DNA of 64,000 nucleotides. It comes from Patescibacteria group bacterium (GTDB taxonomy: Bacteria > Patescibacteriota > Patescibacteriia > SG8-24 > DYFX01). The notes under the pieces were generated by a model. It saw nothing but the letters and a program-made list of their open reading frames with translations. It was not told the DNA's origin and did no database searches. The stretch covers positions 966,657-1,030,656 of the forward strand of contig CP129476.1 of assembly GCA_030583805.1 (NCBI GenBank), given 5' to 3'. The translations under genes were made by a program, and so were the position numbers. Below are positions 1 through 64,000 of this stretch, one piece after another (position 1 is the stretch's first letter; every line of letters starts with the position of its first letter).

Positions 1-1445
1 GGGATGGCGGTCACGATGACGTCGACGCCGAGCGCCAACCAGCCGTTTTTGATGATGGTCGCCGTGCCGACGCTCTCCGGTTGATCGACGGTCGTAAGCA
101 CGAGCGACAAGGTTTCCGTCACGGCAGGCTCGCTTCCTTTCGCGGGCGTGACGATGCGCTTGCGCAAGCCGTCGGTCGAATCGATTTTCCATCCGAGCGA
201 GTCGAGAAGCGTGCCCGCGCCGGCAAGATTGTACGGAACGGGCGCGGTCGATGTCGCGCTCATGCCGGACAGCACGGGGCGGTCGACGGGATGCCCGTCG
301 CCGTCGAGCACGTCGAAGAGAATGCGCCCTTTGTCGATCGACATCGTGAGCGCGCGGCGCACGTTCTTGTCCGCCAAAAGCGGATTCTGCTTCGGGTTGA
401 AGAACACGGCCGTCACTTGCGGGAGTTCGAGCGAAACGAGCGTGTTGTTTGACGACGACGCCTCCTCGCGCTTGTCGCGCGGCACGAAACTGAGCGACTG
501 GATCTGCCGTTTGCGCAGCGCCTCGAGTGCCGAGGCGTAGTCTTGGTAAAACTGGAACGTCAGCGTTTCGATGTAGGGCGCTGGCTGGTAGTAGTTTTCG
601 TTGCGCGCCAGCACGTAGCTCATCACGAAGCCGCGCTTGTCGCGCCGCAAGTCTTCGAACTTGAAAGGGCCGCTGCCGACCGGTTTCAAATTCGCCTCGG
701 TCATTTGCGCGTTGCTCGGGCTCGCGTCCTTCCAAACGTGGCGGGGGAGGATGCCGAAATCAAGATGCGAGAGAAGCTGCGCGTAGGGTTCCTTGAGGAT
801 CAGCGTGATCGTCAGGTCGTCCGGCTTCTCGACGGTCACGTTCTTAAAGAAGGCGTGCAACGGGCTCTTCCAGGCGGGGTCTTGAATCAGCGACAGCGTG
901 AAGAAGACGTCGTCGGCGGTCAGCGGCTGGCCGTCATGCCATCGCACGCCTTCGCGCAGCTTGAAATGATACGTTTTTTGATCCGGCGAAACGCCGTATT
1001 CCTGCACCAGGTCCGGCACGACGCGTCCGCGGCCGTCCGTGGTGTAAAGGCGCGAAAAAATGAGGCGCGAAAGGTCGTTATCGACGTCGTTTGAAAGAGA
1101 AAGAATGGGGTTCAGTGAATGCGGAGATCCGACGACGCCTTCGACGATCGTGCCGCCGACCGCCGGTCCGATGACGGTGTTGGAGTAATAAAACCCGCCT
1201 CCCAAAAGCGCCGCGCCCAGAACAAACAACCCGACGCCGAGCCGCAGGCGGAAACTGTCGTTTGAGGAGAGAACTTCGGGAAGGTGCCGGATCTGTCTCC
1301 AGGTGGGAAGGCGCGCCGTCGAGAGGGAGTGCACGAGGCGCTTGTCCCAACCTTCGTGTTCGCGAAACGAGGCCGGGCGACGCCGGTTCCAGCCACGCTT
1401 CAGGCGGTCGAACAGGGATCCTGATCGTTCGCGATACGAAGGCAT
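1..1445 (-). CDS. ABC transporter substrate-binding protein, family 5 (oligopeptide/dipeptide/nickel type), N-terminal signal anchor; C-terminus truncated by the window edge
   Basis: Continuous minus-strand frame from ATG (complement of 1443-1445) to position 1. TM segment LGVGLFVLGAALLGGGFYY is followed by conserved SBP_bac_5-like blocks (VVGSPHSLNPIL..., RLYTTDGRGRVVPDLV, HFKLREGVRWHDGQPLTADDV). Not in the ORF track because there is no stop within the window. Confidence 0.75.
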   Translation of the reverse strand, partial: MPSYRERSGSLFDRLKRGWNRRRPASFREHEGWDKRLVHSLSTARLPTWRQIRHLPEVLSSNDSFRLRLGVGLFVLGAALLGGGFYYSNTVIGPAVGGTIVEGVVGSPHSLNPILSLSNDVDNDLSRLIFSRLYTTDGRGRVVPDLVQEYGVSPDQKTYHFKLREGVRWHDGQPLTADDVFFTLSLIQDPAWKSPLHAFFKNVTVEKPDDLTITLILKEPYAQLLSHLDFGILPRHVWKDASPSNAQMTEANLKPVGSGPFKFEDLRRDKRGFVMSYVLARNENYYQPAPYIETLTFQFYQDYASALEALRKRQIQSLSFVPRDKREEASSSNNTLVSLELPQVTAVFFNPKQNPLLADKNVRRALTMSIDKGRILFDVLDGDGHPVDRPVLSGMSATSTAPVPYNLAGAGTLLDSLGWKIDSTDGLRKRIVTPAKGSEPAVTETLSLVLTTVDQPESVGTATIIKNGWLALGVDVIVTAI

Positions 1446-1488
1446 GCTCGAAAGAAAAACGCGGAAGCCCGGCGGCCGGGCTTCAGAG

Positions 1489-1707
1489 TTAGGAGACGAT
1501 GATGATGGCGAGGCCGACTCCCAGGAAGAGCGTGGCCAGGACGATCGTGAAGTAGAAGAGGCCTTTCTCGAGACCGCGCTTGGTGCGGAACGAGTTGCCG
1601 TCGCCGCCGAACGTCGCGCCGAGGCCCACGCCCTGCTGCTGGAGCAAGATCGAGACGATGAGCAGGACGGAAACGCCGACTTGGATGAGTGTCAGGATGT
1701 TCTTCAT
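1489..1707 (-). CDS. secG: preprotein translocase subunit SecG
   Basis: 72-aa product MKNILTLIQVGVSVLLIVSILLQQQGVGLGATFGGDGNSF... shows the typical two-TM SecG pattern with a Gly-rich loop. The longer track ORF (start 1767) has an unlikely N-extension. Confidence 0.8.
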   Translation of the reverse strand: MKNILTLIQVGVSVLLIVSILLQQQGVGLGATFGGDGNSFRTKRGLEKGLFYFTIVLATLFLGVGLAIIIVS

Positions 1708-1788
1708 AAGAGGGGAGACGGATGCTATTGCAGTGGGAAGCGTATCAATCGTGCGGGTACGTGTCAATCCGTGGTATCATTTCGCCAT

Positions 1789-2505
1789 ATGAACCGCCGA
1801 GGGGTCGCATCGACCGGGTTGCTGCTCGTCAGCGGGCTTGCGCTTGCGCTGGCCCTGCTCTTCCTGTGGCGGGTTTGGGGATATTACCGCATGCTTTCGT
1901 CCGGCGGTCCGGTCGATTTGCCGCAGTACGCGAGCCAGTTCACCTTGACGGGCAGGACGGGCGAGGTTCCCAAGGGAGCCTTCGCGGACGTCGCGACATC
2001 GGATGATCCGTCGATCGGTCCTATTGATGCGAAACTCACGATTGTCGAATTCGTCGACTACGAGTGTCCGTTCTGCAACATCGAGTCGTCCGTCGTGCGC
2101 GAGCTGGCCGCCAAATATCAGGACAAGGTGCGCTGGATCATCCGCGATTTCCCCGTTCCAGAACTCCATCCCCAAGCCGTGACTGCGGCGGAAGCTGCCG
2201 GCTGCGCCGAAGCGCAGGACAAGTATTGGCCGATGCATGACCGCCTGTACGCAGCGGCGTTCAACAACGAGCTGACGCGCGAAGAGATCGATCGCGCCGC
2301 CGAGCAATCCGGACTCGACATGGCCGTCTATCGCGCCTGCATGAACCTGCACGCCCGTCTCACCGAGATTCAAGACGACGCGGCGGCGGGCCTCGCGGCC
2401 GGCGTGCGCGGCACCCCGACGTTCTTCGTGAATGGCAGCCGCGTCGAAGGCGCCATTCCCAAAGATGCATTCGAAACGATTATCCGCCGCTATGTCACTC
2501 CGTAA
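1789..2505 (+). CDS. DsbA-like thiol:disulfide oxidoreductase (thioredoxin fold, CPFC active site), membrane anchored
   Basis: LTIVEFVDYECPFCNIES...GTPTFFVNG is the classic DsbA motif pair. The start is chosen at ATG 1789 (MNRRGVASTGLLLVSGLALALALLF signal anchor); the track ORF from 1303 overlaps secG antisense. Confidence 0.8.
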   Translation: MNRRGVASTGLLLVSGLALALALLFLWRVWGYYRMLSSGGPVDLPQYASQFTLTGRTGEVPKGAFADVATSDDPSIGPIDAKLTIVEFVDYECPFCNIESSVVRELAAKYQDKVRWIIRDFPVPELHPQAVTAAEAAGCAEAQDKYWPMHDRLYAAAFNNELTREEIDRAAEQSGLDMAVYRACMNLHARLTEIQDDAAAGLAAGVRGTPTFFVNGSRVEGAIPKDAFETIIRRYVTP

Positions 2506-3898
2506 AAACGTTTTTGCCATCGCGCTCGCCGCATCGTGTCTTTTCGGCATCGGAACCGCCTCCGCGCAGACGCCCGAGCCGTTCGTGCCCGAGCCGATCA
2601 AGACGGAAATCGCCATTCCGATCGCCGAGCGCGTCGAGGGGTATACGGGTAATACGGTGACCGATCTCGCCAACTACATCGGCGTCATTTACCAGTTCAT
2701 GATCTCGATCATCGGCGTGGTGGCGGCTGTCATGATGATCATCGGCGGATTTCAGTACCTCACGTCGGCTGGCGACGCCGGAAAAATCGGAGCGGCGCGG
2801 AAACGCATTACGGACGCCTTGATCGGTTTGGTGCTGGCGTTCTCCGCCTACCTGCTGCTCAACACCATCAATCCGGCGCTTCTGAGTTTTGAACCAATCG
2901 GGAATCGATTGAGCCCCGTGAGAACCATCACGGCTTCCTTGCCGTTCTGCGAACAGATGGCAAAAACGTTAAAATTGGATCTATCCCAGATTACGCAGGC
3001 AAAAATGCAAGCCTTTCCGCAAGGTTGCAACTCTTGCGGTTGCGCCGGTTACTTGCAGCAGCCGTCGCTCGATACGTCCGGCAGGCCGAAACTTGATGGG
3101 AATGGGCAGCCGATAAACTCTCGCATCTGGTGCATTTTCCGTGGAGATAGAGCGACACCGAAGGAGAGGGGTGGCGGTGTAATCAATAGTGGCTGTGGAG
3201 AAGAAAAAATATGGACGGCCGAGGCCGAATTTTTCGGTGACGGAGGAAATAATGAGTTCCAGCCCAGTGTCTGTGTGCCCACGGTGCGCTATGGGGCAGA
3301 GGATCTTGAAAAAGCGTTTGTCGAGACCGGCATGACTCCGCATAGGAACGAGCTTGGCCGATGCCAGGCGTGCGCCACTTTCGGTCCCGGCGCCCGCATC
3401 CGCCTTGGGTATGTGGACAGCGCGCAGGCGTGTCAGGCATGGATGAACGTTGCGAACAACGGCAACGCCCAAGATAACCGCTTTACGGTCGGTAACAAAT
3501 CCGAGACAAACTTTGTATTGGATACGAGTCGGCCGAGCCAAATGTACTATTGCGGCTACAGTAGCGATCGTAATAATTGCGTCTACGGCAATGTGCGCTG
3601 CGAAACGCACGTCAATTCCTGCGATGACTACGACAGCGAGTACATCACCTTCTGCGACCAGCCTGATAGCCGCGGCGGCCTGCTTTGTAAGGACGAGGAG
3701 TTGCAAAGCTTTACGGGCGGCAGTTACGGCGCGCACCTCGGACCGATCTGTCAGACCAATCCTTGCGGCGTCGGCGGCGGCTGCGGCCAGTCCGGCATCA
3801 TTGAAGCCCTGAACGGCTTCGGGAGCAGTGGCGGCTTTACGAGTACGGTTTTCCGCGGCTCCACGTTCGGTTTGTGGGATCCTTCAGCATGCGATTAA
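2492..3898 (+). CDS. secreted protein: N-terminal T4SS-pilin-like (TrbC/VirB2-like, PF18895-type) domain fused to a ~300-aa cysteine-rich C-terminal extension
   Basis: Signal peptide MSLRKNVFAIALAASCLFGIGTASAQ. Hydrophobic pilin-like core IIGGFQYLTSAGDAGKIGAARKRITDALIGLVLAFSAYLLLNTINPALL. The C-terminal half carries ~22 Cys (CNSCGCAGY, CQACATFGPG, CETHVNSCDDYD, CQTNPCGVGGGCGQSG). The start overlaps the DsbA stop by 14 nt. Confidence 0.55.
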   Translation: MSLRKNVFAIALAASCLFGIGTASAQTPEPFVPEPIKTEIAIPIAERVEGYTGNTVTDLANYIGVIYQFMISIIGVVAAVMMIIGGFQYLTSAGDAGKIGAARKRITDALIGLVLAFSAYLLLNTINPALLSFEPIGNRLSPVRTITASLPFCEQMAKTLKLDLSQITQAKMQAFPQGCNSCGCAGYLQQPSLDTSGRPKLDGNGQPINSRIWCIFRGDRATPKERGGGVINSGCGEEKIWTAEAEFFGDGGNNEFQPSVCVPTVRYGAEDLEKAFVETGMTPHRNELGRCQACATFGPGARIRLGYVDSAQACQAWMNVANNGNAQDNRFTVGNKSETNFVLDTSRPSQMYYCGYSSDRNNCVYGNVRCETHVNSCDDYDSEYITFCDQPDSRGGLLCKDEELQSFTGGSYGAHLGPICQTNPCGVGGGCGQSGIIEALNGFGSSGGFTSTVFRGSTFGLWDPSACD

Positions 3899-3972
3899 AT
3901 CCGGGTCACCCTGCCAGGCTTGCTTTCTCGACAATCGCGTGCTAGAGTGCCTTCCGACATAACGTTGGACGC

Positions 3973-6795
3973 ATGGCTGGCAAAAAAATCTCCAAAGCTG
4001 GCGGAAAACACGGAGCACCGGATGTGATTCGCGTGCGTGGCGCGCGGGCGCACAACCTGAAGAACGTCTCCGTCGATATTCCGAAAAACGCGCTCGTTGT
4101 CGTGACTGGTCTTTCCGGTTCCGGCAAGTCGAGTCTTGCCTTTGACACGATCTATGCCGAAGGCCAGCGCCGCTACATGGAGAGCCTGTCGTCCTACGCC
4201 CGCCAGTTCCTGGAACTCCAGGACAAGCCGGACGTCGACGAGATTTCCGGCCTGAGTCCGACCATCGCGATCGACCAGAAAACGGTTTCTTCGAATCCGC
4301 GCTCGACAGTCGGCACCATCACTGAAATTTACGACTTTTTCCGTTTGCTGTTCGCGCGCGTCGGCAAGGCGCATTGCCCGAACTGCGGAAAGCCCGTCGC
4401 GGAACAAACGCCCCGCCAGATCGTCGATCGCATCAACGCGCTCGCCAAGGATCAGGGGCTTTTGATGCTCGCGCCGATCGTGAAGGAAGAAAAAGGCGAA
4501 CAGAAAAAAGCGATCGAAGCGATGTTCCGCGCGGGCTACCGCGAGGCGCGCGTCGACGGATCGCTGTACGCCATCGAGGAGCTCACCAAGCAGCGTCTCG
4601 ACCGCGACAAGCGCCACACGATCGAAGCAGTCATCGCCCGCATCCAGGAAAAAAATCCGGCTTACGACGAAAAGCAGATGCTCGCGCTCGTCGGCAAGGC
4701 GCTTGAAATGGGCGACGGTTTCCTGACGCTCCATTTGCAGAAAAAAGACGAAGACCTGCTGATGTCGCGCCGTTTGGCTTGCGCCGACTGCGGCATCTCG
4801 CTGCCGGAAATCGAGCCGCGCATTTTCTCGTTCAACAGCCCGCACGGCGCTTGCCCCGGCTGCACCGGCCTCGGCGTGAAGCTGACGGCGGAGCCTGGAC
4901 TTGTCATTCCGAACGATAAGCTGACGCTCGCGCAGGGCGCCATCAAGCCCTGGACGCGCATCGCCGGCAGCGGCACCGGCATGATGAAAGAGCTCCAAAT
5001 GCTCGCCGACCGCATGAAATTCTCGCTCGACGTGCCGGTGTCCGAGCTGCCGAAGAAGGCGCTCGAAGCCGTGCTCTACGGCGACGCGGAATTCCAAGGC
5101 GTCATTCCGCATCTCGAGAAAAAGCATCTCGAGACGGATTCGGAGTACATGCGCAAGGAGATCGAAGAATACATGCGCACGGTGACCTGCCCGGTCTGCA
5201 AAGGCCAGCGCCTCCGCAAGGAAGCGCTGGGCGTGAAAGTTACCGGCAAGAACATTTCGGAGTTCGTCAGCATGTCGATCGAGGAACTCGGCGACACGTT
5301 CAAAAAAATCGACCTGCCGCCTTTCGATCGGAAAATCGCCGACCAAATCGTGAAGGAGGTTTCCTCGCGTCTCTTCCATCTTCTGGAAGTCGGCTTGGGC
5401 TACCTGACGCTCGACCGCTCGGTTACGACGCTCTCGGGCGGCGAAGGCCAGCGCGTCCGTCTCGCCACCCAGCTCGGCACCTCGCTTTCCGGCGTCATTT
5501 ACATCCTGGACGAGCCTTCGATCGGCCTCCACCCGCGCGACAACGACAAGTTGATCGAAGCTATCAAGTCGATCCGCGACGTCGGCAACTCGGTAATCGT
5601 CGTCGAGCACGACGAGGCGATGATCGAAGCGGCCGACTACGTCTTCGACATGGGTCCTGGCGCCGGCGAATTCGGCGGCGAAGTGACCGCCGAAGGCACG
5701 CCTTCCGACATCAAGAAAAACAAGAACTCGCTGACGGGACAGTATCTCTCCGGCAAGCAGCAAATCGTGGCGCCCAAAGAGTCGCGCAAGGGCAGCGGCA
5801 AGTCGATCCAAATCATCGGCGCGACCGCGTTCAATTTGAAGAACGTCGACGTGAAGATTCCGCTCGGCAAGCTCGTTTCCGTCACCGGCGTTTCCGGTTC
5901 CGGCAAGTCGACGCTCGTGATCGATATTCTCGCGACCGCTCTCGCGAAGAAGTTTTATCGCGCGAAAGAAGAGCCCGGCGCGCACAAGGCGATCAAGGGC
6001 ATCGAGCACATCGACAAGATCATCACGATCGACCAGTCGCCGATCGGCCGCACGCCGCGCTCGAACCCGGCGACCTACACCGGCGTCTTCACGGCCATCC
6101 GCGATCTCTTCACCGAAGTGCCGGAAGCCAAGATGAAGGGTTATGACGCAGGCAAGTTCTCCTTCAACGTGAAGGGCGGCGGCCGCTGCGAGACCTGCGC
6201 CGGCGAAGGCTACCAGCGCATCGAGATGCAGTTCCTGCCCGACGTTTTCGTCGAGTGCCCGGAGTGCAAGGGCGCGCGCTACAACCACGAAGCGCTCGAG
6301 ATCCACATCAAGGACAAAACGATCGCCGACGTGCTCAACATGACGGTCGAGGAAGCGCGCCGCTTCTTCTCCGACGTTCCGGCCGTCTTCGACAAGCTCG
6401 ACGTGCTCCATGACGTGGGCCTCGGCTACCTGAAGCTCGGACAGCCCGCCACGAACCTCTCGGGCGGCGAAGCGCAGCGCGTGAAGCTCGCGACGGAATT
6501 GTCGCGGCGCGCGACCGGCAAAACGCTGTACATCCTCGACGAGCCGACGACCGGCCTCCACTTCGAAGACATCAAGCGCCTCCTCGGCGTCTTGGACCAG
6601 CTCGTCGAAAAGGGGAACACCGTCGTCACGATCGAACACAACCTCGACGTCATCAAGTGCTCCGACTGGGTGATCGACATGGGTCCCGAAGGCGGCGACA
6701 AGGGCGGCAAGCTCGTCGCCGAAGGCGCGCCGAAAGCCATCGTCAAAGCCAAAGCCTCGCTCACGGGGCGGTACTTGAAATCGGTCGTGAAATAA
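3973..6795 (+). CDS. uvrA: excinuclease ABC subunit A
   Basis: 940 aa with two ABC ATPase modules: Walker [15 protein letters not shown] and [11 protein letters not shown], signatures LSGGEGQR / LSGGEAQR. Zn-finger CPNCGK and CETCAGEGY...CPECKG. Confidence 0.95.
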
Positions 6796-6930
6796 AAACA
6801 CGCGCGGATCGCGACGGAGGCACTTGAACTTCTCGACAATTCGTGTTACAGATGATTTCGGCACAGTCTTGTCGACCGCGTCGCGCGGGACGGGGGACTG
6901 TCTTTCTGTATTACTCATTTTTTTCGCGCC

Positions 6931-8067
6931 ATGCGTATCTTGTTCAACGGATATGCGAAGCCGGGAGTAGGCGGACCGCAGTGCCACGCGTCCGGATTTC
7001 AGGTTGCGCTGCGCGCGAGGGGTTTTGACGCGGTCGGGATCGTCTTGCGGCGCGCGCTCGATGGCGCGGAGCAACCGTCCCGCATTGAAACGCCGTCGGG
7101 ACCCATGCACCAGCACTTTCTCGACCTGGCGACGAACGAGGCACTTCGTCGCCCTGAGCCGGGACTTCCCCCCGCCGTGGAAGCGGCGGCGGAACGCGTG
7201 GTCGAGATCCTCTCGTCCGAAGCGCCGGATGCGCTCATCCTGAACGGCTTTTCTCTGGCCAACGCCTACCTGGCCCATGCGGCCGAACGGCTTAACATCC
7301 CTTTTTATTTCAGCCATCACGGCTTTTGGTTCGCTGAAATACCTGCCGCGCTGCCGCTCGCGGCGCAAGCGCGTATGCGCGCCATGGAGTCTGAAGCGAT
7401 TCGAGCGGCGCGCGCGAACGTCTATTTGAACGCGTGGAGCCGCGAGCGCGTGGAAGAAGCCTATCCGGGATCGCGGCGCCAGGATGACGTCGTCATTCCT
7501 CTGCCGTACAACCCCGTCTTTTTGAATGAAGCGGCTCCTTCGATCGCGTCGGACGACCGCGCGACGGTCGGCTTCGTTGCGCGCTGGGATCCTATTAAAA
7601 ACATCGGCCTCATGCGCGCTTTCGCGCAGGCCGCCATGGACGTGCGCGTGCTCGCGCCGATCGAAATCGGCGGCAGAAAGTCGCTGGCAGCGGAGGAAGA
7701 CGCGTTTCCTTCGGTCGTGCAGATCATGCCGCCCCTGCCTCAGGAAGCGCTGCCCGGCTTCTATCGCTCCTGCGACCTCATGGTGCTTCCCAGTCGTTTC
7801 GACGTGAGTCCGACGGTTGTCATGGAGGCCGCCTTGCAGGGACGCGGCACCGTCATCTCCGATCGCGTCGGATGGGTCGAAACCTACGAGCGCCTCGGCA
7901 TGGAGGATTGGATTGTCCGCGATCCTTCGCCCGAACGGCTGGAGACGGCCGTGCGGCGCTGCCTGGGCAAGCCGGTCCCAAAGCGCTTCCGCGACGAAGT
8001 GCTCGATCATCACCATCCCGATCGCGTCTTTGACGCGTGGGCCTCGCTACTTACCTCCAACGTATGA
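6931..8067 (+). CDS. glycosyltransferase (GT4-like, divergent)
   Basis: C-terminal Glycos_transf_1-like region (FVARWDPIKNIG..., DLMVLPSRFDVSPTVVMEAALQGRGTVIS). 4-nt ATGA overlap with the next glycosyltransferase. Confidence 0.55.
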   Translation: MRILFNGYAKPGVGGPQCHASGFQVALRARGFDAVGIVLRRALDGAEQPSRIETPSGPMHQHFLDLATNEALRRPEPGLPPAVEAAAERVVEILSSEAPDALILNGFSLANAYLAHAAERLNIPFYFSHHGFWFAEIPAALPLAAQARMRAMESEAIRAARANVYLNAWSRERVEEAYPGSRRQDDVVIPLPYNPVFLNEAAPSIASDDRATVGFVARWDPIKNIGLMRAFAQAAMDVRVLAPIEIGGRKSLAAEEDAFPSVVQIMPPLPQEALPGFYRSCDLMVLPSRFDVSPTVVMEAALQGRGTVISDRVGWVETYERLGMEDWIVRDPSPERLETAVRRCLGKPVPKRFRDEVLDHHHPDRVFDAWASLLTSNV

Positions 8068-9101
8068 AAATCGCGCAACTGTGTTCGGTCGGACGTCTCG
8101 TTTCGCACGAGGCTCCGCACGGCATCTACGGATCGGTCGGAAATCTTTCGGACGCGCTCATCGACCATGGGCACGACGTGACGCTTTACGCGTCGGGGGA
8201 TGCGGTCACGCGCGCCAAAGTGGTCGCGGCGGCGGCGGTGAACGCGAAGGCTCGCGGCGTTTCAGAAGCGGAAATTATGCGGGAGAATCTCGAGACCGCT
8301 TCTTTGTGCTACCGCCAGGCCGACAAGCACGACATCATCCACTCGCATTTTTCGCTGCTCGGCTGCCACTTTGCGTCCGTCGTTTCGACCCCGACGGTGC
8401 ATTCGATCCATAGTCCCGTGACGCCGGATCTTTGGCCGCACCTGCTGCGATACAAGAAAGAGCGCTTCATCAGTTTCAGCCACGCGCAACGGCGCCGCAT
8501 GCCGGATTTGAACTGGGTCGGCACGGTCTACCACAGCATCGATACGAAGACCTACGCGTTTTCTCCGGAGCCGCAAGGCTACGTCCTGTACCTCGGCCGC
8601 ATCACGGAAGACAAGGGCGTGCACCATGCCATCGCCGCCGCCAAGGAAGCCGGCGTTCAGCTTCTTATCGCCGGCACGAGCTATCCTTCGGAAGGGTACT
8701 GGTCGGAGCAAATCGAGCCGCATGTCGACGGCACCACTGTCCGCTTTCTCGGTCCCGCCGACCTGACGCGCAAGATCGAGCTGTTGCAGGGCGCCAAAGC
8801 GCTCCTTTTCCCGACGCTCTATGACGAGGTGTTCGGCTTGGTGATGATCGAAGCCATGGCATGCGGAACGCCGACGATCGGTTTCGACAACGGCGCCGTG
8901 TCGGAAATCGTGGAAGACGGCCAAACGGGCTTCGTCGTCCGCACGCCGAAACAAATGGCTTCCGCCATCAAGAAAATCGAAAAAATTTCCCGCCAAGCCT
9001 GCCGCGAGCGCGCCGAGAAGCTGTTCAGCATCGAGAAGATGGTGCGCGGCTACGAGCGCGTCTACGAGCGCGTGATCGCTTCGTCGAAGAAAGGAGCCTG
9101 A
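8064..9101 (+). CDS. glycosyltransferase family 4
   Basis: GT4 hallmarks: LYLGRITEDKGVHHAIAAA, LFPTLYDEVFGLVMIEAMACGTPTIGFDNGAVSEIVEDGQTGFVV (EX7E-type motif). The start at 8064 is coupled to the upstream stop. Confidence 0.8.
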   Translation: MKIAQLCSVGRLVSHEAPHGIYGSVGNLSDALIDHGHDVTLYASGDAVTRAKVVAAAAVNAKARGVSEAEIMRENLETASLCYRQADKHDIIHSHFSLLGCHFASVVSTPTVHSIHSPVTPDLWPHLLRYKKERFISFSHAQRRRMPDLNWVGTVYHSIDTKTYAFSPEPQGYVLYLGRITEDKGVHHAIAAAKEAGVQLLIAGTSYPSEGYWSEQIEPHVDGTTVRFLGPADLTRKIELLQGAKALLFPTLYDEVFGLVMIEAMACGTPTIGFDNGAVSEIVEDGQTGFVVRTPKQMASAIKKIEKISRQACRERAEKLFSIEKMVRGYERVYERVIASSKKGA

Positions 9102-9120
9102 ACGTTCCTGGAGGTGAAGG

Positions 9121-9148
9121 AAAAAACTCCTCGCATGGGGAGTTTTTT
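9121..9148. terminator. bidirectional rho-independent terminator
   Basis: AAAAAACTCC-TCGCATGG-GGAGTTTTTT: a 6-bp GC-containing stem flanked by an A-run and a T-run. It lies between convergent genes 8064-9101 (+) and 9169-9750 (-). Confidence 0.6.
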
Positions 9149-9168
9149 GAAATGAAAAACGAGGCTGT

Positions 9169-9750
9169 TCAGCCCCGCGATCGCTTATAGACTTTCTCGA
9201 GAACCTCGATGGTTCCGGGCAGGTAGCTGCCGAGCGCGATCGAGAAGTCCGTCTCCAGGGTCGCTCCATCCGCCGCCAGCTTGGCGATGGCCGAGCAGCG
9301 GTGCATGCCTTCGAAGATCACCACGCCCTTCTCCGCCAGCACGCCGAGTACGGTCGTGCGGCGCGGAAAAGTGCCCTTGATCGCTGATGCCCGCCCGTTT
9401 CCCTTTGCGAAAAGATTGGCTGCGATGACGGCGAACGTCGGCATCGGGCCTGCGTCGCCGTACGTGCGCTCGATCCAGCCTTGGAAGGGGGCGCCATGAA
9501 AATGCTCCGGCACGGTGCGAAGGGGATCCATGACGCGGTAGAGCGTCCAGGCGCGCTCGGTCAGGCGGAAATGCGGCGCGTAGGCGAGCCGCCATTCTTC
9601 CCAGGTGTCGTAACCGCGCTCCTTCGCGACGGCCAGCCACTCGGGACTGGAGCCTTCGCTCTCGCGCCAGAAAGCGAACGTTTCCTCCCATGTCAGCGAA
9701 CGGATCGGCTTCAAGTCTTGAAGGTGCGATGTTTCCATGCGCGGAAGCAT
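9169..9750 (-). CDS. hypothetical protein (W/E-rich, no recognisable motif)
   Basis: 193-aa ORF. The alternative start METSHL is at 9738. Bounded by terminator hairpins on both sides. Confidence 0.45.
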   Translation of the reverse strand: MLPRMETSHLQDLKPIRSLTWEETFAFWRESEGSSPEWLAVAKERGYDTWEEWRLAYAPHFRLTERAWTLYRVMDPLRTVPEHFHGAPFQGWIERTYGDAGPMPTFAVIAANLFAKGNGRASAIKGTFPRRTTVLGVLAEKGVVIFEGMHRCSAIAKLAADGATLETDFSIALGSYLPGTIEVLEKVYKRSRG

Positions 9751-9838
9751 ACCCTTTCAAGGGCGAGGCGGTCAAAAAAAGACCGTCAATGACGGCCTGT
9801 CAGCTCCGAGACACTTGTCTGTCGCCTTCGGGGTTGAT

Positions 9839-10219
9839 CTAGGGTCGCGGTTTCACGGTGTCTTCGAGAAACCGCCTCGCCACGCGCTCGGCCTCGTTGA
9901 GTCCGAGGCCGTCGAACGCGAGCGTCTTTTGCTCCTCGATCACGCGAAGCGCTTCTTTCGCGCCCGCCTCGAGCGTAAGCAGGTCGTTCCCCAGGAAGAC
10001 GCCATGTTCTCGTGCCTGCGGCGCGTGGCGTATGGGCGCTTGCCACTCCACGATGTACAGGTGCGTCTGGTACTCGTACGAACCGGGCGGCGTATAGCCG
10101 CCGATCTCGTGCGCCTGCACGATCGCGCCTACGACGAAGCGGCCCTGGTTGGCAAGCCTGCGCGGGCAGACTTGATCCCACTGTTTCCATTCTTTTCCGG
10201 GACGTTGCGGTTCGGCCAT
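9839..10219 (-). CDS. hypothetical protein
   Basis: 126-aa ORF. A hairpin plus A/T run at ~9768-9795 lies downstream and a nested double hairpin at ~10250-10318 lies upstream. Confidence 0.45.
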   Translation of the reverse strand: MAEPQRPGKEWKQWDQVCPRRLANQGRFVVGAIVQAHEIGGYTPPGSYEYQTHLYIVEWQAPIRHAPQAREHGVFLGNDLLTLEAGAKEALRVIEEQKTLAFDGLGLNEAERVARRFLEDTVKPRP

Positions 10220-10327
10220 ATATTCCTCCCGCGAGAAACCTAAACGAAAAAGACCCGCGTGTCAACCCGGCACACAATAAATTGCAGTGCCGGGTCAACG
10301 GGTCTTTTTTCTTCGGGATGCCGGCGC

Positions 10328-10981
10328 TTACGGCAGCACCAAGGAGTCGCGGAATTTCTCGTACGCCTCGCCGTCGTTCGTTTCCCAGTTGCCGACGGCG
10401 ATGAGTTGGACCATCGTATTCCCGTTCGCAATCAGGCGCGAACGCAGGCGCAGCGTACCGTTGTCGATCACGACGTCGAGCACGGGACGGCCCTCCACCT
10501 CGGACGCTTCCGAGGAGACGAGCTCGTTGTACTCGTCATCGGCCAGCATGGATTCCAAACCGTTTTCGAGATCGCTGGATGTCAGCGGCCGGCCTTCGCC
10601 AGGGAAACCTGCCACGTGGATGGAATAGGCGATACCGTTCGTGTCTTTGCCGGTATACACGTCATAGCTGATCGACATGCCGTTCGCATCCGTCAGCGTT
10701 TCATTCGTTTCGTGGAGCGGCGTGCCTGGGAAGTCGATCGTGAAACCTCCTTCGCCCGGCGTGAACGGCGCCCAGGCCATCGAGGCGTTGTAGGCGTCCC
10801 ACGACGCCTGGATCTCGGCCAGGTCGGCGGCGTCCTGTTTCTTCTCCTGCACGTACCAGAGAGCGGCGGCGGCGATCACGACGATGGCCGTCGGGGCGAC
10901 GATCAGGGCGAGCTTCTTCGCTTTCGAAACCTTGGGGCTGGCGGCCGGAGCCGGCGCGACGGACGGTTGTGGTTGTTCCAT
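10328..10981 (-). CDS. membrane-anchored hypothetical protein
   Basis: Start chosen at MEQPQPSVAP... because the longer ORF would begin inside the rplS terminator hairpin. One TM helix LALIVAPTAIVVIAAAALWYV, then an acidic extracytoplasmic domain. Confidence 0.5.
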   Translation of the reverse strand: MEQPQPSVAPAPAASPKVSKAKKLALIVAPTAIVVIAAAALWYVQEKKQDAADLAEIQASWDAYNASMAWAPFTPGEGGFTIDFPGTPLHETNETLTDANGMSISYDVYTGKDTNGIAYSIHVAGFPGEGRPLTSSDLENGLESMLADDEYNELVSSEASEVEGRPVLDVVIDNGTLRLRSRLIANGNTMVQLIAVGNWETNDGEAYEKFRDSLVLP

Positions 10982-11010
10982 AGTGGCTCCATCATACGTC
11001 GCGGGCACGT

Positions 11011-11042
11011 AAAAAAACAACTGCCCCGCATGTGCGGGGCAG
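11011..11042 (-). terminator. rho-independent terminator downstream of rplS
   Basis: CTGCCCCGCA-TG-TGCGGGGCAG is a 10-bp perfect stem preceded on the plus strand by AAAAAAACAA, which is a T-run on the minus strand. Confidence 0.65.
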
Positions 11043-11045
11043 GTG

Positions 11046-11378
11046 TTACTTGGCTTTGCTTTCGGTGAGCAGGTTGGTCTCCTTCAAGCGCTTCTTGGAG
11101 TCGCGCAGGTAGTAGAGCTTGGCCTTGCGAACCTTGGCTTGCTTGACCGGCTCGATCTTGTCGAGCGACGGCATGTTCATCGGGAAAATCTTTTCGACAC
11201 CGATGCCTCCGGAGACCTTGCGGACGGTGATCGTCTTCGAGACGCCGGCTCCGCGGACCTTGAGCACCATGCCCTCGAAGATCTGGATGCGCTCGCGCTC
11301 ATCGCCCTTCGGGGTGGTTTCCTTGATTTTCTGGTGAACCCGAACGGTCATTCCAGGCTTAATTTCCATAGGTGACAA
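11046..11378 (-). CDS. rplS: 50S ribosomal protein L19
   Basis: [42 protein letters not shown]...AKLYYLRD matches the L19 consensus. Confidence 0.9.
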
Positions 11379-11907
11379 GTGATGCGATCAGTTCAGCCAC
11401 TTCTTCGGGGCGATACCGATCCGTTTGAATGACCGCATCATAGTACGCGGTCGAAGAGGTGTCAAGGCCGTAGAGGGCCTTGAGGCGCCTGGCGACTTCG
11501 CGCTCCCGTTGGCGGCTGGTTTTGAGGGCCGTGGCGGCAGAAATGCCGTCCCGCTTGGCGACCCGCTTCGCGCTAATCTTCGGATCGACCGTCAGGAAGA
11601 TCTTGATGGCGGGAATGCGGAGTTTTTTCGAAAGATACGCCGAGGCTCGGCCATCGAGCACGACCCCGCCCTTTTTGGCGGCTATCATCATGCGCCGGTC
11701 GAGCTCTTTGTCGAACTCGGGATGCTTCTCGGCATAGCGGCCGAGTTCGATCAGCGACATCTTGCGTTCTTTGGCCACAGCGCGGAATTGGTCGCCGGCG
11801 CTCACGTGCTTCAGCTTGAAGCGCTTGGAGATCCTCGTCGCGGCGGTGGATTTTCCGCTGCCAGCCAGCCCGCAGATGATCACGACGAGCTTGTTACGCT
11901 TTGGCAT
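11359..11907 (-). CDS. cmk: cytidylate kinase-like NMP kinase (P-loop)
   Basis: Walker [12 protein letters not shown] and an NMP-kinase-type LID region. Resembles archaeal/short-type (d)CMP kinases. Overlaps the rplS start by 20 nt. Confidence 0.65.
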
Positions 11908-12835
11908 GTTTCTTTCTTAGGGTTTCCACGACCGACTCGAGTTCGGGCGGAAGTTCGGAATGATATTCGCGCCACGCTCCGGAGAGATCGGTGAAACCGA
12001 GCGTCGCGGCATGGAGGAAGAGGCGGGTGTTCCGGAGCGAAGGCGTTTCGTGCTTCGTGCCGGCGTAGAGATCATCGCCGACGAGCGGATGGCCGATCGA
12101 TTTCATATGGACGCGCACCTGGTGCATGCGGCCCGTCTCCGTGCGGACTTTGATGAAGGCGGCCTGCGGGAACCGTTCGAGAACGTCGAAGTGGGTGCGG
12201 GCATCCTTGTCGCCCTCTTGCGCCTCGGCCCTGGCCGACATACGGCCTTTGCCTTTCTTGCGGCCGATCGGCGTGTCGATCAGATCGAAATCTTTCGAAG
12301 GCTTGCCGTAGACCAGTGCCAGATATTCCTTCTTGATCTCGTGCGCTTGGAATTGCTTTTTCAAATGCGCGTACGCTTTTTTCGTTTTAGCGACGACCAT
12401 GAGGCCGGAGGCTTCGCGGTCGAGGCGGTGCACGATGCCCGGGCGCTCCTTGGCGTCGCCGACGCCTTTGATCTTCGGGGCGTGCGCCAGGAGGAAATCG
12501 ACGAGCGTCGACGTTTTCTGCGACGGCGCGGGATGCACGAGCAGGCCGGAGGGCTTGTTGATCACGAGGTACTCGTCGGTTTCATCGACGATCGCCACGT
12601 CCGGAACGTCCGGCTTCACGGCCTTGAGCGACGCTTTGGATGCCGCTTTTTCGATCTCGACGACGTCGCCCTCTTTCAAGATGTAGTGCGCTTTCGGCTT
12701 TTTTCCGTTTACCAAAATTCCGCCTTCCTTGATGTGCTTCTGGAAAGCGCTGCGGGAGCGTTTGGAATCTTGCTGCACGAGCCAGGCGTCGAGACGCTCG
12801 CCGGCTTCGAAGTCAGGGACGACGATCTTCTTCAT
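11894..12835 (-). CDS. rluD: RluA-family 23S rRNA pseudouridine synthase (RluD-like) with N-terminal S4 domain
   Basis: S4-like GERLDAWLVQQ...VNGKK and catalytic motif PGIVHRLDREASGLMVVAKT. The start is taken at MKKIVVPDF; the upstream extension of the track ORF is R-rich junk. Confidence 0.85.
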   Translation of the reverse strand: MKKIVVPDFEAGERLDAWLVQQDSKRSRSAFQKHIKEGGILVNGKKPKAHYILKEGDVVEIEKAASKASLKAVKPDVPDVAIVDETDEYLVINKPSGLLVHPAPSQKTSTLVDFLLAHAPKIKGVGDAKERPGIVHRLDREASGLMVVAKTKKAYAHLKKQFQAHEIKKEYLALVYGKPSKDFDLIDTPIGRKKGKGRMSARAEAQEGDKDARTHFDVLERFPQAAFIKVRTETGRMHQVRVHMKSIGHPLVGDDLYAGTKHETPSLRNTRLFLHAATLGFTDLSGAWREYHSELPPELESVVETLRKKHAKA

Positions 12836-12879
12836 AGAGGAAGGATAATGGAAGCGGGGTAAAAAACAAAATCGTCCGA

Positions 12880-13422
12880 TCAGGGCGATGATGGGACGAC
12901 GTAAGGGGCGAAGGCCGCCAGGGCCGTGCGCCGGGACGGCGGCGGTGGTGGAAAAGAACGCACCGTTCTTACGAGGAGGGCGAAGGTCGTGTCGAACGCC
13001 GCGCGAGCGGCGGAATGAACGGCGGGAATATGGCCGTAGGCGTCGTCGACGGCTGCGCTGGCTCGGAGCCACCAGCGATGCAGGTCTTCGAGGCGCCCGC
13101 GGTAGATGACGTCCCTGGGGAACAAGCGGAAGAACTCGTCCCGCTCACGGAGAATGGCGGCCTGGTCAAGCGGCGCCATCGTTCGCAGGTGGCCGTTGTC
13201 GTTGGCTCTCCGGAAGTACTGCGCGTACGTGTCGGAGAAGAGTCGCAGGAAGACGTAGACCGCCTTGTTCCTGCCAAGCCACTGCGACTCTCCGCTGAGG
13301 AGCTGCCTGACCGGATGACGGCTCGCGAGACGCGCCGCATACCGTTTGGCAGGCTCTCCCTCTTGGAGCGGCGTGACGTCCAGCGCGTTGAAGGCGTTCA
13401 GGTCGATGAACAACTCTCTCAT
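12880..13422 (-). CDS. hypothetical protein
   Basis: Start at MRELFIDLNAF. The track ORF's 36-aa N-extension is R-rich. No recognisable motifs. Confidence 0.4.
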   Translation of the reverse strand: MRELFIDLNAFNALDVTPLQEGEPAKRYAARLASRHPVRQLLSGESQWLGRNKAVYVFLRLFSDTYAQYFRRANDNGHLRTMAPLDQAAILRERDEFFRLFPRDVIYRGRLEDLHRWWLRASAAVDDAYGHIPAVHSAARAAFDTTFALLVRTVRSFPPPPPSRRTALAAFAPYVVPSSP

Positions 13423-13539
13423 AGTTCCTTTCACGTCCCCCTCTCGGGGAACCGCCCATGGCGGGCGACACGCGACCATACGTAAAAACGAAGCGTCTGT
13501 CAAGCCCCGATTCCGACGCTGTCGACGCACGCGCGCAAC

Positions 13540-13568
13540 TTGACAAAACCGTAAAAAAATGCTATCTT
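13540..13568 (+). promoter_or_regulatory. sigma70-like promoter (TTGACA-17-TGcTATCTT) for the acidic protein gene
   Basis: TTGACA at 13540-13545, a 17-nt spacer, and an extended -10 TGCTATCTT at 13560-13568. The ATG at 13606 is ~37 nt downstream. Confidence 0.4.
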
Positions 13569-13605
13569 TAAAGGGTATTTAAGATGGTTTTTCATCCCAT
13601 TTCCT

Positions 13606-14133
13606 ATGGCTGAAGTCATGCCGAACCCCGAATCGCAACAGCGTCCGGATGTCACCGACCAGGACATTGAGCGCTTGATGAAGGCGTTCGAGGAGACAGA
13701 TCAGGAAGAAGATGGAAAGGGCGCCGCCCAGAACGAGGAAATCGCCGAATTGGCGGCCTCGCTCGACGCGCTCGGCGAACAGCTGCAGGCGGAAAAAGTC
13801 CTGGAGCAGGACAAGGTCGAAGCCTTTAAAGAGGCCTTGGCCACGTTCCTCGACGCTGCCGTCACCGAAGAGGTGGACTACGTTCTCGGCGGCCGCGAAA
13901 CGGTCAACGGCGCGGATATGATTTCCGTCGTCATCGAGCGCTCGCTTGAAAAAGGCGGCGTCCAGCAGTCGGCCTTCGAGGCCTTCTCTGCTGATCCCGT
14001 CCTGCGCCTCGGTACCAAGAAGCGCCTCATGGCGGAGATCGAGATCAAAATGATGGATCGCGAAATCGGCAACGATCAGGAAAAAATTTCCAAGCTCGAG
14101 AAAGCGCTCGACGCGCTCGAGAACGCTTCCTAA
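13606..14133 (+). CDS. acidic hypothetical protein (coiled-coil-like, pI very low)
   Basis: 175 aa rich in E/D/A/L. Monocistronic: the promoter above is upstream and a terminator lies at 14144-14166. Confidence 0.5.
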   Translation: MAEVMPNPESQQRPDVTDQDIERLMKAFEETDQEEDGKGAAQNEEIAELAASLDALGEQLQAEKVLEQDKVEAFKEALATFLDAAVTEEVDYVLGGRETVNGADMISVVIERSLEKGGVQQSAFEAFSADPVLRLGTKKRLMAEIEIKMMDREIGNDQEKISKLEKALDALENAS

Positions 14134-14143
14134 GCGAAACCAA

Positions 14144-14166
14144 AACCGCCCATCCGGGCGGTTTTG
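14144..14166 (+). terminator. rho-independent terminator
   Basis: CCGCCC-ATCC-GGGCGG followed by TTTTG. Confidence 0.55.
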
Positions 14167-14192
14167 CGTTCTTCCGACGCACGCGGTTAAAT
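14164..14192 (+). promoter_or_regulatory. putative promoter for tRNA-Ile (TTGCGT-17-TTAAAT)
   Basis: -35-like TTGCGT at 14164-14169, a 17-nt spacer, and -10-like TTAAAT at 14187-14192. The tRNA 5' end is 10 nt downstream. Confidence 0.3.
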
Positions 14193-14202
14193 GAGTGCGC
14201 GC

Positions 14203-14278
14203 GGGCCCGTAGCTCAATGGTTAGAGCACCGAGCTTATATCTCGGCGGTTGATGGTTCGAATCCATCCGGGCCTACCA
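14203..14278 (+). tRNA. tRNA-Ile, anticodon UAU (AUA-decoding)
   Basis: Manual cloverleaf: acceptor GGGCCCG / CGGGCCU (G1-U72), D-arm GCUC-AAUGGUUA-GAGC, anticodon stem CCGAG/CUCGG with loop C-U-UAU-A-U, T-arm GAUGG-UUCGAAU-CCAUC, discriminator A, CCA encoded. The acceptor/3' end GGCCUACCA resembles bacterial tRNA-Ile. Confidence 0.8.
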
Positions 14279-14287
14279 AAGTCCACC

Positions 14288-15100
14288 ATGGCTCTCCTAT
14301 CACAGGAAATATTGCAGACCGTTGTATCTATTGAGATACAGCGCGGTGATGAGACCACGACCATCGCCACTGGTTTTTTGTTCGTTAAAAAAATTGATGA
14401 TAATCAGATCTCCAAAAGAGGGCGAGTCTATTTGGTTACAGCGAAGCATGTGCTATTTAAAAACAATCAAATTAAATACAGAGAGATTCTTGTTCGGATG
14501 GATAAGAATGGATCAGGTGGCCAACTTTTCAGGGCGCCTCTACAGGATGAAAATGGAGCACTCTTTGCAATTCATCCAACAGCAGATGTTGCCGTGCTTT
14601 TATTAAGCGTGAAAGCGCTTCAAGATGGGGATCTCAAGTACAGGTGGTTCATTAATGATCGGGATACGGTATACAAAAAAACTTACGAAGAATTTGGAGT
14701 TTCTGTTGGTGATAGCGTCTTTGTTCTAGGTTTTCCAAGAGGTTTGCGAGGGGTGAGTGCTAATTACGCCATTTGTCGTCAAGGCATTATTGCAAGACTT
14801 GATCAAGAGTGTCTGAACGATGGTTATTTCTGGATAGATGCCCCTGTATTTCGAGGTAATAGCGGAGGTCCAGTAATTTTGCGTCCAGAAGGGTTTTCCA
14901 TAGAAGGTACCAAGGCAGTAGGTTCATCTTGCTTGCTTGGCCTAGTATCCATGTGGGTGAACGCGGATGATGAATCTGGTGAGACCGAAAATGATTTAAA
15001 AGGGCAGATGGGGTTAGGCAAAGTAGTCACTACCCAAGCCATTGAGCGTGCTATTGAAGAGCATGAAAAAATGTTAATCGCTCGAAAATCAAGCCAGTGA
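14288..15100 (+). CDS. trypsin-like (S1/Trypsin_2) serine protease, no signal peptide; low-GC (~43%) gene
   Basis: Catalytic triad context: TAKHVL (His), D in the middle block, GNSGGPV (Ser). GC is far below the ~64% of the flanks. Begins 10 nt after the tRNA-Ile 3' end. Confidence 0.75.
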   Translation: MALLSQEILQTVVSIEIQRGDETTTIATGFLFVKKIDDNQISKRGRVYLVTAKHVLFKNNQIKYREILVRMDKNGSGGQLFRAPLQDENGALFAIHPTADVAVLLLSVKALQDGDLKYRWFINDRDTVYKKTYEEFGVSVGDSVFVLGFPRGLRGVSANYAICRQGIIARLDQECLNDGYFWIDAPVFRGNSGGPVILRPEGFSIEGTKAVGSSCLLGLVSMWVNADDESGETENDLKGQMGLGKVVTTQAIERAIEEHEKMLIARKSSQ

Positions 15101-15160
15101 GCCCTCGGTTTGCAGATAGATAATTAGGTCGTGCTACCATCAACGCTTTGTTTCGCTGAG

Positions 15161-15225
15161 CCGAGCTTAGCTCGATAGCTAGAGTGCTGATCTGTAGCTC
15201 GACAGTTGATCGTTCGTATCCACCA
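15161..15225 (+). pseudogene. decayed tRNA-like remnant (pseudo-tRNA) related to the upstream tRNA-Ile
   Basis: Compare TTAGCTCGATAGCTAGAG...TTGATCGTTCGTATCCACC with the tRNA-Ile D-arm TAGCTCAATGGTTAGAG and T-arm TTGATGGTTCGAATCCATCC. The layout is preserved, but the anticodon, T and acceptor stems no longer pair. Confidence 0.35.
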
Positions 15226-15355
15226 AGATCTGCTGTCGTAAAATCCTGTTTACAGAGCGGATTTTCAGTCTGCAGACCCAGGCTTGACATTGTGATATTG
15301 CCCCTGTAAGTTTGCGCCGGCTCAAACAAACAATCCGAGCCAGAAAGAGTTACGC

Positions 15356-16927
15356 GTGAAAAAACGAACGCCCTGTCTGCTGATACTGACCGTGCTGTCG
15401 GCCTGCCAGTCGAGTCCCGACGAGGGATCCGAGCTGCCCGACGGCTACGTCCGCGCGACGCTTCCGGCGACCGAGAGCGGCATCGAGTATGCCCACCTCG
15501 ACACGCCGGAGATGCTGCCGGTCGGTCCCTCGGGGATCTTCTCGGTGAAGGACGGCTATGCTGTCGCGGACAACGTCCGCGGCTCCATCGTCATCCTGAA
15601 CGACGACTTCAAGGTCACGCGCGAGGTCAACGTCAAGAACGCCGCGCAGGGCATCCTGTCCGTCGCGTCCGACGGCGAGGATCTCGTGGCGCTCGACGGC
15701 TACGCGCTGACGCCCAAGCTCCTGCGGATCGGTCCGAACGGCGACATCAAGAGCAAGGACATCACGCTGAACTCCACCGCCGGACCGACAGGTCTGGTGA
15801 AGGACGACGTGGGCATGATCCTCGAGTACGGCGGCGGGGAGACCCTCTACCGGATCGATGATCTGGGCGCTTCGCTCGGGCTGGAGCCGATCGACCACTA
15901 CGTCTGGAACGGGATCGCGTACTCGGTGGACAAGCCGACCGAGACCTACTTCCACGAACGTACCGTGCGCATCGGAAGCCACGCCGGCGTCGTGCGCGTC
16001 CCCAATCACCTGGGCTCGGTGCAGCTCATCGGTTCGGATGGTGACGGCGGCGTCTACGCCCTCGTGGAGGACGTGACCCTCGCCCACACCATCTCGGTCG
16101 AGCAGTCTGTCTGGCACTTCTCATCGACCGGCGAAGCGCTGTCCGTGTCCAAGGTCCCGCTGCGAGAACGTCTCACGTACGTGACGCAAGGGGTCGCCCT
16201 GGACGAGGCTGGCGAACCGGTCGCGCTGGTTCCGCAGCGCGGCGATCTCCAGTTCTGGAGCCTGACGACGGTGAACGCTTCGGCGATCACCGCCCGGAAG
16301 CCGAGCAAGCTCCCTGGGGAGGTCGTGAACGATCTCGGCACCACGGCTCAGGGGCTGGTCACGTACAATGGAAGCTGCCTGACGTCGGCTCAGATCGCGA
16401 GCAACGCCAACGAGTACAAGAACGTCTCGCAACCCATGACGTCGAACAACGTCAACAACAACGGCAGCTGCACGTCGCGTACGAAGCCGAGCTACCTGAC
16501 CGTCGGGGTGAACAGCCCCGTGAGCTACGACTGGGGAGGCTGGGACACCCCCAGCGCATTCCAGTCCGCCATGAACGCGGGCGGCAAGGCCGGCAACGTC
16601 AACACCGCGGCCACGTTGACGTGTTCCTATGGCGCGGATTGCTCTGGCTTCGTCACGCGCGTCTGGGGCTGGTCCGACTTCAAACGATCGACGACCACCC
16701 TCGACGACGCCGTCAACTCGACGCCCGTCTACGGTCCAGGTTTCCTCACTGGCGAGATCTACAACCTCGCCGGTTCGCACACGGCCATCTACAATTCAAC
16801 GACCCCGAGTGGGCCGAACATCTGGGAAGCAGCCGGTGAGCCGTACGGCAGGGTCGTGTACAGAACCGCGTCATGGTCGTATGTCTCCGGGTATTCCACG
16901 TATCACGGCGTCACGCACTGCTGGTAG
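15356..16927 (+). CDS. secreted lipoprotein with C-terminal NlpC/P60-like (papain-fold Cys-His) putative peptidase domain
   Basis: Lipobox LTVLSAC. The C-terminal block ADCSGFVTRVWGW...GSHTAIY fits the NlpC/P60/CHAP-type catalytic Cys...His. The S/T/N-rich linker and N-terminal domain are unassigned. Confidence 0.5.
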   Translation: MKKRTPCLLILTVLSACQSSPDEGSELPDGYVRATLPATESGIEYAHLDTPEMLPVGPSGIFSVKDGYAVADNVRGSIVILNDDFKVTREVNVKNAAQGILSVASDGEDLVALDGYALTPKLLRIGPNGDIKSKDITLNSTAGPTGLVKDDVGMILEYGGGETLYRIDDLGASLGLEPIDHYVWNGIAYSVDKPTETYFHERTVRIGSHAGVVRVPNHLGSVQLIGSDGDGGVYALVEDVTLAHTISVEQSVWHFSSTGEALSVSKVPLRERLTYVTQGVALDEAGEPVALVPQRGDLQFWSLTTVNASAITARKPSKLPGEVVNDLGTTAQGLVTYNGSCLTSAQIASNANEYKNVSQPMTSNNVNNNGSCTSRTKPSYLTVGVNSPVSYDWGGWDTPSAFQSAMNAGGKAGNVNTAATLTCSYGADCSGFVTRVWGWSDFKRSTTTLDDAVNSTPVYGPGFLTGEIYNLAGSHTAIYNSTTPSGPNIWEAAGEPYGRVVYRTASWSYVSGYSTYHGVTHCW

Positions 16928-16933
16928 GAACGA

Positions 16934-16976
16934 GCTCTGGGGCTGGATGCACGCCGTGCATTCAGCCCGTTTTTAA
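16934..16976 (+). terminator. rho-independent terminator
   Basis: GGGGCTGGATGCAC-GCC-GTGCATTCAGCCC is an imperfect 13-bp stem followed by GTTTTT. Confidence 0.5.
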
Positions 16977-16978
16977 TC

Positions 16979-16984
16979 TATACT
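16979..16984 (+). promoter_or_regulatory. TATACT -10-like box 18 nt upstream of the ATG at 17003
   Basis: Member of the recurrent TATACT set; see findings. Confidence 0.3.
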
Positions 16985-17002
16985 AACCACAGTAACTTCC
17001 TC

Positions 17003-17557
17003 ATGAATATGAAAAAACCCCTTGCTTTCATCGGTTGTGTCATCATTGTTATCGCCGCCTATTTCTTTGGCTATTTTTCGGTTAGACAGTCACCTCTTGT
17101 TGAGCCAGCCCAAACGGAGAATACGCCATCCAGAGCCGCCACCGGCTCCGCCAAGCTTTACGGAAAGTTCGTGAAGATCAGCGAGAGCGGCGTGGAGCTG
17201 CGCTTGGTCGAGTGGGTGGAAGGTTCTGATAATCAGGAACAAGCCGCCCTTGAAACCGGGCGCTGCACCCTTGATCGCATCGAGAAGGACGAGTGCCTGC
17301 CGAATCCGTTCTTCATGCGCGAGACGCAAAAAACCATGACGTTGCCGATTAACCAGAAATTGACCGTCCAAGTTCTCTCGCCTGGCTCTAACGGAGAGAT
17401 CAAACAAGATGAACAGCAGAACACGATCCATCGCGAAATCAGCCTGACTGAGCTTGGAAAAATGCTTGCGAACGTCGAATTCACCAAGCAGACCCCATTC
17501 ATCTTCACGACCACCAGCGGAGTCATCGCTGAGATTCGCGAGCAGTACATCCCCTAA
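17003..17557 (+). CDS. membrane-anchored hypothetical protein, lower GC (~52%)
   Basis: N-terminal TM LAFIGCVIIVIAAYFFGYF followed by a soluble domain. GC is noticeably below the flanks. Confidence 0.5.
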   Translation: MNMKKPLAFIGCVIIVIAAYFFGYFSVRQSPLVEPAQTENTPSRAATGSAKLYGKFVKISESGVELRLVEWVEGSDNQEQAALETGRCTLDRIEKDECLPNPFFMRETQKTMTLPINQKLTVQVLSPGSNGEIKQDEQQNTIHREISLTELGKMLANVEFTKQTPFIFTTTSGVIAEIREQYIP

Positions 17558-17670
17558 AATTGAAAGGCCGGTTGTTGATCTACCACGAAAACCCTTGACC
17601 AAAGAGGGTTTTTGTGTTTTACTGGGGCGTCCGTAACCGCAGTTCTTCCCGCCAATCCCAGAGGAGACCG

Positions 17671-18006
17671 ATGCACCCTGCACATCCGCCACGTACCGGC
17701 TTCGTTCAACCACCCCTCGTCCTCACGGAGGAACCCACGCGCCGCATCCAGCTCGTGCGCAAGTACGCCGAGTACGTCGGCCGCTGTGGCCATCCGGCGC
17801 CTCCCCAAGGCGCGGAAGTCGACTACATCTTCCGCTGCATCCTGCTCGAGCGGCTCTTCGCCCACAACGCGGTCGATCTCGACGTCTTCGAGCACGAGCA
17901 CCGCGCCTTCGCGTGGTTCAACGAGGCGGCGTTCAAGAACGCCGTCGGCGTCGTGAGCTCGTACGTCAACGGCCAAGCCGTGAAGGGCGGCACCGGCCTC
18001 AGGTAA
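17671..18006 (+). CDS. hypothetical protein
   Basis: Start uncertain (track ORF 17614; MHPAHPP at 17671). No motifs recognised. Confidence 0.35.
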   Translation: MHPAHPPRTGFVQPPLVLTEEPTRRIQLVRKYAEYVGRCGHPAPPQGAEVDYIFRCILLERLFAHNAVDLDVFEHEHRAFAWFNEAAFKNAVGVVSSYVNGQAVKGGTGLR

Positions 18007-18088
18007 GGGCCGACACCCTCAGCGCGCGTCTGAACGAAGAAGCCTTCGTCGGACGCGCTTTTATTTTTCCCGTACCGCGAGCGCTATC

Positions 18089-19027
18089 TTGACGCGGCGG
18101 CGATTTTTTGATATGAAGCGGCCGTCGCACGCGCGACGGAAAGGGCTGGCCATGGCCAAGCCGACATCCGAACAGTTGGAACGTTTCCACGCGCTGATCG
18201 AAGCGGGCATGATCACGAGCAGCTCGCTCGAGATCCAGCTCAGGCACCATGAGCGCCGTTTGCTGAGACTACGCGCCGCCACACCGACGCTCGTCACGCC
18301 GCACGAGGCGACGGAGGAGCAACTCGCGCTTCGGCGCGCGCTCGATGCCACCGGCGCGAGCTACCCCGAACTGCTCGTTCCACCTCAGAAGGGGGATAAG
18401 CACGGAGCGCGCCTGCGCAATATTCTCTTGAACTTCTCGGTTCAGGCGGGTGAAACGCGCCTTTACCCTTCGACCATTCGCATGCTCGTGCATCTCAACG
18501 AGCGGCAGGTGGTGATGGGTCACGACATGGGCCCCGGCAGGTTGGAAATCCTGAAGGCGCGGCTCGCGCAGGCGGCACTCCGTTTCGGCATGTCCGAAGC
18601 GGAAATCAGCGAGGCCTTTGGTCCGAAGCTTGAGCTGCCGCTCGCCCAGAAGCAGTTCGCTGCCAGGCGCACGCTCGACCGCGTCGGCGCGGACTATCCA
18701 GGCATCCTGATCCGTCCAGAGACGCCCGTTGCCACGAGCGCGCTGTGTCTCCTCCAGACCATGTGCCGGAGCGGTCGGGTGCAGATACAAGGCGTGCCGG
18801 GGAACACCTTGCGATCAGCGACCACGATCCGGGAGCTCGTACGGCTTTCGCCGGGCGATTTTCCGAAGATCGACGGGTCGAGCGCCGAGATCGCGGAGTG
18901 CGTTCAAGAAGCCTTGGCAGCCGTCGGCCTGCGGCTGGGTATGAACCTTTCCGAAGTCGAAAGATCTTTCCGTCCGGAACCCTTGCCTGAAATCAAACTC
19001 GATACCATTGCCGCTGCGGCTTCCTAG
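18089..19027 (+). CDS. hypothetical protein with an internal two-fold repeat
   Basis: Two ~100-aa halves are visibly similar (RRALDATGASYPELLVPP... vs RRTLDRVGADYPGILIRPE...; LRNILLNFSVQAGETR vs LCLLQTMCRSGRVQ). Alternative starts are at 18113 and 18152. Confidence 0.45.
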   Translation: MTRRRFFDMKRPSHARRKGLAMAKPTSEQLERFHALIEAGMITSSSLEIQLRHHERRLLRLRAATPTLVTPHEATEEQLALRRALDATGASYPELLVPPQKGDKHGARLRNILLNFSVQAGETRLYPSTIRMLVHLNERQVVMGHDMGPGRLEILKARLAQAALRFGMSEAEISEAFGPKLELPLAQKQFAARRTLDRVGADYPGILIRPETPVATSALCLLQTMCRSGRVQIQGVPGNTLRSATTIRELVRLSPGDFPKIDGSSAEIAECVQEALAAVGLRLGMNLSEVERSFRPEPLPEIKLDTIAAAAS

Positions 19028-19087
19028 CCCGGCGTTTTTTGATGCAAAAGAAAACACCCAGCCCTGTGAGTAGGGATGGGTGCCTTC

Positions 19088-19164
19088 TGGTGCGCGCTGA
19101 AGGAGTCGAACCTTCGACCTTCTCGACGTCAACGAGACGCTCTAGCCAACTGAGCTAAGCGCGC
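19088..19164 (-). tRNA. tRNA-Val, anticodon GAC
   Basis: Minus-strand cloverleaf: acceptor GCGCGCU/AGCGCGC, D-arm GCUC-AGUUGGCUA-GAGC, anticodon stem UCUCG/CGAGA with loop U-U-GAC-G-U, T-arm GAAGG-UUCGACU-CCUUC, discriminator A, CCA encoded. 77 nt. Confidence 0.85.
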
Positions 19165-19245
19165 TCATGGCTGCCCACACGCTACACGATCCCCGGAAAA
19201 GAATCAAGGCCTGGGCTTGTCCACTTCGCAAGGCGCTCGCGGTGC

Positions 19246-19251
19246 TATACT
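19246..19251 (+). promoter_or_regulatory. extended -10 TGcTATACT, 11 nt upstream of the ATG at 19263
   Basis: GGTGCTATACTTTTCGTAGACTATG. Confidence 0.35.
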
Positions 19252-19262
19252 TTTCGTAGACT

Positions 19263-20336
19263 ATGCGCGGCTTCAAGCGATTCCTTCTCGTCATGCTCGT
19301 GCTCGGCGTCCTCGCGGGCGCGGGGTTCGGCGTGCTGTGGGTCAAGCACCGCGTCGAGGCGTACTCGTTGGAGAACATCGTGGTCGAGCCGGCGCCGCCG
19401 CAGCCGAAACCGCCGGAAGAGAAAATCGCGCTCGACGAACGTCTGGAAGGGTTGCTGTCGCGCGAAGACGAAGCGCGGCTGCTCTACGCTCCTGAGCCGG
19501 GAACAAAAATTTTGTCCGCCGCGTTCATCGACAACGGCACGCTCATGCTCACGACCAGCGCGGCGCAAGGGAAGGAGACGCGCTGGAATCTTGAACGTTT
19601 TGATATCGCCTCCGCGACGTCGGTACAGCTTCTGGGCAGCACGGCCTTCCGCCTCGCCTCGAGCCACCGGCCGGCGCATCGCAACGTCAATCGTTTCTGC
19701 TATTCCGAGCGCGATGCGAAACGCGGCGTCTTTGAAATCTGGTGCGCCGATCTCGACGGGCGAAATGCGAAGCAGATCACGACGCACGACGGCAAAGAAG
19801 ACTTGCTGTCGCCGGCGATTTCTCCGGACGGCGCCTGGATCGCGTTCGAGGTGCTGGCCGAACGTCCGAAACCGCAAGGTTCGACGATTTGGAAAGTCCG
19901 CCTGGACGGTTCCGACCTGCAGCAGCTTACGCGCGGCGCCGACGACCGCCGCCCGAGCTGGTCCGACGACGGGCGCAAGATCTATTTCCAGCGCCGGCCC
20001 ATCGCCGGCGGCACGAGCTGGGACATGTACGGCATGGATGCGGACGGAAAAAATTCCGGCCCGCTTCTGCGCACGCATGAAGAAGATGAATCGTTTCTGG
20101 CGAGGCGCGCCGCGACGGACACCTTTGTCGTCGTCGAATCGGCAAGCGGCGTTCCGGCTCGTCTCAAGTTAATCGACGCCGTGACCAAAGCGGGGGAGTA
20201 TCTGACGGCCGGCACGAACGGTTCGGAAACGTCGCCGTCGGTTTCTCCTGACGGACGCGTCGTGGCGTTCATCGCGCCTATCTCCGCGGACCAGCCCGAT
20301 GCGCTGGCCGTTTGGCTCGCGCAAATCAAGTATTGA
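19263..20336 (+). CDS. TolB-like periplasmic beta-propeller protein (PD40/WD40-like repeats), membrane anchored
   Basis: N-terminal TM LLVMLVLGVLAGAGFGVLWV. Repeated SPDG-type blades (LSPAISPDGAWIAF, PSWSDDGRKIYF, SPSVSPDGRVVAF) are typical of the TolB C-terminal propeller. Confidence 0.65.
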   Translation: MRGFKRFLLVMLVLGVLAGAGFGVLWVKHRVEAYSLENIVVEPAPPQPKPPEEKIALDERLEGLLSREDEARLLYAPEPGTKILSAAFIDNGTLMLTTSAAQGKETRWNLERFDIASATSVQLLGSTAFRLASSHRPAHRNVNRFCYSERDAKRGVFEIWCADLDGRNAKQITTHDGKEDLLSPAISPDGAWIAFEVLAERPKPQGSTIWKVRLDGSDLQQLTRGADDRRPSWSDDGRKIYFQRRPIAGGTSWDMYGMDADGKNSGPLLRTHEEDESFLARRAATDTFVVVESASGVPARLKLIDAVTKAGEYLTAGTNGSETSPSVSPDGRVVAFIAPISADQPDALAVWLAQIKY

Positions 20337-20371
20337 AAAAAAACGGGAAGCGTGCTACCCTCGAAACAGAT

Positions 20372-20725
20372 ATGCGCAAGCTCGCACTCCTCCTCGCGTT
20401 CAGCCTCGTCGCCGCGGCTCTCCACTTCGGAGCCATGGCCGGTTTTCGCGCGATGTCGGAACTTGCGACGGGCCATGCGGCGCACGCGGATCACGCCGTC
20501 CCGATCGCGGCCAGCTGCCCGGTCGGCTCGATCTGCCCGATGGTTTCCAGCCCGCTTCTGCAGATGAACAAGACAGCGCCTCTTTCCGCGCTCATCGTAT
20601 TTATCGCGCTGCTCGCCGCGATCCGGCTGCCTTCGTTCGCGGTCTTCCCGCTCGCCTACGCCGGTCCGCCCAGCACCCGACCCAACAATCCCGACGCGCT
20701 CCTGTCTGTTTTCAAGAGGGAGTAA
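20372..20725 (+). CDS. small secreted/membrane protein with a His-rich (HAAHADH) and Cys-containing (CPVGSICPM) putative metal-binding segment
   Basis: Signal-like N-terminus MRKLALLLAFSLVAAALHF and a C-terminal TM. It lies at the head of the copper gene cluster. The start is the ATG at 20372 within track ORF 20312. Confidence 0.45.
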   Translation: MRKLALLLAFSLVAAALHFGAMAGFRAMSELATGHAAHADHAVPIAASCPVGSICPMVSSPLLQMNKTAPLSALIVFIALLAAIRLPSFAVFPLAYAGPPSTRPNNPDALLSVFKRE

Positions 20726-20773
20726 GAGACGGCGATCGCTTACGATCGGATGTTTCTTATTCCCTTTTGAATT

Positions 20774-22126
20774 ATGAAAACCACGCACAGATTCGCCGTT
20801 GACGGCATGCATTGCCGCAGCTGCGAACTCACCATCGAGCGGAAACTCGGAAAGATTCCGGGCGTCTGCGGCGTCGATGCGAATACGCCAAAGGGCGAAG
20901 TGCACATCGAATGCGAGGGGCCGGCGCCCTCTCTCCAGGCACTGAATGCCGCGTTGAAAGGCGAAGCCTATACGCTTCGCTGCCACGGCACGCCCTCGAC
21001 TGAGAAAAAACCGAAATTCGGACAGATCTTCGGAGCCTTCGCCGTCGTCTTCTTGCTCGGCTGGTTCGCATCGAGGATCGGGCTCCTGAAAATGGATTTC
21101 GCGATCAACGGCGCCGCCGGGTTCTGGCCGATCTTCGCCATCGGTCTTCTTGCCGCCGCGTCCTCCTGCATCGCCGTCTCCGGCGGGCTCCTTCTCTCCT
21201 CGTCCGCAAACTACAATCGCCGCTACGGCTCCATGGACGGCGTCGCCCGCATGACGCCCGTCTTCATGTTCGTCGCAGGTCGCGTGCTCTCCTACGCGTT
21301 CTTCGGCGGCCTCATCGCCGTGATCGGAAAAATGCTTACGCCGTCGCCGTTCGTGACGGGCGGCATCATCGTTCTGGCTGCCGCCTACATGCTGATCATG
21401 GGTCTCGACATGCTGAAGATTGCGCCGCCGTGGCTCAAGACCATTCAGCCGCGCCTGCCCAAGTGGGTTGCGCGCCGCATCGTCGATGCCGAAGGCCGCG
21501 AACATCCGGCCATGCCGTTCGCCATGGGCGCGCTCACGTTCTTCATCCCGTGCGGATTCACGCAATCGCTCCAAGTGTACGCGCTGACCGTCGGGAGCTT
21601 CGCGCAGGGCGGTCTCATTCTTGCGGCCTTCGCGCTCGGCACTGCGCCGTCGCTCCTCGCGCTCGGCTGGGCTTCGACGTCGCTCAAAGGGACATCCGGC
21701 GAGAAGTTCTTCCGTTTCGCGGGCGCGCTCGTCGTCGTCCTCGGGCTCTGGAATCTTCAAAACGGCATGACCGCGATGGGCTACCCGCTCTCGATGCCGA
21801 CCTTCGCCGCCGCGGCTCCCGCAGCGCAAGCGCAGGATCCGAACGTGCAGGTCGTAAACGGCGTGCAGGTCATTCGGATGAAGCTGTCCGTCAATCCCGC
21901 ATACAAGCCGAGTGATCGGTATACGGTGAAGGCAGGGATGCCTGTGCGTCTCGAAGTCGCCGGCATCGGAACCGGTTGCCGCGGAGAATTGATCGTGCCG
22001 AAAGCTCGTGCCCGCGTCACGTTGAACAAGCAACTCAACGTTCTTGAATTCACTCCGAAAAAAGCCGGCGCGTACGCATTCAGCTGCGCGATGGGTATGT
22101 TCCCCGGCGTCATTAACGCCATCTGA
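20774..22126 (+). CDS. fusion protein: N-terminal HMA (heavy-metal-associated) domain + multi-TM permease-like core + C-terminal cupredoxin-like domain
   Basis: HMA motif VDGMHCRSCE. 6-8 predicted TM helices with a conserved FFIPCGFTQSLQ motif. The C-terminal ~120 aa (VQVIRMKLSVNPAY...GCRGELIVP...FSCAMGMFPG) resembles a small cupredoxin-fold metal-binding domain. Confidence 0.55.
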   Translation: MKTTHRFAVDGMHCRSCELTIERKLGKIPGVCGVDANTPKGEVHIECEGPAPSLQALNAALKGEAYTLRCHGTPSTEKKPKFGQIFGAFAVVFLLGWFASRIGLLKMDFAINGAAGFWPIFAIGLLAAASSCIAVSGGLLLSSSANYNRRYGSMDGVARMTPVFMFVAGRVLSYAFFGGLIAVIGKMLTPSPFVTGGIIVLAAAYMLIMGLDMLKIAPPWLKTIQPRLPKWVARRIVDAEGREHPAMPFAMGALTFFIPCGFTQSLQVYALTVGSFAQGGLILAAFALGTAPSLLALGWASTSLKGTSGEKFFRFAGALVVVLGLWNLQNGMTAMGYPLSMPTFAAAAPAAQAQDPNVQVVNGVQVIRMKLSVNPAYKPSDRYTVKAGMPVRLEVAGIGTGCRGELIVPKARARVTLNKQLNVLEFTPKKAGAYAFSCAMGMFPGVINAI

Positions 22127-22127
22127 T

Positions 22128-22340
22128 ATGAAAACCACCATCAAGATCGACGGTATGCATTGCGGTTCCTGCAAGGCCTTGATTGAAGACGTCGCAAAAG
22201 ACGTCCCCGGCGTCGTTTCGTGCGACGTCGACGTCGCGCACGGCAAAGCGGATGTCGAACACACGGCGGACTTCGAAGCTTCGGAATTCATCGCCGAGAT
22301 CGCGAATCTCGACGCGGGATATAAGGCGCATCTGGTATGA
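22128..22340 (+). CDS. copZ: CopZ-like copper chaperone (single HMA domain)
   Basis: 70 aa with [22 protein letters not shown]... (GMxCxxC). The start lies 2 nt after the upstream stop. Confidence 0.85.
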
Positions 22341-25012
22341 GCGACAACCTGAAAGACGATGAAGTCGTCGCGACGCCGAAAGAGGGCGCGAGTCGCGTCA
22401 GTTTTCGTGTGCACCAGGACGTTAGTGCCGAGGGCGTCGTGGTCGAAGGGTCCGACGGCACGCGGCGCTTCGAAGGAAAAGTCGACGTGCGCCGCCGCGG
22501 TGAGATCGACTACCCCGCGAGCGAAGAGAAGCCGGAGAGTCTCATCGCCTTGCTTCGCAAGGTCGTGAAGTTCGACGCCGTGCAAGAACCTTCCTTGCCG
22601 ACGCAGGCTGCAGCGTCCCCGACGCGGGCCGCAGCGTCCCCGACGGAGGCGCCGTCCGGAGATCGCCGCGCCCTGCTTTCGCTCGGCGGCATGCATTGCT
22701 CTTCTTGCGCCAACCTGATCGCGCGCGGACTTCGCAAAGTCAAAGGCGTCAAAGAGGCGAACGTGAACTTCGCCGCCGAAAAAGCGCGCGTCGTCTTCGA
22801 TCCGCGCCAGACCGACGAAGCGGCATTGGTTGAAGCCGTCAAAAAGGCGGGCTATCGGGCGGAACCCGCGTCCAAGGCCGATCCGGAAACGGATCGCGCC
22901 CGCCGCATCGCCGAGATGCGCTCCTACAAGCGCAAGTTCCTCGCCGGCATGATCTTGAGCTTGCCGATGCTCTACTTCATGTTGCTCGACTTCCTGGCCT
23001 TCATGCCCGGAAGAGCGTTCTTGTTCCCCCTTGTCGGCATCATCTCCTTCATCCTGGCCGCGCCCGTCCAAATCGTTCTCGGTGCGGGCTTCTACAAGGG
23101 CATGTGGTCCAGCTTGAGGATGAAGACCTTCAACATGGACTCGCTGATCGCGATCGGTACCACCACCGCCTTCATCTACAGCATCGCCAACTTCCTGATC
23201 TACGCGATCTCCAAGGGGTCGATCGTCGGCGTGGGAGGGGAGAAGATTCCGGAACTGTACTTCGAGACGTCCGCGTTCCTGATCACCTTCGTCCTGCTCG
23301 GCAAGTGGCTCGAGAGCAAGGCGAAAGGCGAGACGTCCGAAGCGGTCAAGAAATTGATGGGCCTGCAAGCCAAGACCGCGCGCGTGATGCGTGACGGTCG
23401 AGCGCTTGACGTACCGATTGAAGAGGTTGTGGTCGGCGACACGGTCGTCGTGCGTCCCGGCGAGAAGATTCCTGTCGACGGCGAGATCATCAAAGGCTCC
23501 TCGGCCGTGGACGAATCGATGCTGACGGGCGAGAGCCTCCCGGTCGAGAAAAAAGAAGGCGACTCCGTCATCGGCGCCACTATGAACAAGACGGGTAGTT
23601 TCGAATTCCGCACGACGAAAGTCGGCGCGGATACGGCGCTCTCGCAGATCGTGCAATTGATCGAAGACGCGCAAGGTTCGCGCGCGCCGATTCAGGGATT
23701 TGCCGACCGGATCTCGGCCTGGTTTGTCCCGGCCGTGATCGCGTTCGCCTTCCTGACCTTCGTCGTTTGGTACTTCGCGCTCGGCGCGTCGCTCAGCTTT
23801 GCGCTCATGGCCTTCACGGCCGTGATCGTCATCGCCTGTCCGTGCGCGCTCGGCTTGGCGACACCGACGGCCATCATGGTGGCGACCGGAAAAGGCGCCG
23901 AGCACGGCATCCTCGTCAAAGGCGGAGAGCCGCTTGAAGCGGCGTGCAAGGTCAAAGCCGTCGTCTTCGACAAGACGGGCACTTTGACGAAAGGTACTCC
24001 GGAAGTGACGGACGTGATCGGCATCGGCCTGACCGATGAAGCCCGCATTCTCGAAATTGCCGCCGGGCTCGAAGTGAAATCCGAGCACCCGTTGGCGGAA
24101 GCGATCTGCCGATACGCGGAAGAGGAGAACGTCGATCCGATCGACGTCACGGACTTCAAGGCGATTCCGGGCCACGGCGTCCAGGCGACGAGCAACGGCA
24201 CGGAATACTTCTTCGGGAATCGCCGGCTCGTGACGGATATCCTCGCGTTGGAAATCTCCGGCTTCGACCGGAAGATGCGGAAGCTGGAAGAAGCCGGAAA
24301 GACCGTCATGATCTTGGCGACGAAAACCGGCGTTGTCGGATTGATCGGCGTCGCCGACACGATCAAAGACACCTCGGCGCTCGCCGTGGCTGAACTGAAG
24401 AAGATGGGACTGGCGGTCTTCATGATCACGGGCGATAATGAACGCACGGCGCGCGCGATCGCGAAGCAGGCGGGCATCGAGAACGTGCTCGCGGAAGTCC
24501 TGCCGGAACACAAGGCTGATGAAGTCAAAAAGCTGCAAGCGACGGGCATCAAGGTGGCGATGGTCGGAGACGGCATCAACGACGCGCCGGCCTTGGCGCA
24601 GGCCGATCTCGGCATCGCCATGTCGAGCGGCACCGATGTCGCCATGGAAACGGGCGGCGTCGTGCTCATGAAAAACGACTTGAACGACGTCGTGACGGCC
24701 ATCAAGCTTTCGCGCGAGACACTCGGCAAGGTGCGGCAGAACCTGTTCTTCTCGCTCTTCTATAACGTCGCCGGCATTCCGATCGCCGCGCGCGTTTTCG
24801 CGGGCGTCGGCCTCGTGCTCAAGCCGGAGTTGGCCGGCCTCGCGATGGCGCTCTCCTCGGTATCCGTCGTGGCCAACTCGCTGCTTCTGCGCGGCTTCCG
24901 TCCCGACCGCCGCAACTGGCTCTCCTTGGCCGCACCGTTCGTCATGACCGCGTTGTTCCTGGCCGCCTTCATCGGATTCGCTCGCCTGAGCGGCGGAACG
25001 ATGGGTGCCTGA
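22337..25012 (+). CDS. copA: copper-translocating P1B-type ATPase (CPC type)
   Basis: N-terminal HMA ([12 protein letters not shown]), TM CPC motif [18 protein letters not shown] phosphorylation site, GDGINDAP hinge. Confidence 0.9.
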
Positions 25013-25084
25013 GGCGCCCGCCTGCACGTCATCTTCAGGATCATCGCGTTTGCGTGCGTCTGAGCTGATAGCACACGCGTTTGC

Positions 25085-25090
25085 TATACT
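25085..25090 (+). promoter_or_regulatory. extended -10 TGcTATACT, 7 nt upstream of the copB-like ATG
   Basis: GTTTGCTATACTTCCTCATATG. Implies a leaderless or very short-leader mRNA. Confidence 0.35.
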
Positions 25091-25097
25091 TCCTCAT

Positions 25098-27185
25098 ATG
25101 ACTTACGTCTGCCCGATGCATCCTGAAGTGACGCGCGACGTTCCCGGCCGGTGTCCCGAATGCGGAATGGAACTCGTGCCGATGAAAGAAAAGAAAGGCC
25201 ACGGCGCGTATGCGGCGCCAGGCAAGCATGAAGGCCACTCGACCGCGATGTTCGCCCGGAAGTTTTGGATCAGTTTCGCGCTGACAATCCCGGTCGTCCT
25301 GTATTCCGAGATCGTGCCGATGCTCTTCGGCTGGCGGCCGCCGTCCTTTTCCGGTTCGGCCTACGTGCCGGCGATTCTCGCCTCGATCGTCTTCTTCTAC
25401 GGCGGCCTGGTCTTCCTTGCCGGCGGCTTCAGGGAATTGCGCGGCCGGAAGCCCGGCATGATGACGCTGATCTCGCTGGCCGTCGTTGCAGCCTATGCCT
25501 TCAGCGTCTGGTCGACGCTCATTGGCGCCAAAGAAACCCTTTATTGGGAGCTGACGACGCTTATCACGGTGATGCTGCTCGGTCATTGGCTTGAGATGCG
25601 GGCCGTGAGCAGCACGAGCGGCGCTTTGAAGGAGTTGGCGAAACTTTTGCCGGACACGGTCGAAGTGCTGCGCGACGGTACGTCGACGAAAATTCCGCTC
25701 TCGGAGCTTCGCGAAGGCGACCGTTTCATCGTACGGCCGGGCGGCAAGATTGCCGCCGACGGCGACATCGAGGATGGCGAGTCTGAAGTGAACGAGGCGG
25801 CGGTTACCGGCGAGTCCCGGCCCGTCAAAAAAGGAGGGGGTGACTCGGTCATCGCCGGTACGATCAACGGCGACGGATCGTTGACCGTGCGCGTCAAGAA
25901 CATCGGCGAGAAAACCTTTTTGGCCGGCGTCATGCGGCTGGTTGCCGACGCCCAAGCTTCGAAATCGAAACTGCAGATTCTCTCCGACCGCGCAGCCATG
26001 GTGCTCACGTACATCGCGGTCGGCGCGGGCGCCGTCACTCTGGCCGTTTGGTGGTTTGCCGCGTCTCCCGTCTTCGCCGTCGAACGCATGGTGGCGGTGC
26101 TCGTGATCGCTTGCCCGCACGCGCTCGGCTTGGCCGTGCCGCTCGTCGCTTCGATCTCCACGATGATGGCGGCGCGGAACGGTTTCTTGGTGAAGCAGCG
26201 TCTCGCGCTTGAAGCCGCTCGCAACATCGATATCGTCCTGTTCGACAAAACCGGCACGCTGACGAAAGGGGAGTACGGCGTCGATCGCGTCTGGGGCTTC
26301 GGCCTTTCGGAAGACGACGTGTTGGCGCTGGCTGCAGCGGTCGACGCTTCGTCGGAACACGTCGTCGCCAAGGCGACGGTCGCGCGTGCCAGAGAAAAGG
26401 GCCTCGTTATCCCGGCGGTGGAAGCTTTCCAGCGGGTGCCCGGCAAGGGCGTGAAAGCGCGCGTCGGAGGCCGCGAGATTTCCATCGGCGGAGAAAATGC
26501 GCTTGCCCCGGGCGCGCGACAAGTAGCGTCGAAGGTCTGGGACGAAATCGCGGAAGAAAATGCCAAGGGCAAGACGGTCGTCTACGTGCTGGAGAACGAC
26601 GCCGTGCTCGGAGCGATCGCGCTTTCCGACGTCCTCCGCGAGGAATCACGCGAAGCGATCGCGCTGCTCAAGAAGATGAACGTCAAAGTCGGCATGGTCA
26701 CCGGCGATTCCGACGATGTCGCGGCCTGGGTCGCGGGGGAGCTCGGCATCGACGAAGTGTTTGCCCGCGTCCTTCCGGGCGACAAGGCGGGCAAGGTCAA
26801 GGGGCTTCAAGCCAAGGGGCTCAAGGTCGCGATGGTCGGAGACGGCATCAACGATGCGCCCGCGCTCACGCAAGCCGACCTGGGTATCGCGATCGGCGCC
26901 GGCACGAACGTCGCCGTCGAGTCGGCAGGCATTATTTTGGTAAAGAACGATCCGCGCGACATTCCCAAGATCGTGCACCTGTCCCGCCTGACCTACGCCA
27001 AGATGATCCAAAATCTTTTTTGGGCGACGGGCTACAACATCGTGGCGATGCCGCTTGCGGCCGGCGTCCTGGCGAGCCGCGGCATTATGCTTCAGCCGGC
27101 TGTGGCTGCCGTTTTCATGTCGCTCAGCACGGTGATCGTGGCGGTGAACGCCCTACTCTTGCGCGGAAAGAAGCTTTCGGCATGA
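25098..27185 (+). CDS. copB: P1B-type heavy-metal ATPase, CPH type (CopB-like), with N-terminal CxxC...CxxC metal-binding domain
   Basis: N-terminal YVCPMHPEV...GRCPECGMEL (HMBD-like). TM motif ACPHALGLAVP (CPH). [15 protein letters not shown]. Confidence 0.85.
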   Translation: MTYVCPMHPEVTRDVPGRCPECGMELVPMKEKKGHGAYAAPGKHEGHSTAMFARKFWISFALTIPVVLYSEIVPMLFGWRPPSFSGSAYVPAILASIVFFYGGLVFLAGGFRELRGRKPGMMTLISLAVVAAYAFSVWSTLIGAKETLYWELTTLITVMLLGHWLEMRAVSSTSGALKELAKLLPDTVEVLRDGTSTKIPLSELREGDRFIVRPGGKIAADGDIEDGESEVNEAAVTGESRPVKKGGGDSVIAGTINGDGSLTVRVKNIGEKTFLAGVMRLVADAQASKSKLQILSDRAAMVLTYIAVGAGAVTLAVWWFAASPVFAVERMVAVLVIACPHALGLAVPLVASISTMMAARNGFLVKQRLALEAARNIDIVLFDKTGTLTKGEYGVDRVWGFGLSEDDVLALAAAVDASSEHVVAKATVARAREKGLVIPAVEAFQRVPGKGVKARVGGREISIGGENALAPGARQVASKVWDEIAEENAKGKTVVYVLENDAVLGAIALSDVLREESREAIALLKKMNVKVGMVTGDSDDVAAWVAGELGIDEVFARVLPGDKAGKVKGLQAKGLKVAMVGDGINDAPALTQADLGIAIGAGTNVAVESAGIILVKNDPRDIPKIVHLSRLTYAKMIQNLFWATGYNIVAMPLAAGVLASRGIMLQPAVAAVFMSLSTVIVAVNALLLRGKKLSA

Positions 27186-27662
27186 CGGTCGGGTATACTG
27201 GGGCGACATGACGCGCGGCACCTCAACCGAATTGATCCGCACGACGGCGAAGCTGGTCTTCGGATCTTTTCTTTTCCTGTTCATCGCTTCGTTCTTGGTC
27301 GTGCCGTGCATGCAAGGAGCCGGCGGACTGTTCGTTTCGGCGGCGACCGCGCCTTTGCAGGGCATGCGCTCGTCGTCGGCGGCGATGACACTGCCGCGTA
27401 CCGTCGTCCGCGGCGCGTTGCCGATGACGACGTTCGGAGGCTCGCTCTTGGCAACGCCGGCATCGAGCGCCGTGCTGCCCGCCGCTTCCATCCAATACGC
27501 GAGCGCCTGGCAGGCGTCGCCGCCCCCGCTCTCGATCCCTGTGCAGAAACAGGCAGTAAAGACCGTCAGCCGCTCGCCTTTGGCTGCCGCGGCTTCTTGC
27601 ATGGAGTCTAAAATTTTCAAACCACAGATGAACGTCTTCAAGGCGTTCGAGGCGTCGGCCAC
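27153..27662 (-). CDS. hypothetical Cys-containing protein (coding strand uncertain; see findings)
   Basis: The minus-strand ORF has a protein-like composition (…TACFCTGIESGGGDACQALAYW…MPCKGAVAA…). The overlapping plus ORF 27208-27843 is S/A/P/R-rich and low-complexity, but it is preceded by a TATACT box 8 nt upstream of its ATG. Confidence 0.3.
   Translation of the reverse strand: MADASNALKTFICGLKILDSMQEAAAAKGERLTVFTACFCTGIESGGGDACQALAYWMEAAGSTALDAGVAKSEPPNVVIGNAPRTTVRGSVIAADDERMPCKGAVAAETNSPPAPCMHGTTKNEAMNRKRKDPKTSFAVVRINSVEVPRVMSPQYTRPSCRKLLSAQE
27194..27199 (+). promoter_or_regulatory. TATACT -10-like box, 8 nt upstream of the ATG at 27208
   Basis: GGGTATACTGGGGCGACATG. Confidence 0.25.
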
Positions 27663-27889
27663 GGAGCACCCGTTCCGTTTCGCCGTCGTCCTGACGTTCG
27701 TCTTCGGCGCGGCGGCGCTCCTACTGATTCCGAGGCGCGCTCCGATACGCGCGCGTCCCGGCTGGATACGGCGCCGCTCCCTGCCGTTCGCGTCTTCCGA
27801 CGCCCCGCGTCTTTCCGCCTTTGCCGCGCAGCGCGATGCCTGACGATCCCGTTGCTTCCGCAGTTCACGATTAACTCAGCAATGATTGT

Positions 27890-28651
27890 ATGGATTCCAA
27901 CGAAAAGTTTTCGATGTCGCTCTCGGTCAAGCAAATCTTCCTCGCGGGCGTCGCCGCCGGCGTGCTCGGCGTGGCCGCTCTCGGTTTCCTCCTCATGGTG
28001 ACGAAGGGCGTCGATGCCAGCTCGTGGTTCTCGGGTTCCGCCCGCGCTCCGCTCGCGGTCGCTCCGTCCGCTGGCGTGCCGACGGCTCCGGCCGGCGGCG
28101 AACAGGTCGGCGAAGTCGCTCCGGTCACGAATGACGACCATATCCGCGGCGACAAGAACGCCGAGATCACGCTTCTCGAGTACTCCGACTTCGAATGCCC
28201 GTTCTGCTCGCGCTTCCACCCAACGCTCGTCCAGGCTTTGAACGAGTACAAGGGCAAGGTGCGCTGGGTCTATCGCCACTTCCCGTTGAACTCGATCCAC
28301 CCGAACGCGCAGAAGGCGGCCGAAGCCTCCGAGTGCGCCAACGAGCAGGGTAAGTTCTGGGAGATGGCCGACAAGATGTTCGAGAAGCAGGCCTCCGGCC
28401 TTACCGTCGCGCAGCTCTCCGGGCTCGCCAAGGAAGCCGGCGTGCGCGACATCGCGAAGTTCGACGCGTGCGTCTCGAGCGGCAAGTACGCAGCCCTCGT
28501 CGCCGCCGACCTCGCCAGCGGCGAAGCGGCCGGCGTGACCGGAACGCCGGGCACGATCGTGATCAGCAAGGACGGCACGAAGCAGCTCATCCCGGGCGCG
28601 CTTCCGTACGAGTCCGTCAAGCAGATTATCGACTCGATGCTCGCGTCCTAA
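27890..28651 (+). CDS. DsbA-like thiol:disulfide oxidoreductase (CPFC), membrane anchored
   Basis: TLLEYSDFECPFCSRFHP...GTPGTIVISKDG. Paralogue of the 1789-2505 gene. The alternative start MSLSVKQ is at 27914. Confidence 0.8.
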   Translation: MDSNEKFSMSLSVKQIFLAGVAAGVLGVAALGFLLMVTKGVDASSWFSGSARAPLAVAPSAGVPTAPAGGEQVGEVAPVTNDDHIRGDKNAEITLLEYSDFECPFCSRFHPTLVQALNEYKGKVRWVYRHFPLNSIHPNAQKAAEASECANEQGKFWEMADKMFEKQASGLTVAQLSGLAKEAGVRDIAKFDACVSSGKYAALVAADLASGEAAGVTGTPGTIVISKDGTKQLIPGALPYESVKQIIDSMLAS

Positions 28652-28662
28652 GACGCGGCGAA

Positions 28663-28698
28663 AAGAAAAAAGCCCCGCACCGTATGGTGCGGGGTTTT
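28663..28698. terminator. bidirectional rho-independent terminator
   Basis: AAAAGAAAAAAG-CCCCGCACC-GTAT-GGTGCGGGG-TTTTG. Confidence 0.6.
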
Positions 28699-28704
28699 GC
28701 GTAT

Positions 28705-29352
28705 TCACGCGGAGGCGATGATGGTTCCCGCCTCGCAATCGGCGAAGGCTTCGTCGAAGGCTTGCTCGGCGTGGCACAGGAATTCTTCCATCGTGTGATG
28801 ATCTTCCGACTGCAGTGCGCGCGGAACCGCGTCCCAGATCGTCGAGACGTGCACGGTTTGCATCGGCTCGAAGTCCGGGTTCTTGGCGGTGTGCTTCCTG
28901 TCCCGGTGCTCCGGATGCCAGAAGCGAATGCGCTTCACCTGGTTGCGCCAGTCGCGCAGGCTGCCGTCGCGGCGCGCGTATTGCGCCGCTTCGTCGGCCA
29001 GGGTCAGGAAGGTCGTGAGATGGCAGTCGTCGAGCAGCGCGCTCCGCGGCGCCGGTTGCAGCGTGAGCGAGCAGCAGGGCTTGGCCGAGCAGTGGGTCAT
29101 CGCATCGGTCACGATGAAGCTCGGACAGCGGTAGCCCATGCGCATGCGTCCTGTCTCCGGCACGATTTCCGGCACCTCGATCATCATGTCGAAGCGCAAG
29201 CTGGCCGGAACGACTTCGGGCACGATCGTCGCGAAGTACAGCTTGAGGCCGATGACCGGACGTTCTCGATTGCGGAGATTGACGCTTTCGAGCCGGATGC
29301 GCAGCAGGTTTCGGCGAAGCCATTCGGCGGAACGGGCGGGGGTAACGAACAT
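28705..29352 (-). CDS. hypothetical Cys/His-rich protein
   Basis: Start at MFVTPARSAEW. Contains CPSF...THCSAKPCC, FWHPEHRDRKH and C-terminal CHAEQAFDEAFADCE. The overlapping plus-strand ORF 28468-29367 is R-rich junk. Confidence 0.45.
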   Translation of the reverse strand: MFVTPARSAEWLRRNLLRIRLESVNLRNRERPVIGLKLYFATIVPEVVPASLRFDMMIEVPEIVPETGRMRMGYRCPSFIVTDAMTHCSAKPCCSLTLQPAPRSALLDDCHLTTFLTLADEAAQYARRDGSLRDWRNQVKRIRFWHPEHRDRKHTAKNPDFEPMQTVHVSTIWDAVPRALQSEDHHTMEEFLCHAEQAFDEAFADCEAGTIIASA

Positions 29353-29483
29353 CTTCCCTCCAGATAGGTTTACGTACGGTTGCGACAGGGAAGTCGAACC
29401 GTAGTTGAAAACCATGGCCCTGTCAAGGCGCATCGTGCGCGCATCCTTGAAGGCATGCCCCGCTTCCTTTAGGATGGCTGCAT

Positions 29484-32162
29484 ATGCCGAAGGCCGCGAA
29501 AAAGCCGGAATTGGAAAAAGCCTACGACGCTTCCAAGGTGGAGGACGCGATCTATCGCCGCTGGGAAGCGAGCGGCTTTTTCAATCCCGACAAGCTGCCG
29601 GGCAAGCGCAAGGACGCCTTCACGATCATGATGCCGCCGCCGAACCGCACGGGCATCTTGCACGTCGGTCACGCCACCGGCATCGCGATCCAGGATCTCC
29701 TGATCCGCTTCAACCGCATGCGCGGCAAGAAGACGCTCTGGCTTCCGGGCACCGACCACGCCGCCATCGCGACGCAGGTGAAAGTCGAAAGCCTGCTTCG
29801 CGAAAAGGGGATGAAGGATCCTAAGCGCGAACTCGGCCGCGAGAAGTTTTTGGCCGAGGTCGTGAAGTTCGCCGAAGCGTCCGGCGCCACGATCGTGAAG
29901 CAAACGCGCTCCATGGGCGCCTCGTGCGATTGGTCGCGCGAAGCCTACACCTTCGACAAGGAGCGCAACGCGGCCGTGAACGAGATGTTCCGGATGATGT
30001 ATGAAGACGGCCTGATCGAGCGCGGGTATCGCGTGGTCAACTGGGATCCGCAGTTCCAGACGACGCTCTCCGACGACGAAGTGCTGACGAAAGAAACGAA
30101 AGCCAAGTTTTTGACGTTCACGTACGACAAGGATTTTCCGATCACGATTTCCACCACCCGCCCCGAAACGAAATTCGGTGACACGGCCGTCGCCGTCCAT
30201 CCCGACGACGCGCGCTACAAGAAGTACGTCGGCCAGACGTTCACGCCGACCTTCTGCGGCAAAAAATTGCATATCAAGGTGATCGCCGACAAAGCGGTTG
30301 ATCCGTCCTTCGGTACGGGCGCCCTTGGCGTCACGCCGGCGCATTCGATGATCGACGCCGAAATGGCCGAGCGCCACGCGCTCCCCACGGTGCAAGTGAT
30401 CGGACCGGACGGCCGCATGAACGAAACGGCGGGCGCCGCCTTCAAGGGTCTGACGCTTGTCGAAGCACGCGCCAAGATCGAGAAGATGCTGGCCGACGCC
30501 GGCCTCCTTAAAGGAGTCGAAGAGATCGCGCAGAATCTTCCCGTCGCCGAACGCGGCGGCGCGCCCGTCGAGCAATTGCCGATGAAGCAGTGGTTCATTC
30601 GCGTGAACAAGCCGTTCACCTTGAAGCAGGCCACGCTCGGCAAATGGAAAAAGGGGGAGAAGGTCACGTTGAAACAGTTGATGCGCGAAGCCGTCGGGCC
30701 GAAACGCACGGAGATCCTTCCCGACCAATTCACCAAAGTCTATTTCCACTGGATCGATAACCTTCGCGACTGGTGCATCTCGCGCCAGATTTGGTTCGGC
30801 CACAGGATTCCCGTTTGGTACAAGGGTGAAGAAATGCGCGTCGCCGACCGCGCCCCCGGCAAAGGCTGGGAGCAGGATCCTGACACGCTCGACACCTGGT
30901 TCTCGTCCGGCACCTGGACGTTCTCGACGCTCGGCTGGCCGAAAAAAACGAAAGACCTGGAACGCTTTCATCCGACCGACGTCCTCGAAACCGGCCGCGA
31001 CATTATTTTCTTCTGGGTCGCGCGCATGGTGATGATGTCGACGTACGCCCTCGGAGCATCGCCGTTCAAGACGGTCTATCTCCACGGCCTCGTGCGCGAC
31101 GAGCAGGGAAGGAAGATGTCGAAGTCGCTCGGCAACATCATCGACCCGCTCGACGTCTCCGCGAAATACGGCACCGACGCCGTGCGCTTGTCGCTCGTGA
31201 TTGGCACTGCGCCCGGCGCCGACACGAAACTTTCGGAAGAGAAGATCGCCTCATACCGCAACTTCACCAACAAGCTTTGGAACATCTCGCGCTTCGTGCT
31301 GACGAGCGTTTCAAAGGTACAACGCGTGCCGAAAAAACCGACGGCCAAGACGCTTTCCGACAAATGGATTCTGGCGCGGCTCGAGTCCGTGGCGGCGCAG
31401 GCATCGGCCTCGATCGAGAAATGCGAATTTTCTCCGGCCGGCGAAGTGCTGCGCGAATTCACCTGGACGGAATTCGCCGACTGGTATTTGGAGATCGCCA
31501 AAATCCAGATGCACGATGCCAAGCTGAAGGCTTCCACGGAAAAAGTCCTCTTGTACGTTCTCGAGAACGTCCTCAAGCTGTGGCATCCGTACATGCCGTT
31601 CGTGACGGAAGCGGTTTGGGATCTTCTGGCTGGCAATGCCAAGGGCAAGAAATTCCTGATGATCGAGTCGTGGCCGAAAGCGAAGACTGCAGCCGCGCCG
31701 AAAGAGTTCACCTTGCTCCAGGAAATCATCGGCGCGATCCGCAACATCCGCAGCGAGTACAAGGTTGAACCCGCAAAGAAGATCAACGCGACGATCGTCG
31801 CGGGTGCGAGAGCGAAACTCGTGAAGGAGAACGCCGCCGTCATCGCCACGCTCGCGCGCATCGACACGCTCACGATCCTGCCGAAAGGGGAGAAGCCGAA
31901 GGACGCCGCCTCCGCCATGGCCGGGGGCGTCGAGGTCCACCTGCCGCTCGCGGGCATGGTCGACATGGCGAAAGAGAAGACGCGCCTCGAAAAGGAAAAG
32001 CAAAACCTCGAAGGCTTCGTAAAGAGCCTCGAAGCGAAACTCTCCAATCCGGGCTACACCGACAACGCGCCGAAAGAGGTTGTCGAGAAAACGCGCCAGA
32101 TGCTCGCCGAGAAAAAAGAGGAACTTGTAAAGGTACAAGTTGCATTGAATGCTATGAAATAG
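29484..32162 (+). CDS. valS: valine--tRNA ligase
   Basis: HIGH-type PNRTGILHVGHA, KMSKS (RKMSKSLGN), anticodon-binding and C-terminal coiled-coil domains. 892 aa. Confidence 0.95.
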   Translation: MPKAAKKPELEKAYDASKVEDAIYRRWEASGFFNPDKLPGKRKDAFTIMMPPPNRTGILHVGHATGIAIQDLLIRFNRMRGKKTLWLPGTDHAAIATQVKVESLLREKGMKDPKRELGREKFLAEVVKFAEASGATIVKQTRSMGASCDWSREAYTFDKERNAAVNEMFRMMYEDGLIERGYRVVNWDPQFQTTLSDDEVLTKETKAKFLTFTYDKDFPITISTTRPETKFGDTAVAVHPDDARYKKYVGQTFTPTFCGKKLHIKVIADKAVDPSFGTGALGVTPAHSMIDAEMAERHALPTVQVIGPDGRMNETAGAAFKGLTLVEARAKIEKMLADAGLLKGVEEIAQNLPVAERGGAPVEQLPMKQWFIRVNKPFTLKQATLGKWKKGEKVTLKQLMREAVGPKRTEILPDQFTKVYFHWIDNLRDWCISRQIWFGHRIPVWYKGEEMRVADRAPGKGWEQDPDTLDTWFSSGTWTFSTLGWPKKTKDLERFHPTDVLETGRDIIFFWVARMVMMSTYALGASPFKTVYLHGLVRDEQGRKMSKSLGNIIDPLDVSAKYGTDAVRLSLVIGTAPGADTKLSEEKIASYRNFTNKLWNISRFVLTSVSKVQRVPKKPTAKTLSDKWILARLESVAAQASASIEKCEFSPAGEVLREFTWTEFADWYLEIAKIQMHDAKLKASTEKVLLYVLENVLKLWHPYMPFVTEAVWDLLAGNAKGKKFLMIESWPKAKTAAAPKEFTLLQEIIGAIRNIRSEYKVEPAKKINATIVAGARAKLVKENAAVIATLARIDTLTILPKGEKPKDAASAMAGGVEVHLPLAGMVDMAKEKTRLEKEKQNLEGFVKSLEAKLSNPGYTDNAPKEVVEKTRQMLAEKKEELVKVQVALNAMK

Positions 32163-32294
32163 GCCCCGGCTTTCGCCGGGGCGGCTTCGCAGGAAGAGTT
32201 CAGGTCGTTTGATTGCCCTGCTCGCCGATTGACGCGACGCTCGCAGGACTGTAAGACGGTCTTGCGAGTTTTCGCATCCGCCAAGGAGGCCGTC

Positions 32295-32744
32295 ATGGAA
32301 CGCGTTTCTCTCGCTCTCGTGATTGTCGCGCTTGTTACGTTTGTCGCGACCGTGCTCGGAAGGCGCTTCATCCGGCGGAGCCGCGCAAAGCACGCTGGAC
32401 TGATGCGCGCGAAGCTCTCGGCTCTGCGTTCGGCGGTGCGGCATTGGCCCGGCCCCGTCGAAGATCTGGTGAGGATCGACAGCGATCGCCAGCGCGGAAG
32501 CCATTCGTTCCGCACGATCGAATTACGGCCGTGCCCGGAAGAGCTTTGGCGCGTGCTGATCCTCGTGCAGGAACAGTATCGGCTGGAGATCATCAGCGCC
32601 AAGGATCACACGCGATGCTATCCCGCGGTCGGGACGTGGTCGGACGAACCGTGGCTCAAGAAAGAAATCGATCTCCTGCTCTGGGAGCTCGACGCTCTGT
32701 CTGCGCGGCAGGATCGATCGCCTGGCGTGACACACGACCATTGA
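32295..32744 (+). CDS. small N-terminally membrane-anchored hypothetical protein (array member 1)
   Basis: SD AAGGAGG 5 nt upstream of ATG 32295. TM LALVIVALVTFVATVLG. Confidence 0.5.
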   Translation: MERVSLALVIVALVTFVATVLGRRFIRRSRAKHAGLMRAKLSALRSAVRHWPGPVEDLVRIDSDRQRGSHSFRTIELRPCPEELWRVLILVQEQYRLEIISAKDHTRCYPAVGTWSDEPWLKKEIDLLLWELDALSARQDRSPGVTHDH

Positions 32745-32778
32745 GCATGTCGCAGCTGCTTGAGGCATCGCGACGGCA

Positions 32779-32802
32779 CCGCTTGACCTCAAGCGGTTTT
32801 TT
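32779..32802 (+). terminator. rho-independent terminator carrying a TTGAC loop motif (array spacer 1)
   Basis: CCGCTT-GACCTC-AAGCGG + TTTTTT. Confidence 0.55.
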
Positions 32803-32842
32803 CTTTATGTTTGCGGCAGCTCACCACACGAAAGGAGCTTTC

Positions 32843-33358
32843 ATGCCGCCTGGAGCACTGTTCTTTCTCGGTCTCGTCGCCCTCATCGTCATCGCGATCT
32901 TCGTGCGCTGGATCGTGGTGCGCTACGCCGAGTGGCGCCTGCGGAAGCCGCTGTCGGCGAAGCTCGACTGGCTGATTGCGCAGGTGAAGTACCACGAGGC
33001 CACGCCGCTGCAGGATCTTCGCGTCATTCACATCGGCGCGAGCCCTGGCGTCGACGACCCGAACGACACCTCGACGCACTACGAGATCTGCCCGTTGTAC
33101 GGCCACTACTTCAGCGTCGCGCACATCGGCGCTGGGAAGAAGCTGCGGTATCGCGTCAATCGATGGCGCGACGACATGTACGGCCCCATCTTCCCGCCTC
33201 TGGGCGGGACGTGCCGCAGTCCGTGGTTCGTCGAACGGATGGAGACGCTCTGCAAGCTGCTCGACGCCTATCCGCGCGGGAAGCTGCTCGCGAGGATCTC
33301 CGACCGTACCCACGGCACCGATCCAGATCCCGGACCCGACTTGCTCCCGGCCGCTTGA
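32843..33358 (+). CDS. small N-terminally membrane-anchored hypothetical protein (array member 2; paralogue of member 3)
   Basis: SD AAAGGAG. TM FFLGLVALIVIAIFV. C-terminal block WFVERMETLCKLLDAYPRGKL resembles WFVAKAEMLVQALDAYQRHPL in member 3. Ends ...AA* like member 3. Confidence 0.5.
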   Translation: MPPGALFFLGLVALIVIAIFVRWIVVRYAEWRLRKPLSAKLDWLIAQVKYHEATPLQDLRVIHIGASPGVDDPNDTSTHYEICPLYGHYFSVAHIGAGKKLRYRVNRWRDDMYGPIFPPLGGTCRSPWFVERMETLCKLLDAYPRGKLLARISDRTHGTDPDPGPDLLPAA

Positions 33359-33375
33359 CGCGCGCCGGTTTTTTT
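33347..33375 (+). terminator. rho-independent terminator (array spacer 2), 30-nt sequence repeated at 33977-34004
   Basis: CCGGCCGC-TTGAC-GCGCGCCGG (8-bp stem, 1-nt bulge) + TTTTTTT. Confidence 0.6.
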
Positions 33376-33410
33376 GTTAGCGTCCGCGTGTCATTTCAGG
33401 AGGTAATGGG

Positions 33411-33986
33411 ATGGAATTTCTCATCGCTTTGTTCGCCACGCCCGTGATCGTCGGACTTTGCGTGCTCCTTGCTTGGCTGATGCGGGCTATTCCACACAGG
33501 CGATACGAGCGTTCGATCAAGGGTCTCGTGTCGAACTACATGGATACGATCGCGCGGCTCACGGTGCTCGGACCGCCGTCGTTTTACGAGATCACGTCGT
33601 TGGCTTGCGATCGCGGCAGCGCGTACAAACAATGGGCTTGCCGCATTTTTCTCAAATCCTCTCTGGGATTTGCTCTCGAGAAGTGCGGGTTCGAAGGACG
33701 CTGGACGTATCGTGCGCATTTCTTCGACCCGCTCACGGGCCAATATCGCAAGTTCGGCAACAATGAGGTGTGGGGGGTCCGTAGCGAGTGGTTCGTGGCC
33801 AAGGCCGAGATGCTCGTGCAAGCCCTCGACGCCTATCAGCGCCACCCGCTCGTGAAGACGCGCGAAGGTAGCGCTTTCAACTCGGAAGCCGAACGCTTCC
33901 AGGCACTCTTCCGTATGACGGATCGCACCAGGACCGACTTCAACAGCTTCTTCCAGAACCTCACACAGTCACGATCGGCCGCTTGA
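33411..33986 (+). CDS. small N-terminally membrane-anchored hypothetical protein (array member 3)
   Basis: SD AGGAGG. TM LIALFATPVIVGLCVLLAWL. Paralogous to member 2. Confidence 0.5.
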   Translation: MEFLIALFATPVIVGLCVLLAWLMRAIPHRRYERSIKGLVSNYMDTIARLTVLGPPSFYEITSLACDRGSAYKQWACRIFLKSSLGFALEKCGFEGRWTYRAHFFDPLTGQYRKFGNNEVWGVRSEWFVAKAEMLVQALDAYQRHPLVKTREGSAFNSEAERFQALFRMTDRTRTDFNSFFQNLTQSRSAA

Positions 33987-34004
33987 CGCGCGCCGGTTTT
34001 TTTG
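33977..34004 (+). terminator. rho-independent terminator (array spacer 3), repeat of 33347-33375
   Basis: The identical GGCCGCTTGACGCGCGCCGGTTTTTTTGTT string appears twice. Confidence 0.6.
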
Positions 34005-34034
34005 TTCACGTGGAGAGGAAGGAGGCGCAGATCC

Positions 34035-34553
34035 ATGCCGTTCCTTATCCGCTGGCTCGCCATTCTCGTCATCACGCTCGCCTTCGTCGTGCTTCTCATC
34101 GCGCTCGCCGCGTTTTGGAAGGAGCGTTCGGAAAAGAAGCGCGCGGCGCTCGTCCGGGCCGACGAGCAAAGAAATCGACTGGCCTACGACCGCCTCCTCG
34201 CCGAAATGATGGCCTACGCGTCGGAGCCGGGCACCGTCTTCCACGAGGAGGCCTTCGCCGACTTCATGTGCATGCGCACGGTGGCGGATCGTTTCGGCAA
34301 GCGCTGTTACGTCGAGCGGCAGCGCAAGTTTGATCAGGCGCTCCACCGGACGCTGTGCCTCTTTGAAAACGGCGACTGGATTCCTTCAAAGTCCGTCGTT
34401 GTCGACATTCCCGCCACGCAGGTCGACTGGGCCGCCTACCACCGGAACGTCCGCGACATCCGCGAGCACGGCGCCAAGTTCTCGTTCCTCGACGAGAGCG
34501 GTCTGCATCGCCAGGTGCGCGTCCGTTGCGAACCGGCCGAACCCCGCGTCTGA
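34035..34553 (+). CDS. small N-terminally membrane-anchored hypothetical protein (array member 4)
   Basis: SD AAGGAGG. TM LAILVITLAFVVLLIALAAF. Confidence 0.5.
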   Translation: MPFLIRWLAILVITLAFVVLLIALAAFWKERSEKKRAALVRADEQRNRLAYDRLLAEMMAYASEPGTVFHEEAFADFMCMRTVADRFGKRCYVERQRKFDQALHRTLCLFENGDWIPSKSVVVDIPATQVDWAAYHRNVRDIREHGAKFSFLDESGLHRQVRVRCEPAEPRV

Positions 34554-34562
34554 TCCTCCTCG

Positions 34563-34593
34563 CTTCGCGACGGAGGATTTTTCATTGACGCGC
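34563..34593 (+). terminator. rho-independent terminator (array spacer 4) followed by a TTGACGCGC motif
   Basis: ATCCTCC-N12-GGAGGAT + TTTTT, then CATTGACGCGC. Confidence 0.5.
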
Positions 34594-34636
34594 TCCTTCT
34601 TCTGTGAGAGGTTGGACGCAACCGAGAGGAGGCCGC

Positions 34637-35020
34637 ATGCGTATCCTGTACTGGATTCTCGGTGTCGCCGCGTCCGCCGCCGCGGCCGCCTACGTGGCGA
34701 AACACCGCGGAAAGAAGTCCGTCATCGACCAGTTCATTGCCGCTCTGGAGACGAAGAACGTCACGGTGTTCTCGGAGTGCGACGGCATTCCCATGCGCAA
34801 CGTCCGCGAACAGTGGTTCGCCGGCGTGGCTGACGGCGTCCCGTTTCATTTCAACGCCCGCACCGACAGGCACTCCACGAGATGGGTCTTCGTCCTCACG
34901 TGGAAAGGCGAACCGTACGTCGAGCGCTGGAACGTCCTGAAGCGTGGCCGCGCTCGAACCCTCGCCGCCGTCCACCTCGCTCTGAAGCGCCTGCCCGTCC
35001 GTCGGGAAGGCAACGACTGA
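34637..35020 (+). CDS. small N-terminally membrane-anchored hypothetical protein (array member 5)
   Basis: SD GAGGAGG. TM ILYWILGVAASAAAAAYV. Confidence 0.5.
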   Translation: MRILYWILGVAASAAAAAYVAKHRGKKSVIDQFIAALETKNVTVFSECDGIPMRNVREQWFAGVADGVPFHFNARTDRHSTRWVFVLTWKGEPYVERWNVLKRGRARTLAAVHLALKRLPVRREGND

Positions 35021-35043
35021 CAACCTTTCGGGGTTGTTTTTTT
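35021..35043 (+). terminator. weak hairpin + 7-T run (possible terminator/attenuator abutting tyrS start)
   Basis: CAACC-TTTCGG-GGTTG + TTTTTTT. The ATG of tyrS follows immediately. Confidence 0.35.
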
Positions 35044-36255
35044 ATGCTTGAAAAGCTAAAGTCTCTCCATATGAAAGCCCCGTCTGACGCCGCCATCCAA
35101 CAGCTCCTGGAGCACCAGGTCGCCGACGTGATCGTCCGCGAGAGCCTTGAGAAGAAGCTCCGCTCCGGCAAAAAGTTGCGCATCAAGTTCGGCGCCGATC
35201 CTTCCCGTCCGGATTTGCATCTCGGCCACGCCGTCGTGCTCAGGAAGCTCCGCGCCTTCCAGGATCTCGGCCACACGGTCATCTTTTTGATCGGCGACTT
35301 CACCGCGCTGATCGGCGACCCGACGGGCAAGTCGAAAACGCGCCCGATGCTCTCCGCCAAGGAGATCAAAGAGAACGCGAAGACGTACCTGAAGCAGGTC
35401 GGCAAGGTCTTGAACGTGAAGAAGGGCGAGATCCGCTACAACTCGGAATGGCTCGGCAAGATGAAGGCCGCCGATTTCGTGTCGCTCTGCGCCCAGTTCA
35501 CCGTCGCCCGCATCATCGAGCGCGACGATTTCTCGAAGCGCCTCGCCGCCAAGACGGACGTGCACATGCACGAGCTGCTCTACCCGATGCTCCAGGCCTA
35601 CGACTCGATCGCGCTCGACGCCGACATCGAGCTCGGCGCCACCGACCAGACCTTCAACCTCCTCGCCGGCCGCGCGCTCATGAGCAAAAAGGAGATGGTT
35701 CCTCAAGACATCATGACGACCCCGATTTTGGTCGGCACCGACGGCAAGGAAAAGATGTCGAAGTCGCTGAACAATTACATTGGACTCGCCGACTCGGCCG
35801 AAGACATGTTCGGCAAGACGATGACGGTGCCGGATTCCGCGCTCCCGAACTGGCTCGAACTCGCCGCCGATTATTCGAAGGAAGAAATCGCCGCCGAGAA
35901 CGCCGCCCTCAAGAGGGGAGAGAACCCGCGCGACGTGAAGATGCGCCTCGCCAAGAGGATCGTCTCGGCCTATCACGGCGCGAAAGCGGCCGACAAAGCC
36001 GAAGAAGGCTTCAAGGCGCGTTTCCAAAAAGGCGAGATGCCGACGGAGATGAAAAGCTGGAAACTGCCGAAGACGATGAAGCTGTACGAAGTCGTCGCGA
36101 CGGCGTTCGGGATGTCGAACTCGCAAGCGCGCCGCGATATCGAAAGCGGCGGCGTGAAGATCAACGGCGCGGCCGTGAAGAATCCGATGCAGGAAATCGC
36201 CAAAGGCGGCGTCGTCCTCCAAAAGGGCAAATTGCATTTCGTGAAGATCGTCTGA
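35044..36255 (+). CDS. tyrS: tyrosine--tRNA ligase (short form with C-terminal S4-like domain)
   Basis: FGADPSRPDLHLGH (HIGH), KMSKS (EKMSKSLNN), C-terminal S4-like VKINGAAVKNP. Alternative start at 35071. Confidence 0.9.
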   Translation: MLEKLKSLHMKAPSDAAIQQLLEHQVADVIVRESLEKKLRSGKKLRIKFGADPSRPDLHLGHAVVLRKLRAFQDLGHTVIFLIGDFTALIGDPTGKSKTRPMLSAKEIKENAKTYLKQVGKVLNVKKGEIRYNSEWLGKMKAADFVSLCAQFTVARIIERDDFSKRLAAKTDVHMHELLYPMLQAYDSIALDADIELGATDQTFNLLAGRALMSKKEMVPQDIMTTPILVGTDGKEKMSKSLNNYIGLADSAEDMFGKTMTVPDSALPNWLELAADYSKEEIAAENAALKRGENPRDVKMRLAKRIVSAYHGAKAADKAEEGFKARFQKGEMPTEMKSWKLPKTMKLYEVVATAFGMSNSQARRDIESGGVKINGAAVKNPMQEIAKGGVVLQKGKLHFVKIV

Positions 36256-36256
36256 C

Positions 36257-37969
36257 ATGTACCTGATTGAAGAGCTGAAAACTTCGCTTGCGAAGGCGCT
36301 TTCGAAGGCGACGGGCGAAGAGATCGCGATTGACGCTCTGGAGTATCCGGAGTTGTCCGAAAACGGGGACTTGGCGTTCCCGTGCTTTTCGTTGGCGAAG
36401 AAATTGAAGTCCGCCCCGCCGAAAATTGCCGGTGATCTCGCGGCTGAAGTGAAGCTTCCTAAGGGTTTTGATCGCGTCGAAGCCAAGGGGCCGTATCTCA
36501 ACTTCTTCCTCGACCGCGCGGAGCTGGTTGAGGAGACGGCTGAGGTCGTGCGCAAAGCCGGCGAAGCCTACGGCGACCGCAAGGGCGACCATGCCAGCGT
36601 CATGGTCGAATACATCAGCCCGAACAACAACAAGCCGCTGCATCTCGGTCACGTCCGCAACGGCCTGATCGGCGCCGCTTTGTCGAACCTGTACGAATCC
36701 CAAGGCAAGAAAGTGGCGCGCGCCTTGCTCTTGAACGACCGCGGCCTCGCGATCGCCAAGGCGATGGTCGCCTACGTGAAGTGGGGGAACGAAGCTACGC
36801 CCTCCTCGCTCGGCAAGAAGGGCGACCACTACCTCGGCGACCTTTACGTGATGTACGAGCAGGCGGCGAAAAAGGATGAGAGTTTGGAAAAAGAGGCGCA
36901 CGACGTCATTCGCAAATGGGAAGCCGGCGACGCGGAAACGCGCGCGCTTTGGAAAACCATGAGCGATTGGTGCGAAGCCGGACAGCACGAGACCTACAAG
37001 CGTTTCGGCTTCCGTTTCGACGTCGAATACAAGGAATCGGAAATCTACCAAGAAGGAAAAGACATCGTCGAACTCGGATTGAAAAAAGGCGTCTTCAAAA
37101 AGGACGAAACCGGCGCCGTGTTTGCCGACCTCGAAGCGTACAAACTGCCGAACAAAATCGTGCTCCGGTCGGACGGTACCTCGCTGTACATCACGCAGGA
37201 TATTTTCCTCGCCAAAAAGAAATTCGACGAAGGCGGCATCGACGCTTCGGTCTACGTCGTCGGCAACGAGCAGAATTTGCACTTCCAGCAGCTCTTCAAA
37301 ATTTTGGAGCTGCTCGGTTTCGCGTGGGCGGACAAGGTAAAGCATCTCTCGTACGGCTACGTCACGCTGCCGGAAGGCCGCATGAAGTCGCGCGAGGGCA
37401 CCGTCGTCGACGCCGACGACCTGCTTTCCGCCCTTGAAGCCGACGCGGCCATGGAGATCAAACAGCGCCACGCCACCTTGCCGGACGACGAGCTTGTCCG
37501 CCGCGCGCATTCCGTCGCCCTGGCCGCGGTGAAGTTCTATTTCCTGGAAGTCGACATCTCCTCCGACATGGTCTACGACCCGAAGGCGTCCTTGTCGTTC
37601 ACCGGCAAGACGGGTCCGTATCTCCAATACATGCACGCCCGTATCCGCTCGCTCCTCAAGAAGGCGGAAACGGAAACGAAGGGGGAGGGGGAAGGCCGCA
37701 ACCTCGCGCCGGAAGAGTTCACGCTGGCCTTCGCGCTCGCGCGCTTCCCCGAAGCCGTCCACAGGGCCGCTTCCCAGGACCGTCCGTCGCTCGTGGCCGC
37801 TCACCTGTACGAAACGGCCAAGGCGATCGCCGCGCTCTACGAGAACGCCCCCGTGCTTTCGGCCTCGAAAGAGGATCGCAAGGCGCGTTTGAAGCTGCTT
37901 GAAGCGGCCGCCGTCGTCCTGAAGCGTGGCGCCGAGCTCCTGGGCTTCCCCGTTCCGGAAGAGATGTAA
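36257..37969 (+). CDS. argS: arginine--tRNA ligase
   Basis: N-terminal Arg_tRNA_synt_N-like domain, class I PNNNKPLHLGHVRN motif, C-terminal DALR anticodon-binding domain. 570 aa. Confidence 0.95.
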   Translation: MYLIEELKTSLAKALSKATGEEIAIDALEYPELSENGDLAFPCFSLAKKLKSAPPKIAGDLAAEVKLPKGFDRVEAKGPYLNFFLDRAELVEETAEVVRKAGEAYGDRKGDHASVMVEYISPNNNKPLHLGHVRNGLIGAALSNLYESQGKKVARALLLNDRGLAIAKAMVAYVKWGNEATPSSLGKKGDHYLGDLYVMYEQAAKKDESLEKEAHDVIRKWEAGDAETRALWKTMSDWCEAGQHETYKRFGFRFDVEYKESEIYQEGKDIVELGLKKGVFKKDETGAVFADLEAYKLPNKIVLRSDGTSLYITQDIFLAKKKFDEGGIDASVYVVGNEQNLHFQQLFKILELLGFAWADKVKHLSYGYVTLPEGRMKSREGTVVDADDLLSALEADAAMEIKQRHATLPDDELVRRAHSVALAAVKFYFLEVDISSDMVYDPKASLSFTGKTGPYLQYMHARIRSLLKKAETETKGEGEGRNLAPEEFTLAFALARFPEAVHRAASQDRPSLVAAHLYETAKAIAALYENAPVLSASKEDRKARLKLLEAAAVVLKRGAELLGFPVPEEM

Positions 37970-37992
37970 ACAACGATCTTGTTCATCCCCTG

Positions 37993-38016
37993 AGGGCGCT
38001 TTGCCCTCATTTTTTG
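37993..38016 (+). terminator. rho-independent terminator after argS
   Basis: GAGGGC-GCTT-GCCCTC + ATTTTTTG. Confidence 0.6.
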
Positions 38017-38080
38017 TACGGGGTACAATAGGGAAAGAAATTCACAGCCTGCTTCAGGCATTAACTATTTTCGTGGAGGT

Positions 38081-38542
38081 ATGTTCAAGAATGAGCGAGA
38101 TGTAGCCGTCGGTCAGGAAACCGAAACCGTCATCGCGCCGTCCGTGCGCGTCGAAGGCGACTTCGTCAGCGAAGGCAACGTGCGTATTGAGGGCATGGTG
38201 ACGGGTTCGATCGCCACCGAGCGCGACCTGATCGTCGGTGAAGCGGCCAAGATCACCGCCAACGTCCAAGCGCGCAACGGAACGATCGCCGGCGAACTCC
38301 ACGGCAACCTGCGCGTGTTCGACCGCCTCGAACTCTCCGGAACAGCGCGCGTCTACGGCGACATCCACGCCAAAGTGCTCTCGGTTGCTCCTGGCGCCGT
38401 CATGCGTGGCCAGCTCGTCATCGGCATGGACGTGCAGCCGATGGTCAAAAAAGAAGAAGCAACAGAGGAACGGGCCGCAGCTCCCGCCCGCCCCGTCCGC
38501 ACCGCGCGCGAGAAGAAGATTGAAGAAATCCTCCAGCAGTAA
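38081..38542 (+). CDS. bactofilin family cytoskeletal protein
   Basis: Beta-helical repeats of the bactofilin/DUF583 type (VEGDFVSEGNVRIEGMVTGSI..., ITANVQARNGTIAGELHGNLRVFDRLELSGTARVYGDIHA) with a charged C-terminal tail. Confidence 0.75.
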   Translation: MFKNERDVAVGQETETVIAPSVRVEGDFVSEGNVRIEGMVTGSIATERDLIVGEAAKITANVQARNGTIAGELHGNLRVFDRLELSGTARVYGDIHAKVLSVAPGAVMRGQLVIGMDVQPMVKKEEATEERAAAPARPVRTAREKKIEEILQQ

Positions 38543-38555
38543 TCCCGGCAACAGG

Positions 38556-39335
38556 ATGTACGCCTACGTCTACGACAGCTTCGTCACGGACAAGCGTCAC
38601 GAACGCGTCCTTTCGCGCGTCGAGACGCGCTTGACCGACCTCGGCATCAGCGGGCGCATTGAGCGGCTGACGATGTTCAAGAACATCGGCGAGATCGTGG
38701 CGGATGCGGCCGAGCAAGGCTGCGAAACGATCGTCGCCGTCGGCAACGACGAGACGATCGGCCGCCTGATCGACGCCGTTGGTTCGCACGACATGGCTTT
38801 CGGCGTCATTCCGGTCGGGGACGGTCCGCACCATATCGCCGGACTCCTCGGCGTCGAGGAGGGCGTCGAGGCGTGCAACATCCTCTCTCGCCGCGTGCTG
38901 CATACGGTCGATCTTGGACGCATCAACGGCCATTACTTCCTCTCCTCGGTGCGCATCCCGCGCACGCGCGCCGCGATTTCCTGCAACGGCCAGTACAGCG
39001 TGATTCCCACGGAAGATAACGAGGTTCAAGTGTGCAATCTCGCGCCGATGACCTTGTCGGCGGAAGGGGAGGCGACGATCAGTTCGCCGCGCGACGGTTT
39101 TCTCGAAACGGTTTTCCAGCCGTCGCCGCGCCGCGGTTTCTTCTCGGGACTCTTCCGGAAGGCCGAAGCGCCCGCCGCGCCGACCATCGTGCCGGTGCGC
39201 AAGCTCTCCGTGCGCCACACCCAGCCCGTCACCGTCATTCGCGACGGCCAGCGTCTCTCTTCGAGCGTCCTCGACATCGAGATCCTGCCGAACCGGCTGA
39301 AAGTCATCACGGGCAAAACGAGAAAATTCGAATGA
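38556..39335 (+). CDS. YegS/BmrU/DAGK-catalytic-domain family lipid kinase
   Basis: DAGK_cat-like motifs TIVAVGNDETIGRLIDAVG and FGVIPVGDGPHHIA. The true start is ATG 38556, inside the longer track ORF. Confidence 0.7.
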   Translation: MYAYVYDSFVTDKRHERVLSRVETRLTDLGISGRIERLTMFKNIGEIVADAAEQGCETIVAVGNDETIGRLIDAVGSHDMAFGVIPVGDGPHHIAGLLGVEEGVEACNILSRRVLHTVDLGRINGHYFLSSVRIPRTRAAISCNGQYSVIPTEDNEVQVCNLAPMTLSAEGEATISSPRDGFLETVFQPSPRRGFFSGLFRKAEAPAAPTIVPVRKLSVRHTQPVTVIRDGQRLSSSVLDIEILPNRLKVITGKTRKFE

Positions 39336-39367
39336 CAAAACACCCAGGCAATTGCCTGGGTGTTTTG
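39336..39367. terminator. bidirectional rho-independent terminator
   Basis: AAAA-CACCCAGGC-AATT-GCCTGGGTG-TTTTG lies between the lipid-kinase gene (+) and tRNA-Leu (-). Confidence 0.65.
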
Positions 39368-39454
39368 TGGTGCGGTCGGAGAGACTTGAACTCTCAAGCC
39401 CTTGCGGGCGCTACCACCTCAAGGTAGTGCGTCTGCCAATTTCGCCACGACCGC
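39368..39454 (-). tRNA. tRNA-Leu, anticodon GAG (class II, long variable arm)
   Basis: Minus-strand cloverleaf: acceptor GCGGUCG/CGACCGC, anticodon stem CUACC/GGUAG with loop U-U-GAG-G-U, long variable arm CGCCCGCAAGGGCUU, T-arm GAGAG-UUCAAGU-CUCUC, A73, CCA encoded. 87 nt. Confidence 0.85.
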
Positions 39455-39511
39455 TCGGTCTGGGAACAGGCACACGATACTCCATCGCTCCCTCTTTGGC
39501 AAGACCCTCCG

Positions 39512-39540
39512 GGAAAACAAACAACCCCTTGCGGGGTTGT
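39512..39540 (-). terminator. rho-independent terminator after the RRM gene
   Basis: Minus strand: ACAACCCC-GCAA-GGGGTTGT + TTGTTTT. Confidence 0.55.
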
Positions 39541-39555
39541 CTGCCGGGACCAGTA

Positions 39556-39819
39556 TTACTGGCGCTCCGGGCGGGGCTGGGCTTCGTTCAGGGCAACCGG
39601 ACGACCGACAATTTCCTTGCCGTTCATCTCAGCGATCGCCGTGGCGGCCTCCTCAGGGGAGGACATCTCGACGAAGCCGAAACCGCGCTTGCGGCCGGTC
39701 ATACGGTCGACCGGGATGAACACGGAAACGACCGTACCGAACGGAGCGAAGGCGGCCTTGAGGTCATCCTCGGTGGCCTGAAAAGACAGGCTGCCGACGA
39801 AGATTTTGGCGCTGGCCAT
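39556..39819 (-). CDS. RNA-binding protein with a single RRM domain (glycine-poor Rbp type)
   Basis: MASAKIFVGSLSFQATEDDLKAAFAPFG... (RNP-2-like) and RGFGFVEM (RNP-1). 87 aa. Confidence 0.8.
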   Translation of the reverse strand: MASAKIFVGSLSFQATEDDLKAAFAPFGTVVSVFIPVDRMTGRKRGFGFVEMSSPEEAATAIAEMNGKEIVGRPVALNEAQPRPERQ

Positions 39820-40046
39820 ACTTGCGTTGGGCTTAGCGGGTGAGTTACAAAGGTTCGAAAACCTTTCACTCGTCTTTCGCACTGCGAGCTGGGTATGGCT
39901 GTCGCCGACCTCGTTCCTCGTGCTACGTACGCGTGTAAGGCTAAGGTACACGAACCGGCCACATTTGTCAATGAATCGCCCCTTGCCTGTCAATAGGAGA
40001 GGCGATAGTCTGATGAAGCCCGAGATATCCGAGCCATAGGCGACGA

Positions 40047-40123
40047 GGGCGCTTAGCTCAGCTGGTTAGAGCGACTCGTTTACACCGAGTAGGTCGTGGG
40101 TTCGAATCCTACAGCGCCCACCA
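40047..40123 (+). tRNA. tRNA-Val, anticodon UAC
   Basis: Acceptor GGGCGCU/AGCGCCC, D-arm GCUC-AGCUGGUUA-GAGC, anticodon stem ACUCG/CGAGU with loop U-U-UAC-A-C, T-arm GUGGG-UUCGAAU-CCUAC, A73, CCA encoded. 77 nt. Confidence 0.85.
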
Positions 40124-40174
40124 AAAGGCGATCCGCAAGGGTCGTTTTTTGTTTTCCGGGCCTTAGGCATCTGC

Positions 40175-40180
40175 TATACT
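40175..40180 (+). promoter_or_regulatory. extended -10 TGcTATACT, 8 nt upstream of the ATG at 40189
   Basis: ATCTGCTATACTGTTCTCATATG is nearly identical to the copB-like upstream string. Confidence 0.35.
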
Positions 40181-40188
40181 GTTCTCAT

Positions 40189-40449
40189 ATGATTGGACGC
40201 ATTTTGGGAGGATTGGCGGGGGCGGTGCTCGGATTCCTGCTCGTTTGGAAATCGAACTTCTTCGCTGAAACGTTCGGATCGATTTCGACCTGGGCCGATA
40301 CGCATCTCGGCGGCATGCGCATGGTCTATAAGATGATCGGCGTTTTGATGATCTTCATCTCGTTCCTGGTCATCACGAACCTGCACTTCATTTTCTTCCG
40401 CGCCGTCTTCGGCAGCTTCTTCGGCATTCCCGACGAGGCCGCGCTGTAA
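40189..40449 (+). CDS. small two-TM membrane protein, hypothetical
   Basis: 86 aa with hydrophobic segments LGGLAGAVLGFLLVW and IGVLMIFISFLVI. Confidence 0.45.
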   Translation: MIGRILGGLAGAVLGFLLVWKSNFFAETFGSISTWADTHLGGMRMVYKMIGVLMIFISFLVITNLHFIFFRAVFGSFFGIPDEAAL

Positions 40450-40455
40450 TCTCCT

Positions 40456-41007
40456 ATGGACTACTTGCCGACCGGCCGCTCACTCATCGATCCGTTCAAC
40501 GCCTTGGCGAAGGCGGGCATCCGCGAAGAGATGCGCGTGGCGGATTTCGGCGTCGGTACGGTCGGGCACTTCCTCTTTCCGGCGGCCAAGCTGGTCGGCG
40601 CGAAAGGGCACGTCTACGGCGTCGACATCTTGAAGCCGGTCATCCAAGCGAACCAGAGCCGGATGAAGCTCGCCGGATTCGAGAACGTCGAGCTCGTCTG
40701 GGGCAACTTCGAGCGGCCGATGGGTTCGCGCTTGCCGGACGCCTCGATGGACATGGTCCTCATGATCAACGTCCTGCACGCCGTCGATAAGATGCCGGCC
40801 TTGAAGGAAGCGAAGCGCGTGCTGCATACCGGAGGCATCCTGCTTGTCGTCGAATGGAATCCAGCCGGCGCCGCGCTCGGCCCCGCGTCCGACAAGCGGC
40901 TTTCGAAGGAGCAGGCCTCGGCGCTCGCCGCGGAAGCCGGATATGTCGCGACGGGAAGCTTCGAAGCCGGCAAGCATCACTACGGCCTCGTTCTCAAGAA
41001 GCCCTGA
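40456..41007 (+). CDS. class I SAM-dependent methyltransferase
   Basis: Motif I VADFGVGTVGHFLF, motif post-I VYGVDI, and a later MDMVLMINVLHAV block are consistent with Methyltransf_11/25-type enzymes. Confidence 0.75.
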   Translation: MDYLPTGRSLIDPFNALAKAGIREEMRVADFGVGTVGHFLFPAAKLVGAKGHVYGVDILKPVIQANQSRMKLAGFENVELVWGNFERPMGSRLPDASMDMVLMINVLHAVDKMPALKEAKRVLHTGGILLVVEWNPAGAALGPASDKRLSKEQASALAAEAGYVATGSFEAGKHHYGLVLKKP

Positions 41008-41058
41008 GCGGCCGCTACTTGCATGAAGAGCGGCTTTTTGAGTAGTCTTTGAGCGTTA

Positions 41059-41475
41059 ATGGCAATTCCACCTATGCTTCTCCTCTCTTGGTCGTACTGG
41101 TTCAGCTTTCAAGCTCGCGAACTCATGCCCTCCGTCAAGATGGCGCTTCTCGTGCTGTTCGGCGCGCTCGTCGTGCTCGGCTTCATCGCCGGACGTCTCG
41201 CGAAGAAAAAAACGAGTTCGATGCTGTGGGTCGAGGGCGGCAAGCGCTTCGCTTCCTTCGGATACTGGATGGGCATCATGGGGCTCTTGCTCGTCTTTTT
41301 CACGCACGAGCTCGTGTACTTTTTCGGCGCCCGCTTCTGGTTCCTCGTCTGGCTCGTCCTTGCCGTCTGGTGGCTGATCGCGATCGCCCGCCATCTCCTG
41401 GTCGTCGTGCCGGGGCAGTCGGCGTCCTTCGCCGAGAAGGCGCGCATCGAGAAATGGATTCCGAAAGGAAAGTAA
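41059..41475 (+). CDS. multi-TM membrane protein, hypothetical
   Basis: Four hydrophobic helices. Overlaps the yraN start by 22 nt. Confidence 0.45.
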   Translation: MAIPPMLLLSWSYWFSFQARELMPSVKMALLVLFGALVVLGFIAGRLAKKKTSSMLWVEGGKRFASFGYWMGIMGLLLVFFTHELVYFFGARFWFLVWLVLAVWWLIAIARHLLVVVPGQSASFAEKARIEKWIPKGK

Positions 41476-41816
41476 TCGGCAACAAAGGAGAAGACCTCGC
41501 GGCCGCGTTCCTGCGCTCGCGAGGTTTTCGCATTCTTGAGAGGAACGCCCGCGTTTCCAGAATAGGGGAAATCGATATCGTTGCGCTCGACCGCGAGACG
41601 CTCGTCTTCGTCGAAGTAAAAACGCGGCATGACGTTACGTTCGGTTCGCCGGAGGAAGCGGTCACGGCTTCGAAGCTCCGCACGCTCGCGGCTTGCGCCG
41701 AATCTTGGCAGGCCGCGAAAGGCTGGACGGCGCGTCCGTACCGGATCGACGTCATCGCGGTCGACCTCGCGGGCGGGGAGCCGGCCATCCGGCATCTCGA
41801 AAGCGTCGGCGGTTGA
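41454..41816 (+). CDS. yraN: YraN/UPF0102 family putative endonuclease
   Basis: GEDLAAAFLRSRGFRILERNARVSRIGEIDIVALD...VFVEVKTR matches the UPF0102 (Holliday-junction-resolvase-like fold) consensus. Confidence 0.75.
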   Translation: MDSERKVIGNKGEDLAAAFLRSRGFRILERNARVSRIGEIDIVALDRETLVFVEVKTRHDVTFGSPEEAVTASKLRTLAACAESWQAAKGWTARPYRIDVIAVDLAGGEPAIRHLESVGG

Positions 41817-41900
41817 CGCTTCGTCCGCATTCTGCTATGATCGGTACGTAATGATGCCAGCCTTGAAATGAGGCTGGCATTTTCCATATCAACATCTTCT

Positions 41901-43178
41901 ATGGCCAGTCCTATTGTCCAAGCGATTCAGCAAATTTGCGAGGAAAAGAATATTCCGTACGAGGTCGTGATGGAAACCATCGAGGCCGCTCTTGCGGCCG
42001 CGTTCCGCAAGGATTTCGGCAACAAGAACCAGAACCTCAAGGTCGAGTTCGACCCGGAGACGATGAAGATCCGCGTCTGGGACGAGAAGCTCGTCGTCGA
42101 GGATCAGGAACTCCCGACGGAGGAAGAGCTCGCCGCTCTCGAAGCCGCGCAGGCCTCGGGCGCCGTCGAAGAGCCGCAGCTCGACGAGGAAGGCAATCCG
42201 ATCAAGCGCTTCAACCCGAAGCTCGAGATCATGATTTCGGAAGCCAAGAAGCTGAAGCCGGACGCCGAGATGGGCGAGACGCTCCGCATGGAACTCGAAG
42301 TCCCCGGCGACTTCGGCCGCATGGCGGCGCAGACGGCGAAGCAGGTCATCATCCAGAAGCTCCGTGAAGCCGAACGCGAGAACGTCTTCGGCGAATTCAA
42401 GGGCCGCGAAGGCGAGATCATGAACGGCATCGTTTCCCGCAAGGAAGGCCGTCTCGTGCTGATCGACCTCGGCCGCGTCATGGCCACCATGCCGCCGGAA
42501 GAGCAGATCCCGAGCGAAAACTACGCCTCGGGCGCGCGCTTCAAGGTGTACGTCAGCTCCGTCACGATGACGACCCGCGGCCCGATGATCATCGTTTCGC
42601 GCGCGCATCCGGACATCGTCCGCAAGCTGTTCACGACCGAAATTCCGGAAGTGGCCAGCGGCGCCGTGCAGATCCATTCGGTCGCCCGCGAAGCCGGTTC
42701 GCGCTCGAAGGTCGCCGTTTCCTCGGACGACCCGAACATCGACCCGATCGGTTCGTGCATCGGCCAGCGCGGCACGCGCATCCAGACGATCATCAGCGAG
42801 CTCGGCGGCATGGAGAAAGTCGACGTCATCCTGTATGACAACGACGCCGCGGTTTTCATCGGCAAGGCGCTCGCGCCGGCGAAGGTGAAGCACGTCGATC
42901 TCGACGAAGCGAACCGCATCGCCACGGTGCGCGCCGACGCCGACCAGCTCTCGCTCGCGATCGGCAAGGGCGGACAGAACGTCCGCTTGGCATCCCGCCT
43001 CACGGGCTGGAAGATCAACGTCCTGGACGCGAATGAAACCGCCGTCGCTCCGGAAGCAGCCGAAGAGCCTTCGAAGGAAGAAGCGGCCGCTCCCGACGAG
43101 ATCACCGAAGAGGTGACGGAAGAAATGGACTCGCTTTCGAAAGGCACCGAGGTTCCGTCCGACGAAAAAGGCGAGTAG
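41901..43178 (+). CDS. nusA: transcription termination/antitermination factor NusA
   Basis: N-terminal NusA_N, S1 and tandem KH regions (IDPIGSCIGQRGTRIQTI..., QLSLAIGKGGQNVRLASRLTGW), acidic C-terminal tail. The start at MASPIVQ matches NusA N-terminal alignments. Confidence 0.9.
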   Translation: MASPIVQAIQQICEEKNIPYEVVMETIEAALAAAFRKDFGNKNQNLKVEFDPETMKIRVWDEKLVVEDQELPTEEELAALEAAQASGAVEEPQLDEEGNPIKRFNPKLEIMISEAKKLKPDAEMGETLRMELEVPGDFGRMAAQTAKQVIIQKLREAERENVFGEFKGREGEIMNGIVSRKEGRLVLIDLGRVMATMPPEEQIPSENYASGARFKVYVSSVTMTTRGPMIIVSRAHPDIVRKLFTTEIPEVASGAVQIHSVAREAGSRSKVAVSSDDPNIDPIGSCIGQRGTRIQTIISELGGMEKVDVILYDNDAAVFIGKALAPAKVKHVDLDEANRIATVRADADQLSLAIGKGGQNVRLASRLTGWKINVLDANETAVAPEAAEEPSKEEAAAPDEITEEVTEEMDSLSKGTEVPSDEKGE

Positions 43179-43204
43179 AATATCCGCATACCTAACCCGC
43201 ATCC

Positions 43205-43909
43205 ATGCTTGCGATCTATCACGCGGTCCTCTATCAGCCGATCCTGAACCTGTTGGTCGGCCTGTACGACGTCTTGTTCAGCGACTTCGGTCTCGCGATT
43301 CTGGCGCTCACGGTCATCGTGCGCGGAGTCCTCTGGCCGCTCACCCACAAGGCGCTCGAGAATCAGAAAGCGATGCTCGATATCCAGCCGAAGATCAAAG
43401 AGATCCAGGCGAAGTACAAGGATAATAAAGAGGAGCAGGCCAAGGCTATGATGGCCGTGTATGCGGAACACAAAGTGAGCCCGTTCTCGTCGTGCCTTCC
43501 GCTTCTCGTGCAGCTGCCGCTGTTCATCGCCCTGTACCAGGTGCTTTCGGCGGGTCTCAAATCCGAGAACTTGAACGCGCTCTACGGCTTCGTTCCGAAC
43601 CCCGGAACGATTTCGACCGTGTCGCTGGGCTTCCTCGACCTCGCGCAACGCAGCATCCCGCTCGCGGTCCTCGCGGCGGCCGCCCAGTACGTGCAGGCCA
43701 AGATGATGCAGCGCAAAGACGTGAAGGTGCACGGCGAAGCGAGCAAGGACGAAGACACGATGGCGATCATGAACAAGCAGATGCTCTACATGATGCCGGC
43801 CATGACGCTCTTCATCGGCTGGAACCTGCCTGCCGGTCTCACGCTCTACTGGTTGCTCACCAACTTGGCGATGATTCTCCAGCAGAAGCTGGCCTTCGGC
43901 AAGAAATAA
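43205..43909 (+). CDS. yidC: YidC/Oxa1-family membrane protein insertase (short, Gram-positive/CPR-like form)
   Basis: FGLAILALTVIVRGVLWPL..., hydrophilic loop, ...NLPAGLTLYWLLTNLAMILQQ are the conserved YidC core helices. 234 aa. Confidence 0.85.
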   Translation: MLAIYHAVLYQPILNLLVGLYDVLFSDFGLAILALTVIVRGVLWPLTHKALENQKAMLDIQPKIKEIQAKYKDNKEEQAKAMMAVYAEHKVSPFSSCLPLLVQLPLFIALYQVLSAGLKSENLNALYGFVPNPGTISTVSLGFLDLAQRSIPLAVLAAAAQYVQAKMMQRKDVKVHGEASKDEDTMAIMNKQMLYMMPAMTLFIGWNLPAGLTLYWLLTNLAMILQQKLAFGKK

Positions 43910-43964
43910 TCGACTGGAACAAACGGCGCTTTCCGGCTATGCTGGAAGCGTCGTTTGATTTTCT

Positions 43965-44258
43965 ATGGCTACGCTTGAAGAGAAAAAACTTTTGAAATTG
44001 CCGGTCGAAACCAAGAGCGGAACCTCGCTCGGGCGCGTGCTCGGATTCGATGTCGAGCTCGAGAGCCAGTCGATCCTGCGCTGGCGCGTGCGGCCGAGCG
44101 GCCTCGCTTCGCGCGTGTTGTCGCACCCGCTCATCGTTTCCCGCGAACAAGTCTTGTCGATCACCGAGGAAAAGATGGTCGTCGACGACAACGTCGAAAA
44201 AGAGATGGAATTAGCGAAGGCAAAAGCGATCGGTCTCGTCTCCAATGTCAAAGCATGA
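43965..44258 (+). CDS. small PRC-barrel-like domain protein (tentative)
   Basis: LPVETKSGTSLGRVLGFDVELESQSILRW pattern is reminiscent of PRC-barrel/YlmC-type domains. Weak evidence. Confidence 0.35.
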   Translation: MATLEEKKLLKLPVETKSGTSLGRVLGFDVELESQSILRWRVRPSGLASRVLSHPLIVSREQVLSITEEKMVVDDNVEKEMELAKAKAIGLVSNVKA

Positions 44259-45199
44259 AAAGCGTTTTGGAGGGCATCTTGTCGGCGCTGGCATATCATG
44301 ACGGTTTTGACGCTCCGCTGACCGCGCAAGAAATTTTTTTCGCCCTGCCGGCGACGGAAGGCACGCGCCCGTCGTTTGAGGACGTTGACGCGGCGCTCGC
44401 CGAAGCGTGCGCGCGCGGCCATGTTTCGTCGCGCGAAGGGTTTTATTGCCTGCCCGGACGCGAAGCGGTCGTTTCAGAGCGGAAATCTCGGTACGCGCTC
44501 GCGGAGGGGAAGTACGCGCGCGTAAGAAAATTTTTGCGCCTGGCGAGGCACATTCCCTACGTGCGTGCTGCGTTCGTTTGCAATACGCTGGCGCGTTCGA
44601 ACGCGCGGCCGGAAAGCGACATCGATCTCTATGTGGTCGCCGCGCCGGGCCGCATCTGGTCGACGCGCTTGATCGTGGCCGGCTTGGCCGCGCTCCTCGG
44701 CGTCCGTCCGACCGCGACGGAGTCGGCCGACCGCATCTGTCTCAGCTTTTTCGTGACGGGCGACGCGCTCAACCTGCGCGCCTTGGCGATCGAGGACGAC
44801 GTCTATCTCGCGCATTGGCTCCACGAGCTGTATCCGGTCTACGACGAAGCCGGCATCACGCGGCGTTCATACGTCGAAAACGGCTGGCTGCGGAGCGTCC
44901 TGCCGGAAACGCGGGTGCAAACGCCGTCGCAGCGCCGCGCGCTGCCGTCCAGCTGGCTTTCGGGCAAGCGCACGATCGAACGGGCGCTGGACGCGGCGCT
45001 CGGCGATCGCCTTGAGCGGTGGTCGAAGCGGCGTCAGATGGCGTGGCTGCCGCCCGCCCTTCGCGCCGCCGCCGGCGCCGGATCCTCCAACGTCGTTCTG
45101 AGCGATACGGTGTTGAAGTTCCATGATCACGACCGTCGTACGGAAATCCGCGATCGATATCGCGAAAAAACCGCCCATGTCCTTCGCGCTTTGGCGTGA
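44255..45199 (+). CDS. hypothetical protein
   Basis: 314-aa ORF whose start overlaps the previous stop by 4 nt. Segment SDIDLYVVAAPGRIWSTRLIVAGL is unassigned. Confidence 0.45.
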   Translation: MKSVLEGILSALAYHDGFDAPLTAQEIFFALPATEGTRPSFEDVDAALAEACARGHVSSREGFYCLPGREAVVSERKSRYALAEGKYARVRKFLRLARHIPYVRAAFVCNTLARSNARPESDIDLYVVAAPGRIWSTRLIVAGLAALLGVRPTATESADRICLSFFVTGDALNLRALAIEDDVYLAHWLHELYPVYDEAGITRRSYVENGWLRSVLPETRVQTPSQRRALPSSWLSGKRTIERALDAALGDRLERWSKRRQMAWLPPALRAAAGAGSSNVVLSDTVLKFHDHDRRTEIRDRYREKTAHVLRALA

Positions 45200-46481
45200 T
45201 CGCCTCACGCTGCTCCTGGTCGCGCTCTTGCCGTGGCAGGCCAGGTACATCAAAGAAACCGCCGCCATCTTCGGCGTGCCTTGGGAACAGGGTATGGCGG
45301 CGCTTTTCGCGCTCGAGATCCTCCTGCTGCTCGCGATCGCCTGCCATCTTCTCGCGGTGACGGTCGCATGCGAACCGCGCAAGGCCGGCGCGCCGCTCTG
45401 GCTTGATCTCGCGGCGATTCTCCCGATCTACGCTTTCATCTCCGTCTTCTGGGCGTACGACACGACCGGCGCGCTGTTTTCGCTGATCCGCCTGTGCGAG
45501 GGATACGCGCTGGCGTATCTTTTGTGGGTTTCAAAAACGCCGCTTGCGGCGACGCTGCGCGCATTCGTCGTCGGCACGACGCTCACGGCGGCGCTCGGAC
45601 TCTGGCAGTTTTTCACGCAGACCTCGTTCGCTTCGACCTGGCTCGGCATCGCGGCGCATCCCGCGCCTGAAGCGGGCGTTGCCGTCGTTGAAACCGCCGT
45701 CGGAAGATTCCTGCGCGCCTACGGCACGCTTCCGCATCCGAACGTGCTTGGCGGCTATGCGGCCGCCGGCCTCGTCGCTTGTCTCGCGCTTTCCATGCGG
45801 GCAAGCCGCCACCGTCACGCGCTCTTCGTCGCCGCGCTCGTGCTCGGCGGCGGCCTCGCGGCTTCATTTTCGCGCTCGGCGTGGCTCGCGGCCGCGTGCG
45901 CATTCGCCATGGCGCTTTTGTTTCCGCGCGCGGCACGCACCGGCGAGGCGCGCCGCCATGCGGCGCCGGTCTTGCTTTCCGCGCTTGGCGGAGCCGCATG
46001 CGTCGCTTTGATCGCGCTGCCGATGCTGACGGCGCGTCTCTCGTTCGACGGCCGGTTGGAAGTACGCTCGGTCTCTGAGCGCGCGGTCTCCGCCGTGAAT
46101 GGAACGGAAATGCTTCTTCGCTACTTCGCGACAGGTGTCGGCGTCGGCAACTATCTGCCGACCGCGTTCCTTTCGCTCGGCGTGCCCGACGACGTCTACG
46201 CCATGCAGCCGCCGCACTTCGTACCGCTCCTGGTCGGCGCGGAACTCGGCTTCTTCGGCCTCGCGATCCTGCTCGGTTTCGTTTTTGCCTGGTGGCACTC
46301 CGCGCTTTGGCTCATGCGTCGCGCGGCCTCGCCGCTTGCGGCCGTTACCGCCGCGCTTCCGATCGTTATTCTGGTCGTCAGCGGCTTCGATCATTATCCC
46401 TACGATCTCTTTGCCGGCACGATGCTGACCGGCGCCTGTTTCGGCTTGTTTCTCAAAGCGGGGGAGGAGGACGCGGTTTGA
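45177..46481 (+). CDS. O-antigen ligase-like (Wzy_C family) polytopic membrane protein
   Basis: ~10 TM helices with the large loop HPNVLGGYAAAGLVACLAL...FSRSAWLAAA characteristic of O-antigen ligase/Wzy_C. Start at MSFALWRDRL. Confidence 0.55.
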   Translation: MSFALWRDRLTLLLVALLPWQARYIKETAAIFGVPWEQGMAALFALEILLLLAIACHLLAVTVACEPRKAGAPLWLDLAAILPIYAFISVFWAYDTTGALFSLIRLCEGYALAYLLWVSKTPLAATLRAFVVGTTLTAALGLWQFFTQTSFASTWLGIAAHPAPEAGVAVVETAVGRFLRAYGTLPHPNVLGGYAAAGLVACLALSMRASRHRHALFVAALVLGGGLAASFSRSAWLAAACAFAMALLFPRAARTGEARRHAAPVLLSALGGAACVALIALPMLTARLSFDGRLEVRSVSERAVSAVNGTEMLLRYFATGVGVGNYLPTAFLSLGVPDDVYAMQPPHFVPLLVGAELGFFGLAILLGFVFAWWHSALWLMRRAASPLAAVTAALPIVILVVSGFDHYPYDLFAGTMLTGACFGLFLKAGEEDAV

Positions 46482-46549
46482 CGACCGCGCGTTTTGCGCC
46501 TAGATTGAATCATCCGCGGCACGTTCGCCACGGACGCAAGGAGGTTCCC

Positions 46550-47041
46550 GTGCTCAAGCCCGCGCTCAATCGTTCGCCGTCCCGCCGTCTGTTCATCCCG
46601 CTCTGGCTCGTCATCGGCCTCTGCTTCGCCTGTCTCTCGCTCGGCGCCTACGTGGCCGGGCAGCCGGACGACGAGGTCTCCGAGCAAGCGTCCTTCGATC
46701 CATCCGAGACGTTCTCGTCGGCGCTCACCTGGTCGTACCACGCGGCTGGCGACTTCGCCTGTCGGCTGGCCGGCCGCGAGTACTGCGCACATCCCGCGAC
46801 GGCGGTTCCGCCGATCGAGATCGTGCCCGATACGCACTGGTCGAGCTACGTGACCTACCCGTCTTCCGACGATCCCTACGCCTACGAGCCTTCCTACTAC
46901 GAGCCGATCCGGATCACCTACGATCCGTACTGGCCCACCTCGCGCCTGCGCTGTGAACTCTGCGAGGATGGCTGGGTGCAGCTCGGCGAAGAGGGCATGT
47001 GGTCGTGCTACCGAGGCGTGTATCGCCTCAGCGCGTTCTGA
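46550..47041 (+). CDS. secreted Cys-containing hypothetical protein (trio member 1)
   Basis: GTG start 6 nt after SD AAGGAGG. Signal anchor LFIPLWLVIGLCFACLSLGAY. 8 Cys. Its stop overlaps the next ATG (TGATGA). Confidence 0.45.
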   Translation: MLKPALNRSPSRRLFIPLWLVIGLCFACLSLGAYVAGQPDDEVSEQASFDPSETFSSALTWSYHAAGDFACRLAGREYCAHPATAVPPIEIVPDTHWSSYVTYPSSDDPYAYEPSYYEPIRITYDPYWPTSRLRCELCEDGWVQLGEEGMWSCYRGVYRLSAF

Positions 47042-47394
47042 TGACGCACGGTGAAGCGGTGGCGCTCAGTGTCGCCGGCCTCGTGCTGTGCGTCGCGCTC
47101 GTGATCGTGTACGTCGTCGTCGGCCGCAAGCGCTGGAGCCTGGTGCGTGAAGGGTGGTGCCAAAGCATCACGTACCACGACTGGGTTTGGTACGCAGGCA
47201 CGTGCCAGTACACGGGCGACGACCTCTACACCGACGAGACGGACACGGACATCCACTTCGAAGACGGTCTCGAGCGGATCGGTTGCAAGTTCGTTCGTTA
47301 TAACGGTCCTTTGCCCGCGCGCGTGCGACTTGAAGCCAACTGGCTCGGCGCGTACCGCATCGTCGCCGTCGATGAAATCGAAAAAGCCGCCTGA
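47041..47394 (+). CDS. secreted Cys-containing hypothetical protein (trio member 2)
   Basis: TM ALSVAGLVLCVALVIVYVVV, then CQSITYHDWVWYAGTCQYTGDD...GCKF. Confidence 0.45.
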   Translation: MTHGEAVALSVAGLVLCVALVIVYVVVGRKRWSLVREGWCQSITYHDWVWYAGTCQYTGDDLYTDETDTDIHFEDGLERIGCKFVRYNGPLPARVRLEANWLGAYRIVAVDEIEKAA

Positions 47395-47453
47395 CCCCGC
47401 CTCCGCGAGGTCTTTTTATTTGCGGCCGCATCTTGACTGTCGCCGCAATTCGC

Positions 47454-47924
47454 GATACGCTGCTCCCGTTCTCAACTTCGAGACAAGGAGGTACCGTGCA
47501 CGCTCCCATCGCCTCGACCCGTTTTTCCTTGCGCAAGAGGCGCCTGCTTCTCAGCGCGGCCGCGATCTCCCTCGTTCTGACCGGGCTGCTCGTCCTCGTG
47601 CCGAGGCTGCTCGGTACCGGCGCACGCGCGCCTCGTGCGGAGAAAGTCTATTCGCCGCTGCTCAAGTCCGAGGTCGAGACGCTCAGCGTGTACCCGCTTC
47701 AAGGTCCGGAGCGCGTGCGCGTCTGCCTCTACGGGCGCGATCTCTCGCGCTGCACCGATGACCGGTGGATCCCGATCGATCGTGTCGACGTGATCGCCGC
47801 CGCCCTCGGGCGCGTTCGCCAGCCTGGTGAACGCGACGTACTCGGTTGTCTCCGCGTCGAACGCGGCGTCATCGTTTCATGCAAGCGCCACAACTTCTCC
47901 TTGACCCTCGCCGAATCGCGGTGA
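47454..47924 (+). CDS. membrane-anchored Cys-containing hypothetical protein (trio member 3)
   Basis: TM LLLSAAAISLVLTGLLVLVP. Alternative GTG start at 47497. Confidence 0.4.
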   Translation, partial: DTLLPFSTSRQGGTVHAPIASTRFSLRKRRLLLSAAAISLVLTGLLVLVPRLLGTGARAPRAEKVYSPLLKSEVETLSVYPLQGPERVRVCLYGRDLSRCTDDRWIPIDRVDVIAAALGRVRQPGERDVLGCLRVERGVIVSCKRHNFSLTLAESR

Positions 47925-47958
47925 GGGTCTTTTCTTTCCAAAAGAAAAACGCCGTGCG

Positions 47959-48306
47959 TTACCGCACGACGAAGAAGAATTGCAGGATGCAGCAGACGAA
48001 GCTCAGGGCTCCCGCCAGGACCAAGGCGATGATCCTCGGGTCCATGGGCTCGTCGTCCTTCGTGTCGTCTTGCTCCAACCACCACCGACCCGCGAGCAGG
48101 ATGGCTGCGATCGCATAGACGAACAAGAGGATGCCGACCGTCACGCGGACGGCCGTGACGCTCGTTTCGAGATTCAACCAGCCGGCTCCGAGCGCGGCGA
48201 TGAAGCCGACCCGGTGCATGAAGTGCCCGACCTGCCTGTACTTCACCATGACGATGAGCCAAGCGGCGGCGATGAGGAAAAGGTAGGCGGAAACGATGGC
48301 GGACAT
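47959..48306 (-). CDS. multi-TM membrane protein, hypothetical
   Basis: Start MSAIVSAY is preceded by GGAGG. The divergent promoter region is shared with groES. Confidence 0.45.
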   Translation of the reverse strand: MSAIVSAYLFLIAAAWLIVMVKYRQVGHFMHRVGFIAALGAGWLNLETSVTAVRVTVGILLFVYAIAAILLAGRWWLEQDDTKDDEPMDPRIIALVLAGALSFVCCILQFFFVVR

Positions 48307-48381
48307 GGGGCCTCCTGCAAGGAACAATGATGCGGCGAGCCTAGCCCAAAGTCCGGGGTTTGTCAATCGCTGGCGGGGGAT

Positions 48382-48410
48382 TTGACAGGAAAAACGGGCG
48401 TCCCTACAAT
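48382..48410 (+). promoter_or_regulatory. sigma70-like promoter of groES-groEL (TTGACA-17-TACAAT)
   Basis: TTGACA at 48382-48387, a 17-nt spacer, TACAAT at 48405-48410. Confidence 0.55.
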
Positions 48411-48414
48411 GCGG

Positions 48415-48441
48415 CTAGCAGCCGACCAGGCTGAGTGCTAA
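48415..48441 (+). promoter_or_regulatory. CIRCE-like inverted repeat (HrcA operator-like), left arm degenerate
   Basis: CTAGCAGCC-N9-GAGTGCTAA versus consensus TTAGCACTC-N9-GAGTGCTAA. The right arm is perfect and the left arm matches 6/9. It lies between the promoter and groES. Confidence 0.45.
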
Positions 48442-48474
48442 TACACGTTTTTAACTCCATCACCGCGAATCTCT

Positions 48475-48765
48475 ATGAACCTCCGCCCTCTCGGTGACCG
48501 CGTCGTGGTCAAGCCTCTCACGCAAGACGAGGTGACCAAGTCCGGCATCATTCTTCCCGAAACCGTCGACAAGGAGCGCCCGGAACGCGGCGAAGTCATC
48601 GCCATCGGTCCCGGCAAGGTGCTTGAGAACGGCGCCTTCGCGCCCATGAGCGTGAAAGTCGGCGACAAGATCGTTTTCAAGAAGTACTCGCCCGATGAAG
48701 TGAAGGTCGACAACGTCGAGTATCTCGTCGTCTCCGAATCCGACATCATGGCGGTCATTGAATAA
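48475..48765 (+). CDS. groES: co-chaperonin GroES
   Basis: MNLRPLGDRVVVKP...GIILPET...GEVIAIGPGK is the canonical GroES sequence. Confidence 0.95.
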   Translation: MNLRPLGDRVVVKPLTQDEVTKSGIILPETVDKERPERGEVIAIGPGKVLENGAFAPMSVKVGDKIVFKKYSPDEVKVDNVEYLVVSESDIMAVIE

Positions 48766-50463
<1,698 letters not shown>

Positions 50464-50465
50464 AG

Positions 50466-50493
50466 AAAAAACCGGCCTCACGGCCGGTTTTTT
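50466..50493 (+). terminator. rho-independent terminator after groEL
   Basis: AAAAAA-CCGGCC-TCAC-GGCCGG-TTTTTT. Confidence 0.7.
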
Positions 50494-50499
50494 GAAATG

Positions 50500-50522
50500 A
50501 AAAACCGACGAAGTTTCGTCGG
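50500..50522 (-). terminator. rho-independent terminator for the convergent minus-strand gene
   Basis: Plus strand AAAAA-CCGACGAA-GT-TTCGTCGG. On the minus strand the hairpin is followed by TTTTT. Confidence 0.6.
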
Positions 50523-50864
50523 TCAGTACATCCAGAGTCCGCGCTGGATGCCCAGAGCTTCGTCGCGCTGGCGCGAGGCCGTGTGCGCCTGCTCGACATG
50601 CCTGGGATGATGCATGGCCCAGGAGCGCTTTCCCGGCAGCTTGCCGAATCCGCTCGCGGCGTCCACTTCGACCTGCGAGCCGCAGCTCAGGCAGAGGCAG
50701 CAGACCTTCTCCGCCTGCTGTCCGTCATCCACTGTCACCATGTCCGTGAAGAGATCGTCGCGCTCGATGGCCAGCACGGCGCCGCAGCCGCCGCCGGTGC
50801 GCTGTCCGCAGGTGACGACGGTGCTCCAGGCGTAATGATGCTTTCCCTGTACTTTGACGTGCAT
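50523..50864 (-). CDS. small Cys-rich hypothetical protein (possible Zn-ribbon-like)
   Basis: Start MHVKVQGKHHY is preceded by GAGGAGG. Contains TCGQRTGGGCG and CCLCLSCGS Cys clusters. Confidence 0.45.
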   Translation of the reverse strand: MHVKVQGKHHYAWSTVVTCGQRTGGGCGAVLAIERDDLFTDMVTVDDGQQAEKVCCLCLSCGSQVEVDAASGFGKLPGKRSWAMHHPRHVEQAHTASRQRDEALGIQRGLWMY

Positions 50865-50924
50865 GTGAGCCTCCTCTCGATGCGCGGAACGTAGCAAATA
50901 CATGCTCTTCGGTCAAGAATGCGG

Positions 50925-50930
50925 TATACT
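50925..50930 (+). promoter_or_regulatory. TATACT -10-like box 18 nt upstream of the ATG at 50948
   Basis: GCGGTATACTGTGCTGGAAGACACGTTATG. Confidence 0.3.
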
Positions 50931-50947
50931 GTGCTGGAAGACACGTT

Positions 50948-51640
50948 ATGCGCAACGGTATCCAAATGCTGGTCGTTTCCGGATTGTTCGCCGCCACCCT
51001 CGTCGCGGCGATCGTCTTGTTCGTTCCGAGCTCAATCCCGGCGCCCTCGGTCGCGCAGCCTGAAACGCAGCAGCCGATGCCGGAACCGCAGCCCGAACCG
51101 GCGCCTGCGCCCCAAGCGGAGGTCAAAACGTACACGAATGCCAAACCGGCTTTTTCGGTCATGTATCCGGAAACGATCATCTATTCGGATGACGTTTCGG
51201 ACATGCAGCTCTCAGGCTATATTCCGGTCTGCGACCCGGAGCAAGCCGTCGTCTGCTTCCCGGTTCCCAAAGACGCGTACCCCGGCACCAATTTTGAAAG
51301 CGCGGCGTTCGCGGTGCATCTCCGATCGGATCTGAAAAAACAGGCGGCGTGCGAAGCGTCCGACAGCGGCGAGATGCCCGACGGCGAAGCGACGATCAAC
51401 GGCGTGCTCTACAAGAAGTTTTCGTTCGGCGACGCCGCCGCCGGCCACCGCCTTGAAGGCGAGAACTACCGCGTCTTCAGGGACGGGCGATGCATCGAGC
51501 TTTCAACGCGCGTGGCGACGACGGTATTTGAAAATTACGAACCCGGCACGGTCGCGCCGTTCTCCGACGACAATCGCTCCGCGCTCCAAGCCCTCCTCGA
51601 GCGCATGCTCCTGAGCTTCCGCTTCGTCAACGGGTCTTGA
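50948..51640 (+). CDS. secreted hypothetical protein
   Basis: Signal anchor LVVSGLFAATLVAAIVLFV, a Pro/Glu-rich linker (PEPQPEPAPAPQ), and a ~170-aa domain with 4 Cys. Confidence 0.5.
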   Translation: MRNGIQMLVVSGLFAATLVAAIVLFVPSSIPAPSVAQPETQQPMPEPQPEPAPAPQAEVKTYTNAKPAFSVMYPETIIYSDDVSDMQLSGYIPVCDPEQAVVCFPVPKDAYPGTNFESAAFAVHLRSDLKKQAACEASDSGEMPDGEATINGVLYKKFSFGDAAAGHRLEGENYRVFRDGRCIELSTRVATTVFENYEPGTVAPFSDDNRSALQALLERMLLSFRFVNGS

Positions 51641-51673
51641 AATTAGGCTTGAAAAATGGTAGACTGGTCCTGC

Positions 51674-51970
51674 ATGGATCAGGACGCCAAAACGCACCGT
51701 ACGACCGCAGCGCTTTCCTACGTGCTGCTTTTGTTCGTCGTGCCGATGACGAAAAAAGACAGCGCCTTCTGCCAGTTCCACGCCAAGCAGGGGATCGCGC
51801 TGTTCGTCGCCTGGGTCATCGTTTCGTTCTGCGCCTGGATCCCGTTTATCGGCTGGGCTGCCTGGCTCTCGCTCCTCATCATCAACGTCATGGCGCTCGT
51901 GAAGACCTTGAACGGCGAGACGTGGGAGTTGCCCATCCTGGGAAAGTACGCTAAAGAGATCAAGCTGTAA
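51674..51970 (+). CDS. small membrane protein, DUF4870-like (tentative)
   Basis: Two TM helices with the HAKQGIALF motif between them. Alternative start at 51656. Confidence 0.4.
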   Translation: MDQDAKTHRTTAALSYVLLLFVVPMTKKDSAFCQFHAKQGIALFVAWVIVSFCAWIPFIGWAAWLSLLIINVMALVKTLNGETWELPILGKYAKEIKL

Positions 51971-51996
51971 GTAAGGCATATCAACGTCGAAACGAT

Positions 51997-53140
51997 ATGA
52001 AGGATATTCTTGAACGAGTCGGCGCGCTTTCCGAGCGCATCTCCTCCACACGGAGGTTACTTTGACGACGCTGCCACGCGCGAAGAACTGAAGAAGTACG
52101 AGGAGCAGATGCAGGATCCGGCTTTTTGGAACGCGCCGGATCGCGCCAAAGTCATCGCCCAGCAGGTCAGCGAAATCCGCCGCGAGCTTGAGACGTGGGA
52201 CGTTCTTGAGAAAGAATCGGCGGATCTGAAGGAACTCGTCTCCGGCATGAAGCCGGAAGAGGAGACGGAGTTCCGTCCCGAAATCGAAAAACAGATAGCC
52301 GAGCTCGAGAAGAAGTTCTCGGAGCTCGAATTTTTGGTGCTGTTCAGCGGACGCTACGACGCCAATAACGCGATCGTCACGTTCCATTCCGGCAGCGGCG
52401 GCACCGAAGCCCAGGATTGGACGGAGATGCTTTTCCGCATGGTGACGCGCTTCTGCGAAAAGAAGGGTTGGACGGTGCGCATGTTGAACGAGAGCAAGGG
52501 GCAGGAAGCGGGGCTGAAAAGCGCGACGATCGAAGTCATCGGCCGGCATGCCTACGGCTACCTTCGCAGCGAGCACGGCGTCCACCGCCTCGTGCGCATT
52601 TCTCCGTTCGACGCCGCCAAGGCGCGTCATACCTCGTTCGCGCTGATCGAAGTCCTGCCGGACATCGGCGATGCGGCCGACGTGAAAATCGACCCGAGCG
52701 ATCTGCGCATCGACACCTTCCTTTCGGGCGGCCACGGCGGCCAGGGCGTGCAGACGACGTATTCCGCCGTCCGCATCGTGCATATTCCGACCGGCATCAT
52801 GACGACCTGCCAGAACGAGCGTTCACAGCAGCAGAACCGCGAAAACGCCATGAAGATGCTGCGTGCCAAGCTGGCCGCTATCGAGGAAGAGAAGCATCAG
52901 AAAGAAATGCAGGGCATCCGCGGCGAGTATCACAGCGCCGAATGGGGCAACCAGGCGCGCTCCTACGTCCTCCAGCCGTACCGCATGGTCAAGGACCACC
53001 GCACCAAGCACAAGACGAGCGACACGGACGGCGTGCTGAACGGCGGCATCGACGAGTTCATCGAAGCGTATCTAAAATGGATGAAGGATCCGGAAGCCTA
53101 TCTCAAATCCCATGCCCAAGAAGACGACGACGAAGAATAA
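51997..53140 (+). CDS. prfB: peptide chain release factor 2, requiring programmed +1 ribosomal frameshift at CTT TGA C (52060-52066)
   Basis: Frame 0 from ATG 51997 reads MKDILERVGALSERISSTRRLL then UGA. An internal SD GGAGG (52053-52057) lies just upstream of CUU UGA C, the classic RF2 autoregulatory site. The +1 frame continues DDAATREEL... through SPF (RISPF) and GGQ (SGGHGGQ) motifs to 53140. Confidence 0.9.
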
Positions 53141-54056
53141 GACTGCGCTGGTCACCGGCGGCGCGGGCTTCATCGGCTCGCACCTCGTCGATCGCCTGAT
53201 CGCCGAGGGGTTCAAGGTCGCCGTCGTCGACGATCTGACGAACGGTCGTCGCGAATACCTGAATCCGCAAGCGCATTTCTATAAGATCAGCATCACCGAT
53301 CCGAAACTCGGCGTCGTTTTTGCGGCGGAAAAGCCGAATGTCGTCTTCCATCTCGCTGCGCACATCGACGCGCGCGTTTCGGTACAGGACCCGATCCACG
53401 ACGCCGAAGTGAACGTCCACGGATCGCTCCGCGTCTTGAAGCAGTGCTTGAAGCACGGCGTAAAGAAACTTGTCTTCTCGTCGTCCGGCGGTGCAATCTA
53501 TCACGACACGAAAAAATTCCCGACGCCGGAAACCGAAGCGCCTTCTCCGCTCACGCCGTACGGCGTTTCCAAGCTTGCCTTCGAGTATTACTTGGAAACC
53601 GCGCGGCATCATTATGGGTTGGAATACGTCGCGCTCCGCTACGCCAACGTCTATGGTCCGCGCCAAGACCAAAAAGGGGAGGGCGGCGTGATCGGCGTCT
53701 TCTGCAAGATGCTGAAAGACGGGAAGCCGCCGAAGATTTTCGGCGACGGCAAGCAGACGCGCGATTTCGTTTACGTCGGCGACGTCGTGAACGCCAACAT
53801 GAAAGCGATGCGCGCCAAGGAGTCTGGCGCTTTCCATATCGCAACGGGCAAGGAAACAACCGTAAAAACGGTCGCTTCGCTGATCGCCAAGGCCTTCGGT
53901 TGGAAAGGCATCTTCGGCCGCGGCGCGACGCCGGTCGGCGACGTGCGCCGCAGCTGCCTGAGCCCGCGCCTCGCTAAGAAAAAACTCGGCTGGCAGGCCA
54001 AGGTGATGATTCACGACGGCGTCGAGCGCACGGTCGCTTGGTTTAGATCACGTTAA
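53112..54056 (+). CDS. NAD-dependent epimerase/dehydratase (UDP-glucose 4-epimerase-like SDR)
   Basis: TGGAGFIGSHLV Rossmann motif, catalytic YGVSK (YxxxK), and a C-terminal substrate domain. Overlaps the prfB 3' end by 29 nt. Confidence 0.85.
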   Translation: MPKKTTTKNKTALVTGGAGFIGSHLVDRLIAEGFKVAVVDDLTNGRREYLNPQAHFYKISITDPKLGVVFAAEKPNVVFHLAAHIDARVSVQDPIHDAEVNVHGSLRVLKQCLKHGVKKLVFSSSGGAIYHDTKKFPTPETEAPSPLTPYGVSKLAFEYYLETARHHYGLEYVALRYANVYGPRQDQKGEGGVIGVFCKMLKDGKPPKIFGDGKQTRDFVYVGDVVNANMKAMRAKESGAFHIATGKETTVKTVASLIAKAFGWKGIFGRGATPVGDVRRSCLSPRLAKKKLGWQAKVMIHDGVERTVAWFRSR

Positions 54057-54058
54057 GT

Positions 54059-54991
54059 ATGAGAATGTTTGAGAGGTTTTTCGGAAAAAAATCCTCCATC
54101 GATCGTGTTGTCGGAGGGTCGTCGAAAGAGAGGAAAAGCGCTGATAAAGAAATGGAGAGGCGTTTCAAAGACCAAGAAATACCAAGCTTGAGCGACATCG
54201 AACTTCCAAAAACTCCGGAAGTACTCGAAATGATCGAGATTGCCAACCGTGCGACGGATCTGCTTCGTGAAAAATACGGTCTGCCGGAGTATCGCGTGCC
54301 GTCCGAAAACTACCACCTCATCAAGGAGAAAAACGATAATCGCATGCCGCAACATGGCGCGTTCAGCGTGCAACGCCAGGCAATTGCCATAAAAGAGGAT
54401 CATCTCAAATCACGGCTGTTATCCTCGCTTTTTCACGAGACGGTGCATTTCAAGTCCTATGCCTCGCTTCATGGCGATGCCCCCGACCTCATTCCTCGTC
54501 GCAGCGGCCTGAACATGACTATCGGGAAAGAAAGGGAGCGGGCCTTTGGAGCATTGAACGAAGCGGTGACGGAAGAGCTGGCAAAACGCTTCATGCGCGC
54601 CCAGGAAGACCTCCCTATGTTGGCGGATGAAATGGATCTATTACAGCGCGGGCGGGAAAAATACGGTGCAGAGGAAATGGAAGACATTGTCGCCGTGGAA
54701 GTCAAAGATCATCCGACAGACCGTGATCTCATTAAGGTCGCCGTTTACCATTTCGCGTATCGCCGCGAACGCGAAGCTCTCCGTCTCCTTATCGATAAAC
54801 TTCAAGAGCGCAATCCTCAAGTATTTCGTGATAAGGAAGAATGGTTCGATCTGTTCGCCTCCGCCATGTTCAACGGCCACTTGCTTGAATTGGCGCGGAA
54901 CATCGAAAAGACGTTTGGCGAAGGTTCTTTCCGTAAGCTCGGTGAGCAGAAAAATGGCGAGGAGTTGCTGAAATACGTCGAATCCCTCTGA
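54059..54991 (+). CDS. hypothetical protein with HExxH zincin-like motif; low-GC (~48%) gene
   Basis: LFHETVHFKS (HExxH) with a downstream E-rich helix (ALNEAVTEEL) suggests a possible gluzincin-type metallopeptidase fold. No signal peptide. GC is clearly below the flanks. Separated from both neighbours by only 2 nt. Confidence 0.5.
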   Translation: MRMFERFFGKKSSIDRVVGGSSKERKSADKEMERRFKDQEIPSLSDIELPKTPEVLEMIEIANRATDLLREKYGLPEYRVPSENYHLIKEKNDNRMPQHGAFSVQRQAIAIKEDHLKSRLLSSLFHETVHFKSYASLHGDAPDLIPRRSGLNMTIGKERERAFGALNEAVTEELAKRFMRAQEDLPMLADEMDLLQRGREKYGAEEMEDIVAVEVKDHPTDRDLIKVAVYHFAYRREREALRLLIDKLQERNPQVFRDKEEWFDLFASAMFNGHLLELARNIEKTFGEGSFRKLGEQKNGEELLKYVESL

Positions 54992-54992
54992 C

Positions 54993-55613
54993 ATGCTGCT
55001 CGTCCGCATCGATTCGAAAAAACCCGACGCCGCGACGCTGAAGAAAGCGATCGCCGTTTTGAAGCGCGGCGGTCTCGTCGTCTACCCCACCGAAACGGCG
55101 TACGCGCTCGGGTGCGATCCGAAGAACGCGAAGGCGATGAAGAAAATTTTTTTGGTAAAGAAACGCGCCGCGGTGAAACCGCTTCCGCTCATCGCCGCGT
55201 CGCCGGCGATGGCGCGCCGTGCCGCCGTTCTCGATCGCTACGCGTCGATGCTGGCGGACGCCTTCTGGCCCGGTCCGCTCACGCTCGTCGCGCCGCGAGT
55301 GACTGGCACCAAAGGGACAGGTGAGATTGCTGTGCGGGTGAGTTCCGCTCCGTGGGCGCAGGCGCTTTCGGCCGGGCTCGGCCGGCCCGTCGTTTCGACT
55401 TCGGCCAATCTTTCCGGGGCGAAAACGCGCTATGACGTCCCTTCCGTCCTGCGCGATCTTGGTACGCTGCCGGACATGTTGCTCGACGCTGGTACGTTGA
55501 AATCCGCGCCGCCTTCCACGATCGTGCGCGCGCACGGCGGTCTCGTCGCGATTTTGCGCGCGGGACCGATCTCCGAGGACGACCTGCACCGCGCACTCAT
55601 GAAGCGTCTTTGA
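54993..55613 (+). CDS. tsaC: L-threonylcarbamoyladenylate synthase (TsaC/YrdC/Sua5 family)
   Basis: YPTETAYALGCD...GPLTLV...VSTSANLSG conserved YrdC blocks. Confidence 0.8.
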   Translation: MLLVRIDSKKPDAATLKKAIAVLKRGGLVVYPTETAYALGCDPKNAKAMKKIFLVKKRAAVKPLPLIAASPAMARRAAVLDRYASMLADAFWPGPLTLVAPRVTGTKGTGEIAVRVSSAPWAQALSAGLGRPVVSTSANLSGAKTRYDVPSVLRDLGTLPDMLLDAGTLKSAPPSTIVRAHGGLVAILRAGPISEDDLHRALMKRL

Positions 55614-55614
55614 T

Positions 55615-56394
55615 ATGCCGATCCGCCGCTACGGACAACATTTCTTAACCGACAAGACGATCATCGACAAGATTGTCGAGGGTTCCGGCGTCACGAAGAA
55701 CGATGCCGTGCTTGAAATCGGTCCAGGCCGCGGCATTTTAACGCGTGCGCTCGCTTCCGCGGCGAAACGCGTCGTGACGGTGGAGATCGATCGCCGTTTG
55801 CATGCGCTGCTTGAGAAAGAAGGTTTGCCGGAGAACGTCGAGCTGATGCGCGGGAGCGTTTTGGATCTTGATGCGCACGCGCTAGAGGAGAAGCTCGGCA
55901 CCGACTGGAAGCTCGTCGCGAACTTGCCGTACGAGATCACCTCGAAGACGCTCGAAACCTTCCTGCCGATGCGGTCGGCGACCGGCAAGGGGCCAACCTC
56001 GCTCACGCTCATGCTGCAGAAGGAGGTGGGGGAGCGCGTCACGGCCCAGCCCGGCGACATGAACCGCCTCGCGATCTTCTGTGGATATTATTCGGAACCA
56101 AACGTGCTGTTCACCGTTCCTGCCGGGGCCTTTTCGCCGCCGCCGAAGGTGCAATCGTGCGTCGTCCGGTTCGACATCAAACCGTCCGTCGCGCTTGACG
56201 GGCGTCAGGAACAGCAGTTTTTCAAGCTGATCGCCCTTGGATTCTCGGAAAAACGCCGCCAACTCAAAAATACCTTGCGCTCCATGCTCGGTGATGATGC
56301 TTCGGCACTGCTTGTGTCCGCCGGCATCTCGCCCGAAGCCCGACCCGAAGAAGTTCCGCCTCAAAAGTGGATAACGCTCGCACAAAAGATGTGA
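55615..56394 (+). CDS. rsmA: 16S rRNA (adenine1518/1519-N6)-dimethyltransferase
   Basis: GQHFL, VLEIGPGRGILT (SAM motif), NLPY catalytic motif and the C-terminal helical domain. Confidence 0.9.
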   Translation: MPIRRYGQHFLTDKTIIDKIVEGSGVTKNDAVLEIGPGRGILTRALASAAKRVVTVEIDRRLHALLEKEGLPENVELMRGSVLDLDAHALEEKLGTDWKLVANLPYEITSKTLETFLPMRSATGKGPTSLTLMLQKEVGERVTAQPGDMNRLAIFCGYYSEPNVLFTVPAGAFSPPPKVQSCVVRFDIKPSVALDGRQEQQFFKLIALGFSEKRRQLKNTLRSMLGDDASALLVSAGISPEARPEEVPPQKWITLAQKM

Positions 56395-56406
56395 TACTAT
56401 TAGGGC

Positions 56407-57006
56407 ATGCCCGCTGATCTGCCGATCACGGACGAAAGGCCCCGTGAGCACCGCGCTGGGGCGTGGGTTGTTTTGGTTATGGGGTTGATCGGTCTCGGCC
56501 TCGGCATCTATCAGTGGCGCGCGTCGTTCCGCGCGGCCTTCGTCAGCCAGGTCAGCGCGTTCAAAACGCCGGAGCAAATCGAGCAAGAGCAGATCGAGGC
56601 GATGAAAACGAAAGACACGGACGGCGACACGCTCAACGACTTTGAAGAAACGTACGTCTACAAAACGAGCCCGTACCTCAGCGACTCCGATTCCGACGAA
56701 CTTCCGGATAACGAGGAGTTAAAAGCGGGGGAGGACCCGAACTGTCCCAAAGGAAAAAACTGCATCGAGTCCGGCGTGGCCGTAACGCTCTCGCCGCAAG
56801 CCGAAGTGGCAAGCTCGACCGCGCAAATCGAGGAAGACGCGATGCGACAACTTCTGAACCCCACGCCCGCGCAAATCCGCGCGCTCCTGATGCAGAATGG
56901 CGTAAAGGAAAGTGACCTCTCCGGTATCGATGACGCTACGCTGGTAACTCTGTACCAGCAGTCCCTCCAGGAAGTTCAAGCCAATGCCGACAAGAATTCC
57001 AACTAA
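56407..57006 (+). CDS. membrane-anchored protein with a DxDxDG Ca-binding-like and acidic Ser/Asp repeat segment
   Basis: TM AWVVLVMGLIGLGLGIY, then KDTDGDTLNDFEE (thrombospondin-type-3/dockerin-like Ca loop) and SDSDSDELPDNEE. Its 3' end overlaps the giant ORF's start by 23 nt. Confidence 0.5.
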   Translation: MPADLPITDERPREHRAGAWVVLVMGLIGLGLGIYQWRASFRAAFVSQVSAFKTPEQIEQEQIEAMKTKDTDGDTLNDFEETYVYKTSPYLSDSDSDELPDNEELKAGEDPNCPKGKNCIESGVAVTLSPQAEVASSTAQIEEDAMRQLLNPTPAQIRALLMQNGVKESDLSGIDDATLVTLYQQSLQEVQANADKNSN

Positions 57007-60000
57007 GATCTTTGCCGCTTTCCTGATCGCGTTCTTTCTTGTTGCCAAACCGGCGGCGGCGCAGTTCGGCGTGCCGCAGGTCGTCGTCGACCCCGGCGCC
57101 AATGCGCAGCTTGGCGCAGCACAGGCAAACTTGACCGCGCAAACCGCCCAAGGAACCGTGCAAACGACCGAGACGGTCAAGCAATCGGCTTGGCAAGTCT
57201 TGAAAATCTCGCTGACCAACACGGCCGCGCTCGCGCTTTTGAACGGCGTCAACTATTTCGCGCAAAAAGTGGCTTATGACGCCGCGGTGTATTTGGCCTC
57301 GGGCGGCAGTGGTCAGAAGCCGTTTTTCACGACTGAAGGTCTCGGCAACTACCTTCAAAACACCGCCGCCGACGCTGCCGGCGAAGTACTCGGCACGTTG
57401 ACGACGGATCCGGCCAGTTTCGGGAAATACGGCATTAATTTGTGCGTACCGAAAAACCCCCAACTCGCCCTGAATTTCAAGATCGGTTTCTTGAAAGGAT
57501 TGCCGGGAATCTTGGGAACGGGCGGTCCGACGCCTCCCGTACCGAAATGTACGTGGGACTCGATCGACAGCAACTGGACCGCGTTCGTCAATCAGGACTC
57601 CTCCGCGGTGCTCGACCAGATCGGCGTCATGTTCACGCCGGGTGAGAGCTCGCTTTCGGCCGCGATCGAGCTGAACAACGTCGCTTTGAGTCAGATTGCC
57701 GAAAAGAATCTCGAGTCCTACGGCGATTATTTGGCCAACAAGGGCTTCAAGCCGGTGCGCGACTTCATTTCGCGCGACATCAAGACGCCAGCCTCCACGA
57801 TCGAGAACCAGTTGAACACCTCGTTGGAGCAAGGTTGGAAGCAGGGCGACCGCACCGTGGCAATCACGGGCAGCGCTTTCGGCAACGCCGCTTTCGGTAT
57901 TCTTCCCGCCGCGCTCCAGACTTTTGCCGGCGCTCTTTCGGAGCAGCTGCTCAAAAAAGTGTTCACGCAGGGTCTCATTTCCGTCAACGATCTTCTTGGC
58001 AGCAATAGCGACCAGGCGCTGCAGTTCGGCGCGACGCCTCCTCAGGGCGGTCGCGCGTCGGCGGAGCTCGCGAATGCCTCGCTGTTGACGCCGAAAATCT
58101 TGTCGATCACGAACTATAACGAGCTGACGGATTTTGCGACGTGCCCCGCGACCGGCAGTACCGCCAACCACTGCGTCATCGATACGCAGTTCTACAATGC
58201 CGTGTCGCGCGCCGATCAGGGCCAGGCGATGACCGTGCGCCAGGCCGTGCAGCAGGGTTTCCTTAACCGCGGCTGGCAGCTGCTCCCGCTCGCGCACCGG
58301 AAAAATATCGAGAAAAACTGCTACGGAGAAGCGTTCTGCTATTCCAACCTCGTGAAGCTGCGCCTCGCGCGCGTGCTGCCCGTCGGTTGGGAAATGGCGG
58401 CCAACTCTCCGTTCAACGACGTGAACCGCCCCGTTACGCTTGGCGAGGCGATGGATCGTTTTGAAGACTGTCCGCGCGATCCGGACGGCAACGTCGATGA
58501 AACGCGTTTGCCCGACCCGCTGCATCCCTGGTGCCACATGGTCGATCCGGAATGGGTTCTGAAGTACCCGTCCGCCATCTGCCGCCAGCAAGCTCCGGGA
58601 CCGACCTTGCTTTCGTCGCAATCCGCCGCGCGCGTCGAGAGCTGCGTCGACGTCACGACATGTATCGCCCAGGATGCTTCCGGAAACTGCACGGGGGGAT
58701 ACGGCTATTGCGTGCGTGAAAAGAGCGTGTGGAAGCTGGATGCCGACGCGTGCCCGGCGCAGTTCACAAGCTGCACGGTCTATAACCGCTCGGACGGCGC
58801 TTCGTTCTCGTTCCTCTCAAATACGCTCGATGCGGGCCCCTGCAATTTGCAGAACGCCGGTTGCCGCCAGTACAGCCTTTCCTCGAATTCCGTGCCGAAC
58901 GGCAGCTTTGAAGATCTTTTGGCCGGCCAGCCGCGCGATTGGATTTTGTCCGCCGGTGCGCGACTCGATCGTTCCGGAAGCTGGTCGTCCCACGGCACGA
59001 ACTCCGTCGGCGTTCTTGCCGGCAACGGCGCCTCCGCACGCATTCCGTCGCTGATGGCGGGGAAGAAATACACGATCTCGGCCGGCGTGATCCAGGAGCT
59101 TGAAGGAACGACGTTTGCCGGTACCGTGCGCATCGCGTTCCTGCGCGCCGACGGCACTCCGGTTGAAACGGCGACGCTCGCCACGACGTGCCAGAGCGAA
59201 AACTTGGGCCGCGGCGTTTCACTTTCGATCGTCGCGACGGCGCTCGGCCACCAGTACGGTTCATGCGAGGTGACGACGCCTCCGGGCACCACCTCTGCGC
59301 TTTTGGAAATCAGTTCTGCGGCTCCCGCCGCGGGCAACCGGACATGGTTCGACGTGGTCGGCGTTTTCGGCGAAGGGTATTCGACGTCGCCGTACGATGG
59401 TATTTTCCTGAACGCGCAAACCGCGACCTGCGCCGCCGGCGACGCCGGTTGCACGGAGTTCGTCCGCTTGTCGACCGGCACGCTGAACCTCGTAAGAAAT
59501 CCTGGCTTCGAGGAAGAAAACGCCGCAACGAACCGCGCGGCGTATTGGAACATGGATCCGAGCCGGTACGTGAACGGTACGTTCACCGGATACGAAGGCA
59601 GCTCCTCCGTCGAGCTGTCGCCGACGCCAGTCAGCCAAGACGTCTATGGCCTGCTTTCCGACGCCGCATACAGCTTTTCGGTGAAAACGCGCTATCCGGG
59701 CGCGGGTGCTCCGCCCACCGCGTCCGCGACGATCCAGTTGTATGACACAAACTCGCCGCCGCAGCCGGTATCGCCGGTGACGGTCGATGGTTGCACGGTC
59801 TCCGGCTCGCAGATGCGGGTGAACTTGGCGGTCGGAACCGGATACGAAACCTCGACGTGTTCGTTTACGACTCCGTCGAATGTCGGATACGCGCGCGTCG
59901 TCCTGACGTCAAGTTCTCCTACGGATGAAGTGCAAGCTGACGCCGTTCAACTCGAGTTGTCGGTTGGCGCCACGCCGTATCACGAGGCATACGCGTCGAC

Positions 60001-63000
60001 GGCTCAGCGCGTCAATTTGAAGAAGGCGCCCGTCGGACTCGACTGCGCCGGTTCGGATCGTTCGCCGGAGTGCGACAAATATGCGCCGTCCTGCCGCCGC
60101 GACGAAGTCGGCTGCAACGCCTATCGGCCCGTTGATGGGGGAACGACGATCACGGCCGTTACGACGGCGAACGACGTATGTCCTGCCGCCTGCGCGGGCT
60201 ATGACACCTTCCGCCAAGAGCCGACGCAGTTCAACGAAGCGCGTTTCCCGCTCTTCCTGATTCCTTCGACGGCGCAAAGCTGCACCGCTAGCGAAGCGGG
60301 GTGTTCCGAATTTACGAATATCGAAAAACTTGCCCAAGGCGGAGAATCGCGCGAGTACTTTACGTATCTACGCCTGTGCACCAAGCCTGACGACCAAGCG
60401 GCCACCTACTACACCTGGGAAGGCAATGACGTGCGCGGCTACCAGCTCCGTTCGTGGTCGTTGCGCCGCTCCAATCTTGCTTCGGCCATCGGTCCTTCCG
60501 ATCCGACCGGCGGCACGGCTCCTTGCACGAAATTGGGATACGACGGAACGGGTCAGCCTCGTTGCGCCGACGACGCCGTGAGCGTGGTGGAAGCTTCGTG
60601 CACGAGAACGGACATGATCTTCAACCCGGATTGCCGCGAGTTCTATGACGTGGACGGCAACATCCACTACCGCCTGTATTCCAAGACGATTCTTTCCTCG
60701 GATGCCTGCCGCGAGTACCGCATTACGAAGAGCACGGAAGCGGAGTGCCGCGATCATGGCGGCAAGTGGCAGAACAGCGAATGCCGCTATCTGGCCTACG
60801 CGCCGGAGAGCTTGACGTGCGCGGCGACGGCGAAAGATTGCCGCGCCTATTCCGGCAATGCGTCTCGCAACGTGCGCGTGCTTGTAACGCACGACTTTGA
60901 AGCTGGTACCACGGAAGGTTGGACGGCAGCTCCTGGCGGCGGCAGCACGACGGACGTCGTGAACAGCAACGAGGCTGTTTCCGCCGGCGGCCATTCGCTG
61001 AAGGCGACGCGCGCCGATGTGACGAGCAATGTTTCAAGCCGCATCCGGAAAGGAAAGTCTTACATCCTGACCTTCTGGGCCAAGGGTACGGGCGATTTGA
61101 CCGCCCGATTGAGCCAGGCGGCTGACGCCAGCTTCACCTTCAACCGCACGACCTCCACGGAGGCGCCTGTCGCGCTTTCGACCGAGTGGCGATCGTACCA
61201 GATCGGCCCGGTTGAGGCCGTTCGTTCTCCGGAAACCAACGAGCAGCTGGTCTTCCAGCGTCTTGGCGGAGGCGCGCCGCTCTTCTTCCTCGACAACATC
61301 GAGCTTCGGGAAATTACCGACGACGTGTACCTCATCGAGGAATCTTGGCAGACGCCGCTTGCGTGCGATCAGACGCCGTCGGGCGCTTCGTCGCCGCAGT
61401 ACATGCTTGGTTGCCGTGCCTACGACGACCGCACCAACACGCGCGCGACCTTCAAATCGTTCGAAAAGCTTTGCCGCCCCGAAGTAGTCGGCTGCGAGGC
61501 GTTGTATGACACGCGCAACTCGGCTTCGCCGTTCGCGGAAACGTTCCGCGCCGTCTGTACGCTCGCGGCCTCTTGCGCCCCCGGCGCCGAGCTCACCTGC
61601 CCGTGCGCCGTCGATGGCGCCACGGTCTGCCAGGTGACGCGAGGGGAGACCAGCTGCCGATATGACGTCAACGACGACGTTCCGGCTTCGCGCGTCAGCC
61701 CTGACGGCGACACGGTTCGTGTCTCGCCCGACGGCATCGAATACTTGGTAAACGATCTTCGCTATCGCTGCGACGCCGACGCGATCGGCTGCACGGCCAT
61801 GGGCGACAAGCGCATGAACAGCGCCCGCACCTCAGTCGACAGCTGGAAGACCGTGTACCTCCGCAACGTCCCTTCGGACTATGCGCGCACGCTCTGCAAC
61901 GCGCCGGAACAGTACTGCCAGGCCTACACGCGCAAAGCGGATGCGGCCCCGGTCTTCTTCAAGGATCCCGAAGCGCGCGTTTGCGAATTCCGCGAAGGCG
62001 CTACCGCGGGCAGCCGCGGCTGGTTCAAGCAGGGGACGAGCGAACCGTGCGATCCGGGCTACTTGGAGGCCGGCGACCGCTACGGCATCTGGAAGAACTC
62101 GGACGCCTCGTATGACGGCTGGGCGGGCGTTTGCTCGCCGCAGTACGACATGTGCAAGGAGTTCATCGATCCGGTCGCGACCTCGCCTGCCTTCCCGAAC
62201 GGGACGCCGTACTACGCGATTCTGAACGACCGGCTCGACACGCGCACGTGCCAAAACCGCGTCAGCCTGAACGAATCGCCGTCCGGCGCGAACGCGGCCT
62301 CCGCCTGTGTCCTCTTCTGGCAGACGGACAACCTCACCAAGACCTATAGCGCCACCGCGACGTACGCCCTTTCGGACGCGCAGCGAGGAGCGCTTGTCGC
62401 TCCGCAGTCCGGCGGAGCCCAGAACGACTCCAACATCATCATCCGCGTGCAGCGTGATCGTCAGTGCGGCGAGTGGCTTGATTGCCGCTCCAGCGAGACG
62501 GTGTTCAACGCCACGACCGGGCAGTATCAGAACGTCTGCACCTCGTACAGCCTTTGCGCTGAGTTTGAACGCATCGGCAACACGACGCGCTGCGTCCGCT
62601 ACGTCGAGAGCAGCTATTCCGGTGAGACGCTGACGGCGGGCGTATACTCCGCGCGCACGGTTGGATCAAAGGGAATGGAATATTCGGGCTTCGCCATTCC
62701 GAACCGCTATCCGGTTGACGAACTCGTGACAGCTAACATCGGGCCTAGTGCGACCGAACCCGATCTGCGCCTCGTGTTCGTATCGAGCGCTTGCAACGGC
62801 GCGTACGGCACGTTCTGCGGTCCGGCCGACGACCAAGGCAGCTGCTTGGGTCCGGCAGGCAGCCGTCTCTGCGTCCACCCGATCGACGGCGGACGTCTCA
62901 TCACCTCGGAAGCCCAGCTGAACCAGCCGCTGATCGTTTCGGGGTATCCGGGCGCTTCTTGCCGCGCGTACCCTCAGGAGAACGCGCCGTTCCCTTCGGG

Positions 63001-64000
63001 CGTCGCCGATCCGAACGGTTGGAATTACGAAGCCGCCGAAATCAATAGCGGGAACCCGGTCTTGATCAGCCCGAGCCCGGCCTTTGCCGGCGCCAACGTG
63101 TGCCAGCGGCGTTTGGTGAACGGCGTCGAGGTTTCAAGCTGCGAATGCAATTACCTGATCGCCAGCTACGGTTCCGACAAGAAATACTTCCCGGCCGGCA
63201 GCTCTGATATTCCGAGCGGCTACTGCAGCGGCGGCGCGTATGCGGGATACGAATGCGATCCGCTCGCTTCGGGCGCTCGAACGCTGAACAATCCGTCGTG
63301 CTGCAGCCAGGCGGCGAACAGCGCGTCGGGCCTTCTCGCAAGCGGCTGCAACGACGGCGGCCAGTGCGTCCGTGTCAATAAAGTCGACCGCGTCGTCGGT
63401 TACGAGGGCCAGTGTTTGGAATACGACATGACGCGGCCGATCAACGGCACCTCGAACCAGTACGCCTGCTTGACCTGGCGCCCGGTCGGCTTGATCGGCG
63501 GCTCCCGCGACATCTACAACCAGAACCAGTCGGCCGGATACTTCACGGCCGCCGACCGCCGGTTCTATTGCGTCGGCGACCAGGCGAGCTGGGCGCTTAC
63601 GCTCAACATCAACACGACCGACGACTTGAACGGCGACGACGTCATCGATCCGCTCGATCAATACACGACGAAGTATTTCGGCACTGGAAAGTACAACAAC
63701 CGTGTCGAAAATTACGCTTCGAACGGCGGTGACTGCTCTGACGACGCGGATAATGCGGGCGGCACGCGCTGGTGCCTCTACCCGGGTCTCTCGACGTTGT
63801 CTCAGGAGAGGGATACTGACCCTGACCAGCGTTATCGCCTCTCGAGCGATCCGATTGGTATTCTCGGTTGCTACGAAGTGTCCGATCCGAACAGCGAATC
63901 GCTTGTCGCAGCGCCCGGCCCTGCCGAGATCGTATGGCCGTACATCGGCCCGCCGCTCTACCAGGATCAGCTCGAGAGCATGTATTTCCAGGTAGCCGAA
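56984..64000 (+). CDS. giant secreted cysteine-rich surface protein (>2339 aa, 3' end beyond the window) with at least two CBM/galactose-binding-like modules
   Basis: The frame is uninterrupted from ATG 56984 to the window end; an in-frame TAA lies at 56945-56947 upstream. Sec signal peptide MPTRIPTKIFAAFLIAFFLVAKPAAA-Q. Over 90 Cys are spread throughout, with G/S/T/N-rich low-complexity linkers. Two segments (NPGFEEENAATNRAAYWN...; THDFEAGTTEGWTAAPGG...FFLDNIELRE) resemble CBM_4_9-type beta-sandwich modules. Absent from the ORF track only because no stop occurs in the window. Confidence 0.7.
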   Translation, partial: MPTRIPTKIFAAFLIAFFLVAKPAAAQFGVPQVVVDPGANAQLGAAQANLTAQTAQGTVQTTETVKQSAWQVLKISLTNTAALALLNGVNYFAQKVAYDAAVYLASGGSGQKPFFTTEGLGNYLQNTAADAAGEVLGTLTTDPASFGKYGINLCVPKNPQLALNFKIGFLKGLPGILGTGGPTPPVPKCTWDSIDSNWTAFVNQDSSAVLDQIGVMFTPGESSLSAAIELNNVALSQIAEKNLESYGDYLANKGFKPVRDFISRDIKTPASTIENQLNTSLEQGWKQGDRTVAITGSAFGNAAFGILPAALQTFAGALSEQLLKKVFTQGLISVNDLLGSNSDQALQFGATPPQGGRASAELANASLLTPKILSITNYNELTDFATCPATGSTANHCVIDTQFYNAVSRADQGQAMTVRQAVQQGFLNRGWQLLPLAHRKNIEKNCYGEAFCYSNLVKLRLARVLPVGWEMAANSPFNDVNRPVTLGEAMDRFEDCPRDPDGNVDETRLPDPLHPWCHMVDPEWVLKYPSAICRQQAPGPTLLSSQSAARVESCVDVTTCIAQDASGNCTGGYGYCVREKSVWKLDADACPAQFTSCTVYNRSDGASFSFLSNTLDAGPCNLQNAGCRQYSLSSNSVPNGSFEDLLAGQPRDWILSAGARLDRSGSWSSHGTNSVGVLAGNGASARIPSLMAGKKYTISAGVIQELEGTTFAGTVRIAFLRADGTPVETATLATTCQSENLGRGVSLSIVATALGHQYGSCEVTTPPGTTSALLEISSAAPAAGNRTWFDVVGVFGEGYSTSPYDGIFLNAQTATCAAGDAGCTEFVRLSTGTLNLVRNPGFEEENAATNRAAYWNMDPSRYVNGTFTGYEGSSSVELSPTPVSQDVYGLLSDAAYSFSVKTRYPGAGAPPTASATIQLYDTNSPPQPVSPVTVDGCTVSGSQMRVNLAVGTGYETSTCSFTTPSNVGYARVVLTSSSPTDEVQADAVQLELSVGATPYHEAYASTAQRVNLKKAPVGLDCAGSDRSPECDKYAPSCRRDEVGCNAYRPVDGGTTITAVTTANDVCPAACAGYDTFRQEPTQFNEARFPLFLIPSTAQSCTASEAGCSEFTNIEKLAQGGESREYFTYLRLCTKPDDQAATYYTWEGNDVRGYQLRSWSLRRSNLASAIGPSDPTGGTAPCTKLGYDGTGQPRCADDAVSVVEASCTRTDMIFNPDCREFYDVDGNIHYRLYSKTILSSDACREYRITKSTEAECRDHGGKWQNSECRYLAYAPESLTCAATAKDCRAYSGNASRNVRVLVTHDFEAGTTEGWTAAPGGGSTTDVVNSNEAVSAGGHSLKATRADVTSNVSSRIRKGKSYILTFWAKGTGDLTARLSQAADASFTFNRTTSTEAPVALSTEWRSYQIGPVEAVRSPETNEQLVFQRLGGGAPLFFLDNIELREITDDVYLIEESWQTPLACDQTPSGASSPQYMLGCRAYDDRTNTRATFKSFEKLCRPEVVGCEALYDTRNSASPFAETFRAVCTLAASCAPGAELTCPCAVDGATVCQVTRGETSCRYDVNDDVPASRVSPDGDTVRVSPDGIEYLVNDLRYRCDADAIGCTAMGDKRMNSARTSVDSWKTVYLRNVPSDYARTLCNAPEQYCQAYTRKADAAPVFFKDPEARVCEFREGATAGSRGWFKQGTSEPCDPGYLEAGDRYGIWKNSDASYDGWAGVCSPQYDMCKEFIDPVATSPAFPNGTPYYAILNDRLDTRTCQNRVSLNESPSGANAASACVLFWQTDNLTKTYSATATYALSDAQRGALVAPQSGGAQNDSNIIIRVQRDRQCGEWLDCRSSETVFNATTGQYQNVCTSYSLCAEFERIGNTTRCVRYVESSYSGETLTAGVYSARTVGSKGMEYSGFAIPNRYPVDELVTANIGPSATEPDLRLVFVSSACNGAYGTFCGPADDQGSCLGPAGSRLCVHPIDGGRLITSEAQLNQPLIVSGYPGASCRAYPQENAPFPSGVADPNGWNYEAAEINSGNPVLISPSPAFAGANVCQRRLVNGVEVSSCECNYLIASYGSDKKYFPAGSSDIPSGYCSGGAYAGYECDPLASGARTLNNPSCCSQAANSASGLLASGCNDGGQCVRVNKVDRVVGYEGQCLEYDMTRPINGTSNQYACLTWRPVGLIGGSRDIYNQNQSAGYFTAADRRFYCVGDQASWALTLNINTTDDLNGDDVIDPLDQYTTKYFGTGKYNNRVENYASNGGDCSDDADNAGGTRWCLYPGLSTLSQERDTDPDQRYRLSSDPIGILGCYEVSDPNSESLVAAPGPAEIVWPYIGPPLYQDQLESMYFQVAE

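Follow-up and report, generated by a model that had tools for sequence, protein, structure and literature searches.

The gap between valS and tyrS in the genome of this tiny, uncultured member of the Patescibacteria is occupied by an array of five same-strand genes (g1-g5, Table 1), the products of which are small bitopic membrane proteins consisting of a transmembrane helix, a helical stalk and a compact α/β head. Sequence comparison divides the array into three families, with g1, g2 and g3 (and gene X of the relatives) grouped by their profiles as ancient paralogues of one superfamily, and g4 and g5 representing two further orphan families. As predicted from consensus and conservation of the promoters and terminators, each gene forms its own Shine-Dalgarno-led transcription unit. 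The units appear to be joined by a nested junction of about 50 nt, in which the hairpin of the upstream terminator wraps the -35 hexamer of the next gene, and the terminator's T-run spans the 17 nt between this hexamer and a TAnnnT -10. We have high confidence in the anatomy and evolution of the array as described below, and in the architecture of its junctions. Positions refer to the whole stretch of DNA analysed (the window, 64,000 nt).

Table 1. Genes and putative transcription signals of the valS-tyrS array
Feature	Positions	Strand	Description
Putative g1 promoter	32229..32257	+	TTGACG, 17-nt spacer, TAAGAC; TTGAC 66 nt before ATG; read from the sequence
g1 (QY323_05310)	32295..32744	+	149 aa; N-terminal transmembrane helix and α/β domain; g1/X/g2/g3 superfamily
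g1-g2 nested junction	32778..32811	+	Hairpin 32778-32797 encloses TTGACC (32783-32788); T-run is the 17-nt spacer; -10 TATGTT (32806-32811)
g2 (QY323_05315)	32843..33358	+	171 aa
g2-g3 junction	33347..33383	+	Hairpin CCGGCCGC-TTGAC-GCGCGCCGG; T7 run; extended -10 TGT-TAGCGT (33378-33383); first 30-mer copy
g3 (QY323_05320)	33411..33986	+	191 aa; paralogue of g2
g3-g4 junction	33973..34011	+	Hairpin same as in g2-g3 junction; second 30-mer copy; T7 run; weak -10-like TCACGT (34006-34011)
g4 (QY323_05325)	34035..34553	+	172 aa; separate family
g4-g5 junction, second type	34552..34613	+	Terminator hairpin 34552-34579 and T-run, then TTGACG (34585-34590), 17-nt spacer, TGA-GAGGTT (34608-34613)
g5 (QY323_05330)	34637..35020	+	127 aa; separate family
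g5 terminator	35019..35070	+	Hairpin 35019-35038 and T-run; overlaps probable leaderless tyrS promoter

Anatomy of the array and database searches

The five genes correspond to GenBank entries WKZ28914.1-WKZ28918.1, with coordinates exactly matching the ORF starts of the original prediction, and all five are labelled "hypothetical". The predicted plan of an N-terminal hydrophobic helix followed by a basic stretch was borne out by these calls and by hydropathy. The N-terminal Kyte-Doolittle 19-residue maximum was 2.7-3.2 for g1-g4 and only 1.8 for g5, the N-terminal segment of which is Ala-rich and weakly hydrophobic yet well conserved, and a basic cluster follows the hydrophobic segment in all five products. 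A scan of the whole 64 kb for ORFs of 70-260 aa that combine a Shine-Dalgarno site with a strongly hydrophobic N-terminus gave only five, four of them within the array, with g5 falling just under the hydrophobicity cut-off. The g1 of this genome is truncated: its orthologues continue into a C-terminal extension and end in an acidic FPSLDDPMDDMD tail, both missing here. As the original prediction had stated, strong Shine-Dalgarno sites set the array apart from its neighbours: GGAGG, AGGAG or AAGGAGG was located 6-12 nt 5' of the ATG in g1-g5, and no such site was seen at valS, tyrS and one further neighbour among the sites inspected. Judged from these start regions, the array genes appear to be Shine-Dalgarno-led and the housekeeping neighbours leaderless.

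An HMMER search of 1.84e9 representative proteins returned only 49 relatives, all of 118-225 aa, each corresponding to a single gene segment and none of them annotated. No family of Pfam, NCBIfam, PHROG or PADLOC matched the array proteins, the best match in PADLOC and PHROGs (E = 0.007) being in the transmembrane region, and neither homologues of known function nor fold matches nor informative neighbours were found for the array genes. The matches of the g4 profile to DARPins were rejected as ankyrin repeats, since they were sums over fused repeats with no single stretch passing alone. The matched region of g4 is one helix and a β hairpin in the AF2 model, and the 16 members had no Pfam Ank match. 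The top PDB sequence match was HIV-1 Vpu, non-significant at E = 0.13-0.14 over residues 1-55.

Family relationships and predicted structures

Profile-profile comparison with hhalign gave probabilities of 97.1% for g2 and g3, 92.7% for g1 and g2, 92.6% for X and g2, and 90.4% for X and g1, and the g1-g2 and g2-g3 matches spanned the whole soluble domain. The proposed paralogy of g2 and g3 is consistent with these values and with the WFV..(E)ML..LDAY block common to both (57% identity over 21 aa). No sequence relation of g4 or g5 to g2 or to each other was detected by hhalign (g4-g2 4.5%, g5-g2 4.0%, g4-g5 0.2%), which led us to reject a single paralogous family of all five genes. The pairwise and profile alignment that had been suggested for the five products thus upheld the idea of one diversifying family for g1, g2 and g3 (and X), but not for g4 and g5.

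Structure prediction of the soluble domains, also suggested originally, gave confident AF2 models of g2 and g4 despite shallow alignments. The g2 model (pLDDT 85.6) consisted of helix 3-49, which forms the transmembrane segment and the stalk, four β strands at 58-107, and a C-terminal helix at 127-141, which is conserved and carries CRSPWFVERMxxLxxLLDxYP. The g4 model (pLDDT 92.5) consisted of helix 2-62, five strands, helix 132-145 and two more strands, with DRFGKRxYVExQR as the conserved motif of the family. Foldseek found no PDB fold match for either model at E <= 0.001, and the fold search of BFVD likewise returned nothing at E <= 0.001; the head fold of the models is apparently new. Since the stalk and C-terminal helices of the g2 family are conserved and the β-sheet is variable, the family suggests a constant docking surface combined with a changing recognition surface.

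Terminator-promoter junctions

Each of the five genes is followed by a hairpin with a T-run, as originally described; the hairpins fold with energies between -8.7 and -17 kcal/mol, and the GC-rich hairpin and T-run 3' of the stop codon that mark an intrinsic terminator were present in all five cases. TTGAC is located 52-66 nt 5' of each array gene in this genome, an equivalent copy lies 48-56 nt 5' of g1 in the relatives, and the motif was invariant in more than 30 junctions of nine genomes, 45-66 nt from the start codons. Most of the junctions compared had a TAnnnT-type hexamer (mostly TAGCGT) 17 nt 3' of TTGAC; those before g4 had only a weak -10-like hexamer, and the g5-type junctions had TG-n-GAnnnT. 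A TTGACA-like -35 and a TATAAT-like -10 hexamer, 16-18 nt apart and kept in orthologues, are characteristic of sigma-70-type promoters, and this conservation strongly supports the original suggestion that TTGAC could double as the -35 element of the next gene. A strict promoter consensus scan was passed by one site only. Between orthologous junctions the stems flanking TTGAC covary and the T-run is kept.

The upstream stop codon often lies within the -35 of the downstream gene, as the TGA of g2 does within TTGACG at 33355-33360 and the stop codon of g3 within TTGACG at 33983-33988. The AA* ending shared by the two proteins, previously cited as a sign of their paralogy, is not a protein feature but the read-out of the 5' arm of the terminator and of the TGA inside TTGAC. 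The g4-g5 junction, with the terminator first and the promoter after it, kept this layout in nine of the nine genomes compared. Downstream of g5, the probable leaderless promoter of tyrS consists of TTGTTT, 16 nt, TAAAGT and 8 nt to the ATG at 35071.

The 30-nt repeat GGCCGCTTGACGCGCGCCGGTTTTTTTGTT exists in two exact copies, as claimed, at 33349 and 33977 rather than at 33345 and 33975, against a chance expectation of about 1e-9. The motif originally described for the four internal spacers was confirmed, CGCTTGAC or TTGACGCGC being present in all of them, with TTGACGCG also 5' of g1. Over the whole window TTGACGCG was not enriched (11 found vs 7.9 expected), and four of its eight plus-strand copies were within array spacers; the composite TTGAC...TTTTT was found at eight distinct sites (nine overlapping matches) vs 1.3 expected. 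The nested junction also occurs elsewhere in the window, so it is not specific to the array and is therefore uninformative on the function of the array genes. No published description of the nested terminator/-35 design was found in the literature.

Position and content in relatives

In every relative found (13 loci), the valS-tyrS gap was filled by the array, with four to eight genes, confirming the copy-number variation that had been anticipated. The order valS-array-tyrS was seen at L001, L003, L006, L007, L082, L086 and L087, the array lay 5' of tyrS on the partial contigs L002, L004, L084 and L085, and even the most distant family members were syntenic. With orthologues at the same position in at least 12 independent assemblies, the absence from relatives that had been named as a possible sign of an assembly artefact was not observed. 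The gene order g1-X-g2-g3-g4-g5 is fixed across the clade, and g5, always directly 5' of tyrS, is the only universal member. The content varied among relatives: g4 is missing in L087 and L088, g1 and X are missing in L007, g5 is duplicated in L086, and extra families Y, Z, U and V are found in some relatives. A secreted protein with a SpaA_2 domain lies within the array of L006 and L087.

The GC content of the array (0.60-0.63) equals that of the flanks, and no integrase or transposase was found among the neighbouring genes here or in the relatives. Together with the same slot in all relatives, these features led us to reject a mobile or recent island, and the notion that the array was "dropped" between two synthetase genes does not hold. 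The array is best explained as clade-specific, vertically inherited and of fast turnover, confined to a narrow Patescibacteria lineage (Paceibacteria/"Minisyncoccota"-type); taken as a whole, with the topology and function proposed below, this explanation has an even chance.

Divergence, gene loss and cassette replacement

Compared with the closest relative L082, dN/dS was 0.24 for g1, 0.42 for g2, 0.17 for g4 and 0.21 for g5, against 0.013-0.13 for the flanking genes. The array proteins diverge much faster than the flanks, in line with the proposed rapid diversification, and the gene-wide ratios of the array genes, all below 1, indicate purifying selection on its members. The elevated array rates could represent relaxed constraint, like that of h211, an orphan gene nearby outside the array with a dN/dS of 0.29.

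The g3 protein was only 33-35% identical to that of the closest relative vs 94% for the flanks, with a saturated dS of 2.4 vs about 0.4 for the flanks, and the divergent block (33404-33971) coincided with the g3 coding sequence. The identities of g3 were also incongruent: it was 34% identical to its counterpart in L082 and 44% identical to that in L001, the reverse of g2, g4 and g5. By these comparisons the g3 coding sequence is probably a swapped or ancient allele and behaves as a hypervariable cassette. The g1-g2 junction of this genome is chimeric, combining the junction between g1 and X with that between X and g2 as they stand in L082, and gene X was in all probability lost here when two spacer modules recombined. 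The repeated junctions thus appear from the sequences to have served as recombination substrates: X was deleted between them, two hairpins were homogenised to the identical 30-mer, and the replaced g3 cassette was bounded by them. Between genomes about 94% identical in their flanks, one can see genes lost, domains duplicated and whole coding sequences replaced.

Membrane topology and alternative explanations

Nearly all of the roughly 51 members of the five families had 0-1 K/R before the helix and 4-7 K/R in the 15 residues after it, although a few members of the g4 family had only 1-3 after the helix. The N-terminal flank before the helix was 0-6 residues, and inspection of these sequences revealed no signal-peptide-type n-region in any family. 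Because basic residues follow the helix, which by the positive-inside rule stay inside, and an n-region is missing, the globular heads are probably cytoplasmic (N-out/C-in). One helix, continuous in the AF2 models, a negligible N-tail and the positive excess on the C-terminal side are the features of N-out/C-in bitopic (type III) proteins. The original prediction had favoured surface or secreted proteins, possibly with a role in host interaction or immunity. Spelled out, this reading would make them secreted proteins or N-in/C-out signal anchors of an episymbiont, resembling antigens and diversifying through contact with the host or with phage at the cell surface. We regard this as unlikely, although fast divergence, copy-number variation, the cassette-like replacement of g3, and the variable β-sheet on conserved helices of the g2 family would all fit it. 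The SpaA_2 protein inside the array of two relatives could also point to an extracytoplasmic role. That protein, however, carries a classical MKK...ASA signal in both relatives (MKKSLIIAMLAVVSLSAVPSASA in L006), whereas the K/R pattern of the array families is opposite to that of a signal anchor or signal peptide, and a Sec-secreted or signal-anchored surface protein was rejected on these grounds. The helix-plus-β-sheet "lollipop" also resembles extracytoplasmic pilins and pseudopilins, but the best pseudopilin matches in the Foldseek search of the PDB (XcpV/XcpW) were not significant (E = 0.6-0.7, TM-score 0.21-0.26). Type IV pilins and pseudopilins were rejected, since none of the roughly 51 members had a class III (G/FTLIE) motif, the N-termini being MERVSL, MPPGAL, MEFLIA, MPFLIR and MRILYW. 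No conserved cysteine pairs were found in the array sequences compared, though the genome encodes DsbA-like proteins.

About equally unlikely is that the products are subunits of one lineage-specific housekeeping membrane complex, such as a divisome or envelope scaffold, diverging by drift in small bottlenecked symbiont populations. The clade-wide fixed order and location, the purifying selection on all members, promoters and Shine-Dalgarno sites of similar design, from which comparable expression would be expected, and the similar rate of h211 outside the array are in its favour. The composition of the array is, however, inconstant, the genes for subunits of a single complex usually share a transcript while here a terminator follows every gene, and drift alone is insufficient for the g3 dS far above the flanks and its phylogenetic incongruence. 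That the ORFs are non-functional, as decaying pseudogenes or as frames open by chance in a GC-rich spacer, or that the array is a misassembly or was recently inserted by a mobile element, is effectively refuted. The missing annotation, the lack of homologues of known function and the truncated g1 would agree with it, but dN/dS well under 1, orthologues at the same position, confident AF2 models, conserved Shine-Dalgarno sites, promoters and terminators, and GC and neighbourhood without signs of mobility argue against it.

Proposed function and comparison with known systems

Tentatively, the array products may be adaptor or "guard" proteins, abundant, independently expressed, tethered to the membrane and facing the cytoplasm. 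Rather than as surface antigens, they would serve in an envelope process specific to the lineage and caught up in an evolutionary conflict, with phage or with toxins or effectors entering the cell. If the cytoplasmic-face topology is true, surface antigen variation cannot explain the diversification, which would point to intracellular conflict in organisms about whose interactions with phage and host little is known. The valS-tyrS array is a tractable locus (see also PMC9132574, 2022). Three orphan families are collected in one locus, and both modelled ones (g2 and g4) are confident and unlike any solved structure. Because of its fixed chromosomal address, the array can be found in any relative through its two flanking aminoacyl-tRNA synthetase genes. 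The nested junction and the contrast between Shine-Dalgarno-led and leaderless genes are concrete testable statements for a phylum in which transcription has hardly been studied by experiment.

Like the array proteins, type IV pilins and T2SS pseudopilins are small, often tandem and variable, with a long N-terminal helix, the first half of which is a membrane anchor and the second half of which packs on a 4-5-stranded antiparallel sheet. Unlike them, the array proteins have no prepilin leader or G-1/F+1/E+5, their charge predicts the opposite orientation, and genes for pilus assembly are not found next to the array. Among N-out/C-in (type III) bitopic membrane proteins, E. coli ZipA and YhcB and HIV-1 Vpu share several features with the array products: the N-terminal transmembrane helix is uncleaved and has hardly any N-tail, basic residues lie next to the membrane, and a helical linker carries the cytoplasmic domain. 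They have no sequence or fold homology to the array proteins, their heads are unrelated, and they are single genes rather than arrays of diverging paralogues.

With integron arrays and the orphan immunity-gene islands of polymorphic toxin systems, the array shares tandem same-strand genes, a fixed site and variable content, and whole-CDS replacement with break-points in inter-gene repeats is a further feature common to cassette loci. The array differs from these in having no integrase, attC-type site, toxin or mobile-element gene and no PADLOC model; its repeats are ordinary terminator-promoter junctions, its heads are membrane-anchored, and exchange appears to occur by homologous recombination. 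It is a long shot that the array is a cassette-exchange locus of a kind not described before, in which promoter-SD-CDS-terminator units for membrane-tethered recognition proteins facing the cytoplasm would be shuffled, deleted and replaced at the junctions, providing an ultra-small symbiont with a diversifiable intracellular repertoire of new-fold "guards" against phage or effectors with no dedicated recombinase, and in which the junction would couple termination to reinitiation. Intrinsic terminators beside promoters, and recycling and reinitiation by RNA polymerase after termination, are described by Kang et al. 2020 (PMC6978380) and Harden et al. 2020 (PMC6978322). As in those systems, RNA would be released in the array a few nt from the next promoter, and by this analogy the junction geometry should favour reinitiation by DNA-retained polymerase. 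Unlike in those systems, the array junction has its -35 inside the hairpin and uses the T-run as promoter spacer, often with the stop codon within the -35.

The locus between valS and tyrS is a conserved and clade-specific array with a fast turnover. Its genes are punctuated independently and encode predicted bitopic membrane proteins, which belong to three orphan families.

Gene array and its terminator-promoter junctions

The five gene calls (g1 to g5) were identical to GenBank WKZ28914.1-WKZ28918.1, every one annotated as 'hypothetical protein', in a complete genome of 1.17 Mb (locus tags QY323_) labelled 'Patescibacteria group bacterium'. The signals described in the original prediction were recovered. 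In each protein a basic cluster came after a hydrophobic N-terminal helix, and each gene was preceded by a Shine-Dalgarno site of the GGAGG type, a signal absent from valS, tyrS and other neighbours. A hairpin with a T-run (-8.7 to -17 kcal/mol) followed all five stop codons, TTGAC was found in every spacer, 52-66 nt upstream of each start codon, and the identical 30-mer was present as exact copies at 33349 and 33977. The 64-kb window had no more than five ORFs of 70-260 aa with both a Shine-Dalgarno site and a strongly hydrophobic N-terminus, and four of them were in the array, with g5 narrowly below the hydrophobicity cut-off. The sole ORF of this kind outside the array was not picked up by the HMM or tblastn screens with the array families.

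Positions of the features discussed, with amino acid identity and dN/dS of the array genes relative to L082, the closest relative (NG86 ratios, approximate because dS was 0.3-0.9), and HMMER matches per segment; positions are those of the window unless a related locus is named
Feature	Position	Length (aa)	Identity (%)	dN/dS	Matches	Remark
valS	29484-32162					upstream flank
g1	32295-32744	149	70	0.24	6	same strand as g2-g5
g2	32843-33358	171	74	0.42	13
g3	33411-33986	191	33-35		3
g4	34035-34553	172	77	0.17	15
g5	34637-35020	127	87	0.21	12
Unalignable block against L082	33404-33971					g3 coding sequence
Region at the end of g1	32693-32768					before acidic tail
g4 motif	34258-34310					residues 76-94
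g5 motif	34844-34894					residues 70-86
Nested design	9774-9789 (-)
Nested design	10247-10265 (-)
Nested design	13484-13503 (-)
Nested design	17595-17613 (+)
Nested design	18089-18109 (+)
TATACT, 8 nt before ATG 27208	27185-27210
valS upstream element	29420-29486
tyrS upstream element	35030-35073
Small ORF outside the array	47959-48306 (-)	115
tRNA-Ile, anticodon UAU	14203-14278
Lowest-GC kilobase	14001-15000					GC 0.465
Second low-GC kilobase	54001-55000					GC 0.507
g1 of L082	L082 6673-7494	273				second domain copy
SpaA_2 protein	L006 5346-6491	~381
SpaA_2 protein	L087 4766-5914	~381
SpaA_2 protein homologue	L088 3837-4970	377

Comparison of more than 30 junctions (the intergenic stretches of about 50 nt) from nine genomes revealed two layouts. 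Type A consisted of a 5' stem arm, TTGACN, a 3' stem arm, T6-7, 2-3 nt, TAnnnT (most often TAGCGT, usually with TG before it), 20-30 nt, the Shine-Dalgarno site and ATG. Type B, always located upstream of g5, consisted of a hairpin, a T-run, TTGACG, 17 nt and TG-n-GAnnnT. TTGAC was invariant throughout, the stems varied by compensatory substitutions, and the -35 to -10 spacing was 17 nt in almost all junctions, which together argue for a sigma-70-type promoter nested with the upstream terminator. The predicted -35 would lie in the apical part of that terminator, with the T-run as promoter spacer; the proposal that TTGAC serves as the -35 element of the next gene is thus well supported by its conservation. 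In many junctions the TGA of TTGAC was also the upstream stop codon. The shared AA ending of g2 and g3 does exist, but not as a protein feature, since the Ala-Ala or Pro-Ala ends of g2, g3 and several orthologues are the 5' stem arm translated up to this TGA.

The TTGAC...T5 composite occurred at 8 distinct sites of the window (9 overlapping matches) against 1.3 expected, a count reached by 0/100 shuffles. Five other window sites carried the composite outside the array junctions, and the nested design (a TTGAC -35 in or next to a hairpin, with a T-run spacer) at such sites indicates genome-wide packing of transcription units rather than a property of the array. As an array-specific octamer, TTGACGCG was rejected (11 found window-wide against 7.9 expected); the meaningful unit is TTGAC in its junction context. 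From consensus and conservation, each array gene would be transcribed independently, all promoter and terminator assignments being computational. The consensus-like -35, the TG-extended -10, the strong Shine-Dalgarno site and the leaderless look of the neighbours point to high expression of the array genes. Two studies showed post-termination reinitiation by DNA-retained polymerase in vitro in E. coli (PMC6978380, PMC6978322). It is a speculation, by analogy, that a terminator inside the next promoter might favour such reinitiation at this locus.

The housekeeping neighbours look leaderless, unlike the Shine-Dalgarno-led array genes. Upstream of valS, TTGAAG-N17-TAGGAT-N8-ATG was kept in 5-6 of the 7 loci compared, and upstream of tyrS, TTGTTT-N16-TAAAGT-N8-ATG was kept in 8 of 11; TATACT also preceded the ATG at 27208. 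The putative tyrS promoter was built into the g5 terminator. The annotated or longest tyrS start, ATG 35044, directly followed the g5 T-run; an in-frame TAA was present there in L001, and L003 and L002 had no ATG. ATG 35071 (ATGAAAGCCCCG) and its upstream TAAAGT were conserved in relatives, and the start at 35044 probably lies 27 nt upstream of the real one.

Family relationships

Pairwise BLAST of the array proteins found little similarity outside the WFV...LDAY block of g2 and g3. Profiles were built from the collected relatives and compared by hhalign, with shallow alignments of 3-16 sequences. These linked g2 to g3 (97.1%, E 6e-11), g1 to g2 (92.7%, E 4e-7, over 126 columns of the soluble domain), and X, an extra array gene of relatives, to g2 (92.6%) and g1 (90.4%). 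The values for g4 and g5 against g2 were 4.5% and 4.0%, and 0.2% for g4 against g5. The original prediction of a single family thus applied to g1, g2 and g3, and not to g4 and g5; the array comprises one superfamily, represented by three copies here and by as many as five domain copies in the relatives, and two further families.

All of them shared one gross plan, in which a transmembrane helix and a stalk helix are followed by a beta meander and a further helix. A loose hairpin-like motif, RT-x(1-3)-D-x(2-3)-[GS]-x(2-3)-[YW]-V, occurred in g4 and g5, and their C-terminal G-x-x-F-x-F...D..G segments were cross-aligned by MAFFT. The motif and the common helix-sheet-helix plan could reflect a very distant relationship among all the array families, one that hhalign did not support. 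Orthologues of g1 carried a charged C-terminal extension with a conserved acidic tail, FPSLDDP(M/L)DDM(D/E), resembling a short partner-binding peptide (alignment A7). The g1 of the window ended before this tail, and that of L082 had a second domain copy in place of the extension.

By our searches, these families are clade-restricted orphans. No significant match was found among Pfam, NCBIfam, PHROGs and PADLOC models or PDB sequence profiles. An exhaustive HMMER search of 1.84 billion representative proteins with the five concatenated soluble domains (E <= 1e-3) matched 49 proteins of 118-225 aa, each to one of the five segments. At 90% identity, none of the array proteins of the window clustered with any other of 15 billion sequences. 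A word-indexed search with g3 matched only g3 itself, and an exact-sequence look-up of g3 among contigs had no match. A metagenome scan with the g4 alignment yielded nothing beyond the contig already known as L006, which came from a Hainich groundwater well; the g5 alignment contained no conserved stretch suited to such a scan. The g4 profile matched DARPins, but an ankyrin identity was ruled out by the g4 model and by the lack of a Pfam Ank match. No description of the array families or of the nested junction was found in the literature.

Conservation and turnover of the array

A tyrS-based scan with one genome per species, together with contig look-ups, gave 13 related loci. The array families were located between valS and tyrS-argS in every complete locus, including the most divergent members, and left no trace in genomes with a tyrS of 51% identity or less. 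Since the slot is the same and g5, the sole universal member, always adjoins tyrS, the array is old and vertically inherited. Its GC equalled that of the flanks and no mobility genes were present, so the notion that it had been dropped between the synthetase genes does not hold. The lowest-GC kilobase of the window contained a tRNA-Ile with anticodon UAU. This anticodon is uncommon in bacteria, where AUA is usually decoded by a lysidine-modified CAU tRNA.

Although the location was fixed, the content varied. Family HMMs assigned g1-g2-g3-g4-g5 to the window, g1-X-g2-g3-g4-g5 to L082, g1-X-g2-g3-g4-g5-U to L001, g1-X-g2-g4-g5 to L003, V-g2-g4-g5 to L007, g1-X-?-g4-g5'-g5 to L086 and g1-?-SpaA_2 protein-g2-g2'-X'-g5 to L087/L088. 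The flanking proteins were 89-99% identical to those of L082 (dN/dS 0.013-0.13); g1, g2, g4 and g5 are real genes under purifying selection, with weaker constraint. The gene turnover among relatives and the low identity of g1-g4 compared with the flanks bear out the proposed diversification.

The g3 gene differed most, with a dS of 2.4 against about 0.4 in the flanks. Its identity to the g3 of L001, a more distant relative, was 44% and exceeded that to the g3 of L082; for g2, g4 and g5 the order was the reverse. The DNA that could not be aligned with L082 coincided with the g3 coding sequence, and both adjacent spacers were alignable. Either a divergent allele has replaced g3 or such an allele has long persisted here, and its break-points lie in the junctions. 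In the g1-to-g2 spacer, the hairpin was 34/34 identical to the g1-to-X junction of L082, and the sequence from the T-run on aligned with its X-to-g2 junction; this spacer is a chimera of the two and shows how the window lost gene X. The ancestral g2-to-g3 hairpin, CCGGCTGC...GCAGCCGG, was retained in L082 and L084. In the window it was overwritten by the g3-to-g4 hairpin (32/32 identical to that of L082), which explains the identical 30-mer; the cause was gene conversion, unless the overwriting merely accompanied the g3 swap. The junctions of the array have mediated deletion, conversion and the replacement of a cassette.

On a larger scale, valS was 94% identical to that of L082 but 64-68% to those of L001, L007, L003 and L006, and dsbA, tyrS, argS, the bactofilin gene and dagK were 87-95% identical to those of L001 and L007. 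Given this difference, valS and the array form a divergent island, which suggests that recombination or xenologous replacement took place here long ago, its break-points being near 28.7-29.4 kb and at the g5/tyrS boundary.

Predicted structures, topology and possible role

AlphaFold2 models of g2 and g4, built with the small family alignments, were confident. The g2 model (pLDDT 85.6, pTM 0.77) contained a helix (3-49), four strands (58-107) and a helix (127-141), and the g4 model (pLDDT 92.5) a helix (2-62), five strands, a helix (132-145) and two strands. In the g2 family, the stalk helix and C-terminal helix were conserved (mean entropy 1.7 and 1.1 bits), and the beta sheet, where indels occurred, was variable (2.2 bits).

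In all five families the segment before the helix had 0-6 residues with 0-1 K/R, and the 15 residues past it contained 4-7 K/R in nearly every member. The basic flank of a membrane helix lies on the cytoplasmic side according to the positive-inside rule, so the N-terminus would be outside and the globular domain cytoplasmic. The absence of a conserved cysteine pair agrees with this orientation, more weakly, as does the classical basic cleavable signal of the secreted SpaA_2 protein found in the same slot of relatives. That protein, absent from the window, contained a pair of SpaA_2 (prealbumin-like) domains in L006 and L087, the two relatives scanned, and scored 46 bits where Pfam requires 25; the L088 homologue had a precomputed faint SpaA_2 match.

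Our guess is that the array acts in evolutionary conflict at the inner membrane face, against phages as they enter or replicate or against effectors that reach the cell, as gene turnover, the allele-swapped g3 slot and the conserved-helix/variable-sheet pattern fit such a role. This guess is tempered by the gene-wide dN/dS of the array genes, which was below 1. The SpaA_2 protein may indicate an envelope or surface connection of the locus. The three features fit a surface antigen less well, and we consider the surface-protein reading unlikely. They are also a poorer fit to a fixed housekeeping complex, which seems equally improbable.

Foldseek searches with the full-length models (g2 and g4 against PDB, g4 against BFVD) gave no match at E <= 0.001, the best E-values being 0.6, 0.1 and 0.045 with TM-scores of at most 0.33. 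The 'lollipop' outline of the models was similar to that of pilins and pseudopilins, but this identity was ruled out, as the array proteins had no prepilin motif, the fold scores were insignificant and the charges were reversed.

Follow-up and report, generated by a model that had tools for sequence, protein, structure and literature searches.

At the downstream end of the window, that is, the whole 64,000-nucleotide stretch of patescibacterial DNA analysed here, a gene for a 199-aa membrane protein overlaps by 23 nt (57006 − 56984 + 1) the start of a giant gene that runs off the end of the sequence, as an earlier, sequence-only reading had recognised (Table 1). That reading had also thought of a small-genome bacterium, and the organism is indeed one of the ultrasmall Patescibacteria/CPR type. 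Near the opposite end of the window, and again closer to its middle, lie genes that may bear on the folding of the giant protein or belong to the same apparatus.

Table 1. Positions of the genes and protein segments within the window.
Feature	Position	Strand	Basis or remark
DsbA-like paralogue, TM + CPFC	1789..2505 (about)	+	motif and ORF; likeness to the other DsbA around CPFC judged by eye
488-aa secreted protein, T4SS_pilin (VirB2-like) domain and 21-Cys C-terminal extension	2432..3898	+	Pfam PF18895
Membrane-anchored DsbA-like oxidoreductase, CPFC	27890..28651	+	Pfam Thioredoxin_4 E 5.6e-29, DSBA E 2.8e-17
Partner gene, 199 aa	56407..57006	+	N-terminal TM anchor, two TSP3-type repeats, Cys pair, conserved C-terminal helical domain
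Partner, single TM segment, aa 16-35, GAWVVLVMGLIGLGLGIY	56452..56511	+	hydropathy scan of the 84%-identical orthologue in locus L001
Partner, TSP3-type acidic putative Ca2+-loop repeats, aa 65-115	56599..56751	+	NCBIfam, alignment
Giant ORF, 5′ 79% only	56984..64000	+	2,339 of about 2,957 codons within the window; start inside the end of the partner gene (23 nt)
Giant protein, Sec-type signal peptide, aa 1-26, ending ...KPAAA/Q	56984..57061	+	hydropathy; pattern kept in family
Giant protein, mature N-terminus QFGVPQVVVDPGANAQLGA, variant VirB5/TraI (DUF4141) N-terminal motif	57062..57118	+	family alignment
Giant protein, predicted long-helix region, aa 46-374	57119..58105	+	AF2, pLDDT mostly below 50
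Giant protein, compact conserved alpha/beta domain, aa 375-535	58106..58588	+	alignment, n = 67 sequences
Giant protein, Cys-rich scaffold bearing the CBMs	58589..64000	+	ten C-x6-C-x2-[YFLM] hairpin motifs
Giant protein, CBM-like β-sandwich 1, aa 635-805 (about)	58886..59398	+	confident AF2 model; Foldseek
Giant protein, CBM-like β-sandwich 2, aa 835-1005 (about)	59486..59998	+	confident AF2 model; Foldseek
Giant protein, CBM_4_9 module 3, aa 1296-1445	60869..61318	+	Pfam PF02018

The giant gene and its membrane partner

The giant gene is a genuine gene and not a spurious frame, and it encodes a secreted, Cys-rich protein of ~3,000 residues. Translation of the window from the ATG at 56984 meets no stop codon in 2,339 codons, and the frame is absent from the program-made ORF list because it runs past the window end; on both points the sequence-only reading was right. 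It had named codon composition as a check against a spurious high-GC frame, and here the GC content of the three codon positions (0.57/0.52/0.77) resembles that of the neighbouring genes, which have third-position values of 0.73–0.77. The full-length homologue P0001, which is 92% identical to the window protein, has 2,957 aa, and therefore about 620 residues of the giant protein lie outside the window, with the stop codon expected about 1.9 kb past its end. Homologues numbered 66 by word-indexed search and 1,310 cluster representatives by exhaustive search (the family comprising about 1,300 clusters defined at 50% identity), with E<1e-30 for 917 of the 1,310 and a median family length of 3,043 aa; the literature searchable here holds no description of this family. 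The window portion carries 86 Cys (3.7%) over its 2,339 codons, so that the protein is Cys-rich as described but falls short of the more than 90 Cys first counted, while full-length homologues possess 108–110. Long minus-strand ORFs across the giant gene (e.g., 56936–58621) are high-GC shadows.

The partner gene had been credited with a TM anchor and a Ca2+-type loop reminiscent of either dockerin or thrombospondin type 3 (TSP3) sites. The anchor and the TSP3-type loops stand, the latter in the form DTDGDxLxDxxE / DSDSDx, whereas the dockerin likeness does not, Dockerin_1 giving no Pfam match at E≤1. The NCBIfam model throspo3_MtsD (TSP3 region) yields a partial local match at aa 65–115 with E 2.7e-6, far below the full-length cut-offs, and faint precomputed Pfam TSP3_bac matches are on record for the partner orthologues in two related loci (L007 and L008). 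Across six orthologues the invariant positions are D70, D72, D74, L76, D78 and E81, then D93, D95, S96, D97, D101 and E104, and finally C113. As in the TSP3 repeats of Myxococcus MtsD/CglD, the partner possesses DxDxDGxxDxxE loops; it differs in being a bitopic membrane protein of 199 aa with only two repeats and an unrelated helical C-terminal domain. The window partner has an aligned counterpart immediately 5′ of the giant gene at each of five further loci, and by tblastn all loci reaching that far have the partner ahead of the giant gene, as would be expected if the two are co-conserved.

Modular build of the giant protein

A clean Sec signal peptide had been proposed, and it is borne out by hydropathy: aa 3–30 form the sole strongly hydrophobic segment, followed by AAA/Q, and the same pattern recurs throughout the family. 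Immediately after this signal peptide, and before a helical region, some family members possess the motif A-Q-phi-V-V-[ST]-D-P of VirB5 and of the TraI (CTnDOT) minor pilins, the strict form occurring in 38 of 204 members versus 0.7 expected. Examples include AQFVVSDP..., AQAAVSDPATEAATAL and AQWVVTDP..., to be compared with AQFVVSDPATEAETLATAL at the same motif of pTiC58 VirB5; the window copy carries the degenerate form VVVDP. Pfam DUF4141 (PF13605) was seen in 10/10 motif-selected N-termini, as the top match in 9/10 (E 2.8e-5 to 0.14), and in 4/38 unselected members, every one of these family matches falling below the cut-off of 30 bits. TrbC was matched as a second, weaker T4SS pilin family, and the Pfam scan of the window protein’s own N-terminus gave no DUF4141 match. 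According to precomputed annotation, PF13605 is recorded for VirB5 of the Rhizobiaceae and thus corresponds to the N-terminal motif of genuine VirB5. The same motif belongs to the TraI gene slot of Bacteroides (PMC10434189), and TraI of CTnDOT is stated to be homologous to VirB5 (PMC4027160). The motif may thus provide an independent, albeit weak and sub-threshold, sequence link between the giant family and the T4SS. Outside the motif, neither profile nor fold similarity to VirB5 or TraI was detected, including to the ~200-aa helical body (three-helix bundle) of VirB5, and at about 200–250 aa VirB5 is some 14 times smaller.

The long-helix region found no fold match, and the compact domain that follows it likewise has no recognisable fold relative. 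Within the compact domain, R460, G468, E470, A472 and W524 are invariant in 67/67 sequences, and D521, K527 and P529 are fully or almost fully conserved. The remainder is a Cys-rich scaffold, in which the ten hairpin motifs lie at aa 590, 620, 816, 1037, 1100, 1279, 1497, 1596, 1638 and 1717. By chance 0.47 such motifs would be expected, and none of 5,000 shuffles reached ten. Both Cys of all ten are invariant in 16/16 diverse members, and the scaffold segments are the best-conserved parts of the protein in that set (identity 0.34–0.46).

At least two carbohydrate-binding-module (CBM)-like segments had been anticipated; three are present, one recognised by Pfam and two by fold. The first two match CBM22, CBM16 and the CBM-like domains of Cry/Vip3 proteins in Foldseek, with TM-scores of 0.71–0.75 (normalised to target) against CBM16 and CBM61 and E 4.5e-12 against tandem CBM22. 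The third matches PF02018 at aa 1299–1406 (E 1.7e-10; 41.9 bits vs. a cut-off of 25.9), and a PDB profile search of this module retrieved CBM22 xylan-binding modules. CBM_4_9 was matched in 15 of the 16 diverse members. Across these 16, β-sandwich 1 is the most variable module of the protein (mean identity 0.15, occupancy 0.44), and β-sandwich 2 is also variable (mean identity 0.24). Each CBM is immediately preceded by one C-x6-C hairpin. The modules thus share with the CBM4, CBM9, CBM22 and CBM16 families an above-threshold CBM_4_9 match and β-jelly-roll fold matches, but they differ in lacking an attached glycoside hydrolase domain and in being inserted, one by one, between disulfide hairpins of a scaffold. 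A distant family member, P0063, carries a Dockerin_1 module.

The possibility of a sortase (LPXTG) or other C-terminal anchor had been raised, and it found no support in 181 full-length family members: a C-terminal TM or hydrophobic segment occurs in 0/181, and an LPXT[GAS]-like string in just two, neither with a hydrophobic tail.

T4SS genes in related loci

In related loci, the gene order is rsmA, TSP3-motif membrane protein, giant gene, polytopic membrane protein, PrgI/VirB3, TrsD-like, VirB4 and VirB8-like, and by tblastn this order was found in 9/9 distinct loci reaching far enough, down to about 30% identity. The genes after the polytopic one encode PrgI (PF12666), a TraC-like/TrsD protein, VirB4 (P-loop_TraG, E 4.9e-28) and a 200-aa protein with a TM segment and an NTF2-like domain. 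In the window’s own genome, the T4SS genes would lie just past the end of the window, judging from relatives at 81–92% identity. The giant family is fixed directly 5′ of T4SS genes in a group including Uhrbacteria and Magasanikbacteria. In three loci (L001, L004 and L007), the stop codon of the giant gene lies 4–10 nt 5′ of the polytopic gene, suggesting one transcription unit. The same order is found in L008 but with a 314-nt gap after the giant gene, and in L006 the giant gene and the nearest T4SS-type gene after it are 9.5 kb apart, with unrelated genes filling the interval. Moreover, synteny extends past the T4SS genes, with groES/EL, prfB, an epimerase, sua5 and rsmA also kept in order, so adjacency alone argues only weakly for shared function.

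The polytopic protein has 975 aa and about 7 TM segments. The hhalign probability against pTi VirB6 was 0.1% and TrbL was not matched in Pfam, so that only topology and position fit a “VirB6-like” label. The position of the giant gene directly 5′ of this gene parallels that of virB5 relative to virB6.

A survey of patescibacterial T4SSs (Quinonero-Coronel et al. 2025) described the gene set seen in these loci (PrgI/VirB3, TrsD-like, VirB4 and VirB8-like), and reported for the phylum and class ABY1 the flanking genes also found here, ksgA/rsmA upstream and comF downstream (PMC12102498). Unlike the related loci, where the giant gene is the largest of the locus and stands at its 5′ end, that account includes neither this gene nor its TSP3 partner, and the survey reported finding no adhesins, PrgB included (PMC12102498).

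Candidate role and competing explanations

Because the giant gene and its partner stand directly upstream of the T4SS cluster in the relatives whose contigs reach far enough, the giant protein is a candidate for the host-contact part of that system. The preferred reading, to which we give a probability of roughly 55%, is that the giant protein is an exported, disulfide-stabilised, host-binding extracellular subunit of the patescibacterial T4SS (monoderm, MPF_FATA-like and relaxase-less), as gene context and a weak motif suggest. The ~3,000-aa chain would be exported by Sec and cleaved by signal peptidase, after which membrane-anchored DsbA enzymes would form roughly 50 disulfides, including the ten invariant C-x6-C staples, to yield a rigid scaffold. 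That scaffold would display the three β-sandwiches, whose CBM4/9/22-type fold is shown by models and by a profile match, and the two hypervariable ones may bind host-surface glycans and thereby set host specificity. Lacking a wall or membrane anchor, the protein might be held at the T4SS by its conserved N-terminal ~530 residues with the VirB5-type motif and/or by the co-translated TSP3 partner, and would connect the host envelope with the channel or pilus of the T4SS.

VirB5 is both a tip adhesin and a pilus-nucleating pentamer on VirB6. It is conceivable, if rather unlikely, that the giant protein is a greatly enlarged tip/stalk subunit of this type, with an N-terminal module docked on the VirB6-like platform encoded next to it and a rigid, disulfide-stapled, CBM-studded, ~320-kDa host-recognition head carried outward on a VirB2-like pilus. 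Were this so, the host-contact component so far missing from a T4SS essential to epibiotic life would have been found, and the variable CBMs of the giant protein would encode host range.

The sequence-only reading had favoured a membrane anchor or receptor paired with a very large extracellular adhesin or glycan-binding fibre. On this view, the giant protein would act by itself at the cell surface, tethered by its putative Ca2+-binding membrane partner; it would have no functional tie to the T4SS and would lie beside it only through the strong conservation of gene order here. The secreted, Cys-rich, CBM-bearing build, the tightly coupled and conserved TSP3 partner, the housekeeping genes caught up in the same conserved order and the L006 insertion that parts the pair from the T4SS genes would all suit such an adhesin, as would the general occurrence of large Cys-rich extracellular proteins in CPR bacteria (PMC4736985, PMC8080830). 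T4SS genes follow the pair in all far-reaching loci, however, so a free-standing adhesin operon is unlikely; the 4–10 nt gaps, the recurrent N-terminal Pfam matches to pilin families of the T4SS (DUF4141, with TrbC weaker) and the lack of an anchor on the giant protein itself also speak against it.

Modules of the CBM4/9/22 type usually accompany glycan-active enzymes such as glycoside hydrolases, as in the modular enzymes of CAZy, and an extracellular enzyme has also to be weighed. Here the compact domain would be a new catalytic module, analogous to VirB1 and targeted by the CBMs, which cuts cell-wall polymers of the host or of the bacterium itself; R460 and E470, both invariant, cluster with the nearly invariant D521 in this small, confidently folded domain, and in most classes of Patescibacteria virB4 seldom has a VirB1 homologue nearby (PMC12102498). 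Such an enzyme is improbable, given that sequence and fold comparisons with Pfam, NCBIfam and PDB matched no catalytic family, and that the small domain is flanked by the helical region and the Cys-rich scaffold and not by CBMs. Least credible, and very improbable indeed, is a toxin-like or membrane-penetrating protein analogous to Vip3, in which the N-terminal helices would rearrange to form a needle or pore while the CBM-like domains bind the target. Domains of Vip3 and of Cry protoxins do align in Foldseek with the tandem CBMs (E 1e-10 to 1e-9), and the N-terminal ~350 aa are modelled as low-confidence long helices, as expected of a metastable or oligomeric segment; these matches are confined to generic β-sandwich modules, however, with the helical part unmatched, no immunity-like gene was noticed, and size and Cys content are unlike those of known Vip3-type toxins.

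The giant protein also invites comparison with two further kinds of known proteins. Like PrgB, the aggregation substance of pCF10, it is a large Sec-exported protein from a monoderm T4SS locus with a presumed part in cell–cell contact, but it lacks an LPXTG signal, has no domains in common with PrgB, is Cys-rich, disulfide-dependent and CBM-bearing, and exceeds PrgB more than twofold in size. With the Cys-rich extracellular proteins of Peribacteria (PMC4736985) and the giant surface proteins of Vampirococcus (PMC8080830), it shares a signal peptide, a multi-kilodalton size, a Cys content of several per cent and a presumed attachment role in a small-genome symbiont. Those proteins are heterogeneous and not linked to a T4SS, whereas the giant family is a single orthologous family of fixed architecture and fixed genomic position.

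The T4SS is widespread among Patescibacteria. In the one species tested, the Saccharibacterium Southlakia epibionticum, it is essential to growth as an epibiont (PMC11665869, PMC12857230), and its function has been called “completely unknown” (PMC11665869). With about 1,300 clusters of ~3,000-aa proteins, the giant family offers a concrete candidate for how this system touches the host, and the ligands of its variable CBMs could predict host identity. Further testable handles are the conserved N-terminal module without a recognisable fold relative and the membrane partner with its Ca2+ motifs.

Other genes of the window may be tied to the same apparatus. The 488-aa protein, in which PF18895 is matched above cut-off at aa 79–146 (E 5.2e-9), is possibly part of it; in L008, the last gene of the T4SS cluster encodes 506 aa and matches T4SS_pilin weakly, so that a gene with this domain occurs in both window and relative. 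Directly 5′ of the Cys-rich pilin-like gene lies one of the two DsbA paralogues that had been noticed in the window, both of which are present, this one by its CPFC motif and the other by Pfam. As a large client rich in disulfides, the giant protein could explain why such tiny genomes encode membrane-anchored DsbA.

The giant gene and the anatomy of its product

Translation of window 56984–64000(+) yielded 2,339 codons without a stop, confirming both the open frame that the sequence-only reading had described from its ATG to the window end and the 23-nt overlap between its start and the upstream 199-aa partner gene (56407–57006). GGAAG lies 9–13 nt 5′ of the ATG, and the gene is missing from the ORF listing because its frame runs off the window end. 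A spurious high-GC ORF is ruled out by hundreds of homologues with invariant cysteines and by codon-position GC (GC1/2/3 = 0.57/0.52/0.77) that resembles the three upstream genes (GC3 0.73–0.77), in keeping with the genome-like codon usage expected by that reading. The long opposite-strand ORFs are the usual shadows of 60% GC sequence. G, S, T and N make up 31% of the product, and its cysteines number 86 (3.7%) over the windowed 2,339 codons, slightly fewer than the more than 90 originally claimed.

The Sec signal peptide noticed at the outset is the sole strongly hydrophobic stretch, and the "at least two" segments likened to carbohydrate-binding modules (CBMs) are borne out, the number present being three. 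These beta-sandwich modules are inserted in a Cys-rich scaffold, with a hairpin immediately before each, and CBM_4_9 is the sole curated domain on the protein. The scaffold's C-x6-C-x2-[YFLM] hairpins occur ten times against 0.47 expected, a count reached in 0 of 5,000 shuffles, and both cysteines of all ten are invariant in 16/16 members that are 30–70% identical to the window protein; no NCBIfam or Pfam match assigns the hairpins to a known Cys-rich repeat family. AF2 modelling took in aa 1–1050 of the protein. A surface anchor, for which a check had been suggested, was not borne out in 181 full-length members, with LPXTG-like strings in two and C-terminal hydrophobic segments in none.

Features of the giant protein (amino acids counted from its ATG), of its partner and window, and of two related loci
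Feature	Position	Strand	Remarks
Signal peptide	aa 1-26	+	hydrophobic stretch aa 3-30, end AAA|Q
Mature N-terminus	directly after signal peptide	+	many members: A-Q-phi-V-V-[ST]-D-P
Helical region	aa ~46-374	+	long helices in both AF2 models, pLDDT mostly <50
Compact alpha/beta domain	aa 375-535	+	pLDDT 80-95 in both AF2 models
Cys-rich scaffold	aa ~536 onward	+	ten C-x6-C-x2-[YFLM] motifs
CBM module 1	about aa 635-800	+	confident AF2 beta-sandwich
CBM module 2	about aa 835-1000	+	confident AF2 beta-sandwich
CBM module 3	aa 1299-1406	+	Pfam CBM_4_9, above threshold
Partner TM segment	partner aa 16-35	+	one TM segment in 199-aa protein
Second DsbA-like paralogue	window ~1789-2505	+	TM segment, then ...VEFVDYECPFCNIES...; identified by motif
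Secreted pilin-like protein, 488 aa	window 2432-3898	+	Pfam T4SS_pilin (VirB2-like) aa 79-146, E 5.2e-9, above threshold
tRNA-Ile, anticodon TAT	window 14203-14278	+	ARAGORN
Lipoprotein-like ORF, 523 aa	window 15356-16927		beside tRNA-Ile; no Pfam match
HMA + DsbD_2 (CcdA-like) + cupredoxin fusion, 450 aa	window 20774-22126	+	
Two large ORFs	window 22337-25012 and 25005-27185		between 450-aa fusion and DsbA
DsbA (CPFC)	window 27890-28651	+	Pfam-confirmed; few kb downstream of 450-aa fusion
Soluble protein of locus L001	L001 21797-23548		proline-rich middle; no Pfam match
Inserted block of locus L006	L006 19463-29035		between giant gene and polytopic membrane-protein gene: GIY-YIG protein, AAA_33 protein, two DMRL-synthase fragments, Ser/Thr kinase, SerRS, M23 peptidase

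The family, its variable modules and its N-terminal motif

A word-indexed search returned 66 homologues, almost all of 2,900–3,700 aa, and the few named ones came from Patescibacteria, Candidatus Uhrbacteria or Candidatus Magasanikbacteria. The family protein P0001, of 2,957 aa, matches the query along its entire length at 92% identity, so about 620 residues lie past the window end. An exhaustive phmmer search with aa 1–640 against 1.84 billion cluster representatives gave 1,310 proteins at E ≤ 1e-3 and 917 at E ≤ 1e-30, the matches listed being nearly all of 2,500–3,900 aa, obvious fragments aside. The 181 full-length members have a median length of 3,043 aa, with cysteine making up 3.0–5.7%. 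Taxonomic breadth is read from few source names (Uhrbacteria, Magasanikbacteria, Paceibacter and "Patescibacteria group"), a search of genome contigs for related loci gave 13 close loci only, and no description of the family was found in the literature searched. Several TPA MAG records (L009, L010, L012, L015, L016, L018, L019 and L021) are titled "uncultured Gammaproteobacteria bacterium" though they carry a Patescibacteria-type locus, and these contigs are probably mislabelled bins.

Across 16 diverse members, conservation is strongest in the segments of the scaffold and in the compact domain (0.34–0.46 identity to the window protein), and CBM modules 1 and 2 are the most variable parts, with mean identities of 0.15 (at an occupancy of only 44% of aligned positions) and 0.24, respectively. 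Such unevenness is the pattern that a constant frame displaying variable binding modules would show. Some distant members also carry accessory modules, which vary from lineage to lineage; in a comparison of P0063, P0051, P0011–P0013 and P0019 these were Dockerin_1 (P0063), fn3 (P0051), Big_9 (several) and PKD (one). P0063 has, in addition, a Cys-containing insertion of ~100 aa in its N-terminal helical region.

Examples of the N-terminal motif are AQFVVSDPITNV, AQWVVTDPGATA and AQAAVSDPATEAATAL, the window protein having AQFGVPQVVVDPGANAQL; a strict form of it occurs in 38/204 family members versus 0.7 expected from shuffles. Besides the CBMs, the most recurrent Pfam family on the giant N-terminus is DUF4141 (PF13605), found in 2/16 and 2/22 unselected members, at aa 43–79 of P0063 (E 9.5e-5), and in 10/10 members chosen for a clear motif, where it was the best match in nine (E 2.8e-5 to 0.14); every match spans the signal peptide/mature junction, and none reaches the 30-bit gathering score. 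Precomputed PF13605 matches exist for several genuine VirB5 proteins of Rhizobiaceae, and VirB5 of pTiC58 starts ...ARAQFVVSDPATEAETLATAL. In conjugative transposons of Bacteroides a DUF4141 gene stands at the traI position, with traG (VirB4) and traJ (VirB6) on either side (PMC10434189), and TraI_CTnDOT was reported by Guglielmini et al. to be homologous to VirB5 (PMC4027160). DUF4141 turns out to mark the N-terminus of VirB5-type minor pilins. An HMM built on the N-terminal end of the giant family scored VirB5 at 13.8 bits, second of 6,017 sequences including 6,000 shuffles. Homology to VirB5 across the whole domain was rejected, comparison of the N-terminal profile with aligned VirB5 sequences by hhalign giving a probability of 3.6%; tblastn with an N-terminal segment found nothing among plasmids, VirB5, TraC and TrwJ were absent from PDB profile search results, and the window protein's own N-terminus had no DUF4141 match. 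Because the hhalign, PDB and window N-terminus results were negative, the label "VirB5-type N-terminal motif" is kept for a resemblance shown at motif level only, and the family is not filed as a VirB5 member.

The partner protein and the T4SS neighbourhood

The partner carries two acidic loops of thrombospondin type 3 (TSP3) type, DTDGDTLNDFEE and DSDSDELPDNEE, together with a Cys pair and, at the C-terminus, a conserved helical domain. Its aa 65–115 align with the TSP3 region of MtsD (NCBIfam, E 2.7e-6; local match only) and a Pfam scan gave no Dockerin match; of the "dockerin or thrombospondin-type-3" Ca2+ sites first proposed, it is the second that stands. Co-conservation of the pair, raised as a check in the same reading, was found: the upstream gene in five other loci aligns with the partner with all acidic positions kept, even though in three of the five the giant proteins are only ~30% identical. 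In tblastn, every locus that extends far enough has the partner on the 5′ side of the giant gene; the two genes overlap by 23 nt in close relatives and lie 1–12 nt apart in distant ones, and because of this recurrence and tight spacing the co-conservation and co-expression of the two genes are well supported. The partner would be a putative "anchor" of the giant protein.

Genes of a type IV secretion system (T4SS) are seen in related loci, beyond the window end, and the window itself is without them. Locus L001 encodes a giant protein (P0002) with 81% identity to the query. There, 4 nt past the giant stop, begins the gene for a 975-aa protein that has ~7 TM segments and ends in a long coiled coil; next come genes for a soluble protein of 583 aa, for PrgI/VirB3 (PF12666, E 4.9e-9), for a protein of TraC-like/TrsD type, for a VirB4 ATPase (P-loop_TraG, E 4.9e-28), for a TM+NTF2-like protein of 200 aa and for a ComF-type phosphoribosyltransferase. 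The 200-aa protein is labelled VirB8-like from a weak SnoaL_4 match, topology and position only. The same order was found in L004 (giant protein 60% identical), L007 (Magasanikbacteria, 28%) and L008 (31%), the L008 cluster ending in a gene of 506 aa that matches T4SS_pilin weakly, and, by tblastn, in L011 and L016–L019. For the 975-aa protein as a VirB6 homologue, profile comparison and Pfam were negative. The soluble protein, conserved and of 480–620 aa among its orthologues, always lies between the polytopic membrane-protein gene and prgI and is a further component of the T4SS locus.

This downstream gene set is that described for the MPF_FATA-like T4SS of the Patescibacteria clade, and it shares the neighbours reported for that system, ksgA/rsmA and, in class ABY1, comF; the same work makes no mention of the giant gene or the TSP3 partner and detected no adhesins such as PrgB (PMC12102498). 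According to reviews, Southlakia epibionticum needs this T4SS for its epibiotic growth, and the system is of unknown function (PMC12857230; PMC11665869). Synteny across these genomes takes in the whole region, including groES/EL, prfB, epimerase, sua5 and rsmA, so adjacency to the T4SS by itself is weaker evidence than usual. In L006, from one distant relative, 9.5 kb of unrelated genes lie between the giant gene and the nearest T4SS-type gene after it, and the linkage is therefore breakable.

Proposed function and further features of the window

The reading preferred here, at a probability of about 0.55, is that the giant protein would be a T4SS-tethered host-contact protein. It would undergo export and, outside the membrane, oxidative folding into a rigid scaffold stapled by hairpins, its CBMs would putatively bind host envelope glycans and so set host specificity, and its conserved N-terminal ~530 aa and/or the partner would tether it non-covalently to the T4SS, where it would mediate or stabilise the contact that lets the T4SS act on the host. 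This proposal draws on the Sec-type signal without another membrane segment or anchor, the invariant paired cysteines, the hypervariability of two of the three CBM-fold modules, the coupled TSP3-motif partner, the position of the giant gene fixed directly upstream of T4SS genes in relatives, and the presence in the window of two genes for membrane-anchored DsbA-like proteins and of one for a T4SS_pilin-domain protein extended by a Cys-rich part.

Region-wide synteny and the interrupted L006 locus would also suit an adhesin that works independently of the T4SS with an anchor of its own, a reading that we regard as doubtful, given how rarely anchor signals occur in the family. It is conceivable, if unlikely, that the protein is an enzyme, its compact domain being a new catalytic module analogous to VirB1: R460, G468, E470, A472 and W524 are invariant in 67/67 aligned sequences, and D521, K527 and P529 are invariant or close to it, varying with the alignment. 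A lysozyme or transglycosylase, an idea taken from the invariant Glu, found support in neither sequence nor fold. CBM modules 1 and 2 match CBM-like domains of Cry and Vip3 proteins, as well as tandem CBM22, CBM16 and CBM61, and a membrane-active protein analogous to Vip3 seems highly improbable.

The closest functional analogues of the proposed host-contact protein are the monoderm T4SS adhesins (PrgB) and, among diderm systems, the VirB5 tip adhesin, but the giant family lacks the LPXTG signal of the former and the VirB5 body of the latter. There is also a general likeness to large Cys-rich extracellular proteins of CPR genomes (PMC4736985). The protein is not a demonstrable member of the PrgB, VirB5 or CPR Cys-rich families, and the giant family would be of a secretion-system-associated host adhesin type.

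Elsewhere in the window, the 488-aa pilin-like protein extends ~340 aa beyond its T4SS_pilin domain and holds 21 Cys in total; comparison with the giant protein showed no similarity, and a look-up for exact copies returned none. The DsbA-like gene directly upstream slightly overlaps it, and the two look like a gene pair of a DsbA and its client. The region of the 450-aa fusion and the Pfam-confirmed DsbA may be a redox or copper-handling cluster. Finally, GC drops to its minimum for the window (0.527 vs. about 0.61) at 14001–16000, around the tRNA-Ile gene.
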